Source of the DNA: an uncultured bacterium
GTDB lineage: Bacteria; Bacillota_I; Bacilli_A; RFN20; CAG-826
Assembly (NCBI GenBank): GCA_949295325.1
Contig: CASFKG010000001.1
Location: 174,779-238,778 of the forward strand
DNA length: 64,000 nucleotides
Direction of reading: 5' to 3'
Part shown: piece after piece, positions 1 through 64,000 of the stretch
How positions within the stretch are numbered: position 1 is the first letter of the stretch
Layout: each line of letters begins with the position of its first letter
Notes under the pieces: generated by a model
The model's database searches: none
Seen by the model: only the letters and a program-made list of their open reading frames with translations
What the model was told of the DNA's origin: nothing
Program-made: the position numbers and the translations under genes

Positions 1-117
1 CTTGGTTTCGTCTAATTCCTCGTAGCCCAGGGAGATGAGCCTATCCTCTATCTTCCTAACGACGTGGAAGGGCGAAAAGGAACCTTCCAGAAGCGATTCG
101 ACGTCATCGATGACCAT
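1..117 (-). CDS. M18-family aminopeptidase-like protein, N-terminal fragment (runs off the window edge)
   Basis: A minus-strand ATG at 117, 5 nt after the der stop, opens MVIDDVESLLEGSFSPFHVVRKIEDRLISLGYEELDETK. The SPFH motif and layout resemble M18 aminopeptidase N-termini. Only 39 codons are visible. Confidence 0.4.
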   Translation of the reverse strand, partial: MVIDDVESLLEGSFSPFHVVRKIEDRLISLGYEELDETK

Positions 118-121
118 GCGT

Positions 122-1426
122 TTACTTCCTCAAGCGGTAGATTATGCGGATGGGCGAGCCTTCGAAATCGTAGGCCTCCCGGAGTTTGTTCTCGAGATAC
201 CTCGTGTAGCTGAAATGGGCGAACTCGGGATTGTTGCAGAACATCACGAAGGTCGGCGGTTCGACGGCGACCTGCGAAGCGTAGTAGATCTTGAGCCTCC
301 CGTGGTTGAAATCGGGCGTGGGGTTATAGGCCTGCGCCTCCCTGACCAAATCGTTCAAAATTCCCGTCGGGATGCGCCTATTGAAGGACTCGTGGGCTTT
401 TTTCACGTACCTGAGGAGGTTGTCGATGCCCCTTCCGGTCAGGGCGCTGATGAAGCAGACCGAGGCGTAGTCGAGGAATTTCATGCCGGTCGCGATTTTC
501 TGCCGGAATTCCTTTTCGTCCTCGGGCAAGTGCTTCCCGACGTCCCATTTGTTTATGGCGACGACGACCGCCTTGCCTTCCTCGACGGCATAGCCGACGA
601 CGTGCTTGTCTTGTTCCACCAGTCCCTTGGTGGCATCGAGCAGAAGGACGGCCACTTCCGACCTGTCGATGGCCTTCAGGGCCCTGAGGGCGGCGTATTT
701 GTCGACCGCCTCGTATATCTTCCCCCGCTTGAGCAGGCCGGCGGTGTCGATTACCACGTAGTGGTCGCCGTTCCTTTCGAAGGGGGTGTCGATGCTGTCC
801 CTCGTGGTCCCGGAAACCGGGCTAACGATGGAACGGGGGTCGCCCACGAGGGCATTGGCCAAAGACGATTTGCCGACGTTTGGCACCCCGATGAGGCAGA
901 AGGTCACCGCGTTTTGATAGGGTTTTTCCTCCTTTTTCGGAAGCAGGCCCACGGCCTTGTCCAAAAGGTCGCCGATTCCGATTCCGTGGGCTCCGCTTAC
1001 GGCTATGGGATCGCCTAGGCCCAATGAATAGAACTCCCCGGCATCGGCGATTTCGCTAAGGGAATCGATCTTGTTGACGGCCAATACGACGGGCTTCTTC
1101 GAGGAATAGAGCATCTTGGCGACCATGCGGTCGTCAGCGGATAGCCCCCTCTTCCCGTCGGCCACGAATACTATGACGTCGGCCTCGTCGATGGCTATTT
1201 CGGCCTGGGCCCGTATCTCCGTCTGGAAGGTGGCGTTTTTCACTTCGATGCCGCCGGTATCGATGACGGTGAACTCCTTCGTAAGCCAAGTGGCCTTCCC
1301 GTAGATCCTATCCCTCGTCACGCCCGGGGTATCCATGACGATGGAACGCCTCTCGCCCACTATGCGGTTGAAAATCGTGGACTTTCCGGAGTTGGGCGCG
1401 CCGACCAAAGCCAGCGTGCCTAGCAT
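122..1426 (-). CDS. der: ribosome-associated GTPase Der (EngA)
   Basis: 434 aa with tandem GTPase domains. P-loops GAPNSGKST and GVPNVGKSS, DTGG/DTAG, NKID/NKWD, and a KH-like C-terminus. Confidence 0.95.
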   Translation of the reverse strand: MLGTLALVGAPNSGKSTIFNRIVGERRSIVMDTPGVTRDRIYGKATWLTKEFTVIDTGGIEVKNATFQTEIRAQAEIAIDEADVIVFVADGKRGLSADDRMVAKMLYSSKKPVVLAVNKIDSLSEIADAGEFYSLGLGDPIAVSGAHGIGIGDLLDKAVGLLPKKEEKPYQNAVTFCLIGVPNVGKSSLANALVGDPRSIVSPVSGTTRDSIDTPFERNGDHYVVIDTAGLLKRGKIYEAVDKYAALRALKAIDRSEVAVLLLDATKGLVEQDKHVVGYAVEEGKAVVVAINKWDVGKHLPEDEKEFRQKIATGMKFLDYASVCFISALTGRGIDNLLRYVKKAHESFNRRIPTGILNDLVREAQAYNPTPDFNHGRLKIYYASQVAVEPPTFVMFCNNPEFAHFSYTRYLENKLREAYDFEGSPIRIIYRLRK

Positions 1427-2100
1427 TTCGGCGCGACCCCCGTCTTTTCCTTTACCACGCGCAGAACCGCCTCGACGGCCTCGTCGACGCTCATGAAGGA
1501 GGTGTCGATCAAAACCGAATCGCTGGCCGGCTTGAGCGGGGCAAAGGCCCTGTGCGAATCGATGTAGTCCCTCTTGCGGACGTCTTCTTCGACGTCCTTC
1601 AAAGAGGTGGGGATGCCCTTGGCTATGTTCTCTTCGTAACGCCTGACGGCCCTGGTCTCGACCGAAGCGATCTGGAATATCTTCACGTCGGCGTCGGGAA
1701 GCACGTAGGTGCCGATGTCGCGTCCGTCCATGACGACGGAACGGGATTTGGCCAGGGCCCTCTGCATGTCCACGAGCGCGAGCCGGACGTTTTTGTAGGA
1801 TGCGATGTAGGAGACGTTCCCGGAAACCAGGGGTTCGCGGATAATCCTGGTAACGTCTTCCCCGTTGCAGATGACCTGGCCTCCGGGCAGCAAATCGATG
1901 GACAGTCCCGGCAAAACGGTTTCGCTTTGGCGTTCGTCCTGGGGGTTGAGGCCCTTTTTGATGACCGCGTTGGTAACGGCCCGGTACATCGCCCCCGTGT
2001 CTATGTAGGTAAAACCCAAAAGTTCGGCCACCTTCTTGGCGACCGTCGATTTCCCGGCGGCGGCCGGCCCGTCTATCGCGATGCTTATCGTCTTTTCCAT
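1420..2100 (-). CDS. cmk: cytidylate kinase
   Basis: IAIDGPAAAGKST P-loop and YIDTGAMYRA motif. 7-nt overlap with der. Confidence 0.95.
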   Translation of the reverse strand: MEKTISIAIDGPAAAGKSTVAKKVAELLGFTYIDTGAMYRAVTNAVIKKGLNPQDERQSETVLPGLSIDLLPGGQVICNGEDVTRIIREPLVSGNVSYIASYKNVRLALVDMQRALAKSRSVVMDGRDIGTYVLPDADVKIFQIASVETRAVRRYEENIAKGIPTSLKDVEEDVRKRDYIDSHRAFAPLKPASDSVLIDTSFMSVDEAVEAVLRVVKEKTGVAPKC

Positions 2101-2101
2101 C

Positions 2102-2401
2102 CTATCCCCCCACCCACAGCAGATAAAAGAGCACGAGGGCGATTACCGCCGCCACGAGCAAGGCGATCTTGAAGGTCAATAGCCTCCTTTTCCCTTTCAC
2201 GTAGCGCTCGTAGGGCGTGGCTTCGGTCAGTTTGTCGCCCTGAAGGGCGATGGCTTCGCTCGAAAGCTCGAGCTTGTCGAGTTCTTCCTTGTCCCTGCTG
2301 TCCATCGCTTCCGCGTGGCCGCTTCCGGCCGACGCGCCCTTGAAGGAAGAGGCGGCGATTTTCTCGCGGTAACGCTTCCAGCGGCGGACTCTCGTCTTCA
2401 T
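2102..2401 (-). CDS. small basic protein with a C-terminal transmembrane anchor (hypothetical)
   Basis: 99-aa ORF abutting the cmk start. Charged N-terminal part, then LLTFKIALLVAAVIALVLFYLLWV as a TM helix. No family recognised. Confidence 0.5.
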   Translation of the reverse strand: MKTRVRRWKRYREKIAASSFKGASAGSGHAEAMDSRDKEELDKLELSSEAIALQGDKLTEATPYERYVKGKRRLLTFKIALLVAAVIALVLFYLLWVGG

Positions 2402-2460
2402 GCCTAGGATTTTAACCTCTGGACGGCTTTTTAGGAAGAAGAAGCCCTAAAGGGCTAACC

Positions 2461-2489
2461 TTGCAAGATGGGGTCTCTCTTTTTATAAT
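2461..2489 (+). promoter_or_regulatory. sigma-70 type promoter for the ferredoxin gene
   Basis: TTGCAA (2461-2466), 17-nt spacer, TATAAT (2484-2489). The predicted TSS lies after the ATG at 2490, which favours the 2520 start. Confidence 0.6.
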
Positions 2490-2519
2490 GTGCCCGGTTT
2501 TAAGGAGACCAACCCAAAC

Positions 2520-2705
2520 ATGAAAGTCAAAGTCAACGAAAACTGCCAAGGCTGCACCCTTTGCACCGTCACCTGCCCCGAAGTCTTCCAGATGAACGAC
2601 AACGGAGTCGCGGAAGCGGTCAGCGAAGAAGTCCCCGCCGGACAGGAAGCCGCGGTCGAAGAAGCCGCCAACTCCTGCCCTGCCGCTGCCATCGTCACCG
2701 AATAA
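2520..2705 (+). CDS. small 4Fe-4S ferredoxin
   Basis: MKVKVNENCQGCTLCTVTCPEVF...ANSCPAAAI. CxxCxxCxxxCP plus a distal CP. AAGGAG lies upstream. The ORF-track start at 2490 is rejected because of the promoter position. Confidence 0.85.
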   Translation: MKVKVNENCQGCTLCTVTCPEVFQMNDNGVAEAVSEEVPAGQEAAVEEAANSCPAAAIVTE

Positions 2706-2722
2706 GGACCCTAGGCTCATGG

Positions 2723-2746
2723 GCCGCCCGCGCGGGCGGCTTTTTT
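2723..2746. terminator. intrinsic terminator hairpin between the convergent ferredoxin and ribU-like genes
   Basis: GCCGCCCG-CG-CGGGCGGC perfect stem followed by TTTTTT on the plus strand. Confidence 0.7.
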
Positions 2747-3441
2747 CATTGCCTGGCGGCCTTGATGAAGCGGTGGGTGTACCGGTAGCAGAGGAAAGTG
2801 GCGGCAATCACTATGGCGTCTTTCAGCAGATTGAACGGAAGAACGGCATAAAGGGCATAGGACCATCCGACGTCGCTGATCCAGGGCATCGCCAGCCGGC
2901 AAATGGCAAGCAAGGCGGCCTCGTCGAGGCCCGCCATGACGGAAGCATAGAAAGGAATAAGAACATAGACGTTGAGCAGCATCGCCGCGATTACCTGCAG
3001 CAAGGTCGCGACGGCGAAGCCGATTGCCACGCCTTTGAGATTGCGTTTCTTCGAATAGACGATCGCCGTCGGCAATACGAACAAAAGCGAAAGCAGCAAA
3101 TCCCCGAGCTCGCCGACGCCCATCGTGGAAGTCATCGGGAGCTTGACAATGGTTTTCACGAGGATGGCGCCGGCCGCGGCATAGGGTCCGTAGGCGAATC
3201 CGGCGATGAAACACGGTATTTCGTCGAAATGGATCGACAAAAACGAAGGAAAGAAAGGCAGGGAAAAATTAAAGACCGGCACCGCGTAAAGGATCGCGGC
3301 CAAGGCCCCGAAGCAGGCCGTCGCCGCGACGGTCCTCGCGGTCGAATGGCGTTTCAACGGATGTTCCTTGAAATAGATGACCGCGGTCAAGGCAAGTAGG
3401 ACAAGCAGGGCGATAAGCCCGCAGAGGTAGCGTACTTCCAT
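2746..3441 (-). CDS. ribU: ECF-transporter S component, riboflavin (RibU-like)
   Basis: Polytopic membrane protein with S-component-like FDEIPCFIAGFAYGPYAAAGAILVKTIVKL. It sits directly behind an FMN riboswitch. ATG at 3441 is preferred over the GTG at 3450. Confidence 0.8.
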   Translation of the reverse strand: MEVRYLCGLIALLVLLALTAVIYFKEHPLKRHSTARTVAATACFGALAAILYAVPVFNFSLPFFPSFLSIHFDEIPCFIAGFAYGPYAAAGAILVKTIVKLPMTSTMGVGELGDLLLSLLFVLPTAIVYSKKRNLKGVAIGFAVATLLQVIAAMLLNVYVLIPFYASVMAGLDEAALLAICRLAMPWISDVGWSYALYAVLPFNLLKDAIVIAATFLCYRYTHRFIKAARQ

Positions 3442-3590
3442 AAAAAACACCCCCGTGCAACGAGGGGATGAAAGACCGCTATCTTCCTTCCGGACTTTAC
3501 CGTTGGCTCCGTAATTTCACCGGATCATGCCCCTTAGGGCTCGCGGGCTTTACCGCCAGTTGACGAAACTCTCGTCACCCTGATGCGCCC
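3442..3590 (-). promoter_or_regulatory. FMN riboswitch (RFN element) with terminator-type expression platform
   Basis: The minus strand reads TCAGGGTGACGAGAGTTTCGTCAACTGGCGGTAAAGCCCGCGAGCCC...GATCCGGTGAAATTACGGAGCCAACGGTAAAGTCCGGAAGGAAGATAGCGG. This matches conserved RFN blocks. It is followed by the hairpin CCCCTCG-TTGCA-CGGGGG and TTTTTT immediately before the ATG. Confidence 0.85.
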
Positions 3591-3823
3591 TAATTATATC
3601 CCCCTCTGCGAAAAGGCAAAGGGGCAATCGATGGACATGGGGTCGAACCGCTCCCGAATACGGGGGCCTTCGTTGCGTCCTCGCAGGAAACGCCGGGGCG
3701 TTGCGCTACAAATCACCCGTGTCCTCCGGTCGCCAAGGTTTCCGGGCTTCGCGGAATTAAAACGGGATGGCCTCGGTTTTGAGAAAGCGGTTCCCTCACG
3801 GCAATGCCGAGCCCGGAGGCGAA

Positions 3824-6800
3824 TCAGGAAACGTAGACGAACCCGTCGTCGTCCATCTTGAGGCCGTGGCGGTTGTCGATCGCGGCCTTGAGGGCGGCCT
3901 TTACGTACTTTTTGCGCTTATCGGAAATGGTCTCGACCCCGAACATCAGGGCCGTCTGCTTGACTAGGTCGTCGGCGCTCATCCTGCCTTGGGCGAAGAT
4001 GATGTCGCTGAAGGCGTTGGAAAGCTCGATATAGGAAATGTCGGTGAGGTCGCGCCTCTTCTTCGCGTCGTCCTTGCCTATCTTCTCCACGCGGTAATAG
4101 GGCCAGGATTCCGGGACGAATCCGCTCGGATAATAGAATGGCTCGCTCCCGCAAATCTCGGTTACTTTCGGGGTGTCGCCGAGGGCGAGTTCGACCTCCG
4201 AACGGAATTTGGCGCCGAGCCTCTTCTGCCCGACCGCCTCCTTGACCTTCTCCATTACCATCCGGCGGGAAATGGGGCCTTCCCGGTCGATCAGGCGCTT
4301 CACCCCCTCGAAGACCCTTACTTCCTCCGCGGAGGCGCTTGGCAGGTTCATGTCGGCGTAGTCGTAGGGAATCTGGTTCGGGTAGAGGGTTATTTCCTTC
4401 CTCGCGAAAGTTACCGGCCCTCCTGTCGCGCTTCCGAATTCGTCAGGATCAACGGGTTCGTTTATCTTCGCGACTATGGCCCTTACGACCTGGTCGGGGT
4501 GGTCGAAATACTCGATGGACCAGAAACGCATCAGCCTCCACCTGAGTCCTTTCAGTATGGAAGGCTGCACGAGGTTGCGGTCCCGGCTGGTCGGGGTATC
4601 GACGTAGCTGGGTCCGTCGAGCAATATGCCGAGGGAATACTTTTCGGGATCATCCGGGTCGTTCACGGCGAGATCGAGGCGGAAGACGCTGGTACCTAGG
4701 TCGGTAACGACGCTGTACCCCAGTTTCCTCAGGTCCTCGGCCAGGTACTTGGCCACGGAATCGCGCCGCTCGTAGACCGCGTTGCCCTGGAGGTTCGGCA
4801 GATAGGATGTGCCTTCCGAGGCAAAGCTCAGGAAGTCGCGGAGGTACCTCGCCCCCTCGTTTTTGGCCCTTTCGGCCTGGATCATCGCGGGCAATATCGA
4901 GGAAAAGACGATCATTTCTTCCCTGGCCCTGGTTACCGCGACGTTCAGGCGGCGTTCGCCTTTATCGCGGGAAAGGGGGCCGAAGTTGAGCGAAAGGTTC
5001 CCGGTCTTGGGATCGGGTCCGTAAGTGACGGAAAACAGGATGACGTCCCTTTCGTCCCCTTGGACGTTTTCGAGGTTCTTCACGAAGATGCTTTCGCCGC
5101 CCGGGTTCGGATCGAGGCCGCGGAGTTTGGCCTCTTCCTTCTCGAGCAGGTCCATGATGAGGTTCTGCTGGGCTTCGTTGAAGGTGACGACGCCGATGGA
5201 GAGTTTCCTCTTTTCGGGGTCCTTGAGGCGACGGACTATTTCGTTTACCACGGCTTTGGCTTCGTCGCGGTTCACGCCGCGGCCCTTCTCGTAGCGTCCC
5301 TTGACGTAACGGAAGGAAACCGACTGCCTTTCCTTTTCGGGAGAAGGGAAGGTCAGAAGGGAGTTGCCGTAGAACTGGTTGTTGCTGTAGGCGATAAGCG
5401 ACTCGTGGCGGGAACGGTAATGCCAATTCAGGCGGTTCCTCTTAAGCCCCATGACGATGGCGTCGTCGAGGAGAGATTCGAGATCCTCGTCGAGGGAGTG
5501 GAAGTAGTCGCCCCCCTCGATGGAACCGGAGACGTTGGCGGCGAAGTAGTTGCTCGGCGGCATCTGCTGCTGATCTCCCGCGATGACGAGCGAATTGCCG
5601 CGCGAAATCGCGCCGACGGCCTCGGAGGTCGGTATCTGCGAGGCCTCGTCGAATATCACGGCATCGAACCTGTCCCCTTCTTGCAGGAACTGGGCTACCG
5701 ATAGGGGGGACATGAGGAAGCAGGGGCAGAGTTTGTGGATGAGTCCGCCGTAGGTGACGAATATGTTCCGGAGGCTGACGCCCCGGCCGCCGTTGCGGGC
5801 CAGTTTCTTTAGCTGGTAGACCTCGGTGGTCGCGGCCAGGTTCTCGCTTATCAGGGGATAGGACGAGGTTATCCGGCTCGCGGTTTCGACGACGCTTAGC
5901 CATTCTAATTCCTTCAGGTCGGCGCCGTAGCCTTCGATGAACTTCAGCACTTCTTCCCCGGAGAGAGTTTCGACGCCTTGGTCCTTGGAAGCATAGGCGA
6001 CGGCCTTGTAGCAGAGGGCATTCACGTAGGCATCCTCGAGGAGCCGGCCTTCGATGAGTCCTTCCTGGTAGGCTTCGACCAGGCCGTTAGGACATATGGA
6101 CTTTGCTTCGTCAAGAACCCCCAGGAACTTGACCCAGCCGCCCAAGAGTCCTTCGTTGGCGATCAAGGACGAAACCTTCTGCGCTTCCTTCTTGAAGTAC
6201 TCCCTTTCGTCGGGATAGCGGTCCAAGTCGAAGCCGAGATTGGCCTTGAGCTGGGTCTTGATGAAGGAGCGTTCCGAGAGGTGGCGGCGCAGTTTCCGGT
6301 CGTTTTGCTCGTATACCTTCGCGTAATCGCCGCCGGCCTTGGCGAGGACATCGGCAATTCTGTCGAAGTCGACGTTCTTCGAGGCGTCCATCTCGCGGAG
6401 CAGTTTCCCGAGTTTTATCGAATCCTCGTAGCCTTTCTCCACGGCCTCGTAGGCACCGGCCTCACCGGGAAGCGACTGGAAGACGTAGCGCGGGTAGCTG
6501 CCGAGGTTTTCGGCCTGTTTCTGCAGCGAATCGATGCACCTTAAGGCTTCAACCGTGGAAAGGACCAGTTTCTTGCCGGGTTTGCCTTTGCCGAAATAGT
6601 ACTCCTTGAGCGTCGTCTGGATGGTCCTTAGACTCTTCCCGCGTTTGAAAACGGAGGAGGCGGCATATTCTTCCTTAAGGGAAGCCAGTTCTTCGATATC
6701 AACGCTATAAACCTGCGGTTCGAAATCGCGGGCAAGCCCGTTCTTCAGCGCGCATATTTCCTTATTGAGTTTCAGGTATTTCCTCAAGGTATCTTCCGCG

Positions 6801-9667
6801 TCGAGGAAGACGTCGCTTCCGAGTTTGTCGACCAACAGGTTTTCGGAGCCGGAAAGGATATTGGTGATGTCCACGAACAAAGAGGCGTTCTTCCTGGTCG
6901 TGTATAGGCCGGGGAGTTTCCTCAGGCAGTTGTAGAGGTCGAGGGCAATCTCCCTGTCGAGTTCCACCAAGGGCTTTATGGCCTTGGGGAGGGCTTCCCT
7001 GTCCAGCAGGGAATAATCCCTTTTCTGATATGGCACGAAGGGGTTTTCGAGATAGCCGCGGTTAAGATTGGAATAAGCAGCGACCTTCTCTATGGCCTTC
7101 ACGGTCTCCTCGTATTTTTCCTTGGTTAGCCCCCGGACGTACTCCTCGTCCACTTCGAAGAGGCCCTTTCCGTCCAGGCTCGAAAGATAAAGGAGGATCG
7201 CATCGTAAATCGAAACGAAATACCCTTCCGGCGTGTGGAGCCTTTCGAGCAACGAGTTGAGTTTTGCGCGTTTCTCCTCGAGGAGATTCGATTTCCCCGC
7301 GTAATCTTCGGCGCCTTTGAGGGGCCCGAGGTCGAGAAGAGAAGAAATCGACTTGAGCACCTCGGATTTGCTGGTTTTCACGCTGGAAAGCTGCAGGCAG
7401 AAACGTCCCAGCCCCAGTTCGTCGAGGCGGTTTTTCACCACGTCCAGGGCCACTTCCTTTTCGGCGACGAAAAGCACCGACTTCCCGTGGAAGAGGAAAT
7501 TCACGATCATGTTCGCGATGGTCTGGCTCTTCCCGGTTCCCGGCGGACCGTCCATGATGAATGACTCCCCGTTGAGGGCATCGCTTATGGCCTTTATCTG
7601 GCTCGAATCCGCCGGCAAGGGAAGCGCGAGGTCGCCCGGACGGATCTTCTCGTCGATTTCTCTCTGCTCGACCAAGCCGGTTTTCTCTTCCCACTTCTTC
7701 TCGCCCGAAACGAAGGAAGCGATGAAGGGGTTTGCGAGCAGTTCCTTCTTCCTGGTCCTAAGATCGTTCCACATGACGAAGTGGGCAAAGCCGAACAACC
7801 CGGCGGTTGAAACGTTTTCGTAAAGCATCCACCCCTTCTTCTGGCTTATCTTTTCGCGGATGAAGTTGTAGATGAGCCGCAAATCCGGCAAACCGTCGTC
7901 CCGGGTCCGCATGCTGCCCGAAATCGGCGTGAAATCCATCCCGAAGGCCTCGCGGAGGTATTCGAATAAGGTGGTGTTCAGGCCCAGTTCGTCGAGGTCG
8001 TAGGAAAAGGAGTAATAGTTGGCGCTTTTGCGGCGGGGAAGCGAAATCGGCAGCAGGAATACCGGCGCGTACATGGCGCCCTTGCCGACCGAGGCCGCGT
8101 GCTCGTTGTCGAACCACTTGAGCATGCCGAGGGTGAGGAAAAGCGGATTGGAGCCCGATTCTTCGAGGGCGGTATTGGCTTTCCGGGTAAGCGATTTGAA
8201 ATAGCTTTCGACGTCGCCGGATTTCACGGTCGCGAGTATCTGCCCTTTCTTATAGGCTTCCTCGGAAAGCTTCCCGTATGCCTGGGGGGAGAAGGTCAGT
8301 ATCTTCTCTGCGTCGATTACGTTCATCGCCCCGAACTGCAGGGGGACGACCGACATCCTGTTGCGGGCGGAGAGTTCCTTGACCATCGCTTCGGCATCGG
8401 GGACCACGAACTGGACGAGGCCGCTGCCGAAGCGGAGGTTTATGAGTCGGTTGCCGAGATTGAGGTCGAGAAGCTTCTCGAGCCAGTGGTCGAAACGGTT
8501 TTTGTCCCCCCGGTCGTCGCCGGAGATGTACCTTCTGGCCGATTCATCGACTTTCGGCGTGCCGTAGTCGTCTTCTATTTCGAAACTCGGCAGGTCGACT
8601 TTGACTTCCTCTTTGACCTTGTGGGGAGTCGGTATCGGGAGCAGATGCTCCTTCCGGCACATGTTGATGTCGAGGGCGTAGCGGAACCTCGCTTCCACCG
8701 ACAAAGTCGCATAGCCTTCCGAGACCGCCTGGTCGAACGGGGCTATGTAGGAAGAATGGGCCATCGTCACGTCGATGACGGAAAGGTGTTCGAAACCCTT
8801 GGAGGCCGCGGTTACGAGATAGGATCCGTTTTCCTCGTAGGGGGCGGCGCTGGAATCTTCGTCGAGCCAGACCCCGACCATGGCATGGCTTCTCAGCACG
8901 ATTATCAGCGGCCTAAGTCCGATCGATTCGCACATCGAGGCGTAAAGGAGCGAGAAATCGAGGCAGGTAGCCACTTTCTGCGTCAATACCTGATAGGGAA
9001 GGCGTACCCTTTGGAAGGTTTTTTCGAACGAGGTCGGCGGATTGCTGTACCTTATCCCCTGCTTTTCCAAAGCCCTATACAAGGCGTCGAGTTCCTCGTA
9101 GACCATGTTCGGGTCGTGGTACTGGTAGCCGTAAAAACCGTCCCTTCCGGTCTTTTCCCTAAGTTCCTCCGCGGCGGCGGCGACTATCTTCCTTACTTCG
9201 TCGTCGTTTGGGGTCACGAAACTCGCGAGTATTTCCGGAATCCGCATCTCGGAGGCCGACTCCTCGATCGGCATCAGTTTGAGGCCGTAGGCCTTGCTCG
9301 AAAGGACATTCCCCCCGGCATCGACTATTTCGAAGCTCAGGGTTTCTTCCACCGCCTCGCTAAGGGAATAGAGTTCTAGTGCCTTAACGAATATCGAAAA
9401 GGAAGCGATGAGGGTCTTCTTCCCCTGCTCCAGCAAGGACAGGTGGACCGGGGCGATTTCGATGCCGGGAAAGGAGGACGATATAAGCAAATCGACTTCC
9501 CTTATATCGACCGCGGATTTGTTTTCGACGGTTACCGACCTGAGGAAGGAAAAGGCGTTCTGCCGGTTATTCCCGGAGACGCGCTTCAGTTCCATTTCGG
9601 CCTGGTAGTTTACATATGTAAACTCCTTTAGTCCTTCGATGGTGATGCTAAGGGAGTTTTCGGCCAT
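3824..9667 (-). CDS. giant multidomain protein: N-terminal transglutaminase-like core, DUF4011-like region, SF1 (Upf1/AAA_11-AAA_12 type) helicase, Vsr/DUF559-type REase-like domain, DUF3320-like C-terminus
   Basis: Uninterrupted 1,947-aa ORF. Motifs: KVATCLDFS / RSHAMVGVW / SVIDVT; FDHWLEKLLDLNLGNRLINLRFG; DGPPGTGKSQT; VIFDEASQ; VIAGDQQQMPP; WHYRSRHESLI; VVTFNEAQ; VQGDERDVILFS; LNVAVTRAREEM; RLDLAV..ILLDGPSY..RFWS. Confidence 0.9.
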   Translation of the reverse strand: MAENSLSITIEGLKEFTYVNYQAEMELKRVSGNNRQNAFSFLRSVTVENKSAVDIREVDLLISSSFPGIEIAPVHLSLLEQGKKTLIASFSIFVKALELYSLSEAVEETLSFEIVDAGGNVLSSKAYGLKLMPIEESASEMRIPEILASFVTPNDDEVRKIVAAAAEELREKTGRDGFYGYQYHDPNMVYEELDALYRALEKQGIRYSNPPTSFEKTFQRVRLPYQVLTQKVATCLDFSLLYASMCESIGLRPLIIVLRSHAMVGVWLDEDSSAAPYEENGSYLVTAASKGFEHLSVIDVTMAHSSYIAPFDQAVSEGYATLSVEARFRYALDINMCRKEHLLPIPTPHKVKEEVKVDLPSFEIEDDYGTPKVDESARRYISGDDRGDKNRFDHWLEKLLDLNLGNRLINLRFGSGLVQFVVPDAEAMVKELSARNRMSVVPLQFGAMNVIDAEKILTFSPQAYGKLSEEAYKKGQILATVKSGDVESYFKSLTRKANTALEESGSNPLFLTLGMLKWFDNEHAASVGKGAMYAPVFLLPISLPRRKSANYYSFSYDLDELGLNTTLFEYLREAFGMDFTPISGSMRTRDDGLPDLRLIYNFIREKISQKKGWMLYENVSTAGLFGFAHFVMWNDLRTRKKELLANPFIASFVSGEKKWEEKTGLVEQREIDEKIRPGDLALPLPADSSQIKAISDALNGESFIMDGPPGTGKSQTIANMIVNFLFHGKSVLFVAEKEVALDVVKNRLDELGLGRFCLQLSSVKTSKSEVLKSISSLLDLGPLKGAEDYAGKSNLLEEKRAKLNSLLERLHTPEGYFVSIYDAILLYLSSLDGKGLFEVDEEYVRGLTKEKYEETVKAIEKVAAYSNLNRGYLENPFVPYQKRDYSLLDREALPKAIKPLVELDREIALDLYNCLRKLPGLYTTRKNASLFVDITNILSGSENLLVDKLGSDVFLDAEDTLRKYLKLNKEICALKNGLARDFEPQVYSVDIEELASLKEEYAASSVFKRGKSLRTIQTTLKEYYFGKGKPGKKLVLSTVEALRCIDSLQKQAENLGSYPRYVFQSLPGEAGAYEAVEKGYEDSIKLGKLLREMDASKNVDFDRIADVLAKAGGDYAKVYEQNDRKLRRHLSERSFIKTQLKANLGFDLDRYPDEREYFKKEAQKVSSLIANEGLLGGWVKFLGVLDEAKSICPNGLVEAYQEGLIEGRLLEDAYVNALCYKAVAYASKDQGVETLSGEEVLKFIEGYGADLKELEWLSVVETASRITSSYPLISENLAATTEVYQLKKLARNGGRGVSLRNIFVTYGGLIHKLCPCFLMSPLSVAQFLQEGDRFDAVIFDEASQIPTSEAVGAISRGNSLVIAGDQQQMPPSNYFAANVSGSIEGGDYFHSLDEDLESLLDDAIVMGLKRNRLNWHYRSRHESLIAYSNNQFYGNSLLTFPSPEKERQSVSFRYVKGRYEKGRGVNRDEAKAVVNEIVRRLKDPEKRKLSIGVVTFNEAQQNLIMDLLEKEEAKLRGLDPNPGGESIFVKNLENVQGDERDVILFSVTYGPDPKTGNLSLNFGPLSRDKGERRLNVAVTRAREEMIVFSSILPAMIQAERAKNEGARYLRDFLSFASEGTSYLPNLQGNAVYERRDSVAKYLAEDLRKLGYSVVTDLGTSVFRLDLAVNDPDDPEKYSLGILLDGPSYVDTPTSRDRNLVQPSILKGLRWRLMRFWSIEYFDHPDQVVRAIVAKINEPVDPDEFGSATGGPVTFARKEITLYPNQIPYDYADMNLPSASAEEVRVFEGVKRLIDREGPISRRMVMEKVKEAVGQKRLGAKFRSEVELALGDTPKVTEICGSEPFYYPSGFVPESWPYYRVEKIGKDDAKKRRDLTDISYIELSNAFSDIIFAQGRMSADDLVKQTALMFGVETISDKRKKYVKAALKAAIDNRHGLKMDDDGFVYVS

Positions 9668-9708
9668 GGGAGAATTATATCCTAAGGGAAGTGTTCGGGC
9701 AGGAGAAA

Positions 9709-10551
9709 CTAGTCGGAAGAGAGTTTTCCCAAAAGCTTCAGGAAATCGGATTTCTTCTTTTCGCTAGAGAAGTCGAACACGATGTGGGTGACCCCTTCTT
9801 CGATGGAAAGGGCCCCGACCGACCGGGCGAGCCTCCCCAGATCGTTCAGTTCTTCCCCGGGGTTGAGGAGGGACTTGGCCCTTTCCTCGGTTTCGCGGAC
9901 GGATAGGCCCCTCCCGGCGGCCATCTCCGCGAGGTCGAGGCAGTCGTTATAGGCTAGAGGCACGAGGCTTCTGGCATGCCCGTAGGTCAATTTCCCGTCG
10001 GCGATCATCCTGAGGACCGGTTCGGGAAGCTTCAGCAGCCTGAGGATGTTGGTAACCTGCGACCTAGAAGCATGGCTAAGGGAAGAGAGGGTCTGCTGGG
10101 AATAGCCGAATTCCCGGCTCAAGGCCTGGTAGACGAGAGCCATTTCCACGACGTTGGAGTCCTTTTGGTCGCGGATATCGGCGAGAAGCATGAGAAGCGT
10201 TTCCTCGTCGTCTTTTTCCGTGATCACGCAGGGAACCTCGCTTAGGCCGGCGAGCCTGGCGCCGTAATAGCGCTTCCTTCCGAGTATCAACTCGTAGCGT
10301 CCGTAGCTTGGCCTAACCACCAGCGGGTTGTACAGCCCCCTTTCGGAAATACCCTTTGCGAAGTGTTCGGTCGAGCTTTTGCTGGGTCTGACCGACCTCA
10401 CGACTTTGTTGTCGTCGATGGAAGATAACGGCAGAAGGCGGCCTCCGTCGTTCTGGTATTCCTTTTCCAGCTCCGCGATTACGTCGTTGCGGGCGAACTT
10501 CCTCATTAATGAGGAAAGTGACGGATTCCGCTTCGCTTTAGTTTCCTTCAT
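9709..10551 (-). CDS. parB: chromosome partitioning protein ParB/Spo0J
   Basis: ParB N-terminal box LILGRKRYYGARLAGLSEVPCVI and HTH region. 14-nt overlap with parA. Confidence 0.9.
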   Translation of the reverse strand: MKETKAKRNPSLSSLMRKFARNDVIAELEKEYQNDGGRLLPLSSIDDNKVVRSVRPSKSSTEHFAKGISERGLYNPLVVRPSYGRYELILGRKRYYGARLAGLSEVPCVITEKDDEETLLMLLADIRDQKDSNVVEMALVYQALSREFGYSQQTLSSLSHASRSQVTNILRLLKLPEPVLRMIADGKLTYGHARSLVPLAYNDCLDLAEMAAGRGLSVRETEERAKSLLNPGEELNDLGRLARSVGALSIEEGVTHIVFDFSSEKKKSDFLKLLGKLSSD

Positions 10552-11305
10552 GCTCGATTACTTCCCTAGCCAAGGCAAAATAGGCCAACGACCCTTGGGC
10601 ACTCGGCCTCCAGTTGGTCACGGGTTCACCGCGCATGACCGCTTCGGCGACCGAAATGTTCCGCGGGACTATAGCGGCAAAGGTCGTTTCCTTGAACATG
10701 GATTTGATTTCCTGCATGACTTCGATCCCGAGTTTCGTGCGCGGGTCGAACATGGTAAGCAGAAGCCCTTCGATCCGAAGAGACGCGTTGTAGCTCCTCT
10801 GTATTTGGGCAATCGAAGACAAAATGGCGGCCACCGCTTCCATCGCGAAGTACTCGCATTGGACCGGGATTATGACCGAATCGGCGGCAACCAAGGCGTT
10901 GATGTTGAGCAACCCCAGCGAAGGGGGACAGTCCAGAATGAAATAGTCGAAGTCGTTCCTAAAGGGCTCGATGGCTTCCCTTAGCCTCGAAAAAGGTGCG
11001 GCATCGCCATATGACTTGGGGTCGTAGGAGGCGAGGCGCAGATTGCTCGGGACGATATAGACGCCGCTGTTCTTGTCCAGTATCGCCAACCCGTCAAGGC
11101 CTTTCTCTTTGCTAAGCAATTCGAAGGTCGTAGCCTCGATGCCGGTAACGTCTAGGCCATAGGATCTGCCCGCGTTGCCCTGGGGATCCATGTCGATTAA
11201 GCATACCTTCTTGCCCAGTTTCGAAAGGGCGCAGGAAAGGTTTACGGCAGTCGTGGTCTTCCCGACTCCGCCTTTTTGGTTGGCGATGGCGATGCAGCGG
11301 CTCAT
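10538..11305 (-). CDS. parA: chromosome partitioning ATPase ParA/Soj
   Basis: Deviant Walker A IAIANQKGGVGKTTTAVNL, DMDPQGN, and a typical 255-aa length. Confidence 0.95.
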   Translation of the reverse strand: MSRCIAIANQKGGVGKTTTAVNLSCALSKLGKKVCLIDMDPQGNAGRSYGLDVTGIEATTFELLSKEKGLDGLAILDKNSGVYIVPSNLRLASYDPKSYGDAAPFSRLREAIEPFRNDFDYFILDCPPSLGLLNINALVAADSVIIPVQCEYFAMEAVAAILSSIAQIQRSYNASLRIEGLLLTMFDPRTKLGIEVMQEIKSMFKETTFAAIVPRNISVAEAVMRGEPVTNWRPSAQGSLAYFALAREVIEHEGN

Positions 11306-11338
11306 ATATCGCTAATTATCCGCGTCTATCCCGAAACC

Positions 11339-12019
11339 CTAAAGGGGCTTCGAAGAAATTTCGCTATAGGGGCGCGGGTAGCGAGCGGGCGTCTTCCTTT
11401 CCTTATATGCGAGGGAAATGAATCTCGTTCCCGCGTTTTCGGGCAGTTCCTCTTTGTGGGTCTCCCCTTCTTTCAATCCGAGTACCTTGATTGCATGGCA
11501 GGCTTTGGCCAAATCGTCGTCCCCTCCATGGCCCCTCATCGAAATAAAGCAACCGCCTACCCGGAGTAACGGCGCGGCGATTTCAAGTAACGAATTCAAG
11601 GAGCCGACGGCCCGGGCGGTAACGAAGTCGTAGCTCTCTCTGTCCAGGAGGTCTTCGGCCCTTTTCAAAATGACCTTGGCATTGTTAAGCCGAAGTTCCC
11701 CGATGGCATGATTTAGAAAGCGGGCTTTCTTTCCGTTGCTCTCGACAAGGCTGACTTGGGCGCTTGGGACGGCAATGGCAAATACCAGCCCGGGGAAACC
11801 GGCACCTGATCCGATATCAAGTACGCGGCTATTGGAAATATCGACGTATTTTAAAGGCAATAGGCAATCGTAAACGTGTTTGATAACACCCTCGCCAAAA
11901 TCGCGGATGGCGGTTAGATTGGTCACCTGATTGGCTTCCAGCACCAATTCCAGATGTCTCTTCAAAAGATCCACGCGTTCGGCCTTGGGAAATATGGAAG
12001 CGATGTCTTCAAAATTCAT
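11339..12019 (-). CDS. rsmG: 16S rRNA m7G527 methyltransferase RsmG (GidB)
   Basis: SAM motif VLDIGSGAGFPGLVFAI. The ATG at 12019 forms an ATGA overlap with the mnmG stop. The longer ORF start at 12058 is rejected. Confidence 0.9.
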   Translation of the reverse strand: MNFEDIASIFPKAERVDLLKRHLELVLEANQVTNLTAIRDFGEGVIKHVYDCLLPLKYVDISNSRVLDIGSGAGFPGLVFAIAVPSAQVSLVESNGKKARFLNHAIGELRLNNAKVILKRAEDLLDRESYDFVTARAVGSLNSLLEIAAPLLRVGGCFISMRGHGGDDDLAKACHAIKVLGLKEGETHKEELPENAGTRFISLAYKERKTPARYPRPYSEISSKPL

Positions 12020-13884
12020 TTTCCTATTTTCTTTATATATAGAAGGAGGGCCGCGCAATCGGCGGGATTGACGCCCGGGATGCGTTCTGCCTGGCCCAGG
12101 GTGAACGGCCTGACGGCCTTAAGCTTTTCCCTCGCCTCGAGGCGCAGGCCTTGTATAGAAGCATAATCGATATCCTTTGGCAGGGCTACGGCTTCGGACT
12201 TCCTCAGGCGTTCGGCGTCTTCTTTGGCCATTCTTATATAGCCTTCGTATTTGGTTTCGGTCTCGAGTTCCCTAAGCGTGTTGTGCCTTGCCCCGAGACT
12301 ATCGAGCGCTGGAATTTCCTTTTGAATATTAAAGATTGAAATGCCCGGTCGCTTTAAAAGTACATTGGCCCGAAAGCCTTTTTCCGATTTCGGATAACCG
12401 GCGGCATCTAAGATGCGGTTAAGGCCCGCGCCCGGAGAAATGGTGGACTTGGACAAGATGTCCTTGGCTTTGGCGAAGTCTTCCGCGTCCTTTTGGAAGC
12501 GGGCTTTCCTCTTTTCGGAAGCCAGGCCTATATCGATGGCAATCGGGGTAAGCCTTCTATCGGCGTTGTCGTGTCTCAAAAGCAGACGGTATTCGGCCCG
12601 GCTGGAAAGAAGGCGGTAAGGCTCTTGGGTTCCCTTGCTCACGAGGTCGTCGATCATTACTCCGATATAGCTTTGGTCACGTCTTAGGACAACCGGGGGC
12701 CGGCCGTCCATTGCCCGGCAGGCGTTTATCCCGGCCATCAAGCCGAGCCCGGCGGCTTCCTCGTAGCCGGAGGTGCCCAAAATCTGTCCGGCTCCATACA
12801 AGCCGTCATATGCCTTGAATTTAAGGGAAGCATCGAACTGGAAAGGACTTATGGCATCGTACTCTATCTGATAGGCGTACTTGAGTATCTTCGCCTCTTC
12901 TAGGCCGGGTAGGGAATGGACGAGCCGTTCCTGGATCTCACGGGGGAAAGCCGTCGAGAAACCTTGTAGGTAAATCGAATTCCCGTCTCGGGTTTCCGGC
13001 TCGAGGAACAACTGATGTCGTTCTTTGTCGCCAAAGCGCATTACCTTGCTTTCGATTGAAGGGCAATAGCGCGGTCCAACGGCCGTAATGGATCCGTTAT
13101 ATAGTGCGGACTCCTCGATATTTCCGCGAATGATATCCAATGTCTGCGGGGTTGTGTAAATCAAATGGCACGGCAATTGGCCGTCGAGTCCGATATACCT
13201 CTCGGTGAGATACGAGAAACTAAGGTATCCTTCCTCGCCGGGTTCTATTTGTCCTTTCGAAAAGTCGATTGAGTTCTTGTCGATCCTCGGCGGAGTGCCG
13301 GTCTTGAGGCGGAAGGTCGATATTCCCAGGGCCCTGAGGCTTTCGGAGAGACCTACCGAAGCCTTAACGCCGTCCGGGCCCATTTTATAGACTTCCGGCC
13401 CCCGGATAACCCGGGAATCCATGTATGTTCCGGTTGTAACTATAACGGCACGGCAATTTAGTATTTTCCCGCTTTTCAATATGACACCGGACACCCTGGC
13501 GGAATCGTGGATAAAATCAACGGCTTCCTCCTCGAGAACTTCGATGTTTGGCTCTTTGGAAAGGCATTCCTGGACATAGGCGGGGTAGCCGAGTTTGTCC
13601 ACTTGGGCCCTTAGGCACTGTACACCGGGTCCTTTGGCGGTATTGAGCATTTTTATCTGGAGAGGGTCGTGGTCGGCGAAAATGCCCATCATTCCACCGA
13701 GCGCGTCTATTTCCCTAACGACGACTCCTTTGGCGCTTCCCCCGATATGGGGATTGCACGGGGTATTGCCGATCATTTTCCTATCGAGGCTAAGAAGTAT
13801 GACCTTCTTCCCGAGATGGGCGGCCGCAAAGGCCGCCTCTATCCCGGCGTGTCCCCCTCCGATAACTACTACGTCGGCGTCCAT
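12016..13884 (-). CDS. mnmG: tRNA uridine 5-carboxymethylaminomethyl modification enzyme MnmG (GidA)
   Basis: 622 aa. FAD motif VVIGGGHAGIEAA with conserved GidA core and C-terminal domain. Confidence 0.97.
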   Translation of the reverse strand: MDADVVVIGGGHAGIEAAFAAAHLGKKVILLSLDRKMIGNTPCNPHIGGSAKGVVVREIDALGGMMGIFADHDPLQIKMLNTAKGPGVQCLRAQVDKLGYPAYVQECLSKEPNIEVLEEEAVDFIHDSARVSGVILKSGKILNCRAVIVTTGTYMDSRVIRGPEVYKMGPDGVKASVGLSESLRALGISTFRLKTGTPPRIDKNSIDFSKGQIEPGEEGYLSFSYLTERYIGLDGQLPCHLIYTTPQTLDIIRGNIEESALYNGSITAVGPRYCPSIESKVMRFGDKERHQLFLEPETRDGNSIYLQGFSTAFPREIQERLVHSLPGLEEAKILKYAYQIEYDAISPFQFDASLKFKAYDGLYGAGQILGTSGYEEAAGLGLMAGINACRAMDGRPPVVLRRDQSYIGVMIDDLVSKGTQEPYRLLSSRAEYRLLLRHDNADRRLTPIAIDIGLASEKRKARFQKDAEDFAKAKDILSKSTISPGAGLNRILDAAGYPKSEKGFRANVLLKRPGISIFNIQKEIPALDSLGARHNTLRELETETKYEGYIRMAKEDAERLRKSEAVALPKDIDYASIQGLRLEAREKLKAVRPFTLGQAERIPGVNPADCAALLLYIKKIGK

Positions 13885-15278
13885 TAGCCGATCGATCCCG
13901 ACATATCCAGCTTGATAAGCTGGTTCAATTCGACGGCGTATTCCATCGGGAGTTCGCGGCTGAAGGGCTCGATGAATCCCATGACGATCATCTGCGTGGC
14001 ATCCTGTTGGCTTATTCCGCGGCTCATCAGGTAGAAGAGCTGGTCTTCGTTGATACGCGAAACCGTGGCTTCGTGTTCGATGAAGGATTCGTCATTCAGT
14101 ATCTCGTTTTTCGGAAGGGTGTCGCTCCTCGAAATATCGTCCAAAATGAGGGTATCGCATTCGACGTGGGCCTTGGAATTGGTGGCTCCGGGATGGACGC
14201 GGACGGTGCCCCGGTAGTTGGCAACGCCGCCACCATGGACGATGGACTTGCTTATTATGGTGCTCGAAGTATCTTTCCCCAAATGGATCATCCTGGCACC
14301 GGCATCCTGGTACTGGCCTTTATTGGCCACGGCAATCGAAATGCAGGTCCCTTTTGCGCGGTCTCCGGCCAAGATACAGCCGGGGTACTTCATGTTCAAT
14401 TGGCTGCCGATGTTCCCGTCGATCCATTCCATGAGTCCGTCTTCTTCGACATAGGCCCGCTTTGTCACCAGGTTAACGATGTTGTTGCTCCAGTTCTGGA
14501 CGGTGGAATAACGGCAGCGTCCTCCCTTGGCGATGTATATTTCCACGACCGCGGCATGGAGGCTCTCCTTTGAATAAATAGGAGCGGTGCATCCCTCCAC
14601 GTAATGGACGTCGGCACCTTCGTCCACGATTATCAAAGTCCGTTCGAACTGGCCGGTTTTTTCCGAATTGATGCGGAAATAACTCTGCAAAGGCTTGTCG
14701 AGTTTCACGCCTTTCGGGACGTAGATAAAACTTCCCCCCGACCAAACGGCGCCGTTTAAAGCGGTGAACTTGTTGTCCATATAAGGGACGACTTTGCCGA
14801 AATATTTCCGGAACAAATCCGGGCAGGTCTGCAGGGCCATGTCGGTCGAAAGGAAGATGACGCCCTTGCTTTCGACCTCTTCCAGCATGTTGTGGTAAAC
14901 GACCTCGCTTTCGAACTGTGTGGATACGCCGGAAAGGTATTTTTGCTCGGCCTCGGGGATTCCCAGTCTCTCGAAGGTCTTCTTGATTTCGGAGGGCACG
15001 GCATCCCAGGAATTTTCCTCTTCCCTGACGTTGCGTTTGAAATAGGTATAGCTCTGGAAATCGATGTCCTCCAAAGAAGGACCGAACTTGGGAAGAGCCA
15101 TGCTTTCGAAGGCCTTGAGGCTCTTGAGGCGGAATTCCAGCATCCACTCGGGTTCGTGTTTGGCGGCGCTTATCGCCCTGACGACGTTTTCGTTTAGCCC
15201 CTTGCCGGTCGTGTACAGTTCGTCGGCCTTGGTCTTGAAATCGTAGGCGTATTCCCCGTTTGGCTTGTAGCCGCTCAT
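13884..15278 (-). CDS. sufB: Fe-S cluster assembly protein SufB
   Basis: 464 aa with the conserved SufB C-terminal beta-helix region ([21 protein letters not shown]). Last gene of sufCDSUB. Confidence 0.95.
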
Positions 15279-15718
15279 AGCTTCTCCCCTTTTAACATTC
15301 CTTCCATGCTAGTCCATCCCATGGTGGCACAGTGGATACGTCCCGCCTGTTTGCCGGTGTTTTTGAAAGCGCAGGCCTCGCCGAGGTTTTCCGCATCGTA
15401 ATGTTCTTCGCGGATCATGTGCATGAACTGTTCTATCGAATAGAGGGCCTCTTCCTTGTTCTTGCCGATGAGCAAATCACAGAGAATGTCGGTAGAAGCC
15501 TTGGAAATCGTGCAGGCCACGCCGCTGAACATCGCGTCGACTACCTTGCCGCCGGCGTATTTCAAAAACAAATCGAAATCGTCGATGCAGTTGTCGCTGT
15601 CGGCATGAACCTTTTCGTAGCCGGCCAAATCGGCCGGGACCCCGAAGTGCCGCGGATTGGCATAATGGTCCATTATTATTTCCCGCATCATCATCGGGTC
15701 CAAATCAAAAGTAGGCAT
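15275..15718 (-). CDS. sufU: SUF-system NifU/SufU-type sulfur-transfer scaffold protein
   Basis: [21 protein letters not shown] and RIHCATMGW match the SufU cysteine blocks. Confidence 0.9.
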
Positions 15719-16937
15719 CGAGGAACTCCTTTCCGTGTCTAACTGCGTCGGCCAAGGCGTCTATGTCCTCCTTCGTGTTGTAGAAGTAGAAGGAAGCCCT
15801 GACCGTAGCAACGGTCTTGAGAAAATCCATGAGTATCTTCGCGCAGTGCTGTCCGCTGCGGACGGCTATGCCTTTGGAATTGAAATAGGTCGCGGCATCC
15901 TGGGCAAAGACGTCCTTGACGTTGAAGGTGAGAATCGGCCCGCTGCTGCCGGCATTGTAGATAATGGCGTTGCCCGTTTCGGCGATTTTATCGACGGCAT
16001 ATCGCTTAAGTTCGGTCTCGTAAGCCTCTATGTCTTCAAGGCCGATGGAGGAAATGTACTCGATTGCGGCCCGCAGGCCGATTATGCCCTCGAGGTTCTG
16101 CGTACCGGCTTCGAAACGCATCGGAGGAGCAAGGTAAGAGGCATCTCCGCACATGTCGAACTTCGCGTTATTGCCGCCGCCGGTCATGAAAGGATCCATT
16201 TGGGCAAGCAGGTCGTATTTGCCATAGAGGACGCCGATGCCGGTCGGACCGCAGAGCTTATGGCCGGAAAAACTCAAAAAATCTATATCGCTATCTTGGA
16301 CATCTGTTTTCTTATGGGGAACGGACTGGGCTCCGTCAACCGCCAATAAAATGCCGCGTTCATGGCATATCTTCGCTATTTCCTTTATCGGGGCCTGATA
16401 GGCTAAGACATTGGTTACTTCGGCGATGGAAACAAGCTTCGTATTCGGCGTTATCGCCTTTAAAACGTTGTCGACCGTAAGCGTTCCATCGGTATCAAGG
16501 GGTATGAAGCCGACGTGGGCACCGGTCATTTCTTTGACTTTGTACCACGGCAATACGTTACTTGCGTGTTCGGCTTCGGTCAGAAGAATCTCGTCGCCTT
16601 CCCGAAGGTGTTTAGCCCCATAGCCGAAGGCAAGGAGGTTAAGCGAAGCGGTCGTTCCGCTGGTAAAGACTATTTCCTCGCTCCGCCTTGCATTGATGAA
16701 ACGTTGGACGGCTTCCCTGGTCCTTTCGACTTCCTGGTCCATCTTGAAGCAGAGGTCGTAGTCGCCACGGTGCGAGTTGCTCGTCTCGTGGGTGTAGTAG
16801 TTTTCGACCGCCTTGATTACCGGATAGGGCTTGAAGGTGGTCGAGGCATTGTCGAGCCAAATCAGCGGTTTTCCCTGCATCGTCACTTTGTTGACGAACA
16901 TCGGGAAATCGGCGCGCAATTTGTAGGGATCTATCAT
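15705..16937 (-). CDS. sufS: cysteine desulfurase SufS (class II aminotransferase V)
   Basis: 410 aa. PLP lysine context SFSGHKLCGPTGIG and active-site loop RSGQHCA. Confidence 0.95.
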   Translation of the reverse strand: MIDPYKLRADFPMFVNKVTMQGKPLIWLDNASTTFKPYPVIKAVENYYTHETSNSHRGDYDLCFKMDQEVERTREAVQRFINARRSEEIVFTSGTTASLNLLAFGYGAKHLREGDEILLTEAEHASNVLPWYKVKEMTGAHVGFIPLDTDGTLTVDNVLKAITPNTKLVSIAEVTNVLAYQAPIKEIAKICHERGILLAVDGAQSVPHKKTDVQDSDIDFLSFSGHKLCGPTGIGVLYGKYDLLAQMDPFMTGGGNNAKFDMCGDASYLAPPMRFEAGTQNLEGIIGLRAAIEYISSIGLEDIEAYETELKRYAVDKIAETGNAIIYNAGSSGPILTFNVKDVFAQDAATYFNSKGIAVRSGQHCAKILMDFLKTVATVRASFYFYNTKEDIDALADAVRHGKEFLDAYF

Positions 16938-17611
16938 TTGACGCTCCTTTCTATTTCGGCGGAAAGGAGTTCTTTTTCCTTCATCTGGAAATATTCCAAA
17001 ACCGGCGAAAGGTAACCGTACACGATGAGTTTTCTGGCATCGTGTTCGCTGATTCCGCGGCTAAGCAGGTAGAAAAGATGGTCTTCCGATATCCTTCCTT
17101 CGGCGGAAGCATGGCTGGCGTCAACGTCGTTTTCGTCGATCTTGAGGATTGGCGACGCATTCGCCTTGCAGCCTTTGTCGAAGACTATGATACGTGCTTC
17201 CTGCCTGGTCTTCGACTTCTTGGCACCATGCTTTATATGGCCGGTACCGGAAAGGACGAGAGACGACTTCTCCGCCACGATGCCATAGCTTTGGCATAGG
17301 GCGTTGGAAAAGGACTGTTCGTGAATGGCCGAGACGTAAATTTCCTTGTGCGATCCTCCGCTCGAAATCGAAGCGACATGGGCGTTGAACCTAGCGCCTT
17401 TAGAAAGGCTTGCGGTGATTTCGATTTTGGAATCACCGTGTCCGAAAGAGGCAAAAGCCAGCTCAACGGAGGCGTTTTGCGCGATTTTCAAATCGATATG
17501 CGAGGATTTTTCCTCGCCGATAGTTGCTAGAAGAAGGCGGACCGCCTCCCCCTCCTTGACCTCATAGGCCAAAGATTCGGGAAGGTTTCCGAAGACGACC
17601 TTATTTTCCAT
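16934..17611 (-). CDS. sufD: Fe-S assembly protein SufD, short form
   Basis: SufD C-terminal signature DASHASAEGRISEDHLFYLLSRGI. ATG at 17611. The ORF cannot extend beyond 17638, so it is about 225 aa. Confidence 0.8.
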   Translation of the reverse strand: MENKVVFGNLPESLAYEVKEGEAVRLLLATIGEEKSSHIDLKIAQNASVELAFASFGHGDSKIEITASLSKGARFNAHVASISSGGSHKEIYVSAIHEQSFSNALCQSYGIVAEKSSLVLSGTGHIKHGAKKSKTRQEARIIVFDKGCKANASPILKIDENDVDASHASAEGRISEDHLFYLLSRGISEHDARKLIVYGYLSPVLEYFQMKEKELLSAEIERSVK

Positions 17612-18428
17612 TGACGCCCACCTTGGTGGCGCAGGCACCGATCGAAACCGAATTCATGGGGCGCTCGTCGGACTTTTCGATGCTGATTCCGAGTTCGTCT
17701 TTGATCCATTCGTAGCCTTCCCTGTCGATCCTGGAAGCAAGTTCCGGACCGCCGGTAACGGCGACCTTTCCGTCTATTATGACCGCGGTTTTCGTCGGCT
17801 TTACCATCTCGAAAAGTCGTTCGTAATGGGACACGATCACTAGACCCGTTCCCTTTTCCCGCTGCTTGTTTATCGCTTTGGCAACCACGTTCATCGCGTC
17901 GACGTCGAGACCGGAATCTATTTCGTCGAGGAAGGCGAATTTCGGATTTAGCAAAATCATCTGCAGGATCTCGTTGCGCTTCTTCTCCCCGCCCGAAAAG
18001 CCCTCGTTCAGGTTCCTCTTGCTCATTTCCAAGGGGATGCCGATTTCCCTATAGGCCTCCTGCAGCATTTTGTACCATTCGAAGAAAGCCAAAGGCTTTT
18101 CCCTATGGGCATTGACCGCGGCTTTGTAGAAGTCCGCGGAGTTGAGTCCGGGAATTTCGCTCGGGTTCTGCATCGCCAGAAATAGTCCCCGTTTAGAGCG
18201 TTCGTCCGGGGACAAGGCCAAAAGATCTTCCCCGTCGAGTTCCACGCTTCCGCCATAGACCTTGTAACGGGGGTTTCCCATAAGCACCCCGAGAAGGGTC
18301 GATTTCCCGTGGCCGTTGGGGCCCAAGACGGCCAGTATGTCGGCGCTGTCGACGGTCAGGTTCAGCCCTTTCAGTATGTGCTTGCCGCTTATCCCGGCGG
18401 TTAGGTTGTTGATAACTATTTTGGACAT
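17601..18428 (-). CDS. sufC: Fe-S assembly ATPase SufC
   Basis: ABC ATPase with GPNGHGKSTL Walker A, LNEGFSGGEKKR signature and FLDEIDSGLD Walker B. Confidence 0.95.
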   Translation of the reverse strand: MSKIVINNLTAGISGKHILKGLNLTVDSADILAVLGPNGHGKSTLLGVLMGNPRYKVYGGSVELDGEDLLALSPDERSKRGLFLAMQNPSEIPGLNSADFYKAAVNAHREKPLAFFEWYKMLQEAYREIGIPLEMSKRNLNEGFSGGEKKRNEILQMILLNPKFAFLDEIDSGLDVDAMNVVAKAINKQREKGTGLVIVSHYERLFEMVKPTKTAVIIDGKVAVTGGPELASRIDREGYEWIKDELGISIEKSDERPMNSVSIGACATKVGVNGK

Positions 18429-18520
18429 GTTTTCCCTTTTCCGGACGCCATTGTATACGCGACCGCATGGGGGCGCAAACGATACGGTCGGAGGCTGCCG
18501 GTGACGGACCTTTTTGCTTG

Positions 18521-18549
18521 TTGCAACGATTCTCTTTAGAGAATAGACT
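18521..18549 (+). promoter_or_regulatory. candidate promoter for the lipoprotein operon with an embedded palindrome
   Basis: TTGCAA, 17-nt spacer, TAGACT. The spacer carries the palindrome ATTCTC-TTTA-GAGAAT (18529-18544) in the suf/lipoprotein divergent region. Confidence 0.3.
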
Positions 18550-18600
18550 TACTACGCAACTTTGAAAGGTTGGTTTTATTTTGGAGGAGCATCCCCGCAT

Positions 18601-20685
18601 ATGAAAACGAAAATCAAAGCGATCGCGGTGCTTGGAGCCTTCGTCGGAGCCCTTGCCCTAACCGGGTGCAACGGCGCCACCCCGAACAATGGGGGCAATA
18701 TCCTGACCTATACCGACAGCAACGGCAATGTCGTCGGTTATACGGCTGAGGAACTGCTGCGCGACTACCAAGCCAACGGCTCGGCCTTGTCGACCCAATT
18801 CGACAAGATCTACGAGGTGTTGATCCGCAAGTATTACAGCACCCCTGCCCAGGCGACCGTTTATCAGAACATCCTCAACAATGCCCAAAACGCCGTCCAA
18901 AGCGATATGGAAACGGCCCAGAACAACGCCGCAAGCAACGGCACGACCTATGAAGCCGAACTGCAGTCGATACTCGATAGCCACTCGGTGGAAAACATCG
19001 ACGAACTTCTCGAGTATTACATCTATAACGGCACCGGGACCGGCGAAAACGACTTTGTCGGAGAAAAGGGTACATTCGAGACCGACTTCTACGCCGATAA
19101 CATCGCTGCCATCAGGGACGGCAGCGCCGAAGGGCTGGACGGTACTGACCCCATCTTCCCGGAATCCGAAGAATACGGCGACGGGAACAACGGCTGGATA
19201 AAGGAAACCATCCCCTACCACGTCCGCCACGTGCTTATCAATGTTTCCGCATCCTATACCGACTTCGTTACCGGCGAAATAACCGAGGACGATGCCAAGG
19301 CCCTTTCGACCGCGGTATTCTCCCTTGCCGGCGATAGCGGCAACCAGACTCCCGCCACTCGCAGGCAGACCTTCGGCCAGATTGCCAATACCCAGAGCGA
19401 TGACGAAACTAGCGCCGTACGCTACGGCGATCTCGGCATCATGCCGGACAGCTTCGTCAACGAATTCCGCCTTGGCATATACGCCTACGAATCCTTATAT
19501 AACAAGGAAACGACCACGACCGAATTCGGCCGTAAGTACGTCTACAAGATCACCCCGGGGCTTACCCAAGAAGCGACCAGCCAAGCCGACGTGGACGAAG
19601 ACCAGACCGTCGGTTACGGTTCCTCCGAAACGACGATCAACGCCTTCTTTGCCCACGGAGAAGACTACGATGCCGAGATAAACAGCGTATCGAGCGGCAT
19701 CGGGACCATCCCCTACGGCGCTGCCGTCGCCTTGGCCAAGACCGCGGACATCGACCGCGATGATAATGACCAACTCGTAAATGAAGGAATCGCCACCACT
19801 TATCCCCGCAACATCATATTCAACAAGTACTTCAACAAGCACAACGTCTGCGTCATCACGCCGAACGACATCGCCTACAACAACGGTAGCATCAGCGCGG
19901 ACGCCAAAGACGGCGAATACAGCGCGACTTTCGGTGCCCTCCCGGGATTCCAGTACGACACCACCGATGTCTTGCCCCAGTTCGGACATAACGTTCTGAC
20001 CAACGAATCCGGCCAGATCATATTGGCCGTCCGTGCCGGTACCAGCGATTATAGCGGCATCCACTTCATAGTCATTGAGCGCAGCGGCCTTAGCCAGTAC
20101 GGCTCTTCCATCGCGGACGGCAAGGTCACCGTCAATTCACAGAAGACCGACGGCGTAGCCGACCTGAGCGAGTACTATACCCTCCATACCACCGCCGAAT
20201 CCTCCTATCCGGAGGACAGCGAAGGCAACGACCTCAACACCTACGTCAACTTCAACACCCAGACCGTTACCGGCGGAAGCAGCGACAACAACCAGACGTC
20301 CCGCGTTTCCACCATCCGTAGCGCCATCCAGGGCTATAGCGACGCCATTTCCACCTACATCTTCCAGCAACTAATGGAAGAAGGAACCGAAGAGGGTGCC
20401 AAGATCACCTTCCTCGACAGCAAGCTGGAAAGCGACATGCAGCGCTACATCCGTCTGCGCCGCACCTCGGCCGAAGACGATGACTTCGAGGCCCTCAAAG
20501 ATGCCTGGAGCACCTATGCGGAACTCCTTACCGCTCAGAACTCCATGCGCAGCGTCGGCTACGACGAAAACGGGGGCGTCACCAACGGACGTCCGTACCT
20601 TGTTCCGGAACGCTGTGCCATCGGTTACGGCACCCATACCGGAAGCGATTGGACGGAAGGAGGAGTCTGCTACTATGCTAACTAA
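18601..20685 (+). CDS. PrsA-like parvulin (PpiC) foldase lipoprotein, very long form
   Basis: Signal and lipobox MKTKIKAIAVLGAFVGALALTGC. Parvulin blocks YHVRHVLINV, FGQIANTQSDDETSAVRYGDLGIMPDSFVNEF and a distal SGIHFIVIER. GGAGGAG lies upstream of the ATG at 18601. Confidence 0.7.
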   Translation: MKTKIKAIAVLGAFVGALALTGCNGATPNNGGNILTYTDSNGNVVGYTAEELLRDYQANGSALSTQFDKIYEVLIRKYYSTPAQATVYQNILNNAQNAVQSDMETAQNNAASNGTTYEAELQSILDSHSVENIDELLEYYIYNGTGTGENDFVGEKGTFETDFYADNIAAIRDGSAEGLDGTDPIFPESEEYGDGNNGWIKETIPYHVRHVLINVSASYTDFVTGEITEDDAKALSTAVFSLAGDSGNQTPATRRQTFGQIANTQSDDETSAVRYGDLGIMPDSFVNEFRLGIYAYESLYNKETTTTEFGRKYVYKITPGLTQEATSQADVDEDQTVGYGSSETTINAFFAHGEDYDAEINSVSSGIGTIPYGAAVALAKTADIDRDDNDQLVNEGIATTYPRNIIFNKYFNKHNVCVITPNDIAYNNGSISADAKDGEYSATFGALPGFQYDTTDVLPQFGHNVLTNESGQIILAVRAGTSDYSGIHFIVIERSGLSQYGSSIADGKVTVNSQKTDGVADLSEYYTLHTTAESSYPEDSEGNDLNTYVNFNTQTVTGGSSDNNQTSRVSTIRSAIQGYSDAISTYIFQQLMEEGTEEGAKITFLDSKLESDMQRYIRLRRTSAEDDDFEALKDAWSTYAELLTAQNSMRSVGYDENGGVTNGRPYLVPERCAIGYGTHTGSDWTEGGVCYYAN

Positions 20686-22405
20686 GAAGAAACTGGGCGG
20701 CCTGGCCGTCACCATAGCGGCCTCGGCCCTGATGCTCGGCGCCTGCAACACCGTCGAAGCACGCCCGACCGATGCCGAATACTACCAGAACATCCTCAAC
20801 CTCAAGGACATCGTGAACAACCAGATGAAGGAAATCTACGATGCCGTCGTCGTCCCCGGCGATACCAATTCCGAGACCGTCCTCAATAACGTTCTCTACC
20901 GTTACGCCACCACGATGTTCGGAAACTTCTACGGCGAAGAAGGGGCCGCTAGCCTCAAAAACGCCGTCCTCGGCAACGATGAAACGATGCTCCAAGCCAT
21001 TGCCGATACCTACGAGGTCTACGGCGGCAACGCCGAAAAGGTCAAGGCCATGTACCGCAGCATCGTCATGCGCCTCGAAGAAGTCTTCCTTGGCTACGTC
21101 CAGGACGAAACCTACCAGAACCGCAAGGTTTTCGAGGAGGAAGAATTCTACGATGCCCGGATTGCCGAATACTACGACTTGCCGGAAGTGGAGTCGACCG
21201 ACTTCAATAGGAAGCTGGTCGATGGTTCCATCCGCCTCGAGGAAGGGACCTTGGGCGTCGACGATACCCTCGTCGGGACAAACGGCTATTTCGGAAACAT
21301 TCTCGACCGCTACCAGCCCTACATCGAAGTGGCGGTTCTGCCGACCATCTACCGTAGCCTTCTTACGAGCCAGTACCTCATCGAGGAGAACTACAGGGCC
21401 CTCGGACTGAGCTACGCCCGCAAGGTCGACATCATCAACCTCGCCAACAACAGCGACCCGAATTACGTCTACGCTACCCGCAACCTCATGGATGCCTATA
21501 GCGACCTCGTGATAAACGGGGGCTACGAAGAGGACAATGCCGGCACCACGGTCGATGCCAATACATACGGTTTCGAGTTCCTCTCTTCCCTTTACAAGGG
21601 AACCTACGATGCCGGAAGCGATGCTACCGGGGCAGCCCTCGCGGAAGCCATCTACGAGCAGGCCGACTGGACCACCGGTACGATTTCTAGCGATCCGCTC
21701 GACCCGGACGGAGGGGAAACCACCTACTACCACGAGTCTTCCCTAGGCAAGATCTACGACGACTACCTGAAACTGACCGAAAGCCGTTACAGCGACGACG
21801 ACACGATCCGCAACGACTTCACCGGCAACGGTGCCTACGCCCCGGAAATCGGGTTCATGATCAAGTACCAGGACCTCGTGGCCGAAAGCCATACCACCCA
21901 CGGATGGTACACTTCCACCGGCCTCCCGAGCGACACCATCCCCTCGGCCATGCAAACTAGGCTCTTCCGCATGAATGTCGCTAACGAAGTCGACTTCAAC
22001 CTGACCGAAGATGGCGATGCCTACGTCGACGACCTCGACATGGATTACGGTTGGTATAGGGGAGGAAACTACTATCTCGTACCCGCCAACTACGAATCCG
22101 GGGACGAAACTCCCTACGTCGTTACCGATGCCGGCAACTGGTACATCGTCAAGGTCGACGAAGCCGTCAAGACGGCCAAACTGAGCGAAACCAACGACCA
22201 GAGCTACGCCAACATGCCCAAGCATTCCGACGATGCGCTCTATCTCGACAACATCGCCAGGGAAGTTGCCTACACCCTTTCTAGCAACGACACCTACGTC
22301 AGTTCGGCCAACCAGTATTACGTGGAACAGATGGCCATCTCCTTCCACGACGACGACGTCTACGACTACTTCAAGTCCACTTTCGCCGGACTCTTCAACG
22401 ATTAA
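20675..22405 (+). CDS. large secreted lipoprotein (function unknown; compositionally similar to the preceding gene)
   Basis: MLTKKKLGGLAVTIAASALMLGAC lipobox. ATG at 20675 is preceded by GGAAGGAGGAG and overlaps the upstream gene by 11 nt. D/Y/N/T-rich, with a C-terminal NWYIVKVDE. Confidence 0.75.
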   Translation: MLTKKKLGGLAVTIAASALMLGACNTVEARPTDAEYYQNILNLKDIVNNQMKEIYDAVVVPGDTNSETVLNNVLYRYATTMFGNFYGEEGAASLKNAVLGNDETMLQAIADTYEVYGGNAEKVKAMYRSIVMRLEEVFLGYVQDETYQNRKVFEEEEFYDARIAEYYDLPEVESTDFNRKLVDGSIRLEEGTLGVDDTLVGTNGYFGNILDRYQPYIEVAVLPTIYRSLLTSQYLIEENYRALGLSYARKVDIINLANNSDPNYVYATRNLMDAYSDLVINGGYEEDNAGTTVDANTYGFEFLSSLYKGTYDAGSDATGAALAEAIYEQADWTTGTISSDPLDPDGGETTYYHESSLGKIYDDYLKLTESRYSDDDTIRNDFTGNGAYAPEIGFMIKYQDLVAESHTTHGWYTSTGLPSDTIPSAMQTRLFRMNVANEVDFNLTEDGDAYVDDLDMDYGWYRGGNYYLVPANYESGDETPYVVTDAGNWYIVKVDEAVKTAKLSETNDQSYANMPKHSDDALYLDNIAREVAYTLSSNDTYVSSANQYYVEQMAISFHDDDVYDYFKSTFAGLFND

Positions 22406-22425
22406 CCCACCGCGGGTTTATAATT

Positions 22426-22455
22426 GGGATGGGGTAAAAGCCCCATCCCTTTTTG
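22426..22455 (+). terminator. intrinsic terminator of the lipoprotein operon
   Basis: GGGATGGGG-TAAAAG-CCCCATCCC followed by TTTTT. Confidence 0.7.
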
Positions 22456-22478
22456 AATGATTTGTTAATAGGAGAACT

Positions 22479-22889
22479 ATGAAAGACGTATTCTGCAGGA
22501 TTATCGACGGGGAAATACCTTCCACCCGCGTCTACGAAGACGACGACGTCTTGGCGATTCTCGACATCAGCCAAGCCACGAAGGGCCATACGTTGGTGAT
22601 GCCCAAAAAGCATTACGAATCGATGCTCGACACGCCGAAGGACACCCTCCACAAGGTCTACGACGTGGCCCAGCGCATCGCCCAGGCGATGGAGGCGGTA
22701 CTCGGGGCCAAGGGGGTCAATATCCTTACCAACGCCGGCGAATGCGCCGGGCAATCCGTCCCCCACTTCCACGTCCACGTCATACCGCGCTACATAAAGG
22801 GCGAAGGCGGCTTCCAGATAACGATGAAAAACCGGGAAAACCAGGAAGACCTCCCGAAGATCGCGCTTACCTTGAAGGAGGGCCTGTAA
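22479..22889 (+). CDS. HIT (histidine triad) family nucleotide hydrolase
   Basis: GHTLVMPKKHY and the triad HFHVHVIPR. AGGAGAA RBS. Confidence 0.9.
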   Translation: MKDVFCRIIDGEIPSTRVYEDDDVLAILDISQATKGHTLVMPKKHYESMLDTPKDTLHKVYDVAQRIAQAMEAVLGAKGVNILTNAGECAGQSVPHFHVHVIPRYIKGEGGFQITMKNRENQEDLPKIALTLKEGL

Positions 22890-22934
22890 CGTTTTTGCCA
22901 TTAGGCAAAAGGCAAATGTAAAAAGGGAGGGGGT

Positions 22935-22963
22935 TTGACAAGACCCTTCCCTTCTTTTAAATT
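22935..22963 (+). promoter_or_regulatory. candidate sigma-70 promoter of an orphan small RNA
   Basis: TTGACA (22935-22940), 17-nt spacer, TAAATT (22958-22963). No ORF follows. Confidence 0.45.
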
Positions 22964-22969
22964 GCGGGT

Positions 22970-23094
22970 GTAGGAAACGTCCGGTCCCCCGCGCGACGAG
23001 TCATTGCGATACGGATTAGATCCCCCTTCAGGGACCAGGACGTCTAAGGCCATTAGGGAATAGCCTATCGTTCCCGAGATGGCCTTTTCTTTTG
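22970..23094 (+). ncRNA. candidate small non-coding RNA, about 125 nt, family unknown
   Basis: Lies between the promoter above and a terminator (AGGCCAT..GGGAA-loop-TTCCC..ATGGCCT then TTTTCTTTT). It contains a 12-bp interrupted stem, ACGTCCGGTCCC / GGGACCAGGACGT. There is no ATG until the terminator. Confidence 0.35.
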
Positions 23095-24033
23095 CTATTT
23101 TATGTTGGGCTTGAAGAAATAACCGTCGTCCATCGCGTAGATTCGTTGGGTCCAACTATCGGGTTCGAGACCGTAGAGGGCTTTGTCCAGCACGTCCATC
23201 TTCGCGTCGAAATCGTCGATGACGGAAAGGGCGTAGGCTTCCCTGGTCATCGGACGGACGGGGCTGCCGAATTCGGGCTTTCCGTGGTGGCTGAGCACCA
23301 TATGCCTCAGGCAGAGGACGGATTCGTCTTTCTCGATTCCCAATTCCTTGGCCTTTTCGGCTATCATCGCGTCCCCAATGACGATATGGCCGAGCAATTT
23401 CCCTTCGTCCGTGTAGTGGGTGGTGATCGGACCGCTTAGTTCCTCGATCTTGCCGATATCGTGGACGAGGCAGCCGCAAAGAAGCAAATCGCGGTCAAGC
23501 TTGGGGTAAAGCGAGGATATCTGGACGGAGAGGTCGGCCATGCGGATGGAGTGGTACAAAAGCCCGTTCAGGCAGTTATGGTGGTTCTTAACCGCGGCGG
23601 GGTGGGTCGTATAGGACTCCCGGTTATCGGCGATCAAAGCGGTGACGAGTCTTTTCAGAGGGCCCTCCTTGAGGGAACCGAGGTAATTGTCGAGCTTACC
23701 GATCAAAATCTCGGGCTTCACCGGGCAAGGAAGGGCAAACCTCGTGATGTCGACGAGCGATTGGTCCAGTTCCCTAACCGCGGTTATCTTGAACTGCAGG
23801 GTCCCCTTGTAGTCGAGCACGTCCCCGGCAAGCGATACGACGCTTCCGGCGGAAAGGATTTCCTCGTCCCGGGGTTCGATGTCCCAGCGCTTCCCGGCGA
23901 TGGTTCCGCTGGAATCCTGAAGCGTCAGGTTGAGATAGGGACGGCCGTTGTTGGAGACGCAGCGGGCCACGCTGGAGACCAAAAACTGCGAATCGATGTG
24001 GTCGCCGTCCTCGAATTTGCTAATGAGTTTCAT
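23095..24033 (-). CDS. yhaM: 3'-5' exoribonuclease YhaM (OB-fold plus HD domain)
   Basis: The N-terminal OB region NGRPYLNLTLQDSSGTIAGKRWD resembles B. subtilis YhaM. HD motif CGCLVHDIGK. Confidence 0.85.
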   Translation of the reverse strand: MKLISKFEDGDHIDSQFLVSSVARCVSNNGRPYLNLTLQDSSGTIAGKRWDIEPRDEEILSAGSVVSLAGDVLDYKGTLQFKITAVRELDQSLVDITRFALPCPVKPEILIGKLDNYLGSLKEGPLKRLVTALIADNRESYTTHPAAVKNHHNCLNGLLYHSIRMADLSVQISSLYPKLDRDLLLCGCLVHDIGKIEELSGPITTHYTDEGKLLGHIVIGDAMIAEKAKELGIEKDESVLCLRHMVLSHHGKPEFGSPVRPMTREAYALSVIDDFDAKMDVLDKALYGLEPDSWTQRIYAMDDGYFFKPNIK

Positions 24034-24859
24034 CCATTTCCTCCAAAAAGGCCAGGACGTCGCCGCTTTGGTATCCCTTCCGGATAAGGGCAGCGTATAT
24101 CTTCGGCCTTTCCGATTTCCAATTATAGCCTTGCGCGAGGCGGCTTATCAGCCTTTTGCCTTCCCTAACTAGGGATTCCCGGTCTTCTTCGTCCTGCGAT
24201 TCCGTGTTCCCGATGCTTGCTATCAACGGTTCTATTTCCGAATGGGAATACCCCCTTCTGAGCAAGGCGTCCTGCACTTTCGCCTTCCTTTTGAACAAAG
24301 GAACCCGGGAATACCTCCGATTTAGGGCTTGGAAGGCGTTTTGGAGGGCCTCGGCGTCGATTTCGACGTCTTGCTCGGGCAAACCCTTTTCGGCGAGCTT
24401 GCGGCCGATATAGGCCTTCCCGTGACCGGTCGACGCATATTGGTCTATCAGCTGCTCGGCCAGGTCCTTTTCGTTTATCAAGCCGAGCTCTTCCATCTCC
24501 TGAGACAGACGGTAGGACGTCTTTTTGTCGTTGCCCTTGCGGACGAGGGCCTCGTAGGTTTCCTTTTTGGAACGGTTGCCCCGGGTCACGTAGTTCAGCG
24601 CGTAGTTCTTGGCCTTTTCTTCCTTTACGGCTTTCGCCATCTCCTTGAGCTCCCCGCGGCTTACTTCCTTGCCCTTGTAAAGGTAAAAACCCGAATAGGT
24701 ATCCGGGGACATCCTGAAAACCTCGCCCGATTCCATGTAGACCTCGACGGCGGATTTCCTTACCCCGACGTAGAGGACCTTGTCACCAGTTTTTCCGGAT
24801 GGCACGCCCGTAAACCTCCATGATCGAGGAAGCGAAGCGGTCGAGGCTATAGGGCTCAA
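24020..24859 (-). CDS. recX: RecX-like regulatory protein (start uncertain)
   Basis: Repeated RecX-type helical motifs: LVRKGNDKK, LLRRGYSHSEIEPLI, ALIRKGYQSGDVLAFL. The ORF start at 24859 overlaps the GT4 gene by 77 nt. An internal ATG at 24736 is an alternative start. Confidence 0.7.
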   Translation of the reverse strand: MSPIASTASLPRSWRFTGVPSGKTGDKVLYVGVRKSAVEVYMESGEVFRMSPDTYSGFYLYKGKEVSRGELKEMAKAVKEEKAKNYALNYVTRGNRSKKETYEALVRKGNDKKTSYRLSQEMEELGLINEKDLAEQLIDQYASTGHGKAYIGRKLAEKGLPEQDVEIDAEALQNAFQALNRRYSRVPLFKRKAKVQDALLRRGYSHSEIEPLIASIGNTESQDEEDRESLVREGKRLISRLAQGYNWKSERPKIYAALIRKGYQSGDVLAFLEEMDETH

Positions 24860-25958
24860 GCGATTCGCCTGCCTTGTCGAGTATCCCCTCCAATGTAGGT
24901 CCGCTTAGGGCCAATAGTCCCTCGAGCTTGACGGCGAAATCCTCCTCCCCTTGGAAAAAGAAGCCGGACTCCCCGTCGGAAACGGTCTTCGCCAAGGCAT
25001 CGTCGTAACGGATCAAAAGCACGAGCCTCGAGGCCATCGCTTCCATGAAGGTTAGTCCCTGCGTCTCGGTAATCGAGGCGGAAAGGAATATGTCCGCGAG
25101 GGCATAGTACAGGGGAACGCGGTCGGGTTTAACCGGACCCGCGAAGGTAACCTCGTCCGAAATCCCGAGCTCGGCGGCCAGGGCCTTGAGGTCCTCGAGG
25201 GCGGGCCCTCCGCCGACGACGAGGAAATGGGTAGCGTTATCGGGGTTCCTTTTGACGTAGTTCGCATAGCCCCTGAGAAGCACGTCGATCGACTTCTCCT
25301 TGGCCACGCGCCCGAGGAAAATGAGGAGTTTCTTGTCCCTGGGCAGCTGCAGGGAATCGCGGATCTTCTCCACTTCCGCCCTATCGATGTTGTTTCTGTC
25401 GAAGGCGGAGAAATCGATCCCGGTCGGGACGACGGATATGTATTTGTCCACCCCGATGGAACGCATGTACTCCTTCGTCTTTTCGCTGGGGGTGACGAGT
25501 TCGTCGGCCCGGCGGGAAATGAAACGGAAATAGACCCGTACCGCGTTTTTGGCGAAGCGGTCGAAATGGCCCTTCGTGGCGTAGTAGGTATAGTCCTCGT
25601 AGGCCGTGTGGAAGGTCGTTACGGAAGGGACATGAAGGATATCGGAGACTATATAGCCGAACTGCCCGATGCCGGCATCGTGCTGGATATGGCAGATGTC
25701 CGGCCTGAATTTCCGGATGATCGCCATCGCCTTCTGGCTATAAAAACCCGCGGCCCGGTAGCCGTAGAGTTTCTTCATCTCGATTCCGGGAACCCGGATT
25801 ATCCCGTCGATGAAACTGAATTGGTTGGAAAAGGGGTTGGTCGTGACGGTTATGACTTCCTGTCCGTGGGCAAGAAGGGTGTCCATGAGATTGCGGCAGC
25901 TGGTAGCCACCCCGTTTATCTCCGGCGGGAAGGTATCGCTGAAAATGACGATCCTCAT
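24783..25958 (-). CDS. GT4-family glycosyltransferase, likely diacylglycerol glycolipid synthase
   Basis: MRIVIFSDTFPPEINGVATS N-terminus and a C-terminal E..7..E-type region, SITETQGLTFMEAMA. Resembles Acholeplasma-type glucosyl-DAG synthases. Confidence 0.8.
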   Translation of the reverse strand: MRIVIFSDTFPPEINGVATSCRNLMDTLLAHGQEVITVTTNPFSNQFSFIDGIIRVPGIEMKKLYGYRAAGFYSQKAMAIIRKFRPDICHIQHDAGIGQFGYIVSDILHVPSVTTFHTAYEDYTYYATKGHFDRFAKNAVRVYFRFISRRADELVTPSEKTKEYMRSIGVDKYISVVPTGIDFSAFDRNNIDRAEVEKIRDSLQLPRDKKLLIFLGRVAKEKSIDVLLRGYANYVKRNPDNATHFLVVGGGPALEDLKALAAELGISDEVTFAGPVKPDRVPLYYALADIFLSASITETQGLTFMEAMASRLVLLIRYDDALAKTVSDGESGFFFQGEEDFAVKLEGLLALSGPTLEGILDKAGESLEPYSLDRFASSIMEVYGRAIRKNW

Positions 25959-27268
25959 GGCAGTTTCCCGCTTTCCCCAAGGTCATCGTCGCCCAGCCTA
26001 TAATGGCCGTAGGCATCGCCCGTGTAGGTCATCGTGTCGCTGTTTTCCATGCTTTTTATGATGGATTTGCGGGAAAGCTGACGGGTTTGGTAGAGGGTCT
26101 CAACCGCTTTCTTGCGTTCCACGTACGTTTCGAGCTGCAGGTTGACGAAGGTCTGCCGGTTGGCGTAGCGGAAGGTGACGGGCACTTTCCCCCGGTAAAA
26201 CGCCACGACGAAACCGGAGATGACGAGGACCACGTGGTAGGTGGCGAAACGCCAGAGGATCTGGCAGGCCGATATGTTGGCTTCGCTGCCGCCATAGTAG
26301 TTGCGGAAGACGTTGGAGAAGAACAGCTCCGAGGCCCCGGCGGTGCCCGGGGTCGGGATGAGGCCGCTCACCATCTGGTGGAAAGCGCTGAGGAACGAGG
26401 CATCGAAAAAGGCCAGGGCGGGCGATTCGTTGGGCACGACATCCAAGGCGAGCCCGCAGAAATAGGGCAACGAATAACGGATGAAGAAGTTGATCATGAA
26501 GAGAAGGAAGACCAGCACCGTTACCGGTATGTTGGCCAGAAGGCGGCGGAGTTCGATCTTGAAGTTCTCCACCTGCATCCTGAGGCTTTCCCGGGTCTTG
26601 TCGGGGTTCTTCAGTATCTTCATCCTGCCCAAAACGCCGACGCAGGTGACGGTTATGAAATTATGGAAGTGGTGGCTGTTGCTCATAAGGAAGATGAGGC
26701 CGGTCACGCCGATATTGAGGACGAAGCCGAGCACGATGAGCGGTATCATCGTGAACTCCCAGCCGAAGAGGTTCATGGTGAGGCCGGCGATGGTCTGCCA
26801 CTCGACGCAGATGGCGACGACGTCGAATACGACCAGGGCAACTTGGTAGATGATTAGCCACATGACCATGATGGAGGCGGCGTTCGACGTCGAAATCCCC
26901 TGCTTCCTGAGGGTATAGACTTGCATGACCTGCTCGCCGCTCGCGGCCGGAGTCACGCAGTTATAGAAGGCACCGACCGCCATGACGGCACTGGCCCTTC
27001 CGTATCCGTATTGCCTGGTATAGAGCCGGCAGAAGATCAAAAGCACGAGGGAATCGATCGCATAGGAAACGGCAAGTAGGACGAATATAAGCAGAAGCCA
27101 CCAAGGGTCGGCGGAAGATATGGCGGAAAGTACCTCGTCAACCTGCCCGTCGAGGGCGGAGAAAAGCGAAATCGCGGTCAGTCCCAGAATCAGGACGATG
27201 TAAATGAGGAACTTGGCCCAACCAAGGTCCTTCTTTTCCTTTTTGGCTTCCTTGACGGGCGCTTCCAT
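25955..27268 (-). CDS. flippase-like / LPG-synthase-TM (UPF0104) family membrane protein
   Basis: Polytopic, with the typical AVGAFYNCVTPAASGEQVMQVYTLRKQGI block. 4-nt overlap with the GT4 gene. Confidence 0.8.
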   Translation of the reverse strand: MEAPVKEAKKEKKDLGWAKFLIYIVLILGLTAISLFSALDGQVDEVLSAISSADPWWLLLIFVLLAVSYAIDSLVLLIFCRLYTRQYGYGRASAVMAVGAFYNCVTPAASGEQVMQVYTLRKQGISTSNAASIMVMWLIIYQVALVVFDVVAICVEWQTIAGLTMNLFGWEFTMIPLIVLGFVLNIGVTGLIFLMSNSHHFHNFITVTCVGVLGRMKILKNPDKTRESLRMQVENFKIELRRLLANIPVTVLVFLLFMINFFIRYSLPYFCGLALDVVPNESPALAFFDASFLSAFHQMVSGLIPTPGTAGASELFFSNVFRNYYGGSEANISACQILWRFATYHVVLVISGFVVAFYRGKVPVTFRYANRQTFVNLQLETYVERKKAVETLYQTRQLSRKSIIKSMENSDTMTYTGDAYGHYRLGDDDLGESGKLP

Positions 27269-27298
27269 GAGGACAAGTTTATACCACCATCTATCTTC

Positions 27299-28123
27299 CT
27301 AAGATAGGGTCACGAACGGCAGTTCGCCGGTTTGGCAGAATCTCACCGGCAAATAATAGGAGGTCCCGATTCCCGCGGTTACTATGTGCGCGAAGGACCC
27401 CCGGGTATATAGGCCGTGGAAATATCCGGAATGGCTGAACAGGGCATAGTCCCCTATCTGCCCCTGTCCCCCGTGGGTATGGCCGCTCAAGGCCAGGTCG
27501 AAGCCGGCTTGGGACAGCTGCAGGGTGAATTCCGGTTGGTGGCAAAGGACTATGTTGAAGTCCTCCTTGTCGAAAGTACCTTCGAGCTTATCGAGTTCGC
27601 CTTGGACTTTCGAGTATCCGTCGCTTCCCAAAAGGATGGACGGATCGAGGATGCCGCTCAGGGTATATCCTTCCTGGAGCGTTACGGTTTTGCTCTCGAC
27701 GTTAACCGCCCCGAATCCTTCTAGGAAGCCGTTTAGTTCGGCAACCCGCCCGGCGGGGAGTTCCCCTTCGTGGTTTCCCAGGACGTAATAAATGCCGGCG
27801 CCGATCTCCTCCGCGGCTTCCAGCATCGGAACCATGTAGTCGAAAGAAGACGTGTGGGAATCGATCAAATCGCCGGTCAGAAACAGATAATCCGGGCAAT
27901 ACCGGCGGAGATATCCGGAAGCCGACGAGCCGTCGCCGAACTCGTCGGAATGGTTGTGGATGTCCCCGGCCAGCATGAAGGTTATACCCGGGCGGCCGCT
28001 TTCTATTTCGTACTCGGGGACGGTCAAAACGTCGCGGTAACTAGCGGCGGCAAAGACGATAGCGATGCCAACCGAAAAGAAGGATAGGAACGTGGCGAGA
28101 AGGCTCTTTCTAACCGCGAACAT
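27299..28123 (-). CDS. membrane-anchored metallophosphoesterase (YkuE-like)
   Basis: N-terminal TM helix, then GDIHN, LTGDLID, GNHE and GHTHGGQ calcineurin-like motifs. Confidence 0.85.
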   Translation of the reverse strand: MFAVRKSLLATFLSFFSVGIAIVFAAASYRDVLTVPEYEIESGRPGITFMLAGDIHNHSDEFGDGSSASGYLRRYCPDYLFLTGDLIDSHTSSFDYMVPMLEAAEEIGAGIYYVLGNHEGELPAGRVAELNGFLEGFGAVNVESKTVTLQEGYTLSGILDPSILLGSDGYSKVQGELDKLEGTFDKEDFNIVLCHQPEFTLQLSQAGFDLALSGHTHGGQGQIGDYALFSHSGYFHGLYTRGSFAHIVTAGIGTSYYLPVRFCQTGELPFVTLS

Positions 28124-28156
28124 GCCGTTAATTTTAATCTAGGATGCCGTAATTGG

Positions 28157-28179
28157 CAAAAAAGAGCCCCTGCGGGCTC
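28157..28179 (-). terminator. intrinsic terminator after the lipoprotein gene
   Basis: On the minus strand, GAGCCC-GCAG-GGGCTC followed by TTTTTTG. Confidence 0.65.
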
Positions 28180-28195
28180 ATTTTTGCGGTGAGAC

Positions 28196-29059
28196 TCATT
28201 CGACGACGACGTAGGACACTTCGCCGCTTTGGAGTATTTCCTTCCGGTAGAGGATGCTTTCCCTGCTGCCGTTTGCGACTATGTCGGCCCTGATATAGGT
28301 CGTGCCGTCCCTTTCGAAGAGCGAGAACTCCATCGTCAGGTTGCTCAGATTGGCTTTGTCGCGGACCTTGAGTTCCACTTCCCTATCCTCTACTTCCAGG
28401 GAATAGTCATAGGTTTTGCGGCCGTTTTCGTAAATCGTGTATTCGAATTCGGTCTCGCCCTGCTCCTTTTCCTGCTGGACGCTTATGTAGGTGTTTTCGG
28501 ACAGCATGTAGGTGAATCCGACTTCCAGTTCGTCGCCGTCGACCTCCTTCTCTCCCCGCAAAGGGAAGCTGTTTTCGCCGATCTTGACGATGCCCTCTAT
28601 ATAGGATTCTTCCTCCTGCTCCCACGGTTCGTCATCGTCGTCGTGGTCGACCTTGACGGTTTCGTTGAAGTACATGGTGAAACTCGAGGAAAGTAGGGCC
28701 GAGTCGGAATAAGTCACGACCATCTTGGTCTCGTATTCGGGAAGGTCGCTTGGGAAGGTTTCGATGCCGGTAAGGATGTCGCTCCCGAACAAGGCGGCCT
28801 CAACGCTCGGCAGATAGGAAGCGATTTCCTGTCCAAGATCGGTCTGGGCGTTGGCCTTCAGGGCATTGAGGGTCGGGGAAACATCGCCCACCTGGCTAAG
28901 CAGGCCGATCGAGGTCGCGGCCTCGAAGGCATAGATGCTGTGCGGGTTCTCGGTTCCACCTAGTCCGGAAACGGTACTTCCTCCGGCATTGAGGTTGCAG
29001 GAGGCAAGTAGTCCTCCGGCGGCGGCGATGGGGAGAAGCAATAGGGCTGTCTTTTTCAT
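28196..29059 (-). CDS. acidic lipoprotein, paralogous to the ectodomain of the anti-sigma candidate at 33597-34634
   Basis: MKKTALLLLPIAAAGGLLASC lipobox. Shared blocks with 33597-34634 are given in the findings. Confidence 0.75.
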   Translation of the reverse strand: MKKTALLLLPIAAAGGLLASCNLNAGGSTVSGLGGTENPHSIYAFEAATSIGLLSQVGDVSPTLNALKANAQTDLGQEIASYLPSVEAALFGSDILTGIETFPSDLPEYETKMVVTYSDSALLSSSFTMYFNETVKVDHDDDDEPWEQEEESYIEGIVKIGENSFPLRGEKEVDGDELEVGFTYMLSENTYISVQQEKEQGETEFEYTIYENGRKTYDYSLEVEDREVELKVRDKANLSNLTMEFSLFERDGTTYIRADIVANGSRESILYRKEILQSGEVSYVVVE

Positions 29060-29139
29060 TTTGGTTTTTTCCTTTCACCCCAATAACTAAGGAAAAGGCG
29101 TTTTTTGTTGGAAAAAACCTCTTTCTTTACAATCGTACG

Positions 29140-29164
29140 AAAAAAAGGACCCTATAGGGTCCTT
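29140..29164 (-). terminator. intrinsic terminator after the second trkA gene
   Basis: On the minus strand, AGGACCC-TATA-GGGTCCT followed by TTTTTTT. Confidence 0.75.
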
Positions 29165-29179
29165 GACACAAGAAGGTAT

Positions 29180-29851
29180 CTATACGTTGGTGCTGCCGAA
29201 GAGCTCGTTCAGCTTCTCGTGGGCCTTGGAATCGCTGAAGAGCATTATTTTGTCGCCCGGGAAAATCGTCGTGCTTCCGTGCGGAATCAGCATCGTCTCT
29301 CCCCTGTAAATCGCGATCATCAGGCACGAAGAGGGGAGCTTGATGTCCTTGATGGGTTTGCCTACGGTCGAACTGTCTTCCTGCACGGTCAGCTGGATGA
29401 TGGAATACCCGCCCCGGCTTAGCTGCATGAGGGTCATGAGGGATTTCATGGACATTTCCTCGACCACCATGTGGGAGATGATGTCGGCCTGGTTCACCGA
29501 GGCATCGACCCCCATGCCGAGGTTGAATAGCCAGGAGTTCCTGGGGTTGTTGACGCGGGCAATGACCCGCGGGGCCTGGAACTCGAATTTGGCTATGGTC
29601 GAGGCCACGAGGTTGACTTCGTCGTAGCCGGTGACGCAGGTGACGACGTCGGCCTTCTCCACACCCGCCGATTCGAGGATGGTGGGAGAGGTGCCGTTTC
29701 CGAGCACGACGTGTTCTTCCCCGTACTTTTCCCTTAGCTTCCTGACGCGGGCGCGGTCCTCTTCCACGATGGTGAAGCCGCATTTGTTGCGCTCGAGCAG
29801 ATCGGCCATGTAGGTACCGACCTGTCCGCCGCCGATGATTACTACCTTCAT
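29180..29851 (-). CDS. TrkA/KtrA-type RCK protein (TrkA_N plus TrkA_C)
   Basis: MKVVIIGGGQVGTYMADLL Rossmann GxGxxG and a C-terminal RCK_C-like half. 223 aa. Confidence 0.9.
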   Translation of the reverse strand: MKVVIIGGGQVGTYMADLLERNKCGFTIVEEDRARVRKLREKYGEEHVVLGNGTSPTILESAGVEKADVVTCVTGYDEVNLVASTIAKFEFQAPRVIARVNNPRNSWLFNLGMGVDASVNQADIISHMVVEEMSMKSLMTLMQLSRGGYSIIQLTVQEDSSTVGKPIKDIKLPSSCLMIAIYRGETMLIPHGSTTIFPGDKIMLFSDSKAHEKLNELFGSTNV

Positions 29852-29863
29852 CCTTACGCCCTC

Positions 29864-30514
29864 CTATATTCCGAGCAAGGCCTTGAGCTTGGCCTTCTTG
29901 GACACGTCCACGGCGAAGTAGAGGATGTCCCCGGTCCGCACCACCTCTTCCGGCCTTGGAAGGAAGGAATCCTTACCCCTGACTATCGAAATGAGGGCGC
30001 ATTCGCCGATGGAAGTAAGCTCACTGGCGCTAACCCCTTCGACGGTGCTTGTCGCGTGGATCCTCACGAATTCCGTTTCGCCTTTGGCCCCGAGAAGGCA
30101 AACCGAGTCCATTTTCTCGTAGCTAAGCAGTTCGATGGCCCTATCGACGCCGTACCCGGTCGTGGAAACGGTCTTGATGCCGAGGCTTTCGTATATCTTG
30201 GCTTTCCTGGGGTCGTAGAGACGGGCCACCACCAAAGGAACCATGTATATGTCCTTCGCGATCTTCCCCACGAGGACGTTTACCTCGTCGCTGTCGGTCG
30301 TGGCGATGACCGCGTCCTGGAACTCGATCCCGGCTTCGGCCATCACTTCCTTGTCGAATCCGATACCGACTATCGTGTTCCCGTTGAACTCGCTGCCGAG
30401 AAGCGCAAAGCTATCGGGATCCTTATCGATGACGGTTACATCGTTGCCCTTGCGGTAAAGCTCGAGGGCGATTGCCGACCCCAGCCTTCCGCAGCCAATC
30501 ACGGTTACTTTCAT
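29864..30514 (-). CDS. TrkA/KtrA-type RCK protein (TrkA_N plus TrkA_C)
   Basis: MKVTVIGCGRLGSAIALELYRKGNDVTVIDKD. 216 aa. ATGA overlap with the ATPase stop. Confidence 0.9.
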   Translation of the reverse strand: MKVTVIGCGRLGSAIALELYRKGNDVTVIDKDPDSFALLGSEFNGNTIVGIGFDKEVMAEAGIEFQDAVIATTDSDEVNVLVGKIAKDIYMVPLVVARLYDPRKAKIYESLGIKTVSTTGYGVDRAIELLSYEKMDSVCLLGAKGETEFVRIHATSTVEGVSASELTSIGECALISIVRGKDSFLPRPEEVVRTGDILYFAVDVSKKAKLKALLGI

Positions 30515-33462
30515 AGCGTCTCCACCTCTTTTTTCATTTTATTATCTTTAGTCTCCCTACCGCGGAGTATTTTCTTCCGCAGTTCGTCAGCCAACAAGGT
30601 AACGAGGGGGAAGGCGGCCAAGACCGGCCATATTTCCCAAATTACCGGGAAGGCGGCCTGGAAGACCTCGCTATTTATCCAAGGCACCGCGGCGACTCCG
30701 AGGACCAGTGCCACCTCCAATGCCTGCCCGACGAGGAGCAGACGGTTGCCGAAGGCCCCTTTCCGGAATACCGATTCCCTCGAGGTACGGCAGTTGAAGC
30801 CCATCCCGATCTGGCAAAAGACGATGGCGATCAGGACTACCGCGGTTGATTGCATCCAGAGTTGGGTAGAGAGGTCGCTCATGTCGCCGGTATTGGCGAA
30901 CAAGGTGAACGGCATGCCGAGTTCCATGCTGGCGAACAAGTTGAAGAGGAAATAGGCCCCCATGGCCAAAACGGAGGTAAAAATCCCGTATATCCCCGCC
31001 CTTCCCAGCAGTTTCCTATCGATTATGTGTTCGTTCCTGCTTCTTGGCTTCTTTCCCATGACGGAGGAATCCGGCAATTCGGAACCGAGGCCCAAAGCAG
31101 GGACCAAATCGGTCCCGAGGTCGATGAAGAGCACCTCCATTATGCTAAGAGGCTGGGGAACGATGTTGAGGGTAAGGGTCGGCAGCAGGAACGGAATGGC
31201 TTCCGGGATATTGGAATTGAAGATGTAGGTAATGAACTTCTTGATGTTGTCATAGACCGTCCGGCCCTCCCTTATCGCCTTCACGATGGAGGCGAAGTTG
31301 TCGTCGGTCAATATCATGTCCGCGGCGTCCTTGGCCACGTCGGTGCCCGTTATGCCCATGGCGACTCCGATGTCGGCCTTCTTCAAAGCCGGCGCGTCGT
31401 TCACCCCGTCCCCGGTGACCGCGACTATCTCCCCTAGTTCCTGGAGATTGCTGACAACCCGGTACTTCTGCTCCGGGGCCATCCTCGCGAATATGACTTC
31501 GCCCTTCAGCTTCTCCTTTAGGGCATCGTCGTCCATATTGGATAGTTCCGCGCCGGTAATGATGCTGACGTCCTTGCCGCTACCGACGATGCCGATTTTC
31601 CTGGCGATTGCCAAGGCGGTGAGGCCGTAATCGCCCGTTACCATGATGACCTTGATGCCGGCCCGATGGCATTCCCGGATGGCTTCCTTGATGCCGTCGC
31701 GCGGGGGGTCCTGCATGGCTTCAAGGCCAACGAAGACCATGTCCTTCTCGATGATTTCCGGCGTGTAGTCGGACAAAGCGATTGGTATGGACTTGTCGTC
31801 TTTCCTGAGCAGGCGGTAGGCCATGGCCAAAACCCTAAGGCCGTCCCGCGCATAGGCATCGTTCTGGTTCATCGCCGCCTTGACGTCCTTTTCGGTCATC
31901 GGGCGGATCCTGTCGCCGTCGAAGATGTAGGAGCATTTCTCCAACACTTCTTTAGGGGCGCCCTTGGTGAAGGAAACCCGCTGGGCCCCGTCCACGGTCC
32001 TATCGAGTTGGTGGATGGTGGACATCATCTTCCTGACGGAATCGAAATTGAGTTCCCGGATCCTCGGCATGAGGTTCAATTGGTTGCCGGGGCTCACGAG
32101 CCCCTTTATCGCTGCCACGCCGAGGCACGCCTCGGTCGGGTCGCCCAACACCGTGTAGTGCTTGTTTTCCCCGTCTGGGTCGGGCGGGATTAGCCTCGCG
32201 TCGGAACAAAGGCCGCCGATTGTCAATAGTTTCTTCAGGGCGGGGTTGTTCTGGCCGGTATGGACTTTGTTGCTCTCGTCGATGATGCGGCCTTCCGGCG
32301 CATAGCCGTTGCCGGTCACCTTCAGGACCCCGGTCGAAAGATAAAGGCTCTTGACCGTCATCTCGTTTTTGGTCAAGGTGCCCGTCTTGTCGCTGCAGAT
32401 CACGGTCGCGGATCCCAGGGTCTCCACCGAGGTAAGCGATTTGATGAGGGCCCCGTCCTTGGCGATGCGCTGGACCGCTTTCGCAAGCGACAAAGTCACG
32501 GTCGGCGAGAGTCCTTCCGGAATGAAGGCGACGATCATGCCGAGGGCAAAAACGAACTGGGTAAGATAAAGGCTCGGCTTGTCGAAACCCTCGCCTTTTA
32601 GGCCGTTTACGATTACGCCCAATACGAACACCAAGGCGCCGACCGAAAGGGCGATCACGGATATGGTCTTGGTAACCCTGGTGATTTCCTTTTGGAGGGG
32701 CGAAACCTTGGGTTTGATGTTCTGCGTAAGCGAGGCGATTTTCCCGAATTCCGTTTCCATGCCGATGGAAATGACCGCGCATCTGGCCGAGCCCGTCGAG
32801 ACGCTCGTGCCGGCGAAAACGAGGTTCTTCGCGCCCACTATCGAATCGGGGTCCTCCTTAAGGGGTTCGTGGGTCTTTCTTGCGGGGGTGGTTTCGCCGT
32901 CCAAGGCGCTTTGGGTGCAGGTCAGGTCGTCGCACATGAGGATGCGGGCATCGGCCGAAATCCTATCGCCTTCGGAAAGTATCATGATGTCCCCGGGCAC
33001 GAGGTCGGAGGCACTTATCCTTGTTTCTTCCCCGTTGCGGATGACGCGGGCGTACTGGGGCAGCATTTTGGCCAACGCATCGGTCATCTTCCCGGCCTTG
33101 AACTGCTGCATGAAGGAAAAGACGCCGTTTACGATGTTGACCAGCCAGATGGCGATCGAGAGATAGAACATCTGCGGATCGTTGAAAGGCCCCCAAGCCT
33201 GCGCCGTTTTCTCGCTTATGAACGAGGAAAGCAAAGCCAAAATCCCGGCCACCCAAAGCATGATGGCCATCGGGGAAACGAGGTTTTCGATGAAGATCTT
33301 CCAAAGAGGGGTCTTCTTCTGTTTGGTAATCTCGTTGCTGCCGTATTTTTGCTTGCGCTCGGCAACTTCTTCGCCGCTAAGGCCCTGAGCCCGGGTCTTA
33401 AGCTCGCCGTAGACGTTCCTAGGGTAGGCATGGATCAGCCTAGCTACATCTTCTTCTTTCAT
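30511..33462 (-). CDS. type II cation-translocating P-type ATPase (ion specificity unknown)
   Basis: 983 aa. TGES-like SEGDRISAD, TM4 IPEGLSPTVTLSLA, phosphorylation site CSDKTGTLTKNEM, MVTGD, and VTGDGVNDAPALKKADIGVAMG. Confidence 0.95.
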   Translation of the reverse strand: MKEEDVARLIHAYPRNVYGELKTRAQGLSGEEVAERKQKYGSNEITKQKKTPLWKIFIENLVSPMAIMLWVAGILALLSSFISEKTAQAWGPFNDPQMFYLSIAIWLVNIVNGVFSFMQQFKAGKMTDALAKMLPQYARVIRNGEETRISASDLVPGDIMILSEGDRISADARILMCDDLTCTQSALDGETTPARKTHEPLKEDPDSIVGAKNLVFAGTSVSTGSARCAVISIGMETEFGKIASLTQNIKPKVSPLQKEITRVTKTISVIALSVGALVFVLGVIVNGLKGEGFDKPSLYLTQFVFALGMIVAFIPEGLSPTVTLSLAKAVQRIAKDGALIKSLTSVETLGSATVICSDKTGTLTKNEMTVKSLYLSTGVLKVTGNGYAPEGRIIDESNKVHTGQNNPALKKLLTIGGLCSDARLIPPDPDGENKHYTVLGDPTEACLGVAAIKGLVSPGNQLNLMPRIRELNFDSVRKMMSTIHQLDRTVDGAQRVSFTKGAPKEVLEKCSYIFDGDRIRPMTEKDVKAAMNQNDAYARDGLRVLAMAYRLLRKDDKSIPIALSDYTPEIIEKDMVFVGLEAMQDPPRDGIKEAIRECHRAGIKVIMVTGDYGLTALAIARKIGIVGSGKDVSIITGAELSNMDDDALKEKLKGEVIFARMAPEQKYRVVSNLQELGEIVAVTGDGVNDAPALKKADIGVAMGITGTDVAKDAADMILTDDNFASIVKAIREGRTVYDNIKKFITYIFNSNIPEAIPFLLPTLTLNIVPQPLSIMEVLFIDLGTDLVPALGLGSELPDSSVMGKKPRSRNEHIIDRKLLGRAGIYGIFTSVLAMGAYFLFNLFASMELGMPFTLFANTGDMSDLSTQLWMQSTAVVLIAIVFCQIGMGFNCRTSRESVFRKGAFGNRLLLVGQALEVALVLGVAAVPWINSEVFQAAFPVIWEIWPVLAAFPLVTLLADELRKKILRGRETKDNKMKKEVETL

Positions 33463-33555
33463 AACTCCAAAAACGGTGATGAGGAGGCCGGGTTCCCGGC
33501 ACGGGCGGTATTCTATTCAATGGAGGGCCCATTTTCCATAGGCTCCCCGCTTATG

Positions 33556-33582
33556 GGAAAAAGACCTCCCATAAGGAGATCT
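33556..33582 (-). terminator. hairpin plus T-run between the anti-sigma gene and the ATPase (terminator or attenuator)
   Basis: On the minus strand, GATCTCC-TTATG-GGAGGTC (one mismatch) followed by TTTTTCCC. No clear promoter lies between it and the ATPase ATG. Confidence 0.45.
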
Positions 33583-33596
33583 TTCTTTACAAAGGC

Positions 33597-34634
33597 CTAG
33601 ATCCTGGGAAGCACGATGCTGTCCTCGCCCTGGGTATAGACGTAGTTGTTCCCATCGCTGCTTACTTCGACGATTATGGTCCCTTCGTACTCCCGGTTGC
33701 CGGATTCGAATTCGTAACGGAGCGAAATCGTGGACTCGTCGATCCGGTCCAATAGGTACTGTGCCTCGTGTCCGGGAGTGGTAACTTCCACCTCCATCTC
33801 GGTCTTGGCGCCTTCCGCTTCGTAGGAAAGGCTTACCTCTAAACTGGGTTCTCTGCCTCCTTCGTAAAAGGCATACGAATAGGAGACCTCGGACTCGTTC
33901 TTCTCGTTTTCCGTTTCGGTCTCGATGACGAGGTACTCCCCGTCCTCAAGGGTTATCATGAATTCCGTCTCGTATTCGGACTCGCTGCCGTTCACGCTTC
34001 TTTCGCGTTTGCCGGCGACTTCGTAACGGAGGCCATCCACCAAATAGTAACCATCGATGGAGAACTCCTCTTCGTCATCGTCGAATCCCAATGAGGTTTC
34101 GCTATAATGGAAGGAGATTTGCCGGGATTCTTCCTTGATCACCATCGTATACGGATACTCTTCGCTCGGGTCGTAATATAGTTCGCTGGGAACGATGAGG
34201 AACCCATTATCCATCATGGTTTCGGCGGTCAGCATGAAGGGATTGAGGTCGTTGAGGCGGCCCTCCAAGACATCCTTGGGGGCCAAGACCCTCAGCATTC
34301 CCAAAATAGGGGCATTGCCGCTTTCCAGACTTAGGAAATTGGAACCCGAAAGCACCCCGAAGGCGATTTCCGAATGCTTGGGGGCCAAGGTGACGTTTCC
34401 GATGACCGTCCCGGGATTGGGGGCGGCGCCGCCCTGCCCCAAGGCAATGGGAAGGCCGATCGCCAAGCCCAGGGAGCAGGCCAAAACCGGCACCCCGATG
34501 CCCAAGGCCAATCTCTTTCTTTTCCTCTTGGCTTCCTGCCTTTCGAGGTAAGCGGCCTTGATTTTGCCTTTCAGTTCGGGGACGTCGTCACCAAGCAACG
34601 ACATCACGGTTTTCCTGTCGAGTTGTTCGTTCAT
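33597..34634 (-). CDS. single-pass membrane protein, putative anti-sigma factor with an acidic beta-rich ectodomain
   Basis: 4-nt overlap with the sigma gene. Short cytoplasmic N-terminus, TM LALGIGVPVLACSLGLAIGLPIAL, and an ectodomain of about 270 aa. No zinc-finger anti-sigma motif was seen. Confidence 0.6.
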   Translation of the reverse strand: MNEQLDRKTVMSLLGDDVPELKGKIKAAYLERQEAKRKRKRLALGIGVPVLACSLGLAIGLPIALGQGGAAPNPGTVIGNVTLAPKHSEIAFGVLSGSNFLSLESGNAPILGMLRVLAPKDVLEGRLNDLNPFMLTAETMMDNGFLIVPSELYYDPSEEYPYTMVIKEESRQISFHYSETSLGFDDDEEEFSIDGYYLVDGLRYEVAGKRERSVNGSESEYETEFMITLEDGEYLVIETETENEKNESEVSYSYAFYEGGREPSLEVSLSYEAEGAKTEMEVEVTTPGHEAQYLLDRIDESTISLRYEFESGNREYEGTIIVEVSSDGNNYVYTQGEDSIVLPRI

Positions 34635-35200
34635 GTTGTTCCTAGTGCCTCCATTACCTTTCTCCTGGCTTCCTGATAGGTCCAGGTCAGCGTCCCGACG
34701 GGGACGCCGCGCAGTTTGGATATCTCCTTGAAGGTGAGCTCGCTTATGGCCCTGAGCAGCAAGACGTCGGCTTCCTTTGGGTTTAGAATCTGCCTGATCT
34801 TGGCCACCAAGCCCGTGTCGAGCGGAGCCTCGCTATGGCTTCCGATGTCTTCTTCGGCCTCGGACAGTTGTTCGCGCCTGCTCCTCTTTGCTTGGTCGAA
34901 GGCCGCGTTTTTGGCCATCGCGACCAAATAGGCGACGATGTCGATGTCCTCCCTTAGCCTTTTCTTCTTCTCGAGAAGCTTCAGGTAGGTCTCCTGCATT
35001 ACGTCTTCCGCGGACTCCTTGTTCCTAAGTATCGCGTAGGCCGCGTAGTAGACCGCCTTCTTGCTGAGGTCGTATATCTCGTCGAAGGCGGTCAGGTCGT
35101 CGTTCTTGAGCCTAGAAACCAAAGATCCGTAACCCATGCCTTCACCCATATAACTGCCGAACCGCCCTTTTTGTTGGAATAATTTTAACTTATTTGCCAT
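34631..35200 (-). CDS. sigma-70 family (ECF-like, regions 2 and 4 only) RNA polymerase sigma factor
   Basis: Region 2 AEDVMQETYLKLLE and region 4 HTH LTFKEISKLRGVPVGTLTWTYQEARRKV. ATG at 35200 is preferred over the TTG at 35215. Confidence 0.8.
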   Translation of the reverse strand: MANKLKLFQQKGRFGSYMGEGMGYGSLVSRLKNDDLTAFDEIYDLSKKAVYYAAYAILRNKESAEDVMQETYLKLLEKKKRLREDIDIVAYLVAMAKNAAFDQAKRSRREQLSEAEEDIGSHSEAPLDTGLVAKIRQILNPKEADVLLLRAISELTFKEISKLRGVPVGTLTWTYQEARRKVMEALGTT

Positions 35201-35211
35201 AACTATCACGA

Positions 35212-35238
35212 ACAAAAGGAAAAGCCGCCGAGGCGGCT
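35212..35238 (-). terminator. terminator after the feo operon
   Basis: On the minus strand, AGCCGCC-TC-GGCGGCT followed by TTTTCCTTTTG. Confidence 0.55.
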
Positions 35239-35263
35239 AATCCGGTATTAAGGAGAAACGGTT

Positions 35264-35461
35264 TTATCTGCTTTTTGACTTGGCCTTCTCTTCTTTCTTC
35301 TTGAGGGCCTTATATTCGGCGACAAGGGCTTTTGCCTTCGAGTGCCCGCAGTCGCAGTCGTCGAAGCCGGGTTTATTGTTCATCAAGGCCCTGAGTTGGT
35401 AGACGATGACGAATACCGCGTAGGCGAGCACCAAAGCCACGATGAGTATTGCTACCCACAT
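35264..35461 (-). CDS. FeoB-associated Cys-rich small membrane protein
   Basis: MWVAILIVALVLAYAVFVIVYQL TM helix, then DDCDCGHS. Its ATG overlaps the feoB stop as TAATG. The longer ORF-track start is rejected. Confidence 0.6.
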   Translation of the reverse strand: MWVAILIVALVLAYAVFVIVYQLRALMNNKPGFDDCDCGHSKAKALVAEYKALKKKEEKAKSKSR

Positions 35462-37776
35462 TAGGCGCCGGCTGCCTCCTTCGCGGTCATCTTTTTGCCA
35501 TAGAAGTAGAGGGCCGCTACCCCGGCAATTAACACCGCCGCCCAGACGGCAATGGTCCAAGGGAAATCAATCATCGTGTAGAAGGCTGCGGCCACGACGT
35601 AACTGACCACAAGCCAGAACAAAACGGTCCATTTGAAGGAGCCTTTGGGCAATTCGCTTTTCGCGGTCGCCACCGCGGCAAAGCAAGGTATCGTCAGCAT
35701 GTTGAAGATGATGAAAGCAATGGCTCCGCCGGCCGTCAAACCGGTTGCGGCGATCATCGAGGCGAACATCTCCCCCGACGCGTTTTCGTCGAAGGCGGCG
35801 ATTGCCCCGATGGAGACAGCGAGGGTGCCAAGCGTCCCGATCGCGTTTTCCTTGGCCATCAGGCCGGTGACCACCGCGACCGCGAAGACCCATCCGACCC
35901 CGCCGGCAAGCTGGTTGCCAAAACCTAGTGGCGTAAATAGTGGCTGGATGAACTGCCCGAGCGATGCCAATATCGAACCCTCGGAGGCCTCGTCGGGAAG
36001 ATAGGTCCAGTTCCAAGCGAGATGCTGGAGCAGCCATATGACCACGGTGGTCGCGAAGATAATGGTGAACGCCTTCTTGACGAAATGCTTGGTCTTGTCC
36101 CAAAGGTGAATCATCAAAGCCCTAGCCTGGGGAAGATGGTAGGCGGGCAGTTCCATGATGAAGGGCGGAACCTTTTCGCGCCTTGTCGTGATGTGCATGA
36201 CGAGGACCGCGCAGATGGCAACCACCATCCCAAGCAAGTACATCATGAGGGTAATAAGATCGACATAAGGCATGCCAAAGGCCAAGGCAATGCCGCCGGC
36301 GACTGCGGTAAGAATCGGTAGCTTCGCGCCGCAGCTGAAGAAAGGGATGACCCGGATGGTCGCGACTTTTTCGTTATCGGTCCCGAGGGTCCTCGTATTC
36401 ATCATGGCCGGGACCGAGCAGCCGAACCCCATGATCATGGGCAGGAATGCCCTCCCGGATAAACCGAACTTACGGAATATCCTGTCGAGTATGAAGGCAA
36501 CGCGGGCCATGTAGCCGGAGTCTTCCAGGATCGAGAAGAAGAGGAATAACAGCAATATCTGAGGCAAGAAGCCCAGCACCGCGAAGACGCCGCCAAGGAT
36601 GCCGTCACAAATGAGCGAAGGTATCCACTGCAGCTCCGGGGGCAGGTTGAGCGATTCGAACCCGCTTGAAACAAGTCCCGTTATGGAATCGGTCACACCG
36701 CTTAAGAGATTTGTTAGCAAGACGCCGGGCGACGCCAGACCAGCTTCGCCTATCAAAAACCCAGTGAATGGATTGTCTCCAAAATCAGGAAATGTGATTC
36801 CGGACCCGAAGGCGCCCATAGCGTTCAGATACAAGAAGTCTTCCGAGAAGACGAGATGGAATATCAGGAAGAGAATAGCGATGAAGATAGGGATGCCTGC
36901 CCACTTGTTGGTCAATACCCTATCGATTTTGTCACTGAGTTTTAAACGGGGTTTTCCCTTTTCGTTTTCTTCTTTGGCCGTTGGACCTTCCTTATAGGCG
37001 TTGGCGCATTTCTCGGTAATGAACTGGTAACGTAGGTCTGCAGTCTTGGCTTCGTAATCCGTACCGCCGGCGAGTATTGCGCTTACCTTATCGAATGCTT
37101 CCTTGTTCTTTTGACCTTCGAGTTCGTCGCCCTCGATGGCCTTGATTGCATGGAACAAGGGGTTTTCGATTTCGCAATCCTCGTAAATCGCCCTTGCTTT
37201 TCCAATGATTTCCGAAATATCGCCGCCTTCCAGGACTGAGCGACCCTTTCTTTTGCTTTCTGCAACCTTTGCGGCGGTTTCCATAAGCTCGTCGAGGTTA
37301 TTCTGCTTTAATGCGGAAATGGAAACGACCGGGACGCCCAAGGAATTGCTTAGGGTTTTCTCATCGATCGAACCGCCGTTTTTCTTCAAGACGTCCGTCA
37401 TGTTCAGGGCGACTACGACCGGGACGTCCGTTTCCAGAAGCTGGGTCGTAAGATAAAGGTTCCTCTCGAGGTTGGTAGCATCCACGACATCGATAATGCA
37501 GTCGGGATGCTCCTCGAGGATGTAATTGCGGGAAATGATTTCTTCGGAAGCATAAGGCGAGAGAGAATAAATCCCCGGTAGATCGACTATCTCGATTTTA
37601 CCGCCGGTCTTTCTCTTATAATGACCGGACCTTTTTTCCACCGTGACTCCGGGCCAGTTGCCTACATAGGCGGTTGCACCGGTAAGCGAATTGAAAAGAG
37701 TCGTCTTGCCGCAGTTCGGATTGCCCGCCAGGGCAACGCTTAGTTTCCTATCAGTGTTCATAGTCTCCATCCGCAT
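35461..37776 (-). CDS. feoB: ferrous iron transporter FeoB
   Basis: N-terminal G domain LAGNPNCGKTTLFNSLTG, DLPGIYSL, NMTD. Long polytopic C-terminal permease. 771 aa. Confidence 0.95.
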   Translation of the reverse strand: MRMETMNTDRKLSVALAGNPNCGKTTLFNSLTGATAYVGNWPGVTVEKRSGHYKRKTGGKIEIVDLPGIYSLSPYASEEIISRNYILEEHPDCIIDVVDATNLERNLYLTTQLLETDVPVVVALNMTDVLKKNGGSIDEKTLSNSLGVPVVSISALKQNNLDELMETAAKVAESKRKGRSVLEGGDISEIIGKARAIYEDCEIENPLFHAIKAIEGDELEGQKNKEAFDKVSAILAGGTDYEAKTADLRYQFITEKCANAYKEGPTAKEENEKGKPRLKLSDKIDRVLTNKWAGIPIFIAILFLIFHLVFSEDFLYLNAMGAFGSGITFPDFGDNPFTGFLIGEAGLASPGVLLTNLLSGVTDSITGLVSSGFESLNLPPELQWIPSLICDGILGGVFAVLGFLPQILLLFLFFSILEDSGYMARVAFILDRIFRKFGLSGRAFLPMIMGFGCSVPAMMNTRTLGTDNEKVATIRVIPFFSCGAKLPILTAVAGGIALAFGMPYVDLITLMMYLLGMVVAICAVLVMHITTRREKVPPFIMELPAYHLPQARALMIHLWDKTKHFVKKAFTIIFATTVVIWLLQHLAWNWTYLPDEASEGSILASLGQFIQPLFTPLGFGNQLAGGVGWVFAVAVVTGLMAKENAIGTLGTLAVSIGAIAAFDENASGEMFASMIAATGLTAGGAIAFIIFNMLTIPCFAAVATAKSELPKGSFKWTVLFWLVVSYVVAAAFYTMIDFPWTIAVWAAVLIAGVAALYFYGKKMTAKEAAGA

Positions 37777-38020
37777 CGTCGACGTAGATTTCTAGATACT
37801 TGGCCTCGTCCTTCCTTAGGCTTAGCTCATATCCTCTGATGGTGATTTCGAGTGGGTCACCCAGTGGTGCTTTCTTCCTTAGATAAACTTTCACTCCGGG
37901 AGTTAACCCCATATCGAAAAGGCGGCGTCTAACAATTCCTTGTGCTTCTACCTTTTCGACTCTCGCTGCCATTCCCACTTTTAGCCGGTCCAGTGTAGTC
38001 AACATATAACCTCCTAACAA
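37751..38020 (-). CDS. feoA: FeoA domain protein
   Basis: SH3-like FeoA pattern, LKVGMAARVEKV...RRRLFDMGLTPGVKVYLRKKAPLGDPLEI. Confidence 0.85.
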   Translation of the reverse strand: MLGGYMLTTLDRLKVGMAARVEKVEAQGIVRRRLFDMGLTPGVKVYLRKKAPLGDPLEITIRGYELSLRKDEAKYLEIYVDDADGDYEH

Positions 38021-38232
38021 ACGAAGATACGACGGGAAATGTCTCTATCGAGAGCAAGCCTGGTCCCTTTCACCACGATGACGGTTCCGCCCTTCTGATC
38101 CCGAGTGAGAACTTCCAAGGTAGAACTTGGCAAAATGCCGAGTTCCCTAAGCCTTTGGAGCAGTTTTTCATCGTCAATCGCGACTTTGACTATCCTCATG
38201 GTCTTTTCGACAGGAGCTATCGCAAGTGGCAT
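38014..38232 (-). CDS. feoA: FeoA domain protein (second copy)
   Basis: MRIVKVAIDDEKLLQRLRELGILPSSTLEVL...GTVIVVKGTRLAL. SD GGAGG lies 7 nt upstream of the ATG at 38232. An ATG at 38238 is also possible. Confidence 0.75.
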   Translation of the reverse strand: MPLAIAPVEKTMRIVKVAIDDEKLLQRLRELGILPSSTLEVLTRDQKGGTVIVVKGTRLALDRDISRRIFVC

Positions 38233-38245
38233 TTCCATACCTCCG

Positions 38246-38259
38246 TTAGTTTTAACTAA
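38246..38259. promoter_or_regulatory. candidate DtxR/IdeR-type operator in the feoA 5' region
   Basis: Perfect palindrome TTAGTT-TT-AACTAA abutting the feoA SD. Its half-sites resemble the TTAGG..CCTAA iron box. Confidence 0.35.
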
Positions 38260-38353
38260 CCATGCACAATATACACGCCTCGGATGGGGAATCAAGGAAA
38301 AGTTATATTTGGCTAACTTGTGTTTTCTTGGAATCGGCCTTTTAATTTCAACT

Positions 38354-38737
38354 ATGGAAAACACGAAGACCCACGAATCGAGCGAAGACTATCTCGAAAG
38401 AATACTGATGCTTTCGGAAAACGGCACTAAGACCGTAAAGGCAATAGATTTGGCTAAGTCCATGGGTTTCAGCAAGCCTTCGATTTCAATCGCCCTAAAG
38501 AAACTCGAGCAGGAAGGCTACGTATATCTAGGCGAACGCCAGTCCCTCCATCTTAGCGAAGAGGGCCTGAAAATAGCCTCGGCCATTTACGAGCGTCATG
38601 AAACATTGGCGAAAATGTTGATGGCTTTAGGCGTAAGCGAGGAAACCGCCTACAAGGACGCCTGCCATATCGAGCATGATTTGTCCGATGAAACCTGGGC
38701 GGCCATCAAGAACCACTTCCAACGGATCATCAAGTAG
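38354..38737 (+). CDS. DtxR/MntR-family metal-dependent transcriptional regulator
   Basis: SSEDYLERILML...KAIDLAKSMGFSKPSISIALKKLEQEGYV wHTH and the metal-site region HETLAKML..ACHIEHDLS. Divergent from feoAAB. Confidence 0.85.
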   Translation: MENTKTHESSEDYLERILMLSENGTKTVKAIDLAKSMGFSKPSISIALKKLEQEGYVYLGERQSLHLSEEGLKIASAIYERHETLAKMLMALGVSEETAYKDACHIEHDLSDETWAAIKNHFQRIIK

Positions 38738-40048
38738 CTATTCTTCCTTTTTGTCCTCTTCGATTTTGCGAATGAGGACTTTTCTTATGACCTTGCGGGC
38801 CCCGAAGGCCAATACTTTGAAGGTATAGCCGCCGAATTCCAGGGATTTGGAAGTATCGATTCCGGATTCCCCGGATAGTTCGTTTAGAAAGCCTCCCAAG
38901 GTTTCGGAGTCGGTGTCGGTTTCGTCGTAATCGATGCCTAGTTCCCCGAAAAGTTCCTCGAGGTTCATGGCCCCGTCGGCGATGTAGGTTCCTTCTCCCC
39001 GCTCTACGAAAGGTTCGTCAGCATGGTCTGTTTCGTCCCATATTTCCCCGACTATTTCTTCTATTATGTCCTCGGCTGTAACAATGCCTTCGAAGCCGCC
39101 GTATTCGTCCATGATCGCGGCGATACGGGTTTTCTTGGCCCGCATCTGGTCGAGGATGTCGCTTACGTCCTCAGAGCGGTGGAAGAAAATAAGCGGACGG
39201 ATGAGAGGAGCGATCGAGTCCCCTTCACCCCTGAGGTTCAGAGCAACGATGTCCTTGAGGCGGACATAGCCCAAGATGTTGTCGATCGTGTTCTCGTAGA
39301 CCGGGAAGCGCGAATGGCTGAAAGCCCCGGGCCTGGACAATATGTAAGAAGCCGGTTCGTGGATGGATACCGCGAATACCTTTACCCTAGGGGTAAGTAT
39401 TTCGAAGGCTTTCGCCGTTGCAAAATCCACCGTGCCGCGGAGGAGGTCCGCTTCTTCTTCGGAGAGGGTCCCCTTTTCTTCGCTTTCGTCGATCATCTCC
39501 TGCAGATCGTCTTCCTGCGACTTCTCTTCGGGGAACATCTTGAGTATGGGATAGCTGACTACGTTGCCTAATCCCCCGACGAGGAAAGTGATGGGCAAAG
39601 TGACCCAATAACAGCACTGGATTATCGGGGCATAATTGATCGAAAGCGTTAGATTTTTTATTTTTCCGAAGCTTTTTGCGATGATTTCGCCAAAAGTAAT
39701 CTTGAAAACCAAAACAATTAACGAGGCAATCAGACCGAAGGTTTCCTGAAGGGAACCGTCGGCTATGCCGAAAACTTCTATGGCCAAGGAAACGCCAAGC
39801 AAGGTCGCAACCGAATCAAGTCCCGCGTTGATCGTATCGTTGAATAGAAGGATGGTAGAGATGGTTTTGTCATAGCCTTGGCTTAACTTATAGGCAACCT
39901 TCCTTTTATACGAATTCGGATGGTGGGCAACTTCCCTATCAAGACGGCTTAAAGATATCGAACCATAGGCCATGTCCGCGGAGGAAAAGAAGACCGAGCC
40001 GGCCAGTAGGACAACCAAAACGATGGAATAAACGATAATCAGGGTCAT
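38738..40048 (-). CDS. CNNM/DUF21 - CBS pair - CorC_HlyC family membrane protein (TlyC/hemolysin-like)
   Basis: N-terminal DUF21 TM region, CBS pair, and a C-terminal transporter-associated domain (GGYTFKVLAFGARKVIRKVLI). Confidence 0.9.
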   Translation of the reverse strand: MTLIIVYSIVLVVLLAGSVFFSSADMAYGSISLSRLDREVAHHPNSYKRKVAYKLSQGYDKTISTILLFNDTINAGLDSVATLLGVSLAIEVFGIADGSLQETFGLIASLIVLVFKITFGEIIAKSFGKIKNLTLSINYAPIIQCCYWVTLPITFLVGGLGNVVSYPILKMFPEEKSQEDDLQEMIDESEEKGTLSEEEADLLRGTVDFATAKAFEILTPRVKVFAVSIHEPASYILSRPGAFSHSRFPVYENTIDNILGYVRLKDIVALNLRGEGDSIAPLIRPLIFFHRSEDVSDILDQMRAKKTRIAAIMDEYGGFEGIVTAEDIIEEIVGEIWDETDHADEPFVERGEGTYIADGAMNLEELFGELGIDYDETDTDSETLGGFLNELSGESGIDTSKSLEFGGYTFKVLAFGARKVIRKVLIRKIEEDKKEE

Positions 40049-41169
40049 GCCGCTACCTCCGCCTTCGTGGTAGTCGGATCGCTTGCGACCAGTTCATCCA
40101 GGATGTCGTCCAAAGTGACGATGCCGAGGGTCTTGCCATCTTTGTCTTTGACAACCCCCATGTGCATCTTTTCGTCGGTTAGTTCCTCGAAAGCCGAGAG
40201 GAGATTTTCGTCTTCTTTTATTTCCAAGGGCATGAGCAAAGACGACCTGGGATCGAGGTGATTATCCTCGTAATAGTCGCGGAAATAGACGTTCACGCCC
40301 AAAATGCCGACAATGTTATCTTTCCTATCGCGGTAAACCGGAAGCCGGCTGAATCTAGAATTTATTAGAATTTCATTCAATTGCTTCGGAATAAGTTGTT
40401 CCTCATCGAGGGCAATTACCTTCTCTAAAGGGGTATAAACCGAGGAAACCTTTTTATCGGATAGCGAAAGGGCCTTCTTGAGCATGGTCACTTCCTCAGG
40501 CTCGAGAAGTTCTTCTTCCTTGTTGGTAAGGGAATTTTCGAGAACGGCCTCATCGGCTTTTAGGACCAGGTCTTCCTTACTAAGCAGGTCATCCTCTTTT
40601 ACCCTGAAGAGCTTATGCACACCCGAGAGGATGAGTTTGAAAACGAAAATGATCGGCCAAAGTAGCAAGGAGAGTATATAGTCCGGCCAGGCAAGAAGGA
40701 CCGCCATCCTGTTGGGCATGGCTTTGGAAAGGATCTTGGGAACCGTATCGGAAACGACATATACGAGAAACGCCATGACGACCGTCGAAAGAACAGCTTC
40801 CACGGCATCACCCAAGCCATAGAGGTTGCAGATGTTATAGAAGATCAAGGCGGACATCGACGACATGAGAGTCTGGACGATGTTATTGCCGACGAGCACA
40901 GAAACGAGGGTTGATTCAAACCTCTCGGTCATCTTCACAACGATCTTTGCGGTTCGGCTCCCTTTTTCGGCTTCGGCTTTAAAATGATATTTGTCGCAAT
41001 TTGAAAATGCGTTTTCGCTGGCAGAAAAAAGCCCGCTGATGGAAAGCATGATGACAATAAGCAAAATGGAAACCCACAAGGGCATCCCATAAATGGTTAT
41101 GTCACCAACAGTTCCGGCGAGGGTATGTATTCGATCTAGGCCAGCAGTACACGAGTCGGGATCAGGCAT
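40045..41169 (-). CDS. CNNM/DUF21 - CBS pair membrane protein (no CorC_HlyC tail)
   Basis: Paralog of the downstream gene with a 4-nt overlap. It ends right after the CBS pair (GIVTLDDILDELV). Confidence 0.85.
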   Translation of the reverse strand: MPDPDSCTAGLDRIHTLAGTVGDITIYGMPLWVSILLIVIMLSISGLFSASENAFSNCDKYHFKAEAEKGSRTAKIVVKMTERFESTLVSVLVGNNIVQTLMSSMSALIFYNICNLYGLGDAVEAVLSTVVMAFLVYVVSDTVPKILSKAMPNRMAVLLAWPDYILSLLLWPIIFVFKLILSGVHKLFRVKEDDLLSKEDLVLKADEAVLENSLTNKEEELLEPEEVTMLKKALSLSDKKVSSVYTPLEKVIALDEEQLIPKQLNEILINSRFSRLPVYRDRKDNIVGILGVNVYFRDYYEDNHLDPRSSLLMPLEIKEDENLLSAFEELTDEKMHMGVVKDKDGKTLGIVTLDDILDELVASDPTTTKAEVAA

Positions 41170-41529
41170 ATGGAAATGATAATAAGGAATTGCCCTTTAC
41201 ATTTCAATATGGAGCCCCTGGGAGCCAATGAGCTGTTTGGACGATTAGGACTGCATTGGGGTTTCTGTTCCCCGTTTAGCGGCATAGTAGAAGCGAAAAA
41301 CAGAAAAGTACTAAGCCATGTCGGGGCAAAATGACTTGCCTACCGTTTGTTTTCAATAAAGAAAAATTGCATACCTAATCATCTGCTTACGGATATGTCT
41401 ATGGAAGGGGCTGAAAACAATAATTTAATATATTGTTTTTTGTCCGTTTCATGTCCGTATGGGATTTACATTTACTCAAAATAGTCATTTTCAAAATTGA
41501 TAAAATTGACTATATAATAAAAACAGACA

Positions 41530-42774
41530 ATGGCTTCGTTTGATTTAATCAAAACATTCAAACAACCTGACCTTGAATTTGTCAGGACTTTAGCTGCTCT
41601 TCTGAATTCATCCGGCGGAGTTATCTATTTCGAAGCCAATGATCCAGACTCGTTAGTTAAGGAAATCAAAAAGCTAATACGTGTCTCACTCCGGCCATCC
41701 GCCAATTTGCCGATAGTTTACCGAGTCCGTTTTGCCGACGGAAAAACGTATTTAACTTTGGAAGTCTCGCCAATCATCGAAAAAGTTGTCGAAACCACCA
41801 ATCGTTTCGGCAGCGAACTCCTCGTTATTAAAGGAGGAACTATCAGAGCCTTGGACAAGGATGATAGAGCTTCCATAATGGCGATAAAACAAGGCCTTTA
41901 CGATCCAATGTACGAGACTGCGGGCCTCAATGACGCCCCTACATATCGCTATTTCCGCCTGATGTTAGGGGGTGCTTTCCTGGATATGGAGGAATTAAGC
42001 CTCGAAAACTACTTCAGGCTAAGGAACCAATACGGCTCTTATAACCTAAATAGCGACCTTTTGTCCGATCAAAACCCGTTTCCCCTATATCTCTACAAAT
42101 TCACCGGAAAATCAGTCTCTGCGAATATGTCGAGGACGGATTACGGACATAGACCCCTGTATTTGGCCATAGAAGCCCTCAGAATGAGGATTGAAGCCGA
42201 ATCCATGGCAGCCGTCGACCTCGGGATTCCGGCAATTGACCAGAACCTAATAAACGAAGCCTTGTCAAATGCCATCGCCCACAATAACTGGTTAAGGGGA
42301 GCCCCGAGCGTCCTTCTATTCGATAACCGCATCGAATTCCGCTCCTACATAACACCGGGAGAAGGAGTCGATCTCGATGGCTATCCCAAAAACCCGTCCC
42401 TATTCAAAGCCTTGCAGGCGATTGGGTTTGCCAATGGCTTAAGGCGTGGTCATTCCGTTTTGCAAAATTATTCCGGCTACCGCTATAAAATCTCGGATAA
42501 GGATACCTACTGCGTGACTCTTTATTACGAAGTTCCCATTTCATTCATAAAGGAAAGGCGCGTAAAACGCTTGGCCTTGTCCCTAAAAGAGTCGGAAGCC
42601 AGGGTCTTGTCCATGCTTCAGAATGATCCTACCCTCCGTGCGGAAGATATCTGCTACCTCATCAGCCGCAGCAAAAAGTCGGTCGAACGGGCCTTCGTTT
42701 CCCTGCAGCAACAAGGATATATAAGGAGAATTGGCAGCAAACGCTACGGGCACTGGGAAATAGTCAGGGATTAA
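41530..42774 (+). CDS. AlbA_2 (Schlafen-type) / HATPase_c_4 (RecG-C-like) / wHTH putative transcriptional regulator
   Basis: PDLEFVRTLAALLNSSGGVIYFEAND (AlbA_2 pattern), EALSNAIAHNNWLRGAPSVLLFDNRIEFRSYITPG (HATPase_c_4 pattern), and a C-terminal wHTH SRSKKSVERAFVSLQQQGYIRRIG. The gene is visibly AT-richer than its neighbours. Confidence 0.8.
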   Translation: MASFDLIKTFKQPDLEFVRTLAALLNSSGGVIYFEANDPDSLVKEIKKLIRVSLRPSANLPIVYRVRFADGKTYLTLEVSPIIEKVVETTNRFGSELLVIKGGTIRALDKDDRASIMAIKQGLYDPMYETAGLNDAPTYRYFRLMLGGAFLDMEELSLENYFRLRNQYGSYNLNSDLLSDQNPFPLYLYKFTGKSVSANMSRTDYGHRPLYLAIEALRMRIEAESMAAVDLGIPAIDQNLINEALSNAIAHNNWLRGAPSVLLFDNRIEFRSYITPGEGVDLDGYPKNPSLFKALQAIGFANGLRRGHSVLQNYSGYRYKISDKDTYCVTLYYEVPISFIKERRVKRLALSLKESEARVLSMLQNDPTLRAEDICYLISRSKKSVERAFVSLQQQGYIRRIGSKRYGHWEIVRD

Positions 42775-42991
42775 ACTGAAAATTCCCAGCCCGGTTGCAG
42801 ACTTCCGGCTAGGGCAAAAGAAACGGCCTTTCGAACCGAACTTAACCGCAAGTAAGAATGTTTTTTCCTTTTCGCCGATATAGCGGCAGTTAATGGCATA
42901 AAGGAAACCAATTGGTAATCACCGCCAGCATCCAAAGCCCGGAAATTGGTATACAAATAAAATAAGGAATTTACCGGCGGCCCTCGTTAAA

Positions 42992-43015
42992 GAAAAAAAG
43001 TCCGTAAACCGGACT
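42992..43015 (-). terminator. terminator after tRNA-Leu
   Basis: On the minus strand, AGTCCG-GTTTA-CGGACT followed by TTTTTTT. Confidence 0.6.
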
Positions 43016-43064
43016 CGTCTATCGGACTTTGATGCCGACGATGGCATCGGAAGCTATACGCTCG

Positions 43065-43150
43065 TGGTGGGCCCAACAGGAATCGAACCTGCACGGGGGA
43101 TGCCCAATAGATCCTAAGTCTATCGCGTCTACCAATTCCGCCATAGGCCC
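43065..43150 (-). tRNA. tRNA-Leu (anticodon TAG), CCA encoded
   Basis: GGGCCTATGGCGGAATTGGTAGACGCGATAGACTTAGGATCTATTGGGCATCCCCCGTGCAGGTTCGATTCCTGTTGGGCCCACCA. 7-bp acceptor stem, anticodon loop CTTAGGA, long variable arm, T-loop TTCGATT. Confidence 0.9.
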
Positions 43151-43159
43151 GCGCGAGTG

Positions 43160-43188
43160 ATTATAGAGTTTGTTTGCCGCTCTATCAA
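43160..43188 (-). promoter_or_regulatory. sigma-70 promoter of tRNA-Leu
   Basis: On the minus strand, TTGATA, 17 nt, TATAAT, ending 9 nt before the tRNA 5' end. Confidence 0.65.
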
Positions 43189-43929
43189 ATGTTATTTCCC
43201 TGCCCAAGGACAATCCATTTTCGTGGCGCCACGCGGCCGGATTGCAAGCAAATGAAAGAGGCAAAAACCGCCAGCCAAGTTCTACGGCCGCTCCAATTTC
43301 GAATGGTAAAGAGTCATCAGCATCTCCGATTATTCCGGCTTCCGCGGGGACTTTTGCGTCCTTGAACAAGGAACACCCGAAGAAGGAAGATTCATAGCAG
43401 GTTTCAGCCATAGACGGCAGAAAGCTGCCTTGAGGCTTTCTCATGGAAGGCAAACGCCGTATCGCCTATCTCCTTTTCGGCTTCCTAGCGCTCGCCGTTT
43501 CAAAATCCCGCATCCAAAGAAGATCCAGGTCCCGGTCTTTTTAAGCAAATGCGAGTAGATATTCGGTATCGGGACGGCCGGCGAAGTTAGGCAATCCTAT
43601 GTTTTGGCTGAGCCGGGGAAGATAAGGAAAACTCCTCCCTTTCAAAAAGGCAATGCCCCCGATTGCCGCGGCTCCTTCCGGTATTTCGGTCGATTTGACT
43701 TCGTCGCCTTCTTTGGATTCGACTTCGCCCAAGGAAAAACCTCAAAACCGGATGAATGGCAAGGGAAGCGACTTCATCGGATGCTGGTGTTGCCTTTTTC
43801 CGTTTCTTCCGTCCTTGGCTTTAGCCGCAAGGGTGGTTTCAAGCATGCCCGATATTCGAAATTTAACGTACCTCCTCCTGCCCGTTTGCGATGGATTTTG
43901 TAAGCGCTAATTAGTAACCTAACATTAGT

Positions 43930-45186
43930 ATGAAAAGGGCGCTTACTTTATGCGGCGGAGGAAGCCTTGGCAGCTACGAAATAGGCGCGGTCGGCTATCT
44001 TGTGGAAATGGGTATGGAGTTCGATATCTATACCGGCACTTCCATCGGGGCGCTTAACGCCGCGCTTCTGGCGACCAAACCATACGAGGAAGTGGCCTCC
44101 CTCTGGAATCAGGTGACCCTGAACAAAGTCGTGAAAAACGGCTTCATTCCCGGCAAGCCCAAAAACCAGGACTGGATGAGTTACTGGCCGCGCCTAAGTT
44201 CCTTCTTCTTTGCCCTTTTCCGCCATAAGCAGGCCGACGTATCCCCGTTCATCGAATGGGCCGGGGAGGTAATAAACACCAAGGACGTGGTCGCCTGTCC
44301 CCATAAGATAGGCATCGTCGCGACCAACTTCCCCAGCCTGAAGGAAGAAGACATATTGCTAAACGAAGTGCCCGAGGAAGATATCGTCCCCTATTTGGTC
44401 GCCAGCTGTTCCGCCTTTCCCGTCCTGCCCGTCTACAAGCATAGGGGAAGGAAGTACATCGACGGGGGCTACACGAACAACCTTCCGGTCGACTTCGCCC
44501 TCCGGCTCGGCGCGGACGAGGTAATAGCCATCTTGCTCAAGGCCATCCCGGAAAAGCCGCAGCATCTCGGCCTCATGAAACTACCCAACGTCAAGGCCAT
44601 AATACCGAGCCACGAAACGGGCGGCATCTTCAACTTCACCCAGGAAAAAATGCGGGAAAACCGGGCCCTTGGCTACCTCGATGCGGCCAAGCGCTTCGGG
44701 AAATACTGGGGAAGGCTATATGCCTTCGAGAAGGACGGCGAAGTTTACAGACACGCCGGCGAATTCATGAACGAACTCGCCAAATACACGCTCGAGGACT
44801 ATTTCCTCTACGAAAACGCGATTTCGCTAGAGCCCTTCCCGCTCAACCGGCCGGTCGACGTATTTCTCCGCCCGATCGAAATCGTGGCCTCTTCCCTGAA
44901 CCTCGACTACCTTAGGCCCTACAAAGTGGCCGAGATGGTATCGACCATAAAGAAGATACTTAAGGGCGACAGATACCGGGAACTGGGCAAGGCCTTCGGC
45001 AAGAAGCTGACCTACGGCCTCGGCATACGCCAAAGCGAGGTGCCCTCCTACATGGCCTATGCCCTAAGCGTGATAGAACACAACGAATCCGACATCCCAT
45101 TAAAAAAAGCCAGCCGGGTAGATCCCCTGGCCGGCATTCTCTACCAACTAAGCCGGTACCTTTACCGCCACGGGCTCATTGAATAG
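43930..45186 (+). CDS. patatin-like phospholipase with an uncharacterised C-terminal half
   Basis: Oxyanion CGGGSLGSYEIG, nucleophile elbow GTSIG, catalytic Asp motif IDGGYTNNLPV. The remaining roughly 200 aa matched no family I recognise. Confidence 0.9.
   Translation: MKRALTLCGGGSLGSYEIGAVGYLVEMGMEFDIYTGTSIGALNAALLATKPYEEVASLWNQVTLNKVVKNGFIPGKPKNQDWMSYWPRLSSFFFALFRHKQADVSPFIEWAGEVINTKDVVACPHKIGIVATNFPSLKEEDILLNEVPEEDIVPYLVASCSAFPVLPVYKHRGRKYIDGGYTNNLPVDFALRLGADEVIAILLKAIPEKPQHLGLMKLPNVKAIIPSHETGGIFNFTQEKMRENRALGYLDAAKRFGKYWGRLYAFEKDGEVYRHAGEFMNELAKYTLEDYFLYENAISLEPFPLNRPVDVFLRPIEIVASSLNLDYLRPYKVAEMVSTIKKILKGDRYRELGKAFGKKLTYGLGIRQSEVPSYMAYALSVIEHNESDIPLKKASRVDPLAGILYQLSRYLYRHGLIE
45102..45135 (-). 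terminator. candidate intrinsic terminator antisense to the patatin 3' coding region
   Basis: On the minus strand, GCCGGCCAGGG-GATCTA-CCCGGCTGGC (imperfect, one bulge and one mismatch) followed by TTTTTTT. It lies about 40 nt downstream of the small ORF stop. Confidence 0.45.
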
Positions 45187-45292
45187 AGTCGTAGGGTTCG
45201 AACATGAGCATGGCATCTTCGAGATTGCCCGCTATTTCGTCGATCAAGGTATCTTCGTTTCGAAGGTCTTCGTTTTGATAATCGTAAAACAT
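45176..45292 (-). CDS. small acidic protein (38 aa), convergent with patatin and overlapping it by 11 nt
   Basis: MFYDYQNEDLRNEDTLIDEIAGNLEDAMLMFEPYDSIQ. AAGGAG lies 10 nt upstream of the ATG, with its own promoter and terminator. It is below the ORF-track size cutoff. Confidence 0.4.
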   Translation of the reverse strand: MFYDYQNEDLRNEDTLIDEIAGNLEDAMLMFEPYDSIQ

Positions 45293-45347
45293 AATCGTTG
45301 CGCTCCTTTCGGTCAATGTGTGTATCCTTCCTAGGAAGGAACGGGCG

Positions 45348-45375
45348 ATTATATCCGAAATCGATTCGGCGTCAA
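45348..45375 (-). promoter_or_regulatory. candidate promoter of the small convergent gene
   Basis: On the minus strand, TTGACG, 16 nt, TATAAT. A perfect 16-bp palindrome TCCTTCCTAGGAAGGA (45325-45340) starts at about +1. Confidence 0.5.
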
Positions 45376-45392
45376 ACTGAAAGCGGTTTCAT

Positions 45393-46676
45393 TCAGTCGG
45401 CCTTGGTTTTCTTCAGTTGGGCCAGATTCCCCGACCGCTTTGTCGACGAAAGCCTTTTGTACTGCTCGAGCAGGGCCTTTTCGTAGCTGGACGCGCTTCT
45501 TTGGTTAGGCACGAAGAAACGCTCCTTTTCGAAGGCTTCGGGAAGATAGGCGATTTTTTCCCATAGATCGGGCCGGTCATAGGGATACTTGTCCTCTTCC
45601 TTCAGGCTTACCGGCGTCAGTTTCAGGTAGTCCCTCACCATTGGGGGGTTCTGGCCGACGAAGTCCATGGCCTTCTGTATCGAAAGGCAGCCGGACTTCG
45701 AGTGGGGCGAAAGGCAAAGGTCCACGACCGAGTCCCCCAAGGGTATCACGGCTTCCGGAAAGCCGACCTGTTCCGCGGCCATGATGGCGAGTTGGCAACG
45801 CATCACCGCGTTCGGGTTGGCTAGACCTATGTCCTCGTAGGCGGTAACCAATAGCCTCCGCTTGATGCTGTCGAGGTCGCCGGAGGCGCAGAGCCTGGCC
45901 AGGTAATACAAAGCCGCGTCAACGTCCCTTCCCCTGATCGATTTCTGGAGGGCGCTGACGGAATCGTAATGCTCTTCCTCGTCCTTGTCGGAAGCGTAAT
46001 TGGGTACCCTTTCGATGGCCTTGAGGTCCTCTAGGCCGATTTCCTTTCCGGGAATGGAGGAAATATAGGCCTGTTCGAGGAAGTTGTAGGCGAACCTGAG
46101 ATCGCCTCCCGATAGCCTCGCGATGTATTCCAATCCTTCTTGGCTAACCGTAAGACTATCGCCATAGCCTTCCTTGCCGGCGATCGCCCTCTTCAGTCCC
46201 TCGACCACGTCCCCGTCGCTCAAGGGCTCCATTTCGAATATGCGGCAACGGGATCTTATCGCCCGGGAAAGGGATATGTAGGGATTGCTCGTGGTCGCGC
46301 CGATTAGGAAGAATGTCCCGTCTTCGACGTAGGGCAAAAGCAGATCCTGCTTGGTTTTGTCGAGCCTATGCACTTCGTCGACGATGAGTATCGCGTGCCC
46401 GAAGAGCTTGGCGTCGGCGATCTTCTCGCCCATTTCCTTCTTGTCGGTGGTAACCGCGTTGATTAGGGCGTAATGCATGCCCATGCTTCTGGCATAGGCT
46501 AAGGCGATGGTGGTCTTGCCGGTTCCCGGAGGACCGAAGAATATCATCGAAAAGGGGGTCTTCTTCTCGAGCGACTTCCTCAGGGCCCCGTCGGGGCCTA
46601 GCAGACGCTTCTGGCCGAGGACCCCGTCTAGGTCCTTCGGCCTCATGCGGAACGCGAGCGGTTCTTGATAATCCAT
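45393..46676 (-). CDS. rarA: replication-associated recombination protein A (RarA/MgsA AAA+ ATPase)
   Basis: MRPKDLDGVLGQKRL, Walker A FFGPPGTGKTT, Walker B ILIVDEVHR, and the MgsA C-terminal domain. ATG at 46676 is preferred over the 46784 ORF start. Confidence 0.92.
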   Translation of the reverse strand: MDYQEPLAFRMRPKDLDGVLGQKRLLGPDGALRKSLEKKTPFSMIFFGPPGTGKTTIALAYARSMGMHYALINAVTTDKKEMGEKIADAKLFGHAILIVDEVHRLDKTKQDLLLPYVEDGTFFLIGATTSNPYISLSRAIRSRCRIFEMEPLSDGDVVEGLKRAIAGKEGYGDSLTVSQEGLEYIARLSGGDLRFAYNFLEQAYISSIPGKEIGLEDLKAIERVPNYASDKDEEEHYDSVSALQKSIRGRDVDAALYYLARLCASGDLDSIKRRLLVTAYEDIGLANPNAVMRCQLAIMAAEQVGFPEAVIPLGDSVVDLCLSPHSKSGCLSIQKAMDFVGQNPPMVRDYLKLTPVSLKEEDKYPYDRPDLWEKIAYLPEAFEKERFFVPNQRSASSYEKALLEQYKRLSSTKRSGNLAQLKKTKAD

Positions 46677-46713
46677 CTCCGAAATTCTAGCAAAACGGGT
46701 TAAGATTTGAGGC

Positions 46714-47211
46714 ATGAAAGTCAAAAGGAAACAACCGGGCTCGAAGGACTGCCTCGTATGCGGCAAGGACAACCCTCTGGGCATCCACGCCCAGTTCTAC
46801 GAATTGGAAGACGGGAAATGCGTCTCGACGTTTGCCTTCGGCACCGTCCACCAGAGCTACCCCCACCGGACCCACGGGGGGATGATCGCCGCGGTAATCG
46901 ACGAAACGATCGGAAGGCTCCTTTGGATCGAAGACCCCAATGGCTACGGGGTAACCATGAAACTGAACATCGAATACCATAAGCCGGTACCTTACGACGA
47001 ACCGCTGAGGTGCGTCGCCTCCTTGAAGCGCATGTCGAAGATGACCTTCGAAGGCGTCGCCGAGATAAAAAACGAAAAGGGCGAAATGCTCGCCAGAGGC
47101 GATGCCCTCTACTTCCGGATGCCGGTCGACAAAATAACCGGCATCGAAAATACCGAAGTCGACGACTTCAACGTCATGATCCCCGACAACGTGAAGGACA
47201 TCGACGAATAG
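46714..47211 (+). CDS. PaaI/hotdog-fold thioesterase
   Basis: CLVCGKDNPLGIHAQF and HGGMIAAVIDETIGR, typical of PaaI-like thioesterases. Confidence 0.8.
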   Translation: MKVKRKQPGSKDCLVCGKDNPLGIHAQFYELEDGKCVSTFAFGTVHQSYPHRTHGGMIAAVIDETIGRLLWIEDPNGYGVTMKLNIEYHKPVPYDEPLRCVASLKRMSKMTFEGVAEIKNEKGEMLARGDALYFRMPVDKITGIENTEVDDFNVMIPDNVKDIDE

Positions 47212-47580
47212 GGTCTATTCGAATTCCGATTTTTCCTGGGTTTCCGCTTCCTTAACGCCCAACTGCCTGGCATAGGGGAAGGGAAGCCCTTTTGCGTACG
47301 CGGATTCGGTGACGCCTCCGATTTCCGCGTAAAGGTACTCTTTCCTCTTCGAAATCTTCTTTTCATCGAAACGGCGGCAAATTGACCGGGAATGTTTTAC
47401 TTGGCGGCGTTAAGACGTTTGCTTTAAGGGGATCGGCGGTTTGCTTGGCAAGGCAACCGGAATGGTATCCCCGGTATTTTCTCGGTCGGATTAACGGGCG
47501 TGAACGCCTTGCCCATAGCCGCCGGGTATCCGAATACAAAAATGCCCGGCCCCTATCGGGTCGGACATCCATTTCCCAAT

Positions 47581-47655
<75 letters not shown>

Positions 47656-47660
47656 ATTCG

Positions 47661-47735
47661 TGGTGGGTGCTACAGGTTTCGAACCTGTGACCTCTTCCGT
47701 GTGAAGGAAGCGCTCTCCCACTGAGCTAAGCACCC
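47661..47735 (-). tRNA. tRNA-Val (anticodon CAC), CCA encoded
   Basis: GGGTGCTTAGCTCAGTGGGAGAGCGCTTCCTTCACACGGAAGAGGTCACAGGTTCGAAACCTGTAGCACCCACCA. Anticodon loop TTCACAC. Confidence 0.92.
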
Positions 47736-47777
47736 GTGCCGTGCCGCTTGATTATAGGCTTTCCGGCCTTGCAATAG

Positions 47778-47800
47778 AAGAAAAAGTCCCTCGCGGGACT
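47778..47800 (-). terminator. hairpin plus T-run after tRNA-Ile
   Basis: On the minus strand, AGTCCC-GCGA-GGGACT followed by TTTTTCTTC. A TATAAT for the Val/Thr unit follows. Confidence 0.6.
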
Positions 47801-47811
47801 AGATTTCCTCT

Positions 47812-47888
47812 TGGTGGGCCTTGATGGGCTTGAACCAACGACCTTGCGCTTATCAAGCGCACGCTCTAACCAACTGAGCTAAAGGCCC
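47812..47888 (-). tRNA. tRNA-Ile (anticodon GAT), CCA encoded
   Basis: GGGCCTTTAGCTCAGTTGGTTAGAGCGTGCGCTTGATAAGCGCAAGGTCGTTGGTTCAAGCCCATCAAGGCCCACCA. Anticodon loop TTGATAA. One T-T mismatch in the T stem. Confidence 0.88.
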
Positions 47889-47950
47889 AACGCTAATCGC
47901 GCCTAGTAATAATATTCTCCGCGCTACCCCCTGACAAGTGGAAAATACAA

Positions 47951-47978
47951 AGCAAAAAGCCCCAGCAAGGCTGGGGCT
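47951..47978 (-). terminator. intrinsic terminator after rpsI
   Basis: On the minus strand, AGCCCCAGC-CTT-GCTGGGGCT followed by TTTTGCTTTG. Confidence 0.7.
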
Positions 47979-47991
47979 TGGATGCAGCAGC

Positions 47992-48381
47992 TTAACGCTT
48001 GCTGAACTGCGGAGCGCGGCGGGCGGCCTTTAGACCGTACTTCTTGCGTTCCTTGACGCGCGGGTTGCGGGTAAGCATGCCGGCAACCTTGAGGGCGCTT
48101 CTGTCTTCCCCGGCTTCGAGGAGGGCGCGGGCGATGCCGAGACGGATGGCACCGGCCTGTCCGGTGAAGCCGCCGCCCTTGACGAAGCAGACGATGTCGT
48201 ACTTGCCGTCGGTCCCCGTCAAGGCAAGGGGCTGCTTGAGGTCGGTGACCAAGGTGGCATAGGGCATATATTCGTTGACGTCGCGGTCGTTGACCGTGAT
48301 CGTCCCCTTGCCCTCGCTAAGGTAGACGCGGGCGACGGAGGACTTCCGGCGGCCGGTCCCGTAATACTTTTCTTTTGCCAT
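47992..48381 (-). CDS. rpsI: 30S ribosomal protein S9
   Basis: [16 protein letters not shown]...[19 protein letters not shown]...[12 protein letters not shown]...APQFSKR. Confidence 0.97.
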
Positions 48382-48390
48382 AGTGACTCC

Positions 48391-48831
48391 TTACTTGCTG
48401 AGGTCGAGGACCACGGGCTGCTGGGCAGTCTGCTGATGGTCTTTCCCTGCGTAGACGAAGAGCTTCTTGAACATTTGACGCCCAAGGGGTCCCTTCGGGA
48501 TCATGCCCCAGACGGCGCGTTCCACCATTTCGACGGGGAATTCCCTCTTCATGGTTCCGGCGCTCCTGGTCCGGAGGCCTCCGTTGTAGCCGGACACGTT
48601 GTAGTAGTTCTTCTTGTGTTCGGCGTCCCCGGTGAGCTTGACTTCCGAGGCATTGATGACGACGACATAGTCCCCGCAATCGCAATTGGGGGTGTAGATG
48701 GCTTTGTTCTTGCCCATCAGGATCATCGCGATCCGGCTGGCGAGGCGGCCGAGGGGAATTCCGGTGGCATCGACTAGATACCAGTTACGCTTTACCTCGG
48801 AGGCCTTCGCAATCGTGGTTTGACGTTGCAT
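48391..48831 (-). CDS. rplM: 50S ribosomal protein L13
   Basis: RNWYLVDATGIPLGRLASRIAMILMGKNK..YTPNCDCGDYVVVINA. Confidence 0.97.
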   Translation of the reverse strand: MQRQTTIAKASEVKRNWYLVDATGIPLGRLASRIAMILMGKNKAIYTPNCDCGDYVVVINASEVKLTGDAEHKKNYYNVSGYNGGLRTRSAGTMKREFPVEMVERAVWGMIPKGPLGRQMFKKLFVYAGKDHQQTAQQPVVLDLSK

Positions 48832-48902
48832 GTTTTCTCCTATTGCCCTAACTATCGGGATTAAACTTTACCGGGGTTTACTCTTTATAGCAGTGCGCGA
48901 TA

Positions 48903-48931
48903 AATATACGCGCGTAGGAATTGCATTTCAA
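48903..48931 (-). promoter_or_regulatory. candidate promoter of rplM-rpsI
   Basis: On the minus strand, TTGAAA, 17 nt, TATATT, leaving a leader of about 70 nt before rplM. Confidence 0.5.
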
Positions 48932-48966
48932 GGCTCATGAATATATTGGCTCGGTGGCCTAGTAAT

Positions 48967-48989
48967 CAAAAAAAGGCACCTCAGTGCCT
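48967..48989 (-). terminator. intrinsic terminator after yebC
   Basis: On the minus strand, GGCAC-TGAG-GTGCC followed by TTTTTTTT. Confidence 0.7.
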
Positions 48990-49011
48990 TTCTCGAAAAT
49001 GGTATGCCGGT

Positions 49012-49722
49012 TCAGGCATTTTCGACGTTGTGGTAGACGTTCTGGACGTCTTCACAGTCGTCCAGTTCGTCCATCATGGTCTTGAACTTCCCCAGATCCT
49101 CGTCGTTCAGCGTCACCTTCTCGTTCGCCACCATGGTCGTTTCCGCCATCTCGAACTCGGTTACGCCGATGCCGTTAAGGACTTCCTTGGCCTTTTCCAA
49201 ATCGGCCGGTTCGGTTTCCACTTCGACGTAGCCGTTTTCGTAATTGACCTGCTTCACGTCGACGTCGCCGAGGATCAAAGCCTCCTCGGCCTCGTCCCTC
49301 TTGGCTTCGTCGCCGGCGAAATCGATCACCCCGAGCATCTGGAAGTTGTAGGAGACGGCGCCCATCTTCCCGCCCTTGCGGGTGACGATGGTGCGTACCC
49401 CGACCAAGGCGCGGTTGGGGTTGTCGCTGAGTGTATCGACGATGATTAGCGATCCTCCCGGCCCGAAGAACTCGTAGCGGCCCGAGATATAGGCCGTGGC
49501 GTCCCCGCCCTTGGCCTTTTCGATGGCCCGGTCGATGACGTCCTTGGGGCAGACCTTGCGGTATTTTTCGATGGCCGAACGCAGGGCCAGGTTGCTATTA
49601 GGGTCGGGGATTCCCGACTTGGCCGCCGCGTATATTTCCTTGCTGGCACGCATGTAAACGGCGCTTTTCTTTTTGGCGGTAGCGGCCATTGCCGCCGCCC
49701 GAACCTCGAAATGTCTTCCCAT
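49012..49722 (-). CDS. yebC: YebC/PmpR family DNA-binding regulator
   Basis: MGRHFEVRAAAMAATAKKKSAVYMRASKEIYAAAKSG.PDPNSNLALRSAIEK. Typical 236-aa length. Confidence 0.92.
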   Translation of the reverse strand: MGRHFEVRAAAMAATAKKKSAVYMRASKEIYAAAKSGIPDPNSNLALRSAIEKYRKVCPKDVIDRAIEKAKGGDATAYISGRYEFFGPGGSLIIVDTLSDNPNRALVGVRTIVTRKGGKMGAVSYNFQMLGVIDFAGDEAKRDEAEEALILGDVDVKQVNYENGYVEVETEPADLEKAKEVLNGIGVTEFEMAETTMVANEKVTLNDEDLGKFKTMMDELDDCEDVQNVYHNVENA

Positions 49723-49756
49723 AATGTTCCTCTTTTTTGCGTGCCCATTATACGCC

Positions 49757-50554
49757 CTATTTGCCGGCCTTTAAGGGGCAAGTACCGATGGGCGTTAGAC
49801 CCAGTTCCCCGACAAAGTCATCGAAATAGCGGAAGGGCGAAGAGAAATAGTCCCCCGGGGAATGGGCATCTATCCCAAGCAGGCATTTCGCCCCTTTCCT
49901 TTTGGCGATTTCCCAGAAACGCCTGTCCGGATATTCGGGGTATTTCGTCCGCCTATAAGGGTTGCGGCTCCGGCCCATATTTATCTCCAATGGCATGTCC
50001 AGGGCGACCGCCGCCTCGGCTATCCGGACGCTGGCCTCCATGAACGCCTGGAGTCCCCCCGGGGTCCTAAGAGAGATGGCCATGAGGTCGGGGTGGGCGA
50101 CGTAGAGGAAGAGCCCCGACTCCATCCCCTTTATGAGGTCTTCCGCGTAGCGCCTAATGGCTTCGATCTCCCCCAGTTGCCAGTAGAAGGTGGTGTTGCC
50201 ATCCTTATCGAAAAAGCAGTGCTGCCCGAGGATCAGGTAATCGAAGCCCCGCCGGTCGAGCAGGTCGCGGTAGTAGCCGTAAAGTCCCGGCATGTACTCG
50301 CATTCCATGCCGAGGAAGACGTCCATCTTCCCCCGGTATTTTTCCTTTAGGCCGGTCACCGAGGAAATATAGCCCTCAAGTTCGCCGTATTCGCCGCGCA
50401 TGCCGGGATCGGAGACCCCTTTTATCATCGCGTGGTCGCTGAATCCCATGGAAGAGAGGCCGGAGGAGTAGGCGGCTTCCGCGTATTCCTCGTCTTCCCC
50501 ATAGGCATGGCCGCACCTTTTGGTATGGCTATGGAGGTTGAACGCCGGTTTCAT
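49757..50554 (-). CDS. PHP-family phosphoesterase (HisJ-type histidinol-phosphatase-like)
   Basis: NLHSHTKRCGHA and FSDHA metal-binding motifs. 265 aa. Confidence 0.8.
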   Translation of the reverse strand: MKPAFNLHSHTKRCGHAYGEDEEYAEAAYSSGLSSMGFSDHAMIKGVSDPGMRGEYGELEGYISSVTGLKEKYRGKMDVFLGMECEYMPGLYGYYRDLLDRRGFDYLILGQHCFFDKDGNTTFYWQLGEIEAIRRYAEDLIKGMESGLFLYVAHPDLMAISLRTPGGLQAFMEASVRIAEAAVALDMPLEINMGRSRNPYRRTKYPEYPDRRFWEIAKRKGAKCLLGIDAHSPGDYFSSPFRYFDDFVGELGLTPIGTCPLKAGK

Positions 50555-51282
50555 TTGTAGAGTACCTCCTTGAGATAGAGTCCTTCCGCGGGTGCCATGT
50601 AGGGCACCGGGCCGAGGGAAGGGTCGCGGAATCTGGCGGCTATGTAATCGGGAGTAAGTTTCCCCGCGGCGACCCTGAAGGCCACGCCCAGCATCATCCT
50701 CACCATGTAGCGCATGAAGCCGGTGGCCTTGAGTTCGATGCGGTATTCGCCGCCCTCTTCCCCGAGGCTAACGGACTTAATGGTCCTCCTATAGCCGTCC
50801 ACGTCCGCTTCCTTTCCGGTAAAGCACCGGAAGTTGTGTTCCCCCAGATACGTTTCGAGGGTTGCCCTAAGGACATCCAAATCCATCTTGAACCCCGGGA
50901 AATAGACGTATCTGGCCGAAAAAGGGTCGCTCCGGCCCAGGCGGAAGCGATAGAGGTAAACCTTAGCGACGCTCGAGTGGCGGGCATCGAAGGCGGGGTC
51001 GACCTCCCTGATGGACTTTATCGATATCGACGGGGGAAGAAGGCTGTCGGCCTCTTTCAGGAAATGCCCGCCGTCGAGTTTCCTCGGACTCTCGAAGGAT
51101 ATCACCTGCCCCAAGGCGTGTACCCCCTTGTCGGTCCGGCCGGCCCCCTTAACCGTGGTTTCCTTCCCGAGGAAGAAAGTCAGGAAGCGTTCGAGTTCCC
51201 CCTGGACGCTTTTCGTTTCCTTCTGGCGCTGGAAGCCGTTATAGGAAGAACCGTCGTAGGAGACCACCGCGGCGTATTTCAT
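50551..51282 (-). CDS. truA: tRNA pseudouridine(38-40) synthase TruA
   Basis: MKYAAVVSYDGSSYNGFQRQ and the catalytic GAGRTDKGVHA. Only the last 243 codons of the 600-aa track ORF are real. Confidence 0.92.
   Translation of the reverse strand: MKYAAVVSYDGSSYNGFQRQKETKSVQGELERFLTFFLGKETTVKGAGRTDKGVHALGQVISFESPRKLDGGHFLKEADSLLPPSISIKSIREVDPAFDARHSSVAKVYLYRFRLGRSDPFSARYVYFPGFKMDLDVLRATLETYLGEHNFRCFTGKEADVDGYRRTIKSVSLGEEGGEYRIELKATGFMRYMVRMMLGVAFRVAAGKLTPDYIAARFRDPSLGPVPYMAPAEGLYLKEVLYK

Positions 51283-64000: not shown

Follow-up and report, generated by a model that had tools for sequence, protein, structure and literature searches.

The closest described relatives of the gene analysed here are anti-phage and candidate defence proteins which are encoded by single genes. 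Hhe (NCBIfam NF042953, PADLOC PDLC02194) is a single large protein which, like ours, contains DUF4011, a split superfamily-1 (SF1) helicase and a Vsr-type nuclease. It is reported to be active against the phages lambda, T3, T7 and PhiV-1, and the nuclease-site mutation E1731A abolishes defence (bioRxiv 10.1101/2022.06.16.496414). T7 class II genes, which act in DNA metabolism, behave as triggers of Hhe. Experimental support within this group comes only from Hhe. ProA (NCBIfam NF058533, "anti-phage protein ProA") owes its "anti-phage" label solely to the name of the NCBIfam model; our full-text literature search found no defining paper for ProA and no mention of PDC-S37, which is listed in PADLOC-DB v2 as a candidate, not validated, single-gene system. 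Mokosh (MkoA/MkoC), Nhi and Hna have in common with our protein the general logic of an SF1 helicase coupled to a nuclease, but are without DUF4011, MTES_1575, DUF3320 and the transglutaminase (TGase)-like module. The Upf1-like SF1B helicases (Upf1, IGHMBP2 and Sen1) carry all of the SF1 motifs, as ours does, but lack the nuclease, DUF4011 and TGase-like domains.

We analysed a stretch of 64,000 nucleotides from an uncultured bacterium (the window), which contains an intact single ORF on its minus strand encoding 1,947 aa plus stop from an ATG start (Table 1). The ORF list bore out an initial annotation of this DNA which had described one uninterrupted 1,947-aa frame, and all of the motifs quoted in it were present in the translation at the residue numbers given.

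Table 1 Features of the ProA-like gene and its protein, with positions in the window.
Feature	Window position	Strand	Residues (aa)	Basis or remark
ProA-like helicase-nuclease	3824..9667	(-)		ORF list, NCBIfam ProA, PADLOC PDC-S37
Candidate promoter TATAAT box	9674..9679	(-)		Ends 6 nt upstream of ATG; read from sequence
All-beta (Ig-like sandwich) domain	9263..9667	(-)	1-135	AF2 and Foldseek
Transglutaminase/cysteine-protease-like core	8633..9235	(-)	145-345	Candidate triad C235, H261, D333
DUF4011 (PF13195)	7955..8476	(-)	398-571	Pfam E 1.8e-26
Helicase domain 1A, N-terminal part, Walker A GPPGTGK713S	7418..7609	(-)	687-750	Pfam AAA_11/AAA_19
Walker A			D706-GPPGTGK713-SQT	
Insertion of about 580 residues splitting domain 1A	5684..7417	(-)	751-1328	Poorly conserved
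Helicase motifs II-VI, domain 1A C-terminal part and domain 2A	4898..5683	(-)	1329-1590	
Motif II			V1337-IFDEASQ	
GDQQQMPP			1364-1371	
WHYRSRHESLI			Starts about 1415	
VQGDERDVILFS			1535-1546	
LNVAVTRAREEM			1574-1585	
MTES_1575 (Vsr/DUF559-like restriction-endonuclease fold)	4463..4744	(-)	1642-1735	Pfam PF18741
Nuclease-domain motifs			RLDLAV with D1665; ILLDGPSY with D1684; RFWS with W1710	
DUF3320-like tail, predicted repeated winged-helix-like units	3827..4375	(-)	1765-1947	

Judged by its profile matches, the protein is a divergent, peripheral member of the named ProA family, which is related to Hhe, and not a new system. The alignment to ProA was collinear, in one stretch and end to end (1478.0 bits; aa 36-1912 against positions 6-1902 of the 1903 in the profile), and ProA shares with our protein its single-gene form, its length of about 1.9-2.0 kaa and its domain order, including the N-terminal beta-sandwich/TGase-like module. 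This score lies 22 bits under the 1500-bit NCBI cutoff, so strict membership of the equivalog fails and automated annotation would say only "DUF4011 domain-containing protein". Relatives of the same length and architecture pass the cutoff (P0019 with 1590 bits, P0051 with 1524 and P0053 with 2098), as do three plasmid copies (2225, 2197 and 1772 bits), whereas our protein and its closest Bacilli relatives (1482-1485 bits) form a peripheral clade which is only about 30-33% identical to the high-scoring ProA members. PDC-S37 was matched with 947 bits (E 4.6e-285) over positions 8-1535 of its 1550, corresponding to the DUF4011, helicase, nuclease and tail regions of our protein (aa 390-1932); as this profile begins at aa 390, it excludes our 390-aa N-terminal module. 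The Hhe profiles aligned to aa 1038-1736, or to aa 1295-1737 plus a second stretch (PADLOC E 4e-130), with no alignment onto the N-terminal module. Hhe is a different family-level clade, since it gave only 629 bits against a cutoff of 2000 and a partial alignment in two stretches.

The initial annotation had placed the domain combination outside the known systems and had stated that no role of the DUF4011 helicases was defined by experiment. Both statements were wrong: NF058533 covers the full architecture, N-terminal module included, and Hhe is anti-phage in a nuclease-dependent manner (bioRxiv 10.1101/2022.06.16.496414). The accompanying guess of a helicase-nuclease directed at mobile DNA agrees with the library matches to ProA, PDC-S37 and, in part, Hhe, but the claim of novelty is unsupported. 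As a discovery the gene therefore matters little, since current annotation resources already class proteins built in this way as defence proteins, under ProA, PDC-S37 and the relative Hhe; it does document a divergent ProA-like clade in uncultured Bacilli.

Of the domains listed in the initial annotation, four are solid by their Pfam hmmscan scores (DUF4011, AAA_11, AAA_12 and MTES_1575), while DUF3320 and Transglut_core were sub-threshold. The DUF4011 match spans the full profile (1-158), and W395, L399, L400, D401 and N406 are invariant. The SF1 set is intact, with GPPGTGKS, DEASQ, GDQQQMPP, VQGDERD and NVAVTRAR invariant in 26 homologues; the last four of these motifs lie within aa 1329-1590. 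AAA_11 was matched in two stretches (61 bits) and AAA_12 at aa 1397-1589 (E 3.2e-20). The best PDB sequence matches were to Upf1 and IGHMBP2 over aa 686-802, where G707-T716 are invariant, and to Sen1 over aa 1329-1587, where D1340, E1341, Q1344, G1364, D1365, Q1536-D1541 and R1572-A1577 are invariant. These matches were to the helicase core only, and no solved structure of the family was found by PDB sequence search. The stretch which separates Walker A from motif II, initially put at roughly 620 residues, is real and measures 624; no other part of the protein is conserved so poorly (mean column identity 0.28-0.46). The insertion which lies in it had no Pfam match by hmmscan and is far larger than in the Upf1-like helicases, although domain 1A of Upf1 likewise carries inserted subdomains, 1B and 1C. 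Both the ProA and the Hhe profile run on through the C-terminal part of this insertion, so it is a feature of the family.

The MTES_1575 match (E 1.8e-19; 70 bits against a cutoff of 38.2) is the only nuclease-type Pfam domain in our protein. The AlphaFold2 (AF2) model of this domain has a pLDDT of about 90, and its Foldseek matches were 3hrl and I-Bth0305I (3r3p), with a target-normalised TM of 0.72, a probability of 1.0 and an E value of only about 0.1; TnsA was also among them. The Pfam match and the matching fold together uphold the Vsr/DUF559-type fold which had been placed at about aa 1640-1725. In the homologue alignment D1684, D1696 and R1697 are invariant, D1665 is at least 90% conserved and position 1713 is always acidic (E/D). 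DUF559 proteins carry Glu one or two positions before the equivalent of D1684, where the residue in this family is hydrophobic or otherwise non-acidic throughout (L/T/V/I/C/F). This difference leaves the catalytic competence of the nuclease in the ProA-like protein putative. Between 26 and 45 homologues were compared, and the catalytic residues vary little or not at all among them.

DUF3320 was matched in the tail at aa 1789-1822 with 23.9 bits, just below the 25-bit cutoff. The AF2 model of the tail has a pLDDT of 92-98, with weak Foldseek matches to the cullin WHB, JetB and ESCRT-II winged helices, and the modelled winged-helix tail suggests the binding of double-stranded DNA. This bears on whether the enzyme could instead be directed at RNA, as a Upf1-like RNA helicase which surveys phage transcripts in the manner proposed for Mokosh and in which the "nuclease" would be a binding module. 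The nearest solved helicase cores are indeed those of the RNA/DNA helicases Upf1, IGHMBP2 and Sen1, and PADLOC gave weak matches to MkoA and MkoC. However, the Mokosh matches were limited to the helicase core (90-95 bits), and that to MkoC (89.7 bits) covered aa 1415-1591 only, so a full-length Mokosh type II match was not obtained; over Mokosh, Nhi and Hna together the matches kept to the helicase core at 45-95 bits, and Nhi and Hna gave none in PADLOC as good as E 0.01. As it is DNA endonucleases that have a fold of the Vsr/DUF559/TnsA/I-Bth0305I type and the tail also points to DNA, we regard an RNA-directed role as highly improbable.

The N-terminal region was modelled by AF2 as part of aa 1-680 (mean pLDDT 85.4). 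The model of the first 135 residues consists of strands (E6-131; pLDDT mostly 80-91) and matched beta-sandwich domains, namely those of FixG-related 2r39, HAP2 domain 3 and Caf1M, in Foldseek. For the TGase-like core which follows, Pfam Transglut_core was matched at aa 189-252 with an E value of 0.0045 and 17.7 bits, under the 23-bit cutoff. Foldseek matched the core to TG2 (3s3p), TG3 (1l9m), BDI_1141 (3kd4) and 3isr (E 4e-4 to 3e-3), with low TM values because the query has several domains; the bacterial structures matched include putative cysteine proteases. All of the 45 homologues compared have C235 and H261, and D333 is at least 90% conserved among them; the Cys235/His261/Asp333 set is kept across thousands of relatives. 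The initial reading of this region as TGase-like is therefore below the Pfam cutoff but is supported by the AF2 model, the Foldseek matches and the conserved residues. The module was found almost only at the N-terminus of helicase-nucleases of roughly 1.9 kaa. It could be an active protein-directed enzyme, such as a protease, deamidase or cross-linker, though we think this unlikely. An active module might detect a phage protein or act against it, or might switch the enzyme on via self-cleavage, and ProA-type proteins would then be dual immune enzymes targeting both protein and DNA. Of all parts of the family's architecture, the conserved Cys-His-Asp is the one least understood, and it offers a clear target for mutagenesis.

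The family, which numbers roughly 2,000 representative homologues, is patchily distributed across Bacillota, Bacteroidota, Actinomycetota, Planctomycetota, Verrucomicrobiota, Pseudomonadota and archaea. It was found in 487 plasmid records, including 212 conjugative and 137 mobilizable; the copy on an IncF Klebsiella plasmid lies between IS elements and adjoins an AbiJ-NTD4 gene. Searching E. coli genomes with this Klebsiella plasmid ProA gene by megablast and blastn gave no match. Phage genomes carry almost no members of the family, with 1 full-length match in 50,697 records, and our gene is not phage-like, since PHROGs gave nothing beyond a helicase family that has no annotation and a weak match to exonuclease V. 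No conserved partner gene was found, as at most 3 of the 58 loci surveyed (313 neighbours) shared a homologous neighbour, and for this reason the "stand-alone" character claimed initially holds. Some family loci adjoin PglZ, DrmA/DrmD, JetA/JetC, RT_UG19 or AIPR genes, so that BREX, DISARM, Wadjet, DRT and AIPR genes sometimes lie beside family members, in a count of 141 neighbours made without a matched control.

Taken with the spread over several phyla and a sister genome which lacks the gene (see below), the plasmid records indicate that the family behaves as accessory and mobile. On the strength of the curated library matches, the conserved catalytic residues, the lone gene, this accessory distribution and the occasional defence-gene neighbours, we consider it reasonably probable that the gene product is a defence enzyme made of one polypeptide, belonging with the DUF4011 helicase-nucleases of the ProA / PDC-S37 / Hhe group. 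Its function would most likely be that of a stand-alone ATP-driven DNA translocase-nuclease which restricts phage or other mobile DNA. The main targets could be plasmids or other conjugative elements and not phages, if the enzyme served in anti-plasmid defence or in competition between elements. Plasmids often carry the family, one GTDB locus adjoins Wadjet JetA/JetC, and nothing in the principle of a translocase-nuclease restricts it to one kind of incoming DNA; but the phenotypes reported for Hhe are against phages and the NCBI name for the family is anti-phage, and we judge plasmids to be quite unlikely as the main targets.

Under the defence reading, we propose that the protein acts alone, using ATP to load onto and translocate along foreign DNA. 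This DNA would most likely comprise replication or recombination intermediates arising from phage DNA metabolism, which the C-terminal nuclease would cut. Nucleic-acid binding and autoinhibition may fall to the DUF4011 region together with the large insertion and the winged-helix tail, and the N-terminal TGase-like module would be a sensor or regulatory domain, possibly catalytic.

The purely housekeeping context of the gene in this lineage counts against the defence reading. It lies 41 bp downstream of parB, between parB and a unit comprising an FMN riboswitch and an ECF transporter. Upstream are the suf operon, mnmG, rsmG, parA and parB, and on the downstream side the riboflavin ECF transporter, cmk and der. 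The gene order is conserved in four related genomes, in which the gene has been inherited vertically at the rate of housekeeping genes: its identities of 75% and 65% compare with 72-77% and 66% for mnmG and 76-84% and 69% for parA. Divergence at the pace of housekeeping neighbours is less typical of defence genes. Recent horizontal acquisition was rejected, as the GC content is like that of the rest of the window and divergence tracks that of the flanking genes. The gene is absent from a fifth, sister genome with identical synteny (L095). Its slot there holds an unrelated 344-aa ORF; a BLASTP E value of 0.6 and the lack of any Pfam match led us to reject this ORF as a remnant. In the genome analysed here the gene is a long-resident chromosomal copy, and the slot which it occupies, a short way downstream of parAB, is variable.

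In this lineage the protein might therefore be a domesticated chromosome-maintenance or DNA-repair factor with no part in immunity, for example one which processes replication or segregation intermediates near the origin. Its place beside the mnmG-rsmG-parA-parB block, the conserved gene order, the identities which track mnmG and parA and the unremarkable GC content would all fit, and a large DUF4011 gene in P. aeruginosa is reported to be core, being present in every isolate. Such a role nevertheless seems rather improbable to us, given that the syntenic sister genome lacks the gene, that other family members occur in unrelated contexts, including on plasmids between IS elements, and that the closest curated families are defence proteins. 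A universally conserved housekeeping gene in a fixed replication or repair context, the outcome which the initial annotation had set against its own proposal, is not what is seen across the family, although the parAB-adjacent position and vertical inheritance partly echo it locally. Read as a defence-type gene, this copy has long been kept in one chromosomal slot beside parAB and has evolved as slowly as housekeeping genes.

No defence island was seen within about 15 kb of the gene in the window. A low-GC stretch at 38-44 kb contains transporters, an unknown ORF and a patatin-like gene, with no defence system recognisable by Pfam. An operon partner downstream of the gene was considered and rejected, since what lies there is an ECF S-component and an FMN riboswitch that has a terminator-like hairpin of its own. 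A generic sigma-70 and terminator scan was uninformative, as shuffled sequence gave at least as many hits and in part more; it missed the TATAAT box because no -35 element was recognised. TATAAT or TATACT is conserved at an equal distance from the gene in four syntenic genomes. The gene is probably transcribed from a promoter of its own, and the mRNA would then be leaderless or nearly so.

The 1,947-aa helicase-nuclease described in the initial annotation was present in the ORF listing as one uninterrupted reading frame, and all of the motifs quoted there were found in its translation at the same residue numbers. Of the domains which had been named, Pfam recovered DUF4011, AAA_11, AAA_12 and MTES_1575, while DUF3320 (23.9 bits vs a cutoff of 25) and Transglut_core (17.7 bits vs 23, E = 0.0045) matched only below threshold. 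The helicase core is split, with 624 residues (approximately 620 had been estimated) between Walker A (K713) and motif II (D1340/E1341); this segment gave zero matches in Pfam and has the lowest conservation in the whole protein. The GC content of the gene (0.55–0.59) is the same as in the remainder of the window.

Coordinates of features in the window, in the helicase-nuclease protein (aa) and at one compared locus
Feature	Position	Strand	Remarks
Helicase-nuclease ORF	3824-9667	-	1947 codons, ATG start
DUF4011	aa 398-571		Pfam, E 1.8e-26
AAA_11	aa 687-750		Pfam, around Walker A
AAA_12	aa 1397-1589		Pfam, E 3.2e-20
MTES_1575	aa 1642-1735		Pfam, E 1.8e-19; Vsr/DUF559-like restriction-endonuclease fold
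ECF-transporter substrate-specific component	2746-3450	-	probably riboflavin transporter; directly downstream of FMN riboswitch
Terminator-like hairpin	3450-3466
FMN riboswitch	3474-3590	-	Rfam RF00050, 72.5 bits
TATAAT box	9674-9679	-	ends 6 nt before helicase ATG
parB	9709-10551	-
707-aa ORF	18562-20685	+	no significant Pfam match
669-aa ORF	20396-22405	+	no significant Pfam match
Tandem CNNM/CBS transporter paralogues	38738-40048, 40045-41169		low-GC stretch
414-aa ORF	41530-42774		low-GC stretch; no Pfam match
tRNA	43068-43150		low-GC stretch
Patatin-like phospholipase	43930-45186		low-GC stretch
Three tRNA genes	47584-47888	-	cluster
Unrelated 344-aa ORF (genome L095)	9839-10873	+	between parB and ECF transporter gene

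The domain combination had been thought new and uncharacterised, which our searches did not support, as it is already covered by the NCBIfam equivalog model NF058533, "anti-phage protein ProA". This model matched the protein in one stretch (aa 36-1912, profile 6-1902 of 1903) with 1478 bits, so that the protein shares the architecture and length of ProA but falls just below NCBI's naming threshold (curated cutoff 1500). Homologues scored 1482 (P0002, 75% identical to the window protein), 1485 (P0010), 1524 (P0051), 1590 (P0019) and 2098 bits (P0053), and copies from an Acinetobacter soli plasmid, Bacteroides finegoldii and a Klebsiella pneumoniae plasmid scored 1772, 2197 and 2225 bits respectively, making ours a peripheral family member. 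It adds a new member, scoring slightly under the threshold, to a family which has already been named. A search of PADLOC-DB found matches to the candidate single-gene system PDC-S37 (aa 390-1932, profile 8-1535 of 1550, E = 4.6e-285) and to Hhe, a related DUF4011 helicase with a Vsr-type nuclease (E = 4e-130); MkoA and MkoC matched only the helicase core. The NCBIfam Hhe_antiphage model gave 629 bits against a cutoff of 2000. The ProA profile spans the first 390 residues of the protein, which are missing from that of PDC-S37.

For aa 1-680 an AlphaFold2 model based on 45 homologues (mean pLDDT 85.4) contains an all-beta domain (~aa 1-135) and, after it, an alpha/beta core (~aa 145-345). A Foldseek search of the PDB gave two classes of match, one to beta-sandwich domains and one covering both N-terminal domains (E = 4e-4 to 3e-3), among them human transglutaminases 2 and 3, the "putative protease" BDI_1141 (3kd4) and a putative cysteine protease (3isr); TM scores were low because the query is multi-domain, and these matches therefore lend support but do not settle the matter. 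Across 26 and 45 aligned homologues C235 and H261 were invariant and D333 was at least 90% conserved, a pattern which fits a putative Cys-His-Asp set. Querying 1.84 billion representatives with aa 1-390 (phmmer) returned 3,972 proteins at E ≤ 1e-3 and 326 at E ≤ 1e-30; the best 150 were mostly 1.7–2.3 kaa with the module at the N-terminus, so the module travels with the helicase family.

The model of aa 1590-1947 (mean pLDDT 88.3) shows a small alpha/beta nuclease domain and then repeated winged-helix-like units, which resemble cullin WHB, JetB and ESCRT-II domains. The best Foldseek matches of the nuclease domain were the DUF559-like NGO0050 protein (3hrl) and the I-Bth0305I catalytic domain (3r3p), each with a target-normalised TM of 0.72 and probability 1.0 but an E value of only ~0.1, and TnsA was a further structural match. 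D1684, D1696 and R1697 are invariant among homologues, D1665 is kept in at least 90% and all have Glu or Asp at position 1713. The single gene encodes an intact SF1 ATPase, a nuclease-fold domain that is conserved, winged helices of the DNA-binding type and an N-terminal module with conserved Cys, His and Asp residues.

We consider it probable that this is a ProA/Hhe-type defence helicase-nuclease; the defence interpretation made at first reading was reasonable and agrees with curated knowledge. A literature search found no primary paper on ProA, so its anti-phage label comes solely from the curated model name. For Hhe, the substitution E1731A is reported to abolish weak anti-T7 activity, and T4 to escape restriction (bioRxiv 10.1101/2022.06.16.496414); the PhageMaP preprint reports seven T7 class II DNA-metabolism genes as triggers and toxicity of Bas63 gene 40 confined to Hhe cells (10.1101/2024.10.10.617714). 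A PDB sequence search found no family member with a solved structure. Reasoning from Hhe and from the protein's anatomy, we propose that the enzyme would be inactive until it met DNA structures arising from the DNA metabolism of phages or other mobile elements, and would then translocate using ATP while the Vsr-like domain cut DNA; the N-terminal module may act as a sensor for a phage factor or as a regulator of the enzyme. These individual steps are much less certain than the family-level reading, and an RNA-directed role seems very improbable.

The gene lies 41 bp downstream of parB; parA, rsmG, mnmG and the suf operon, all encoded on its strand, are also upstream. It is followed by an FMN riboswitch, an ECF substrate-specific component, two small unknown ORFs, cmk and der. 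A GATATAAT box of its own and a terminator-like hairpin make the riboswitch/ECF unit a separate transcription unit. A TATAAT/TATACT box ending 6–8 nt before the ATG is kept in four syntenic genomes (with equivalents in L001, L093 and L003), while elsewhere the parB-helicase spacer, 41–50 bp in length, varies, which suggests a predicted promoter of its own and a leaderless or near-leaderless mRNA.

This gene order, including the helicase gene, recurs in four other metagenome-assembled genomes. Identity of the helicase-nuclease (75% in L001 and L093, 65% in L003 and L094) tracks that of mnmG (72–77%, 66%) and parA (76–84%, 69%), indicating that the gene has been inherited vertically at this site and is strongly constrained. 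It should also be noted that ParB diverges more (62%, 56%) than the adjoining helicase-nuclease. Vertical inheritance, the parB neighbourhood and the core-gene status of the P. aeruginosa DUF4011 gene would all suit a domesticated role in chromosome maintenance, which we nevertheless think unlikely. In the more distant L095 (mnmG 61% identical) synteny is the same and the helicase gene is absent, its place being taken by an ORF which neither matches Pfam nor resembles the helicase. The gene is accordingly accessory, and the parB-ribU junction varies in content, behaving like a cargo slot.

Full-length relatives of this putative defence enzyme were found in Bacillota, Bacteroidota, Actinomycetota, Planctomycetota, Verrucomicrobiota, Pseudomonadota and some archaeal MAGs. 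At 58 loci, 313 ORFs lie no more than three genes away from a homologue; no homologous family recurred in more than 3 loci, and the helicase-nuclease therefore has no partner gene. Of 141 ORFs within two genes, strong PADLOC matches (E ≤ 1e-10) were PglZ (2 members), JetA and JetC, DrmA and DrmD, RT_UG19 (2), HEC-01A and mad3 (3), the others being ordinary genes; this count, which has no matched control, suggests some defence-island association. At one locus proS precedes the homologue and a KilA-N gene lies downstream, and another is surrounded by metabolic genes. Around P0019 (L086, 4655-7854) the homologue adjoins an AIPR abortive-infection protein, which carries an HRDC domain, and a Macro-domain protein; after these come several ORFs without a Pfam match and a MACPF-domain protein, and the region looks like a defence island.

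By tblastn, the family occurs in 487 plasmid records (including 242 from Klebsiella, 105 from Ralstonia and 37 from Acinetobacter), and among phages (50,697 records) the only full-length match was in an unannotated faecal contig. In pM63-1, a conjugative IncF plasmid, the homologue lies between IS1 and IS3 transposases and adjoins an AbiJ-NTD4 gene, and on Acinetobacter soli pGFJ1 it sits amid toxin-antitoxin modules. A mainly anti-plasmid role we judge to be unlikely. The Bacteroides finegoldii "plasmid 29" (NZ_OY725931.1) may be a chromosomal fragment despite its label, because rpsA, glutamine synthetase III and bglX surround the ProA homologue; a reverse-transcriptase family gene abuts it.

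Elsewhere in the window, the 707- and 669-aa ORFs are encoded on the opposite strand, and the GC skew of their region is strongly negative; L093, L094 and L095 carry a ~700-aa gene without a Pfam match at the equivalent site upstream of sufC. At ~38000-44000 the GC content falls to 0.45–0.49 (~0.55 elsewhere), and this stretch may be a small acquired island.
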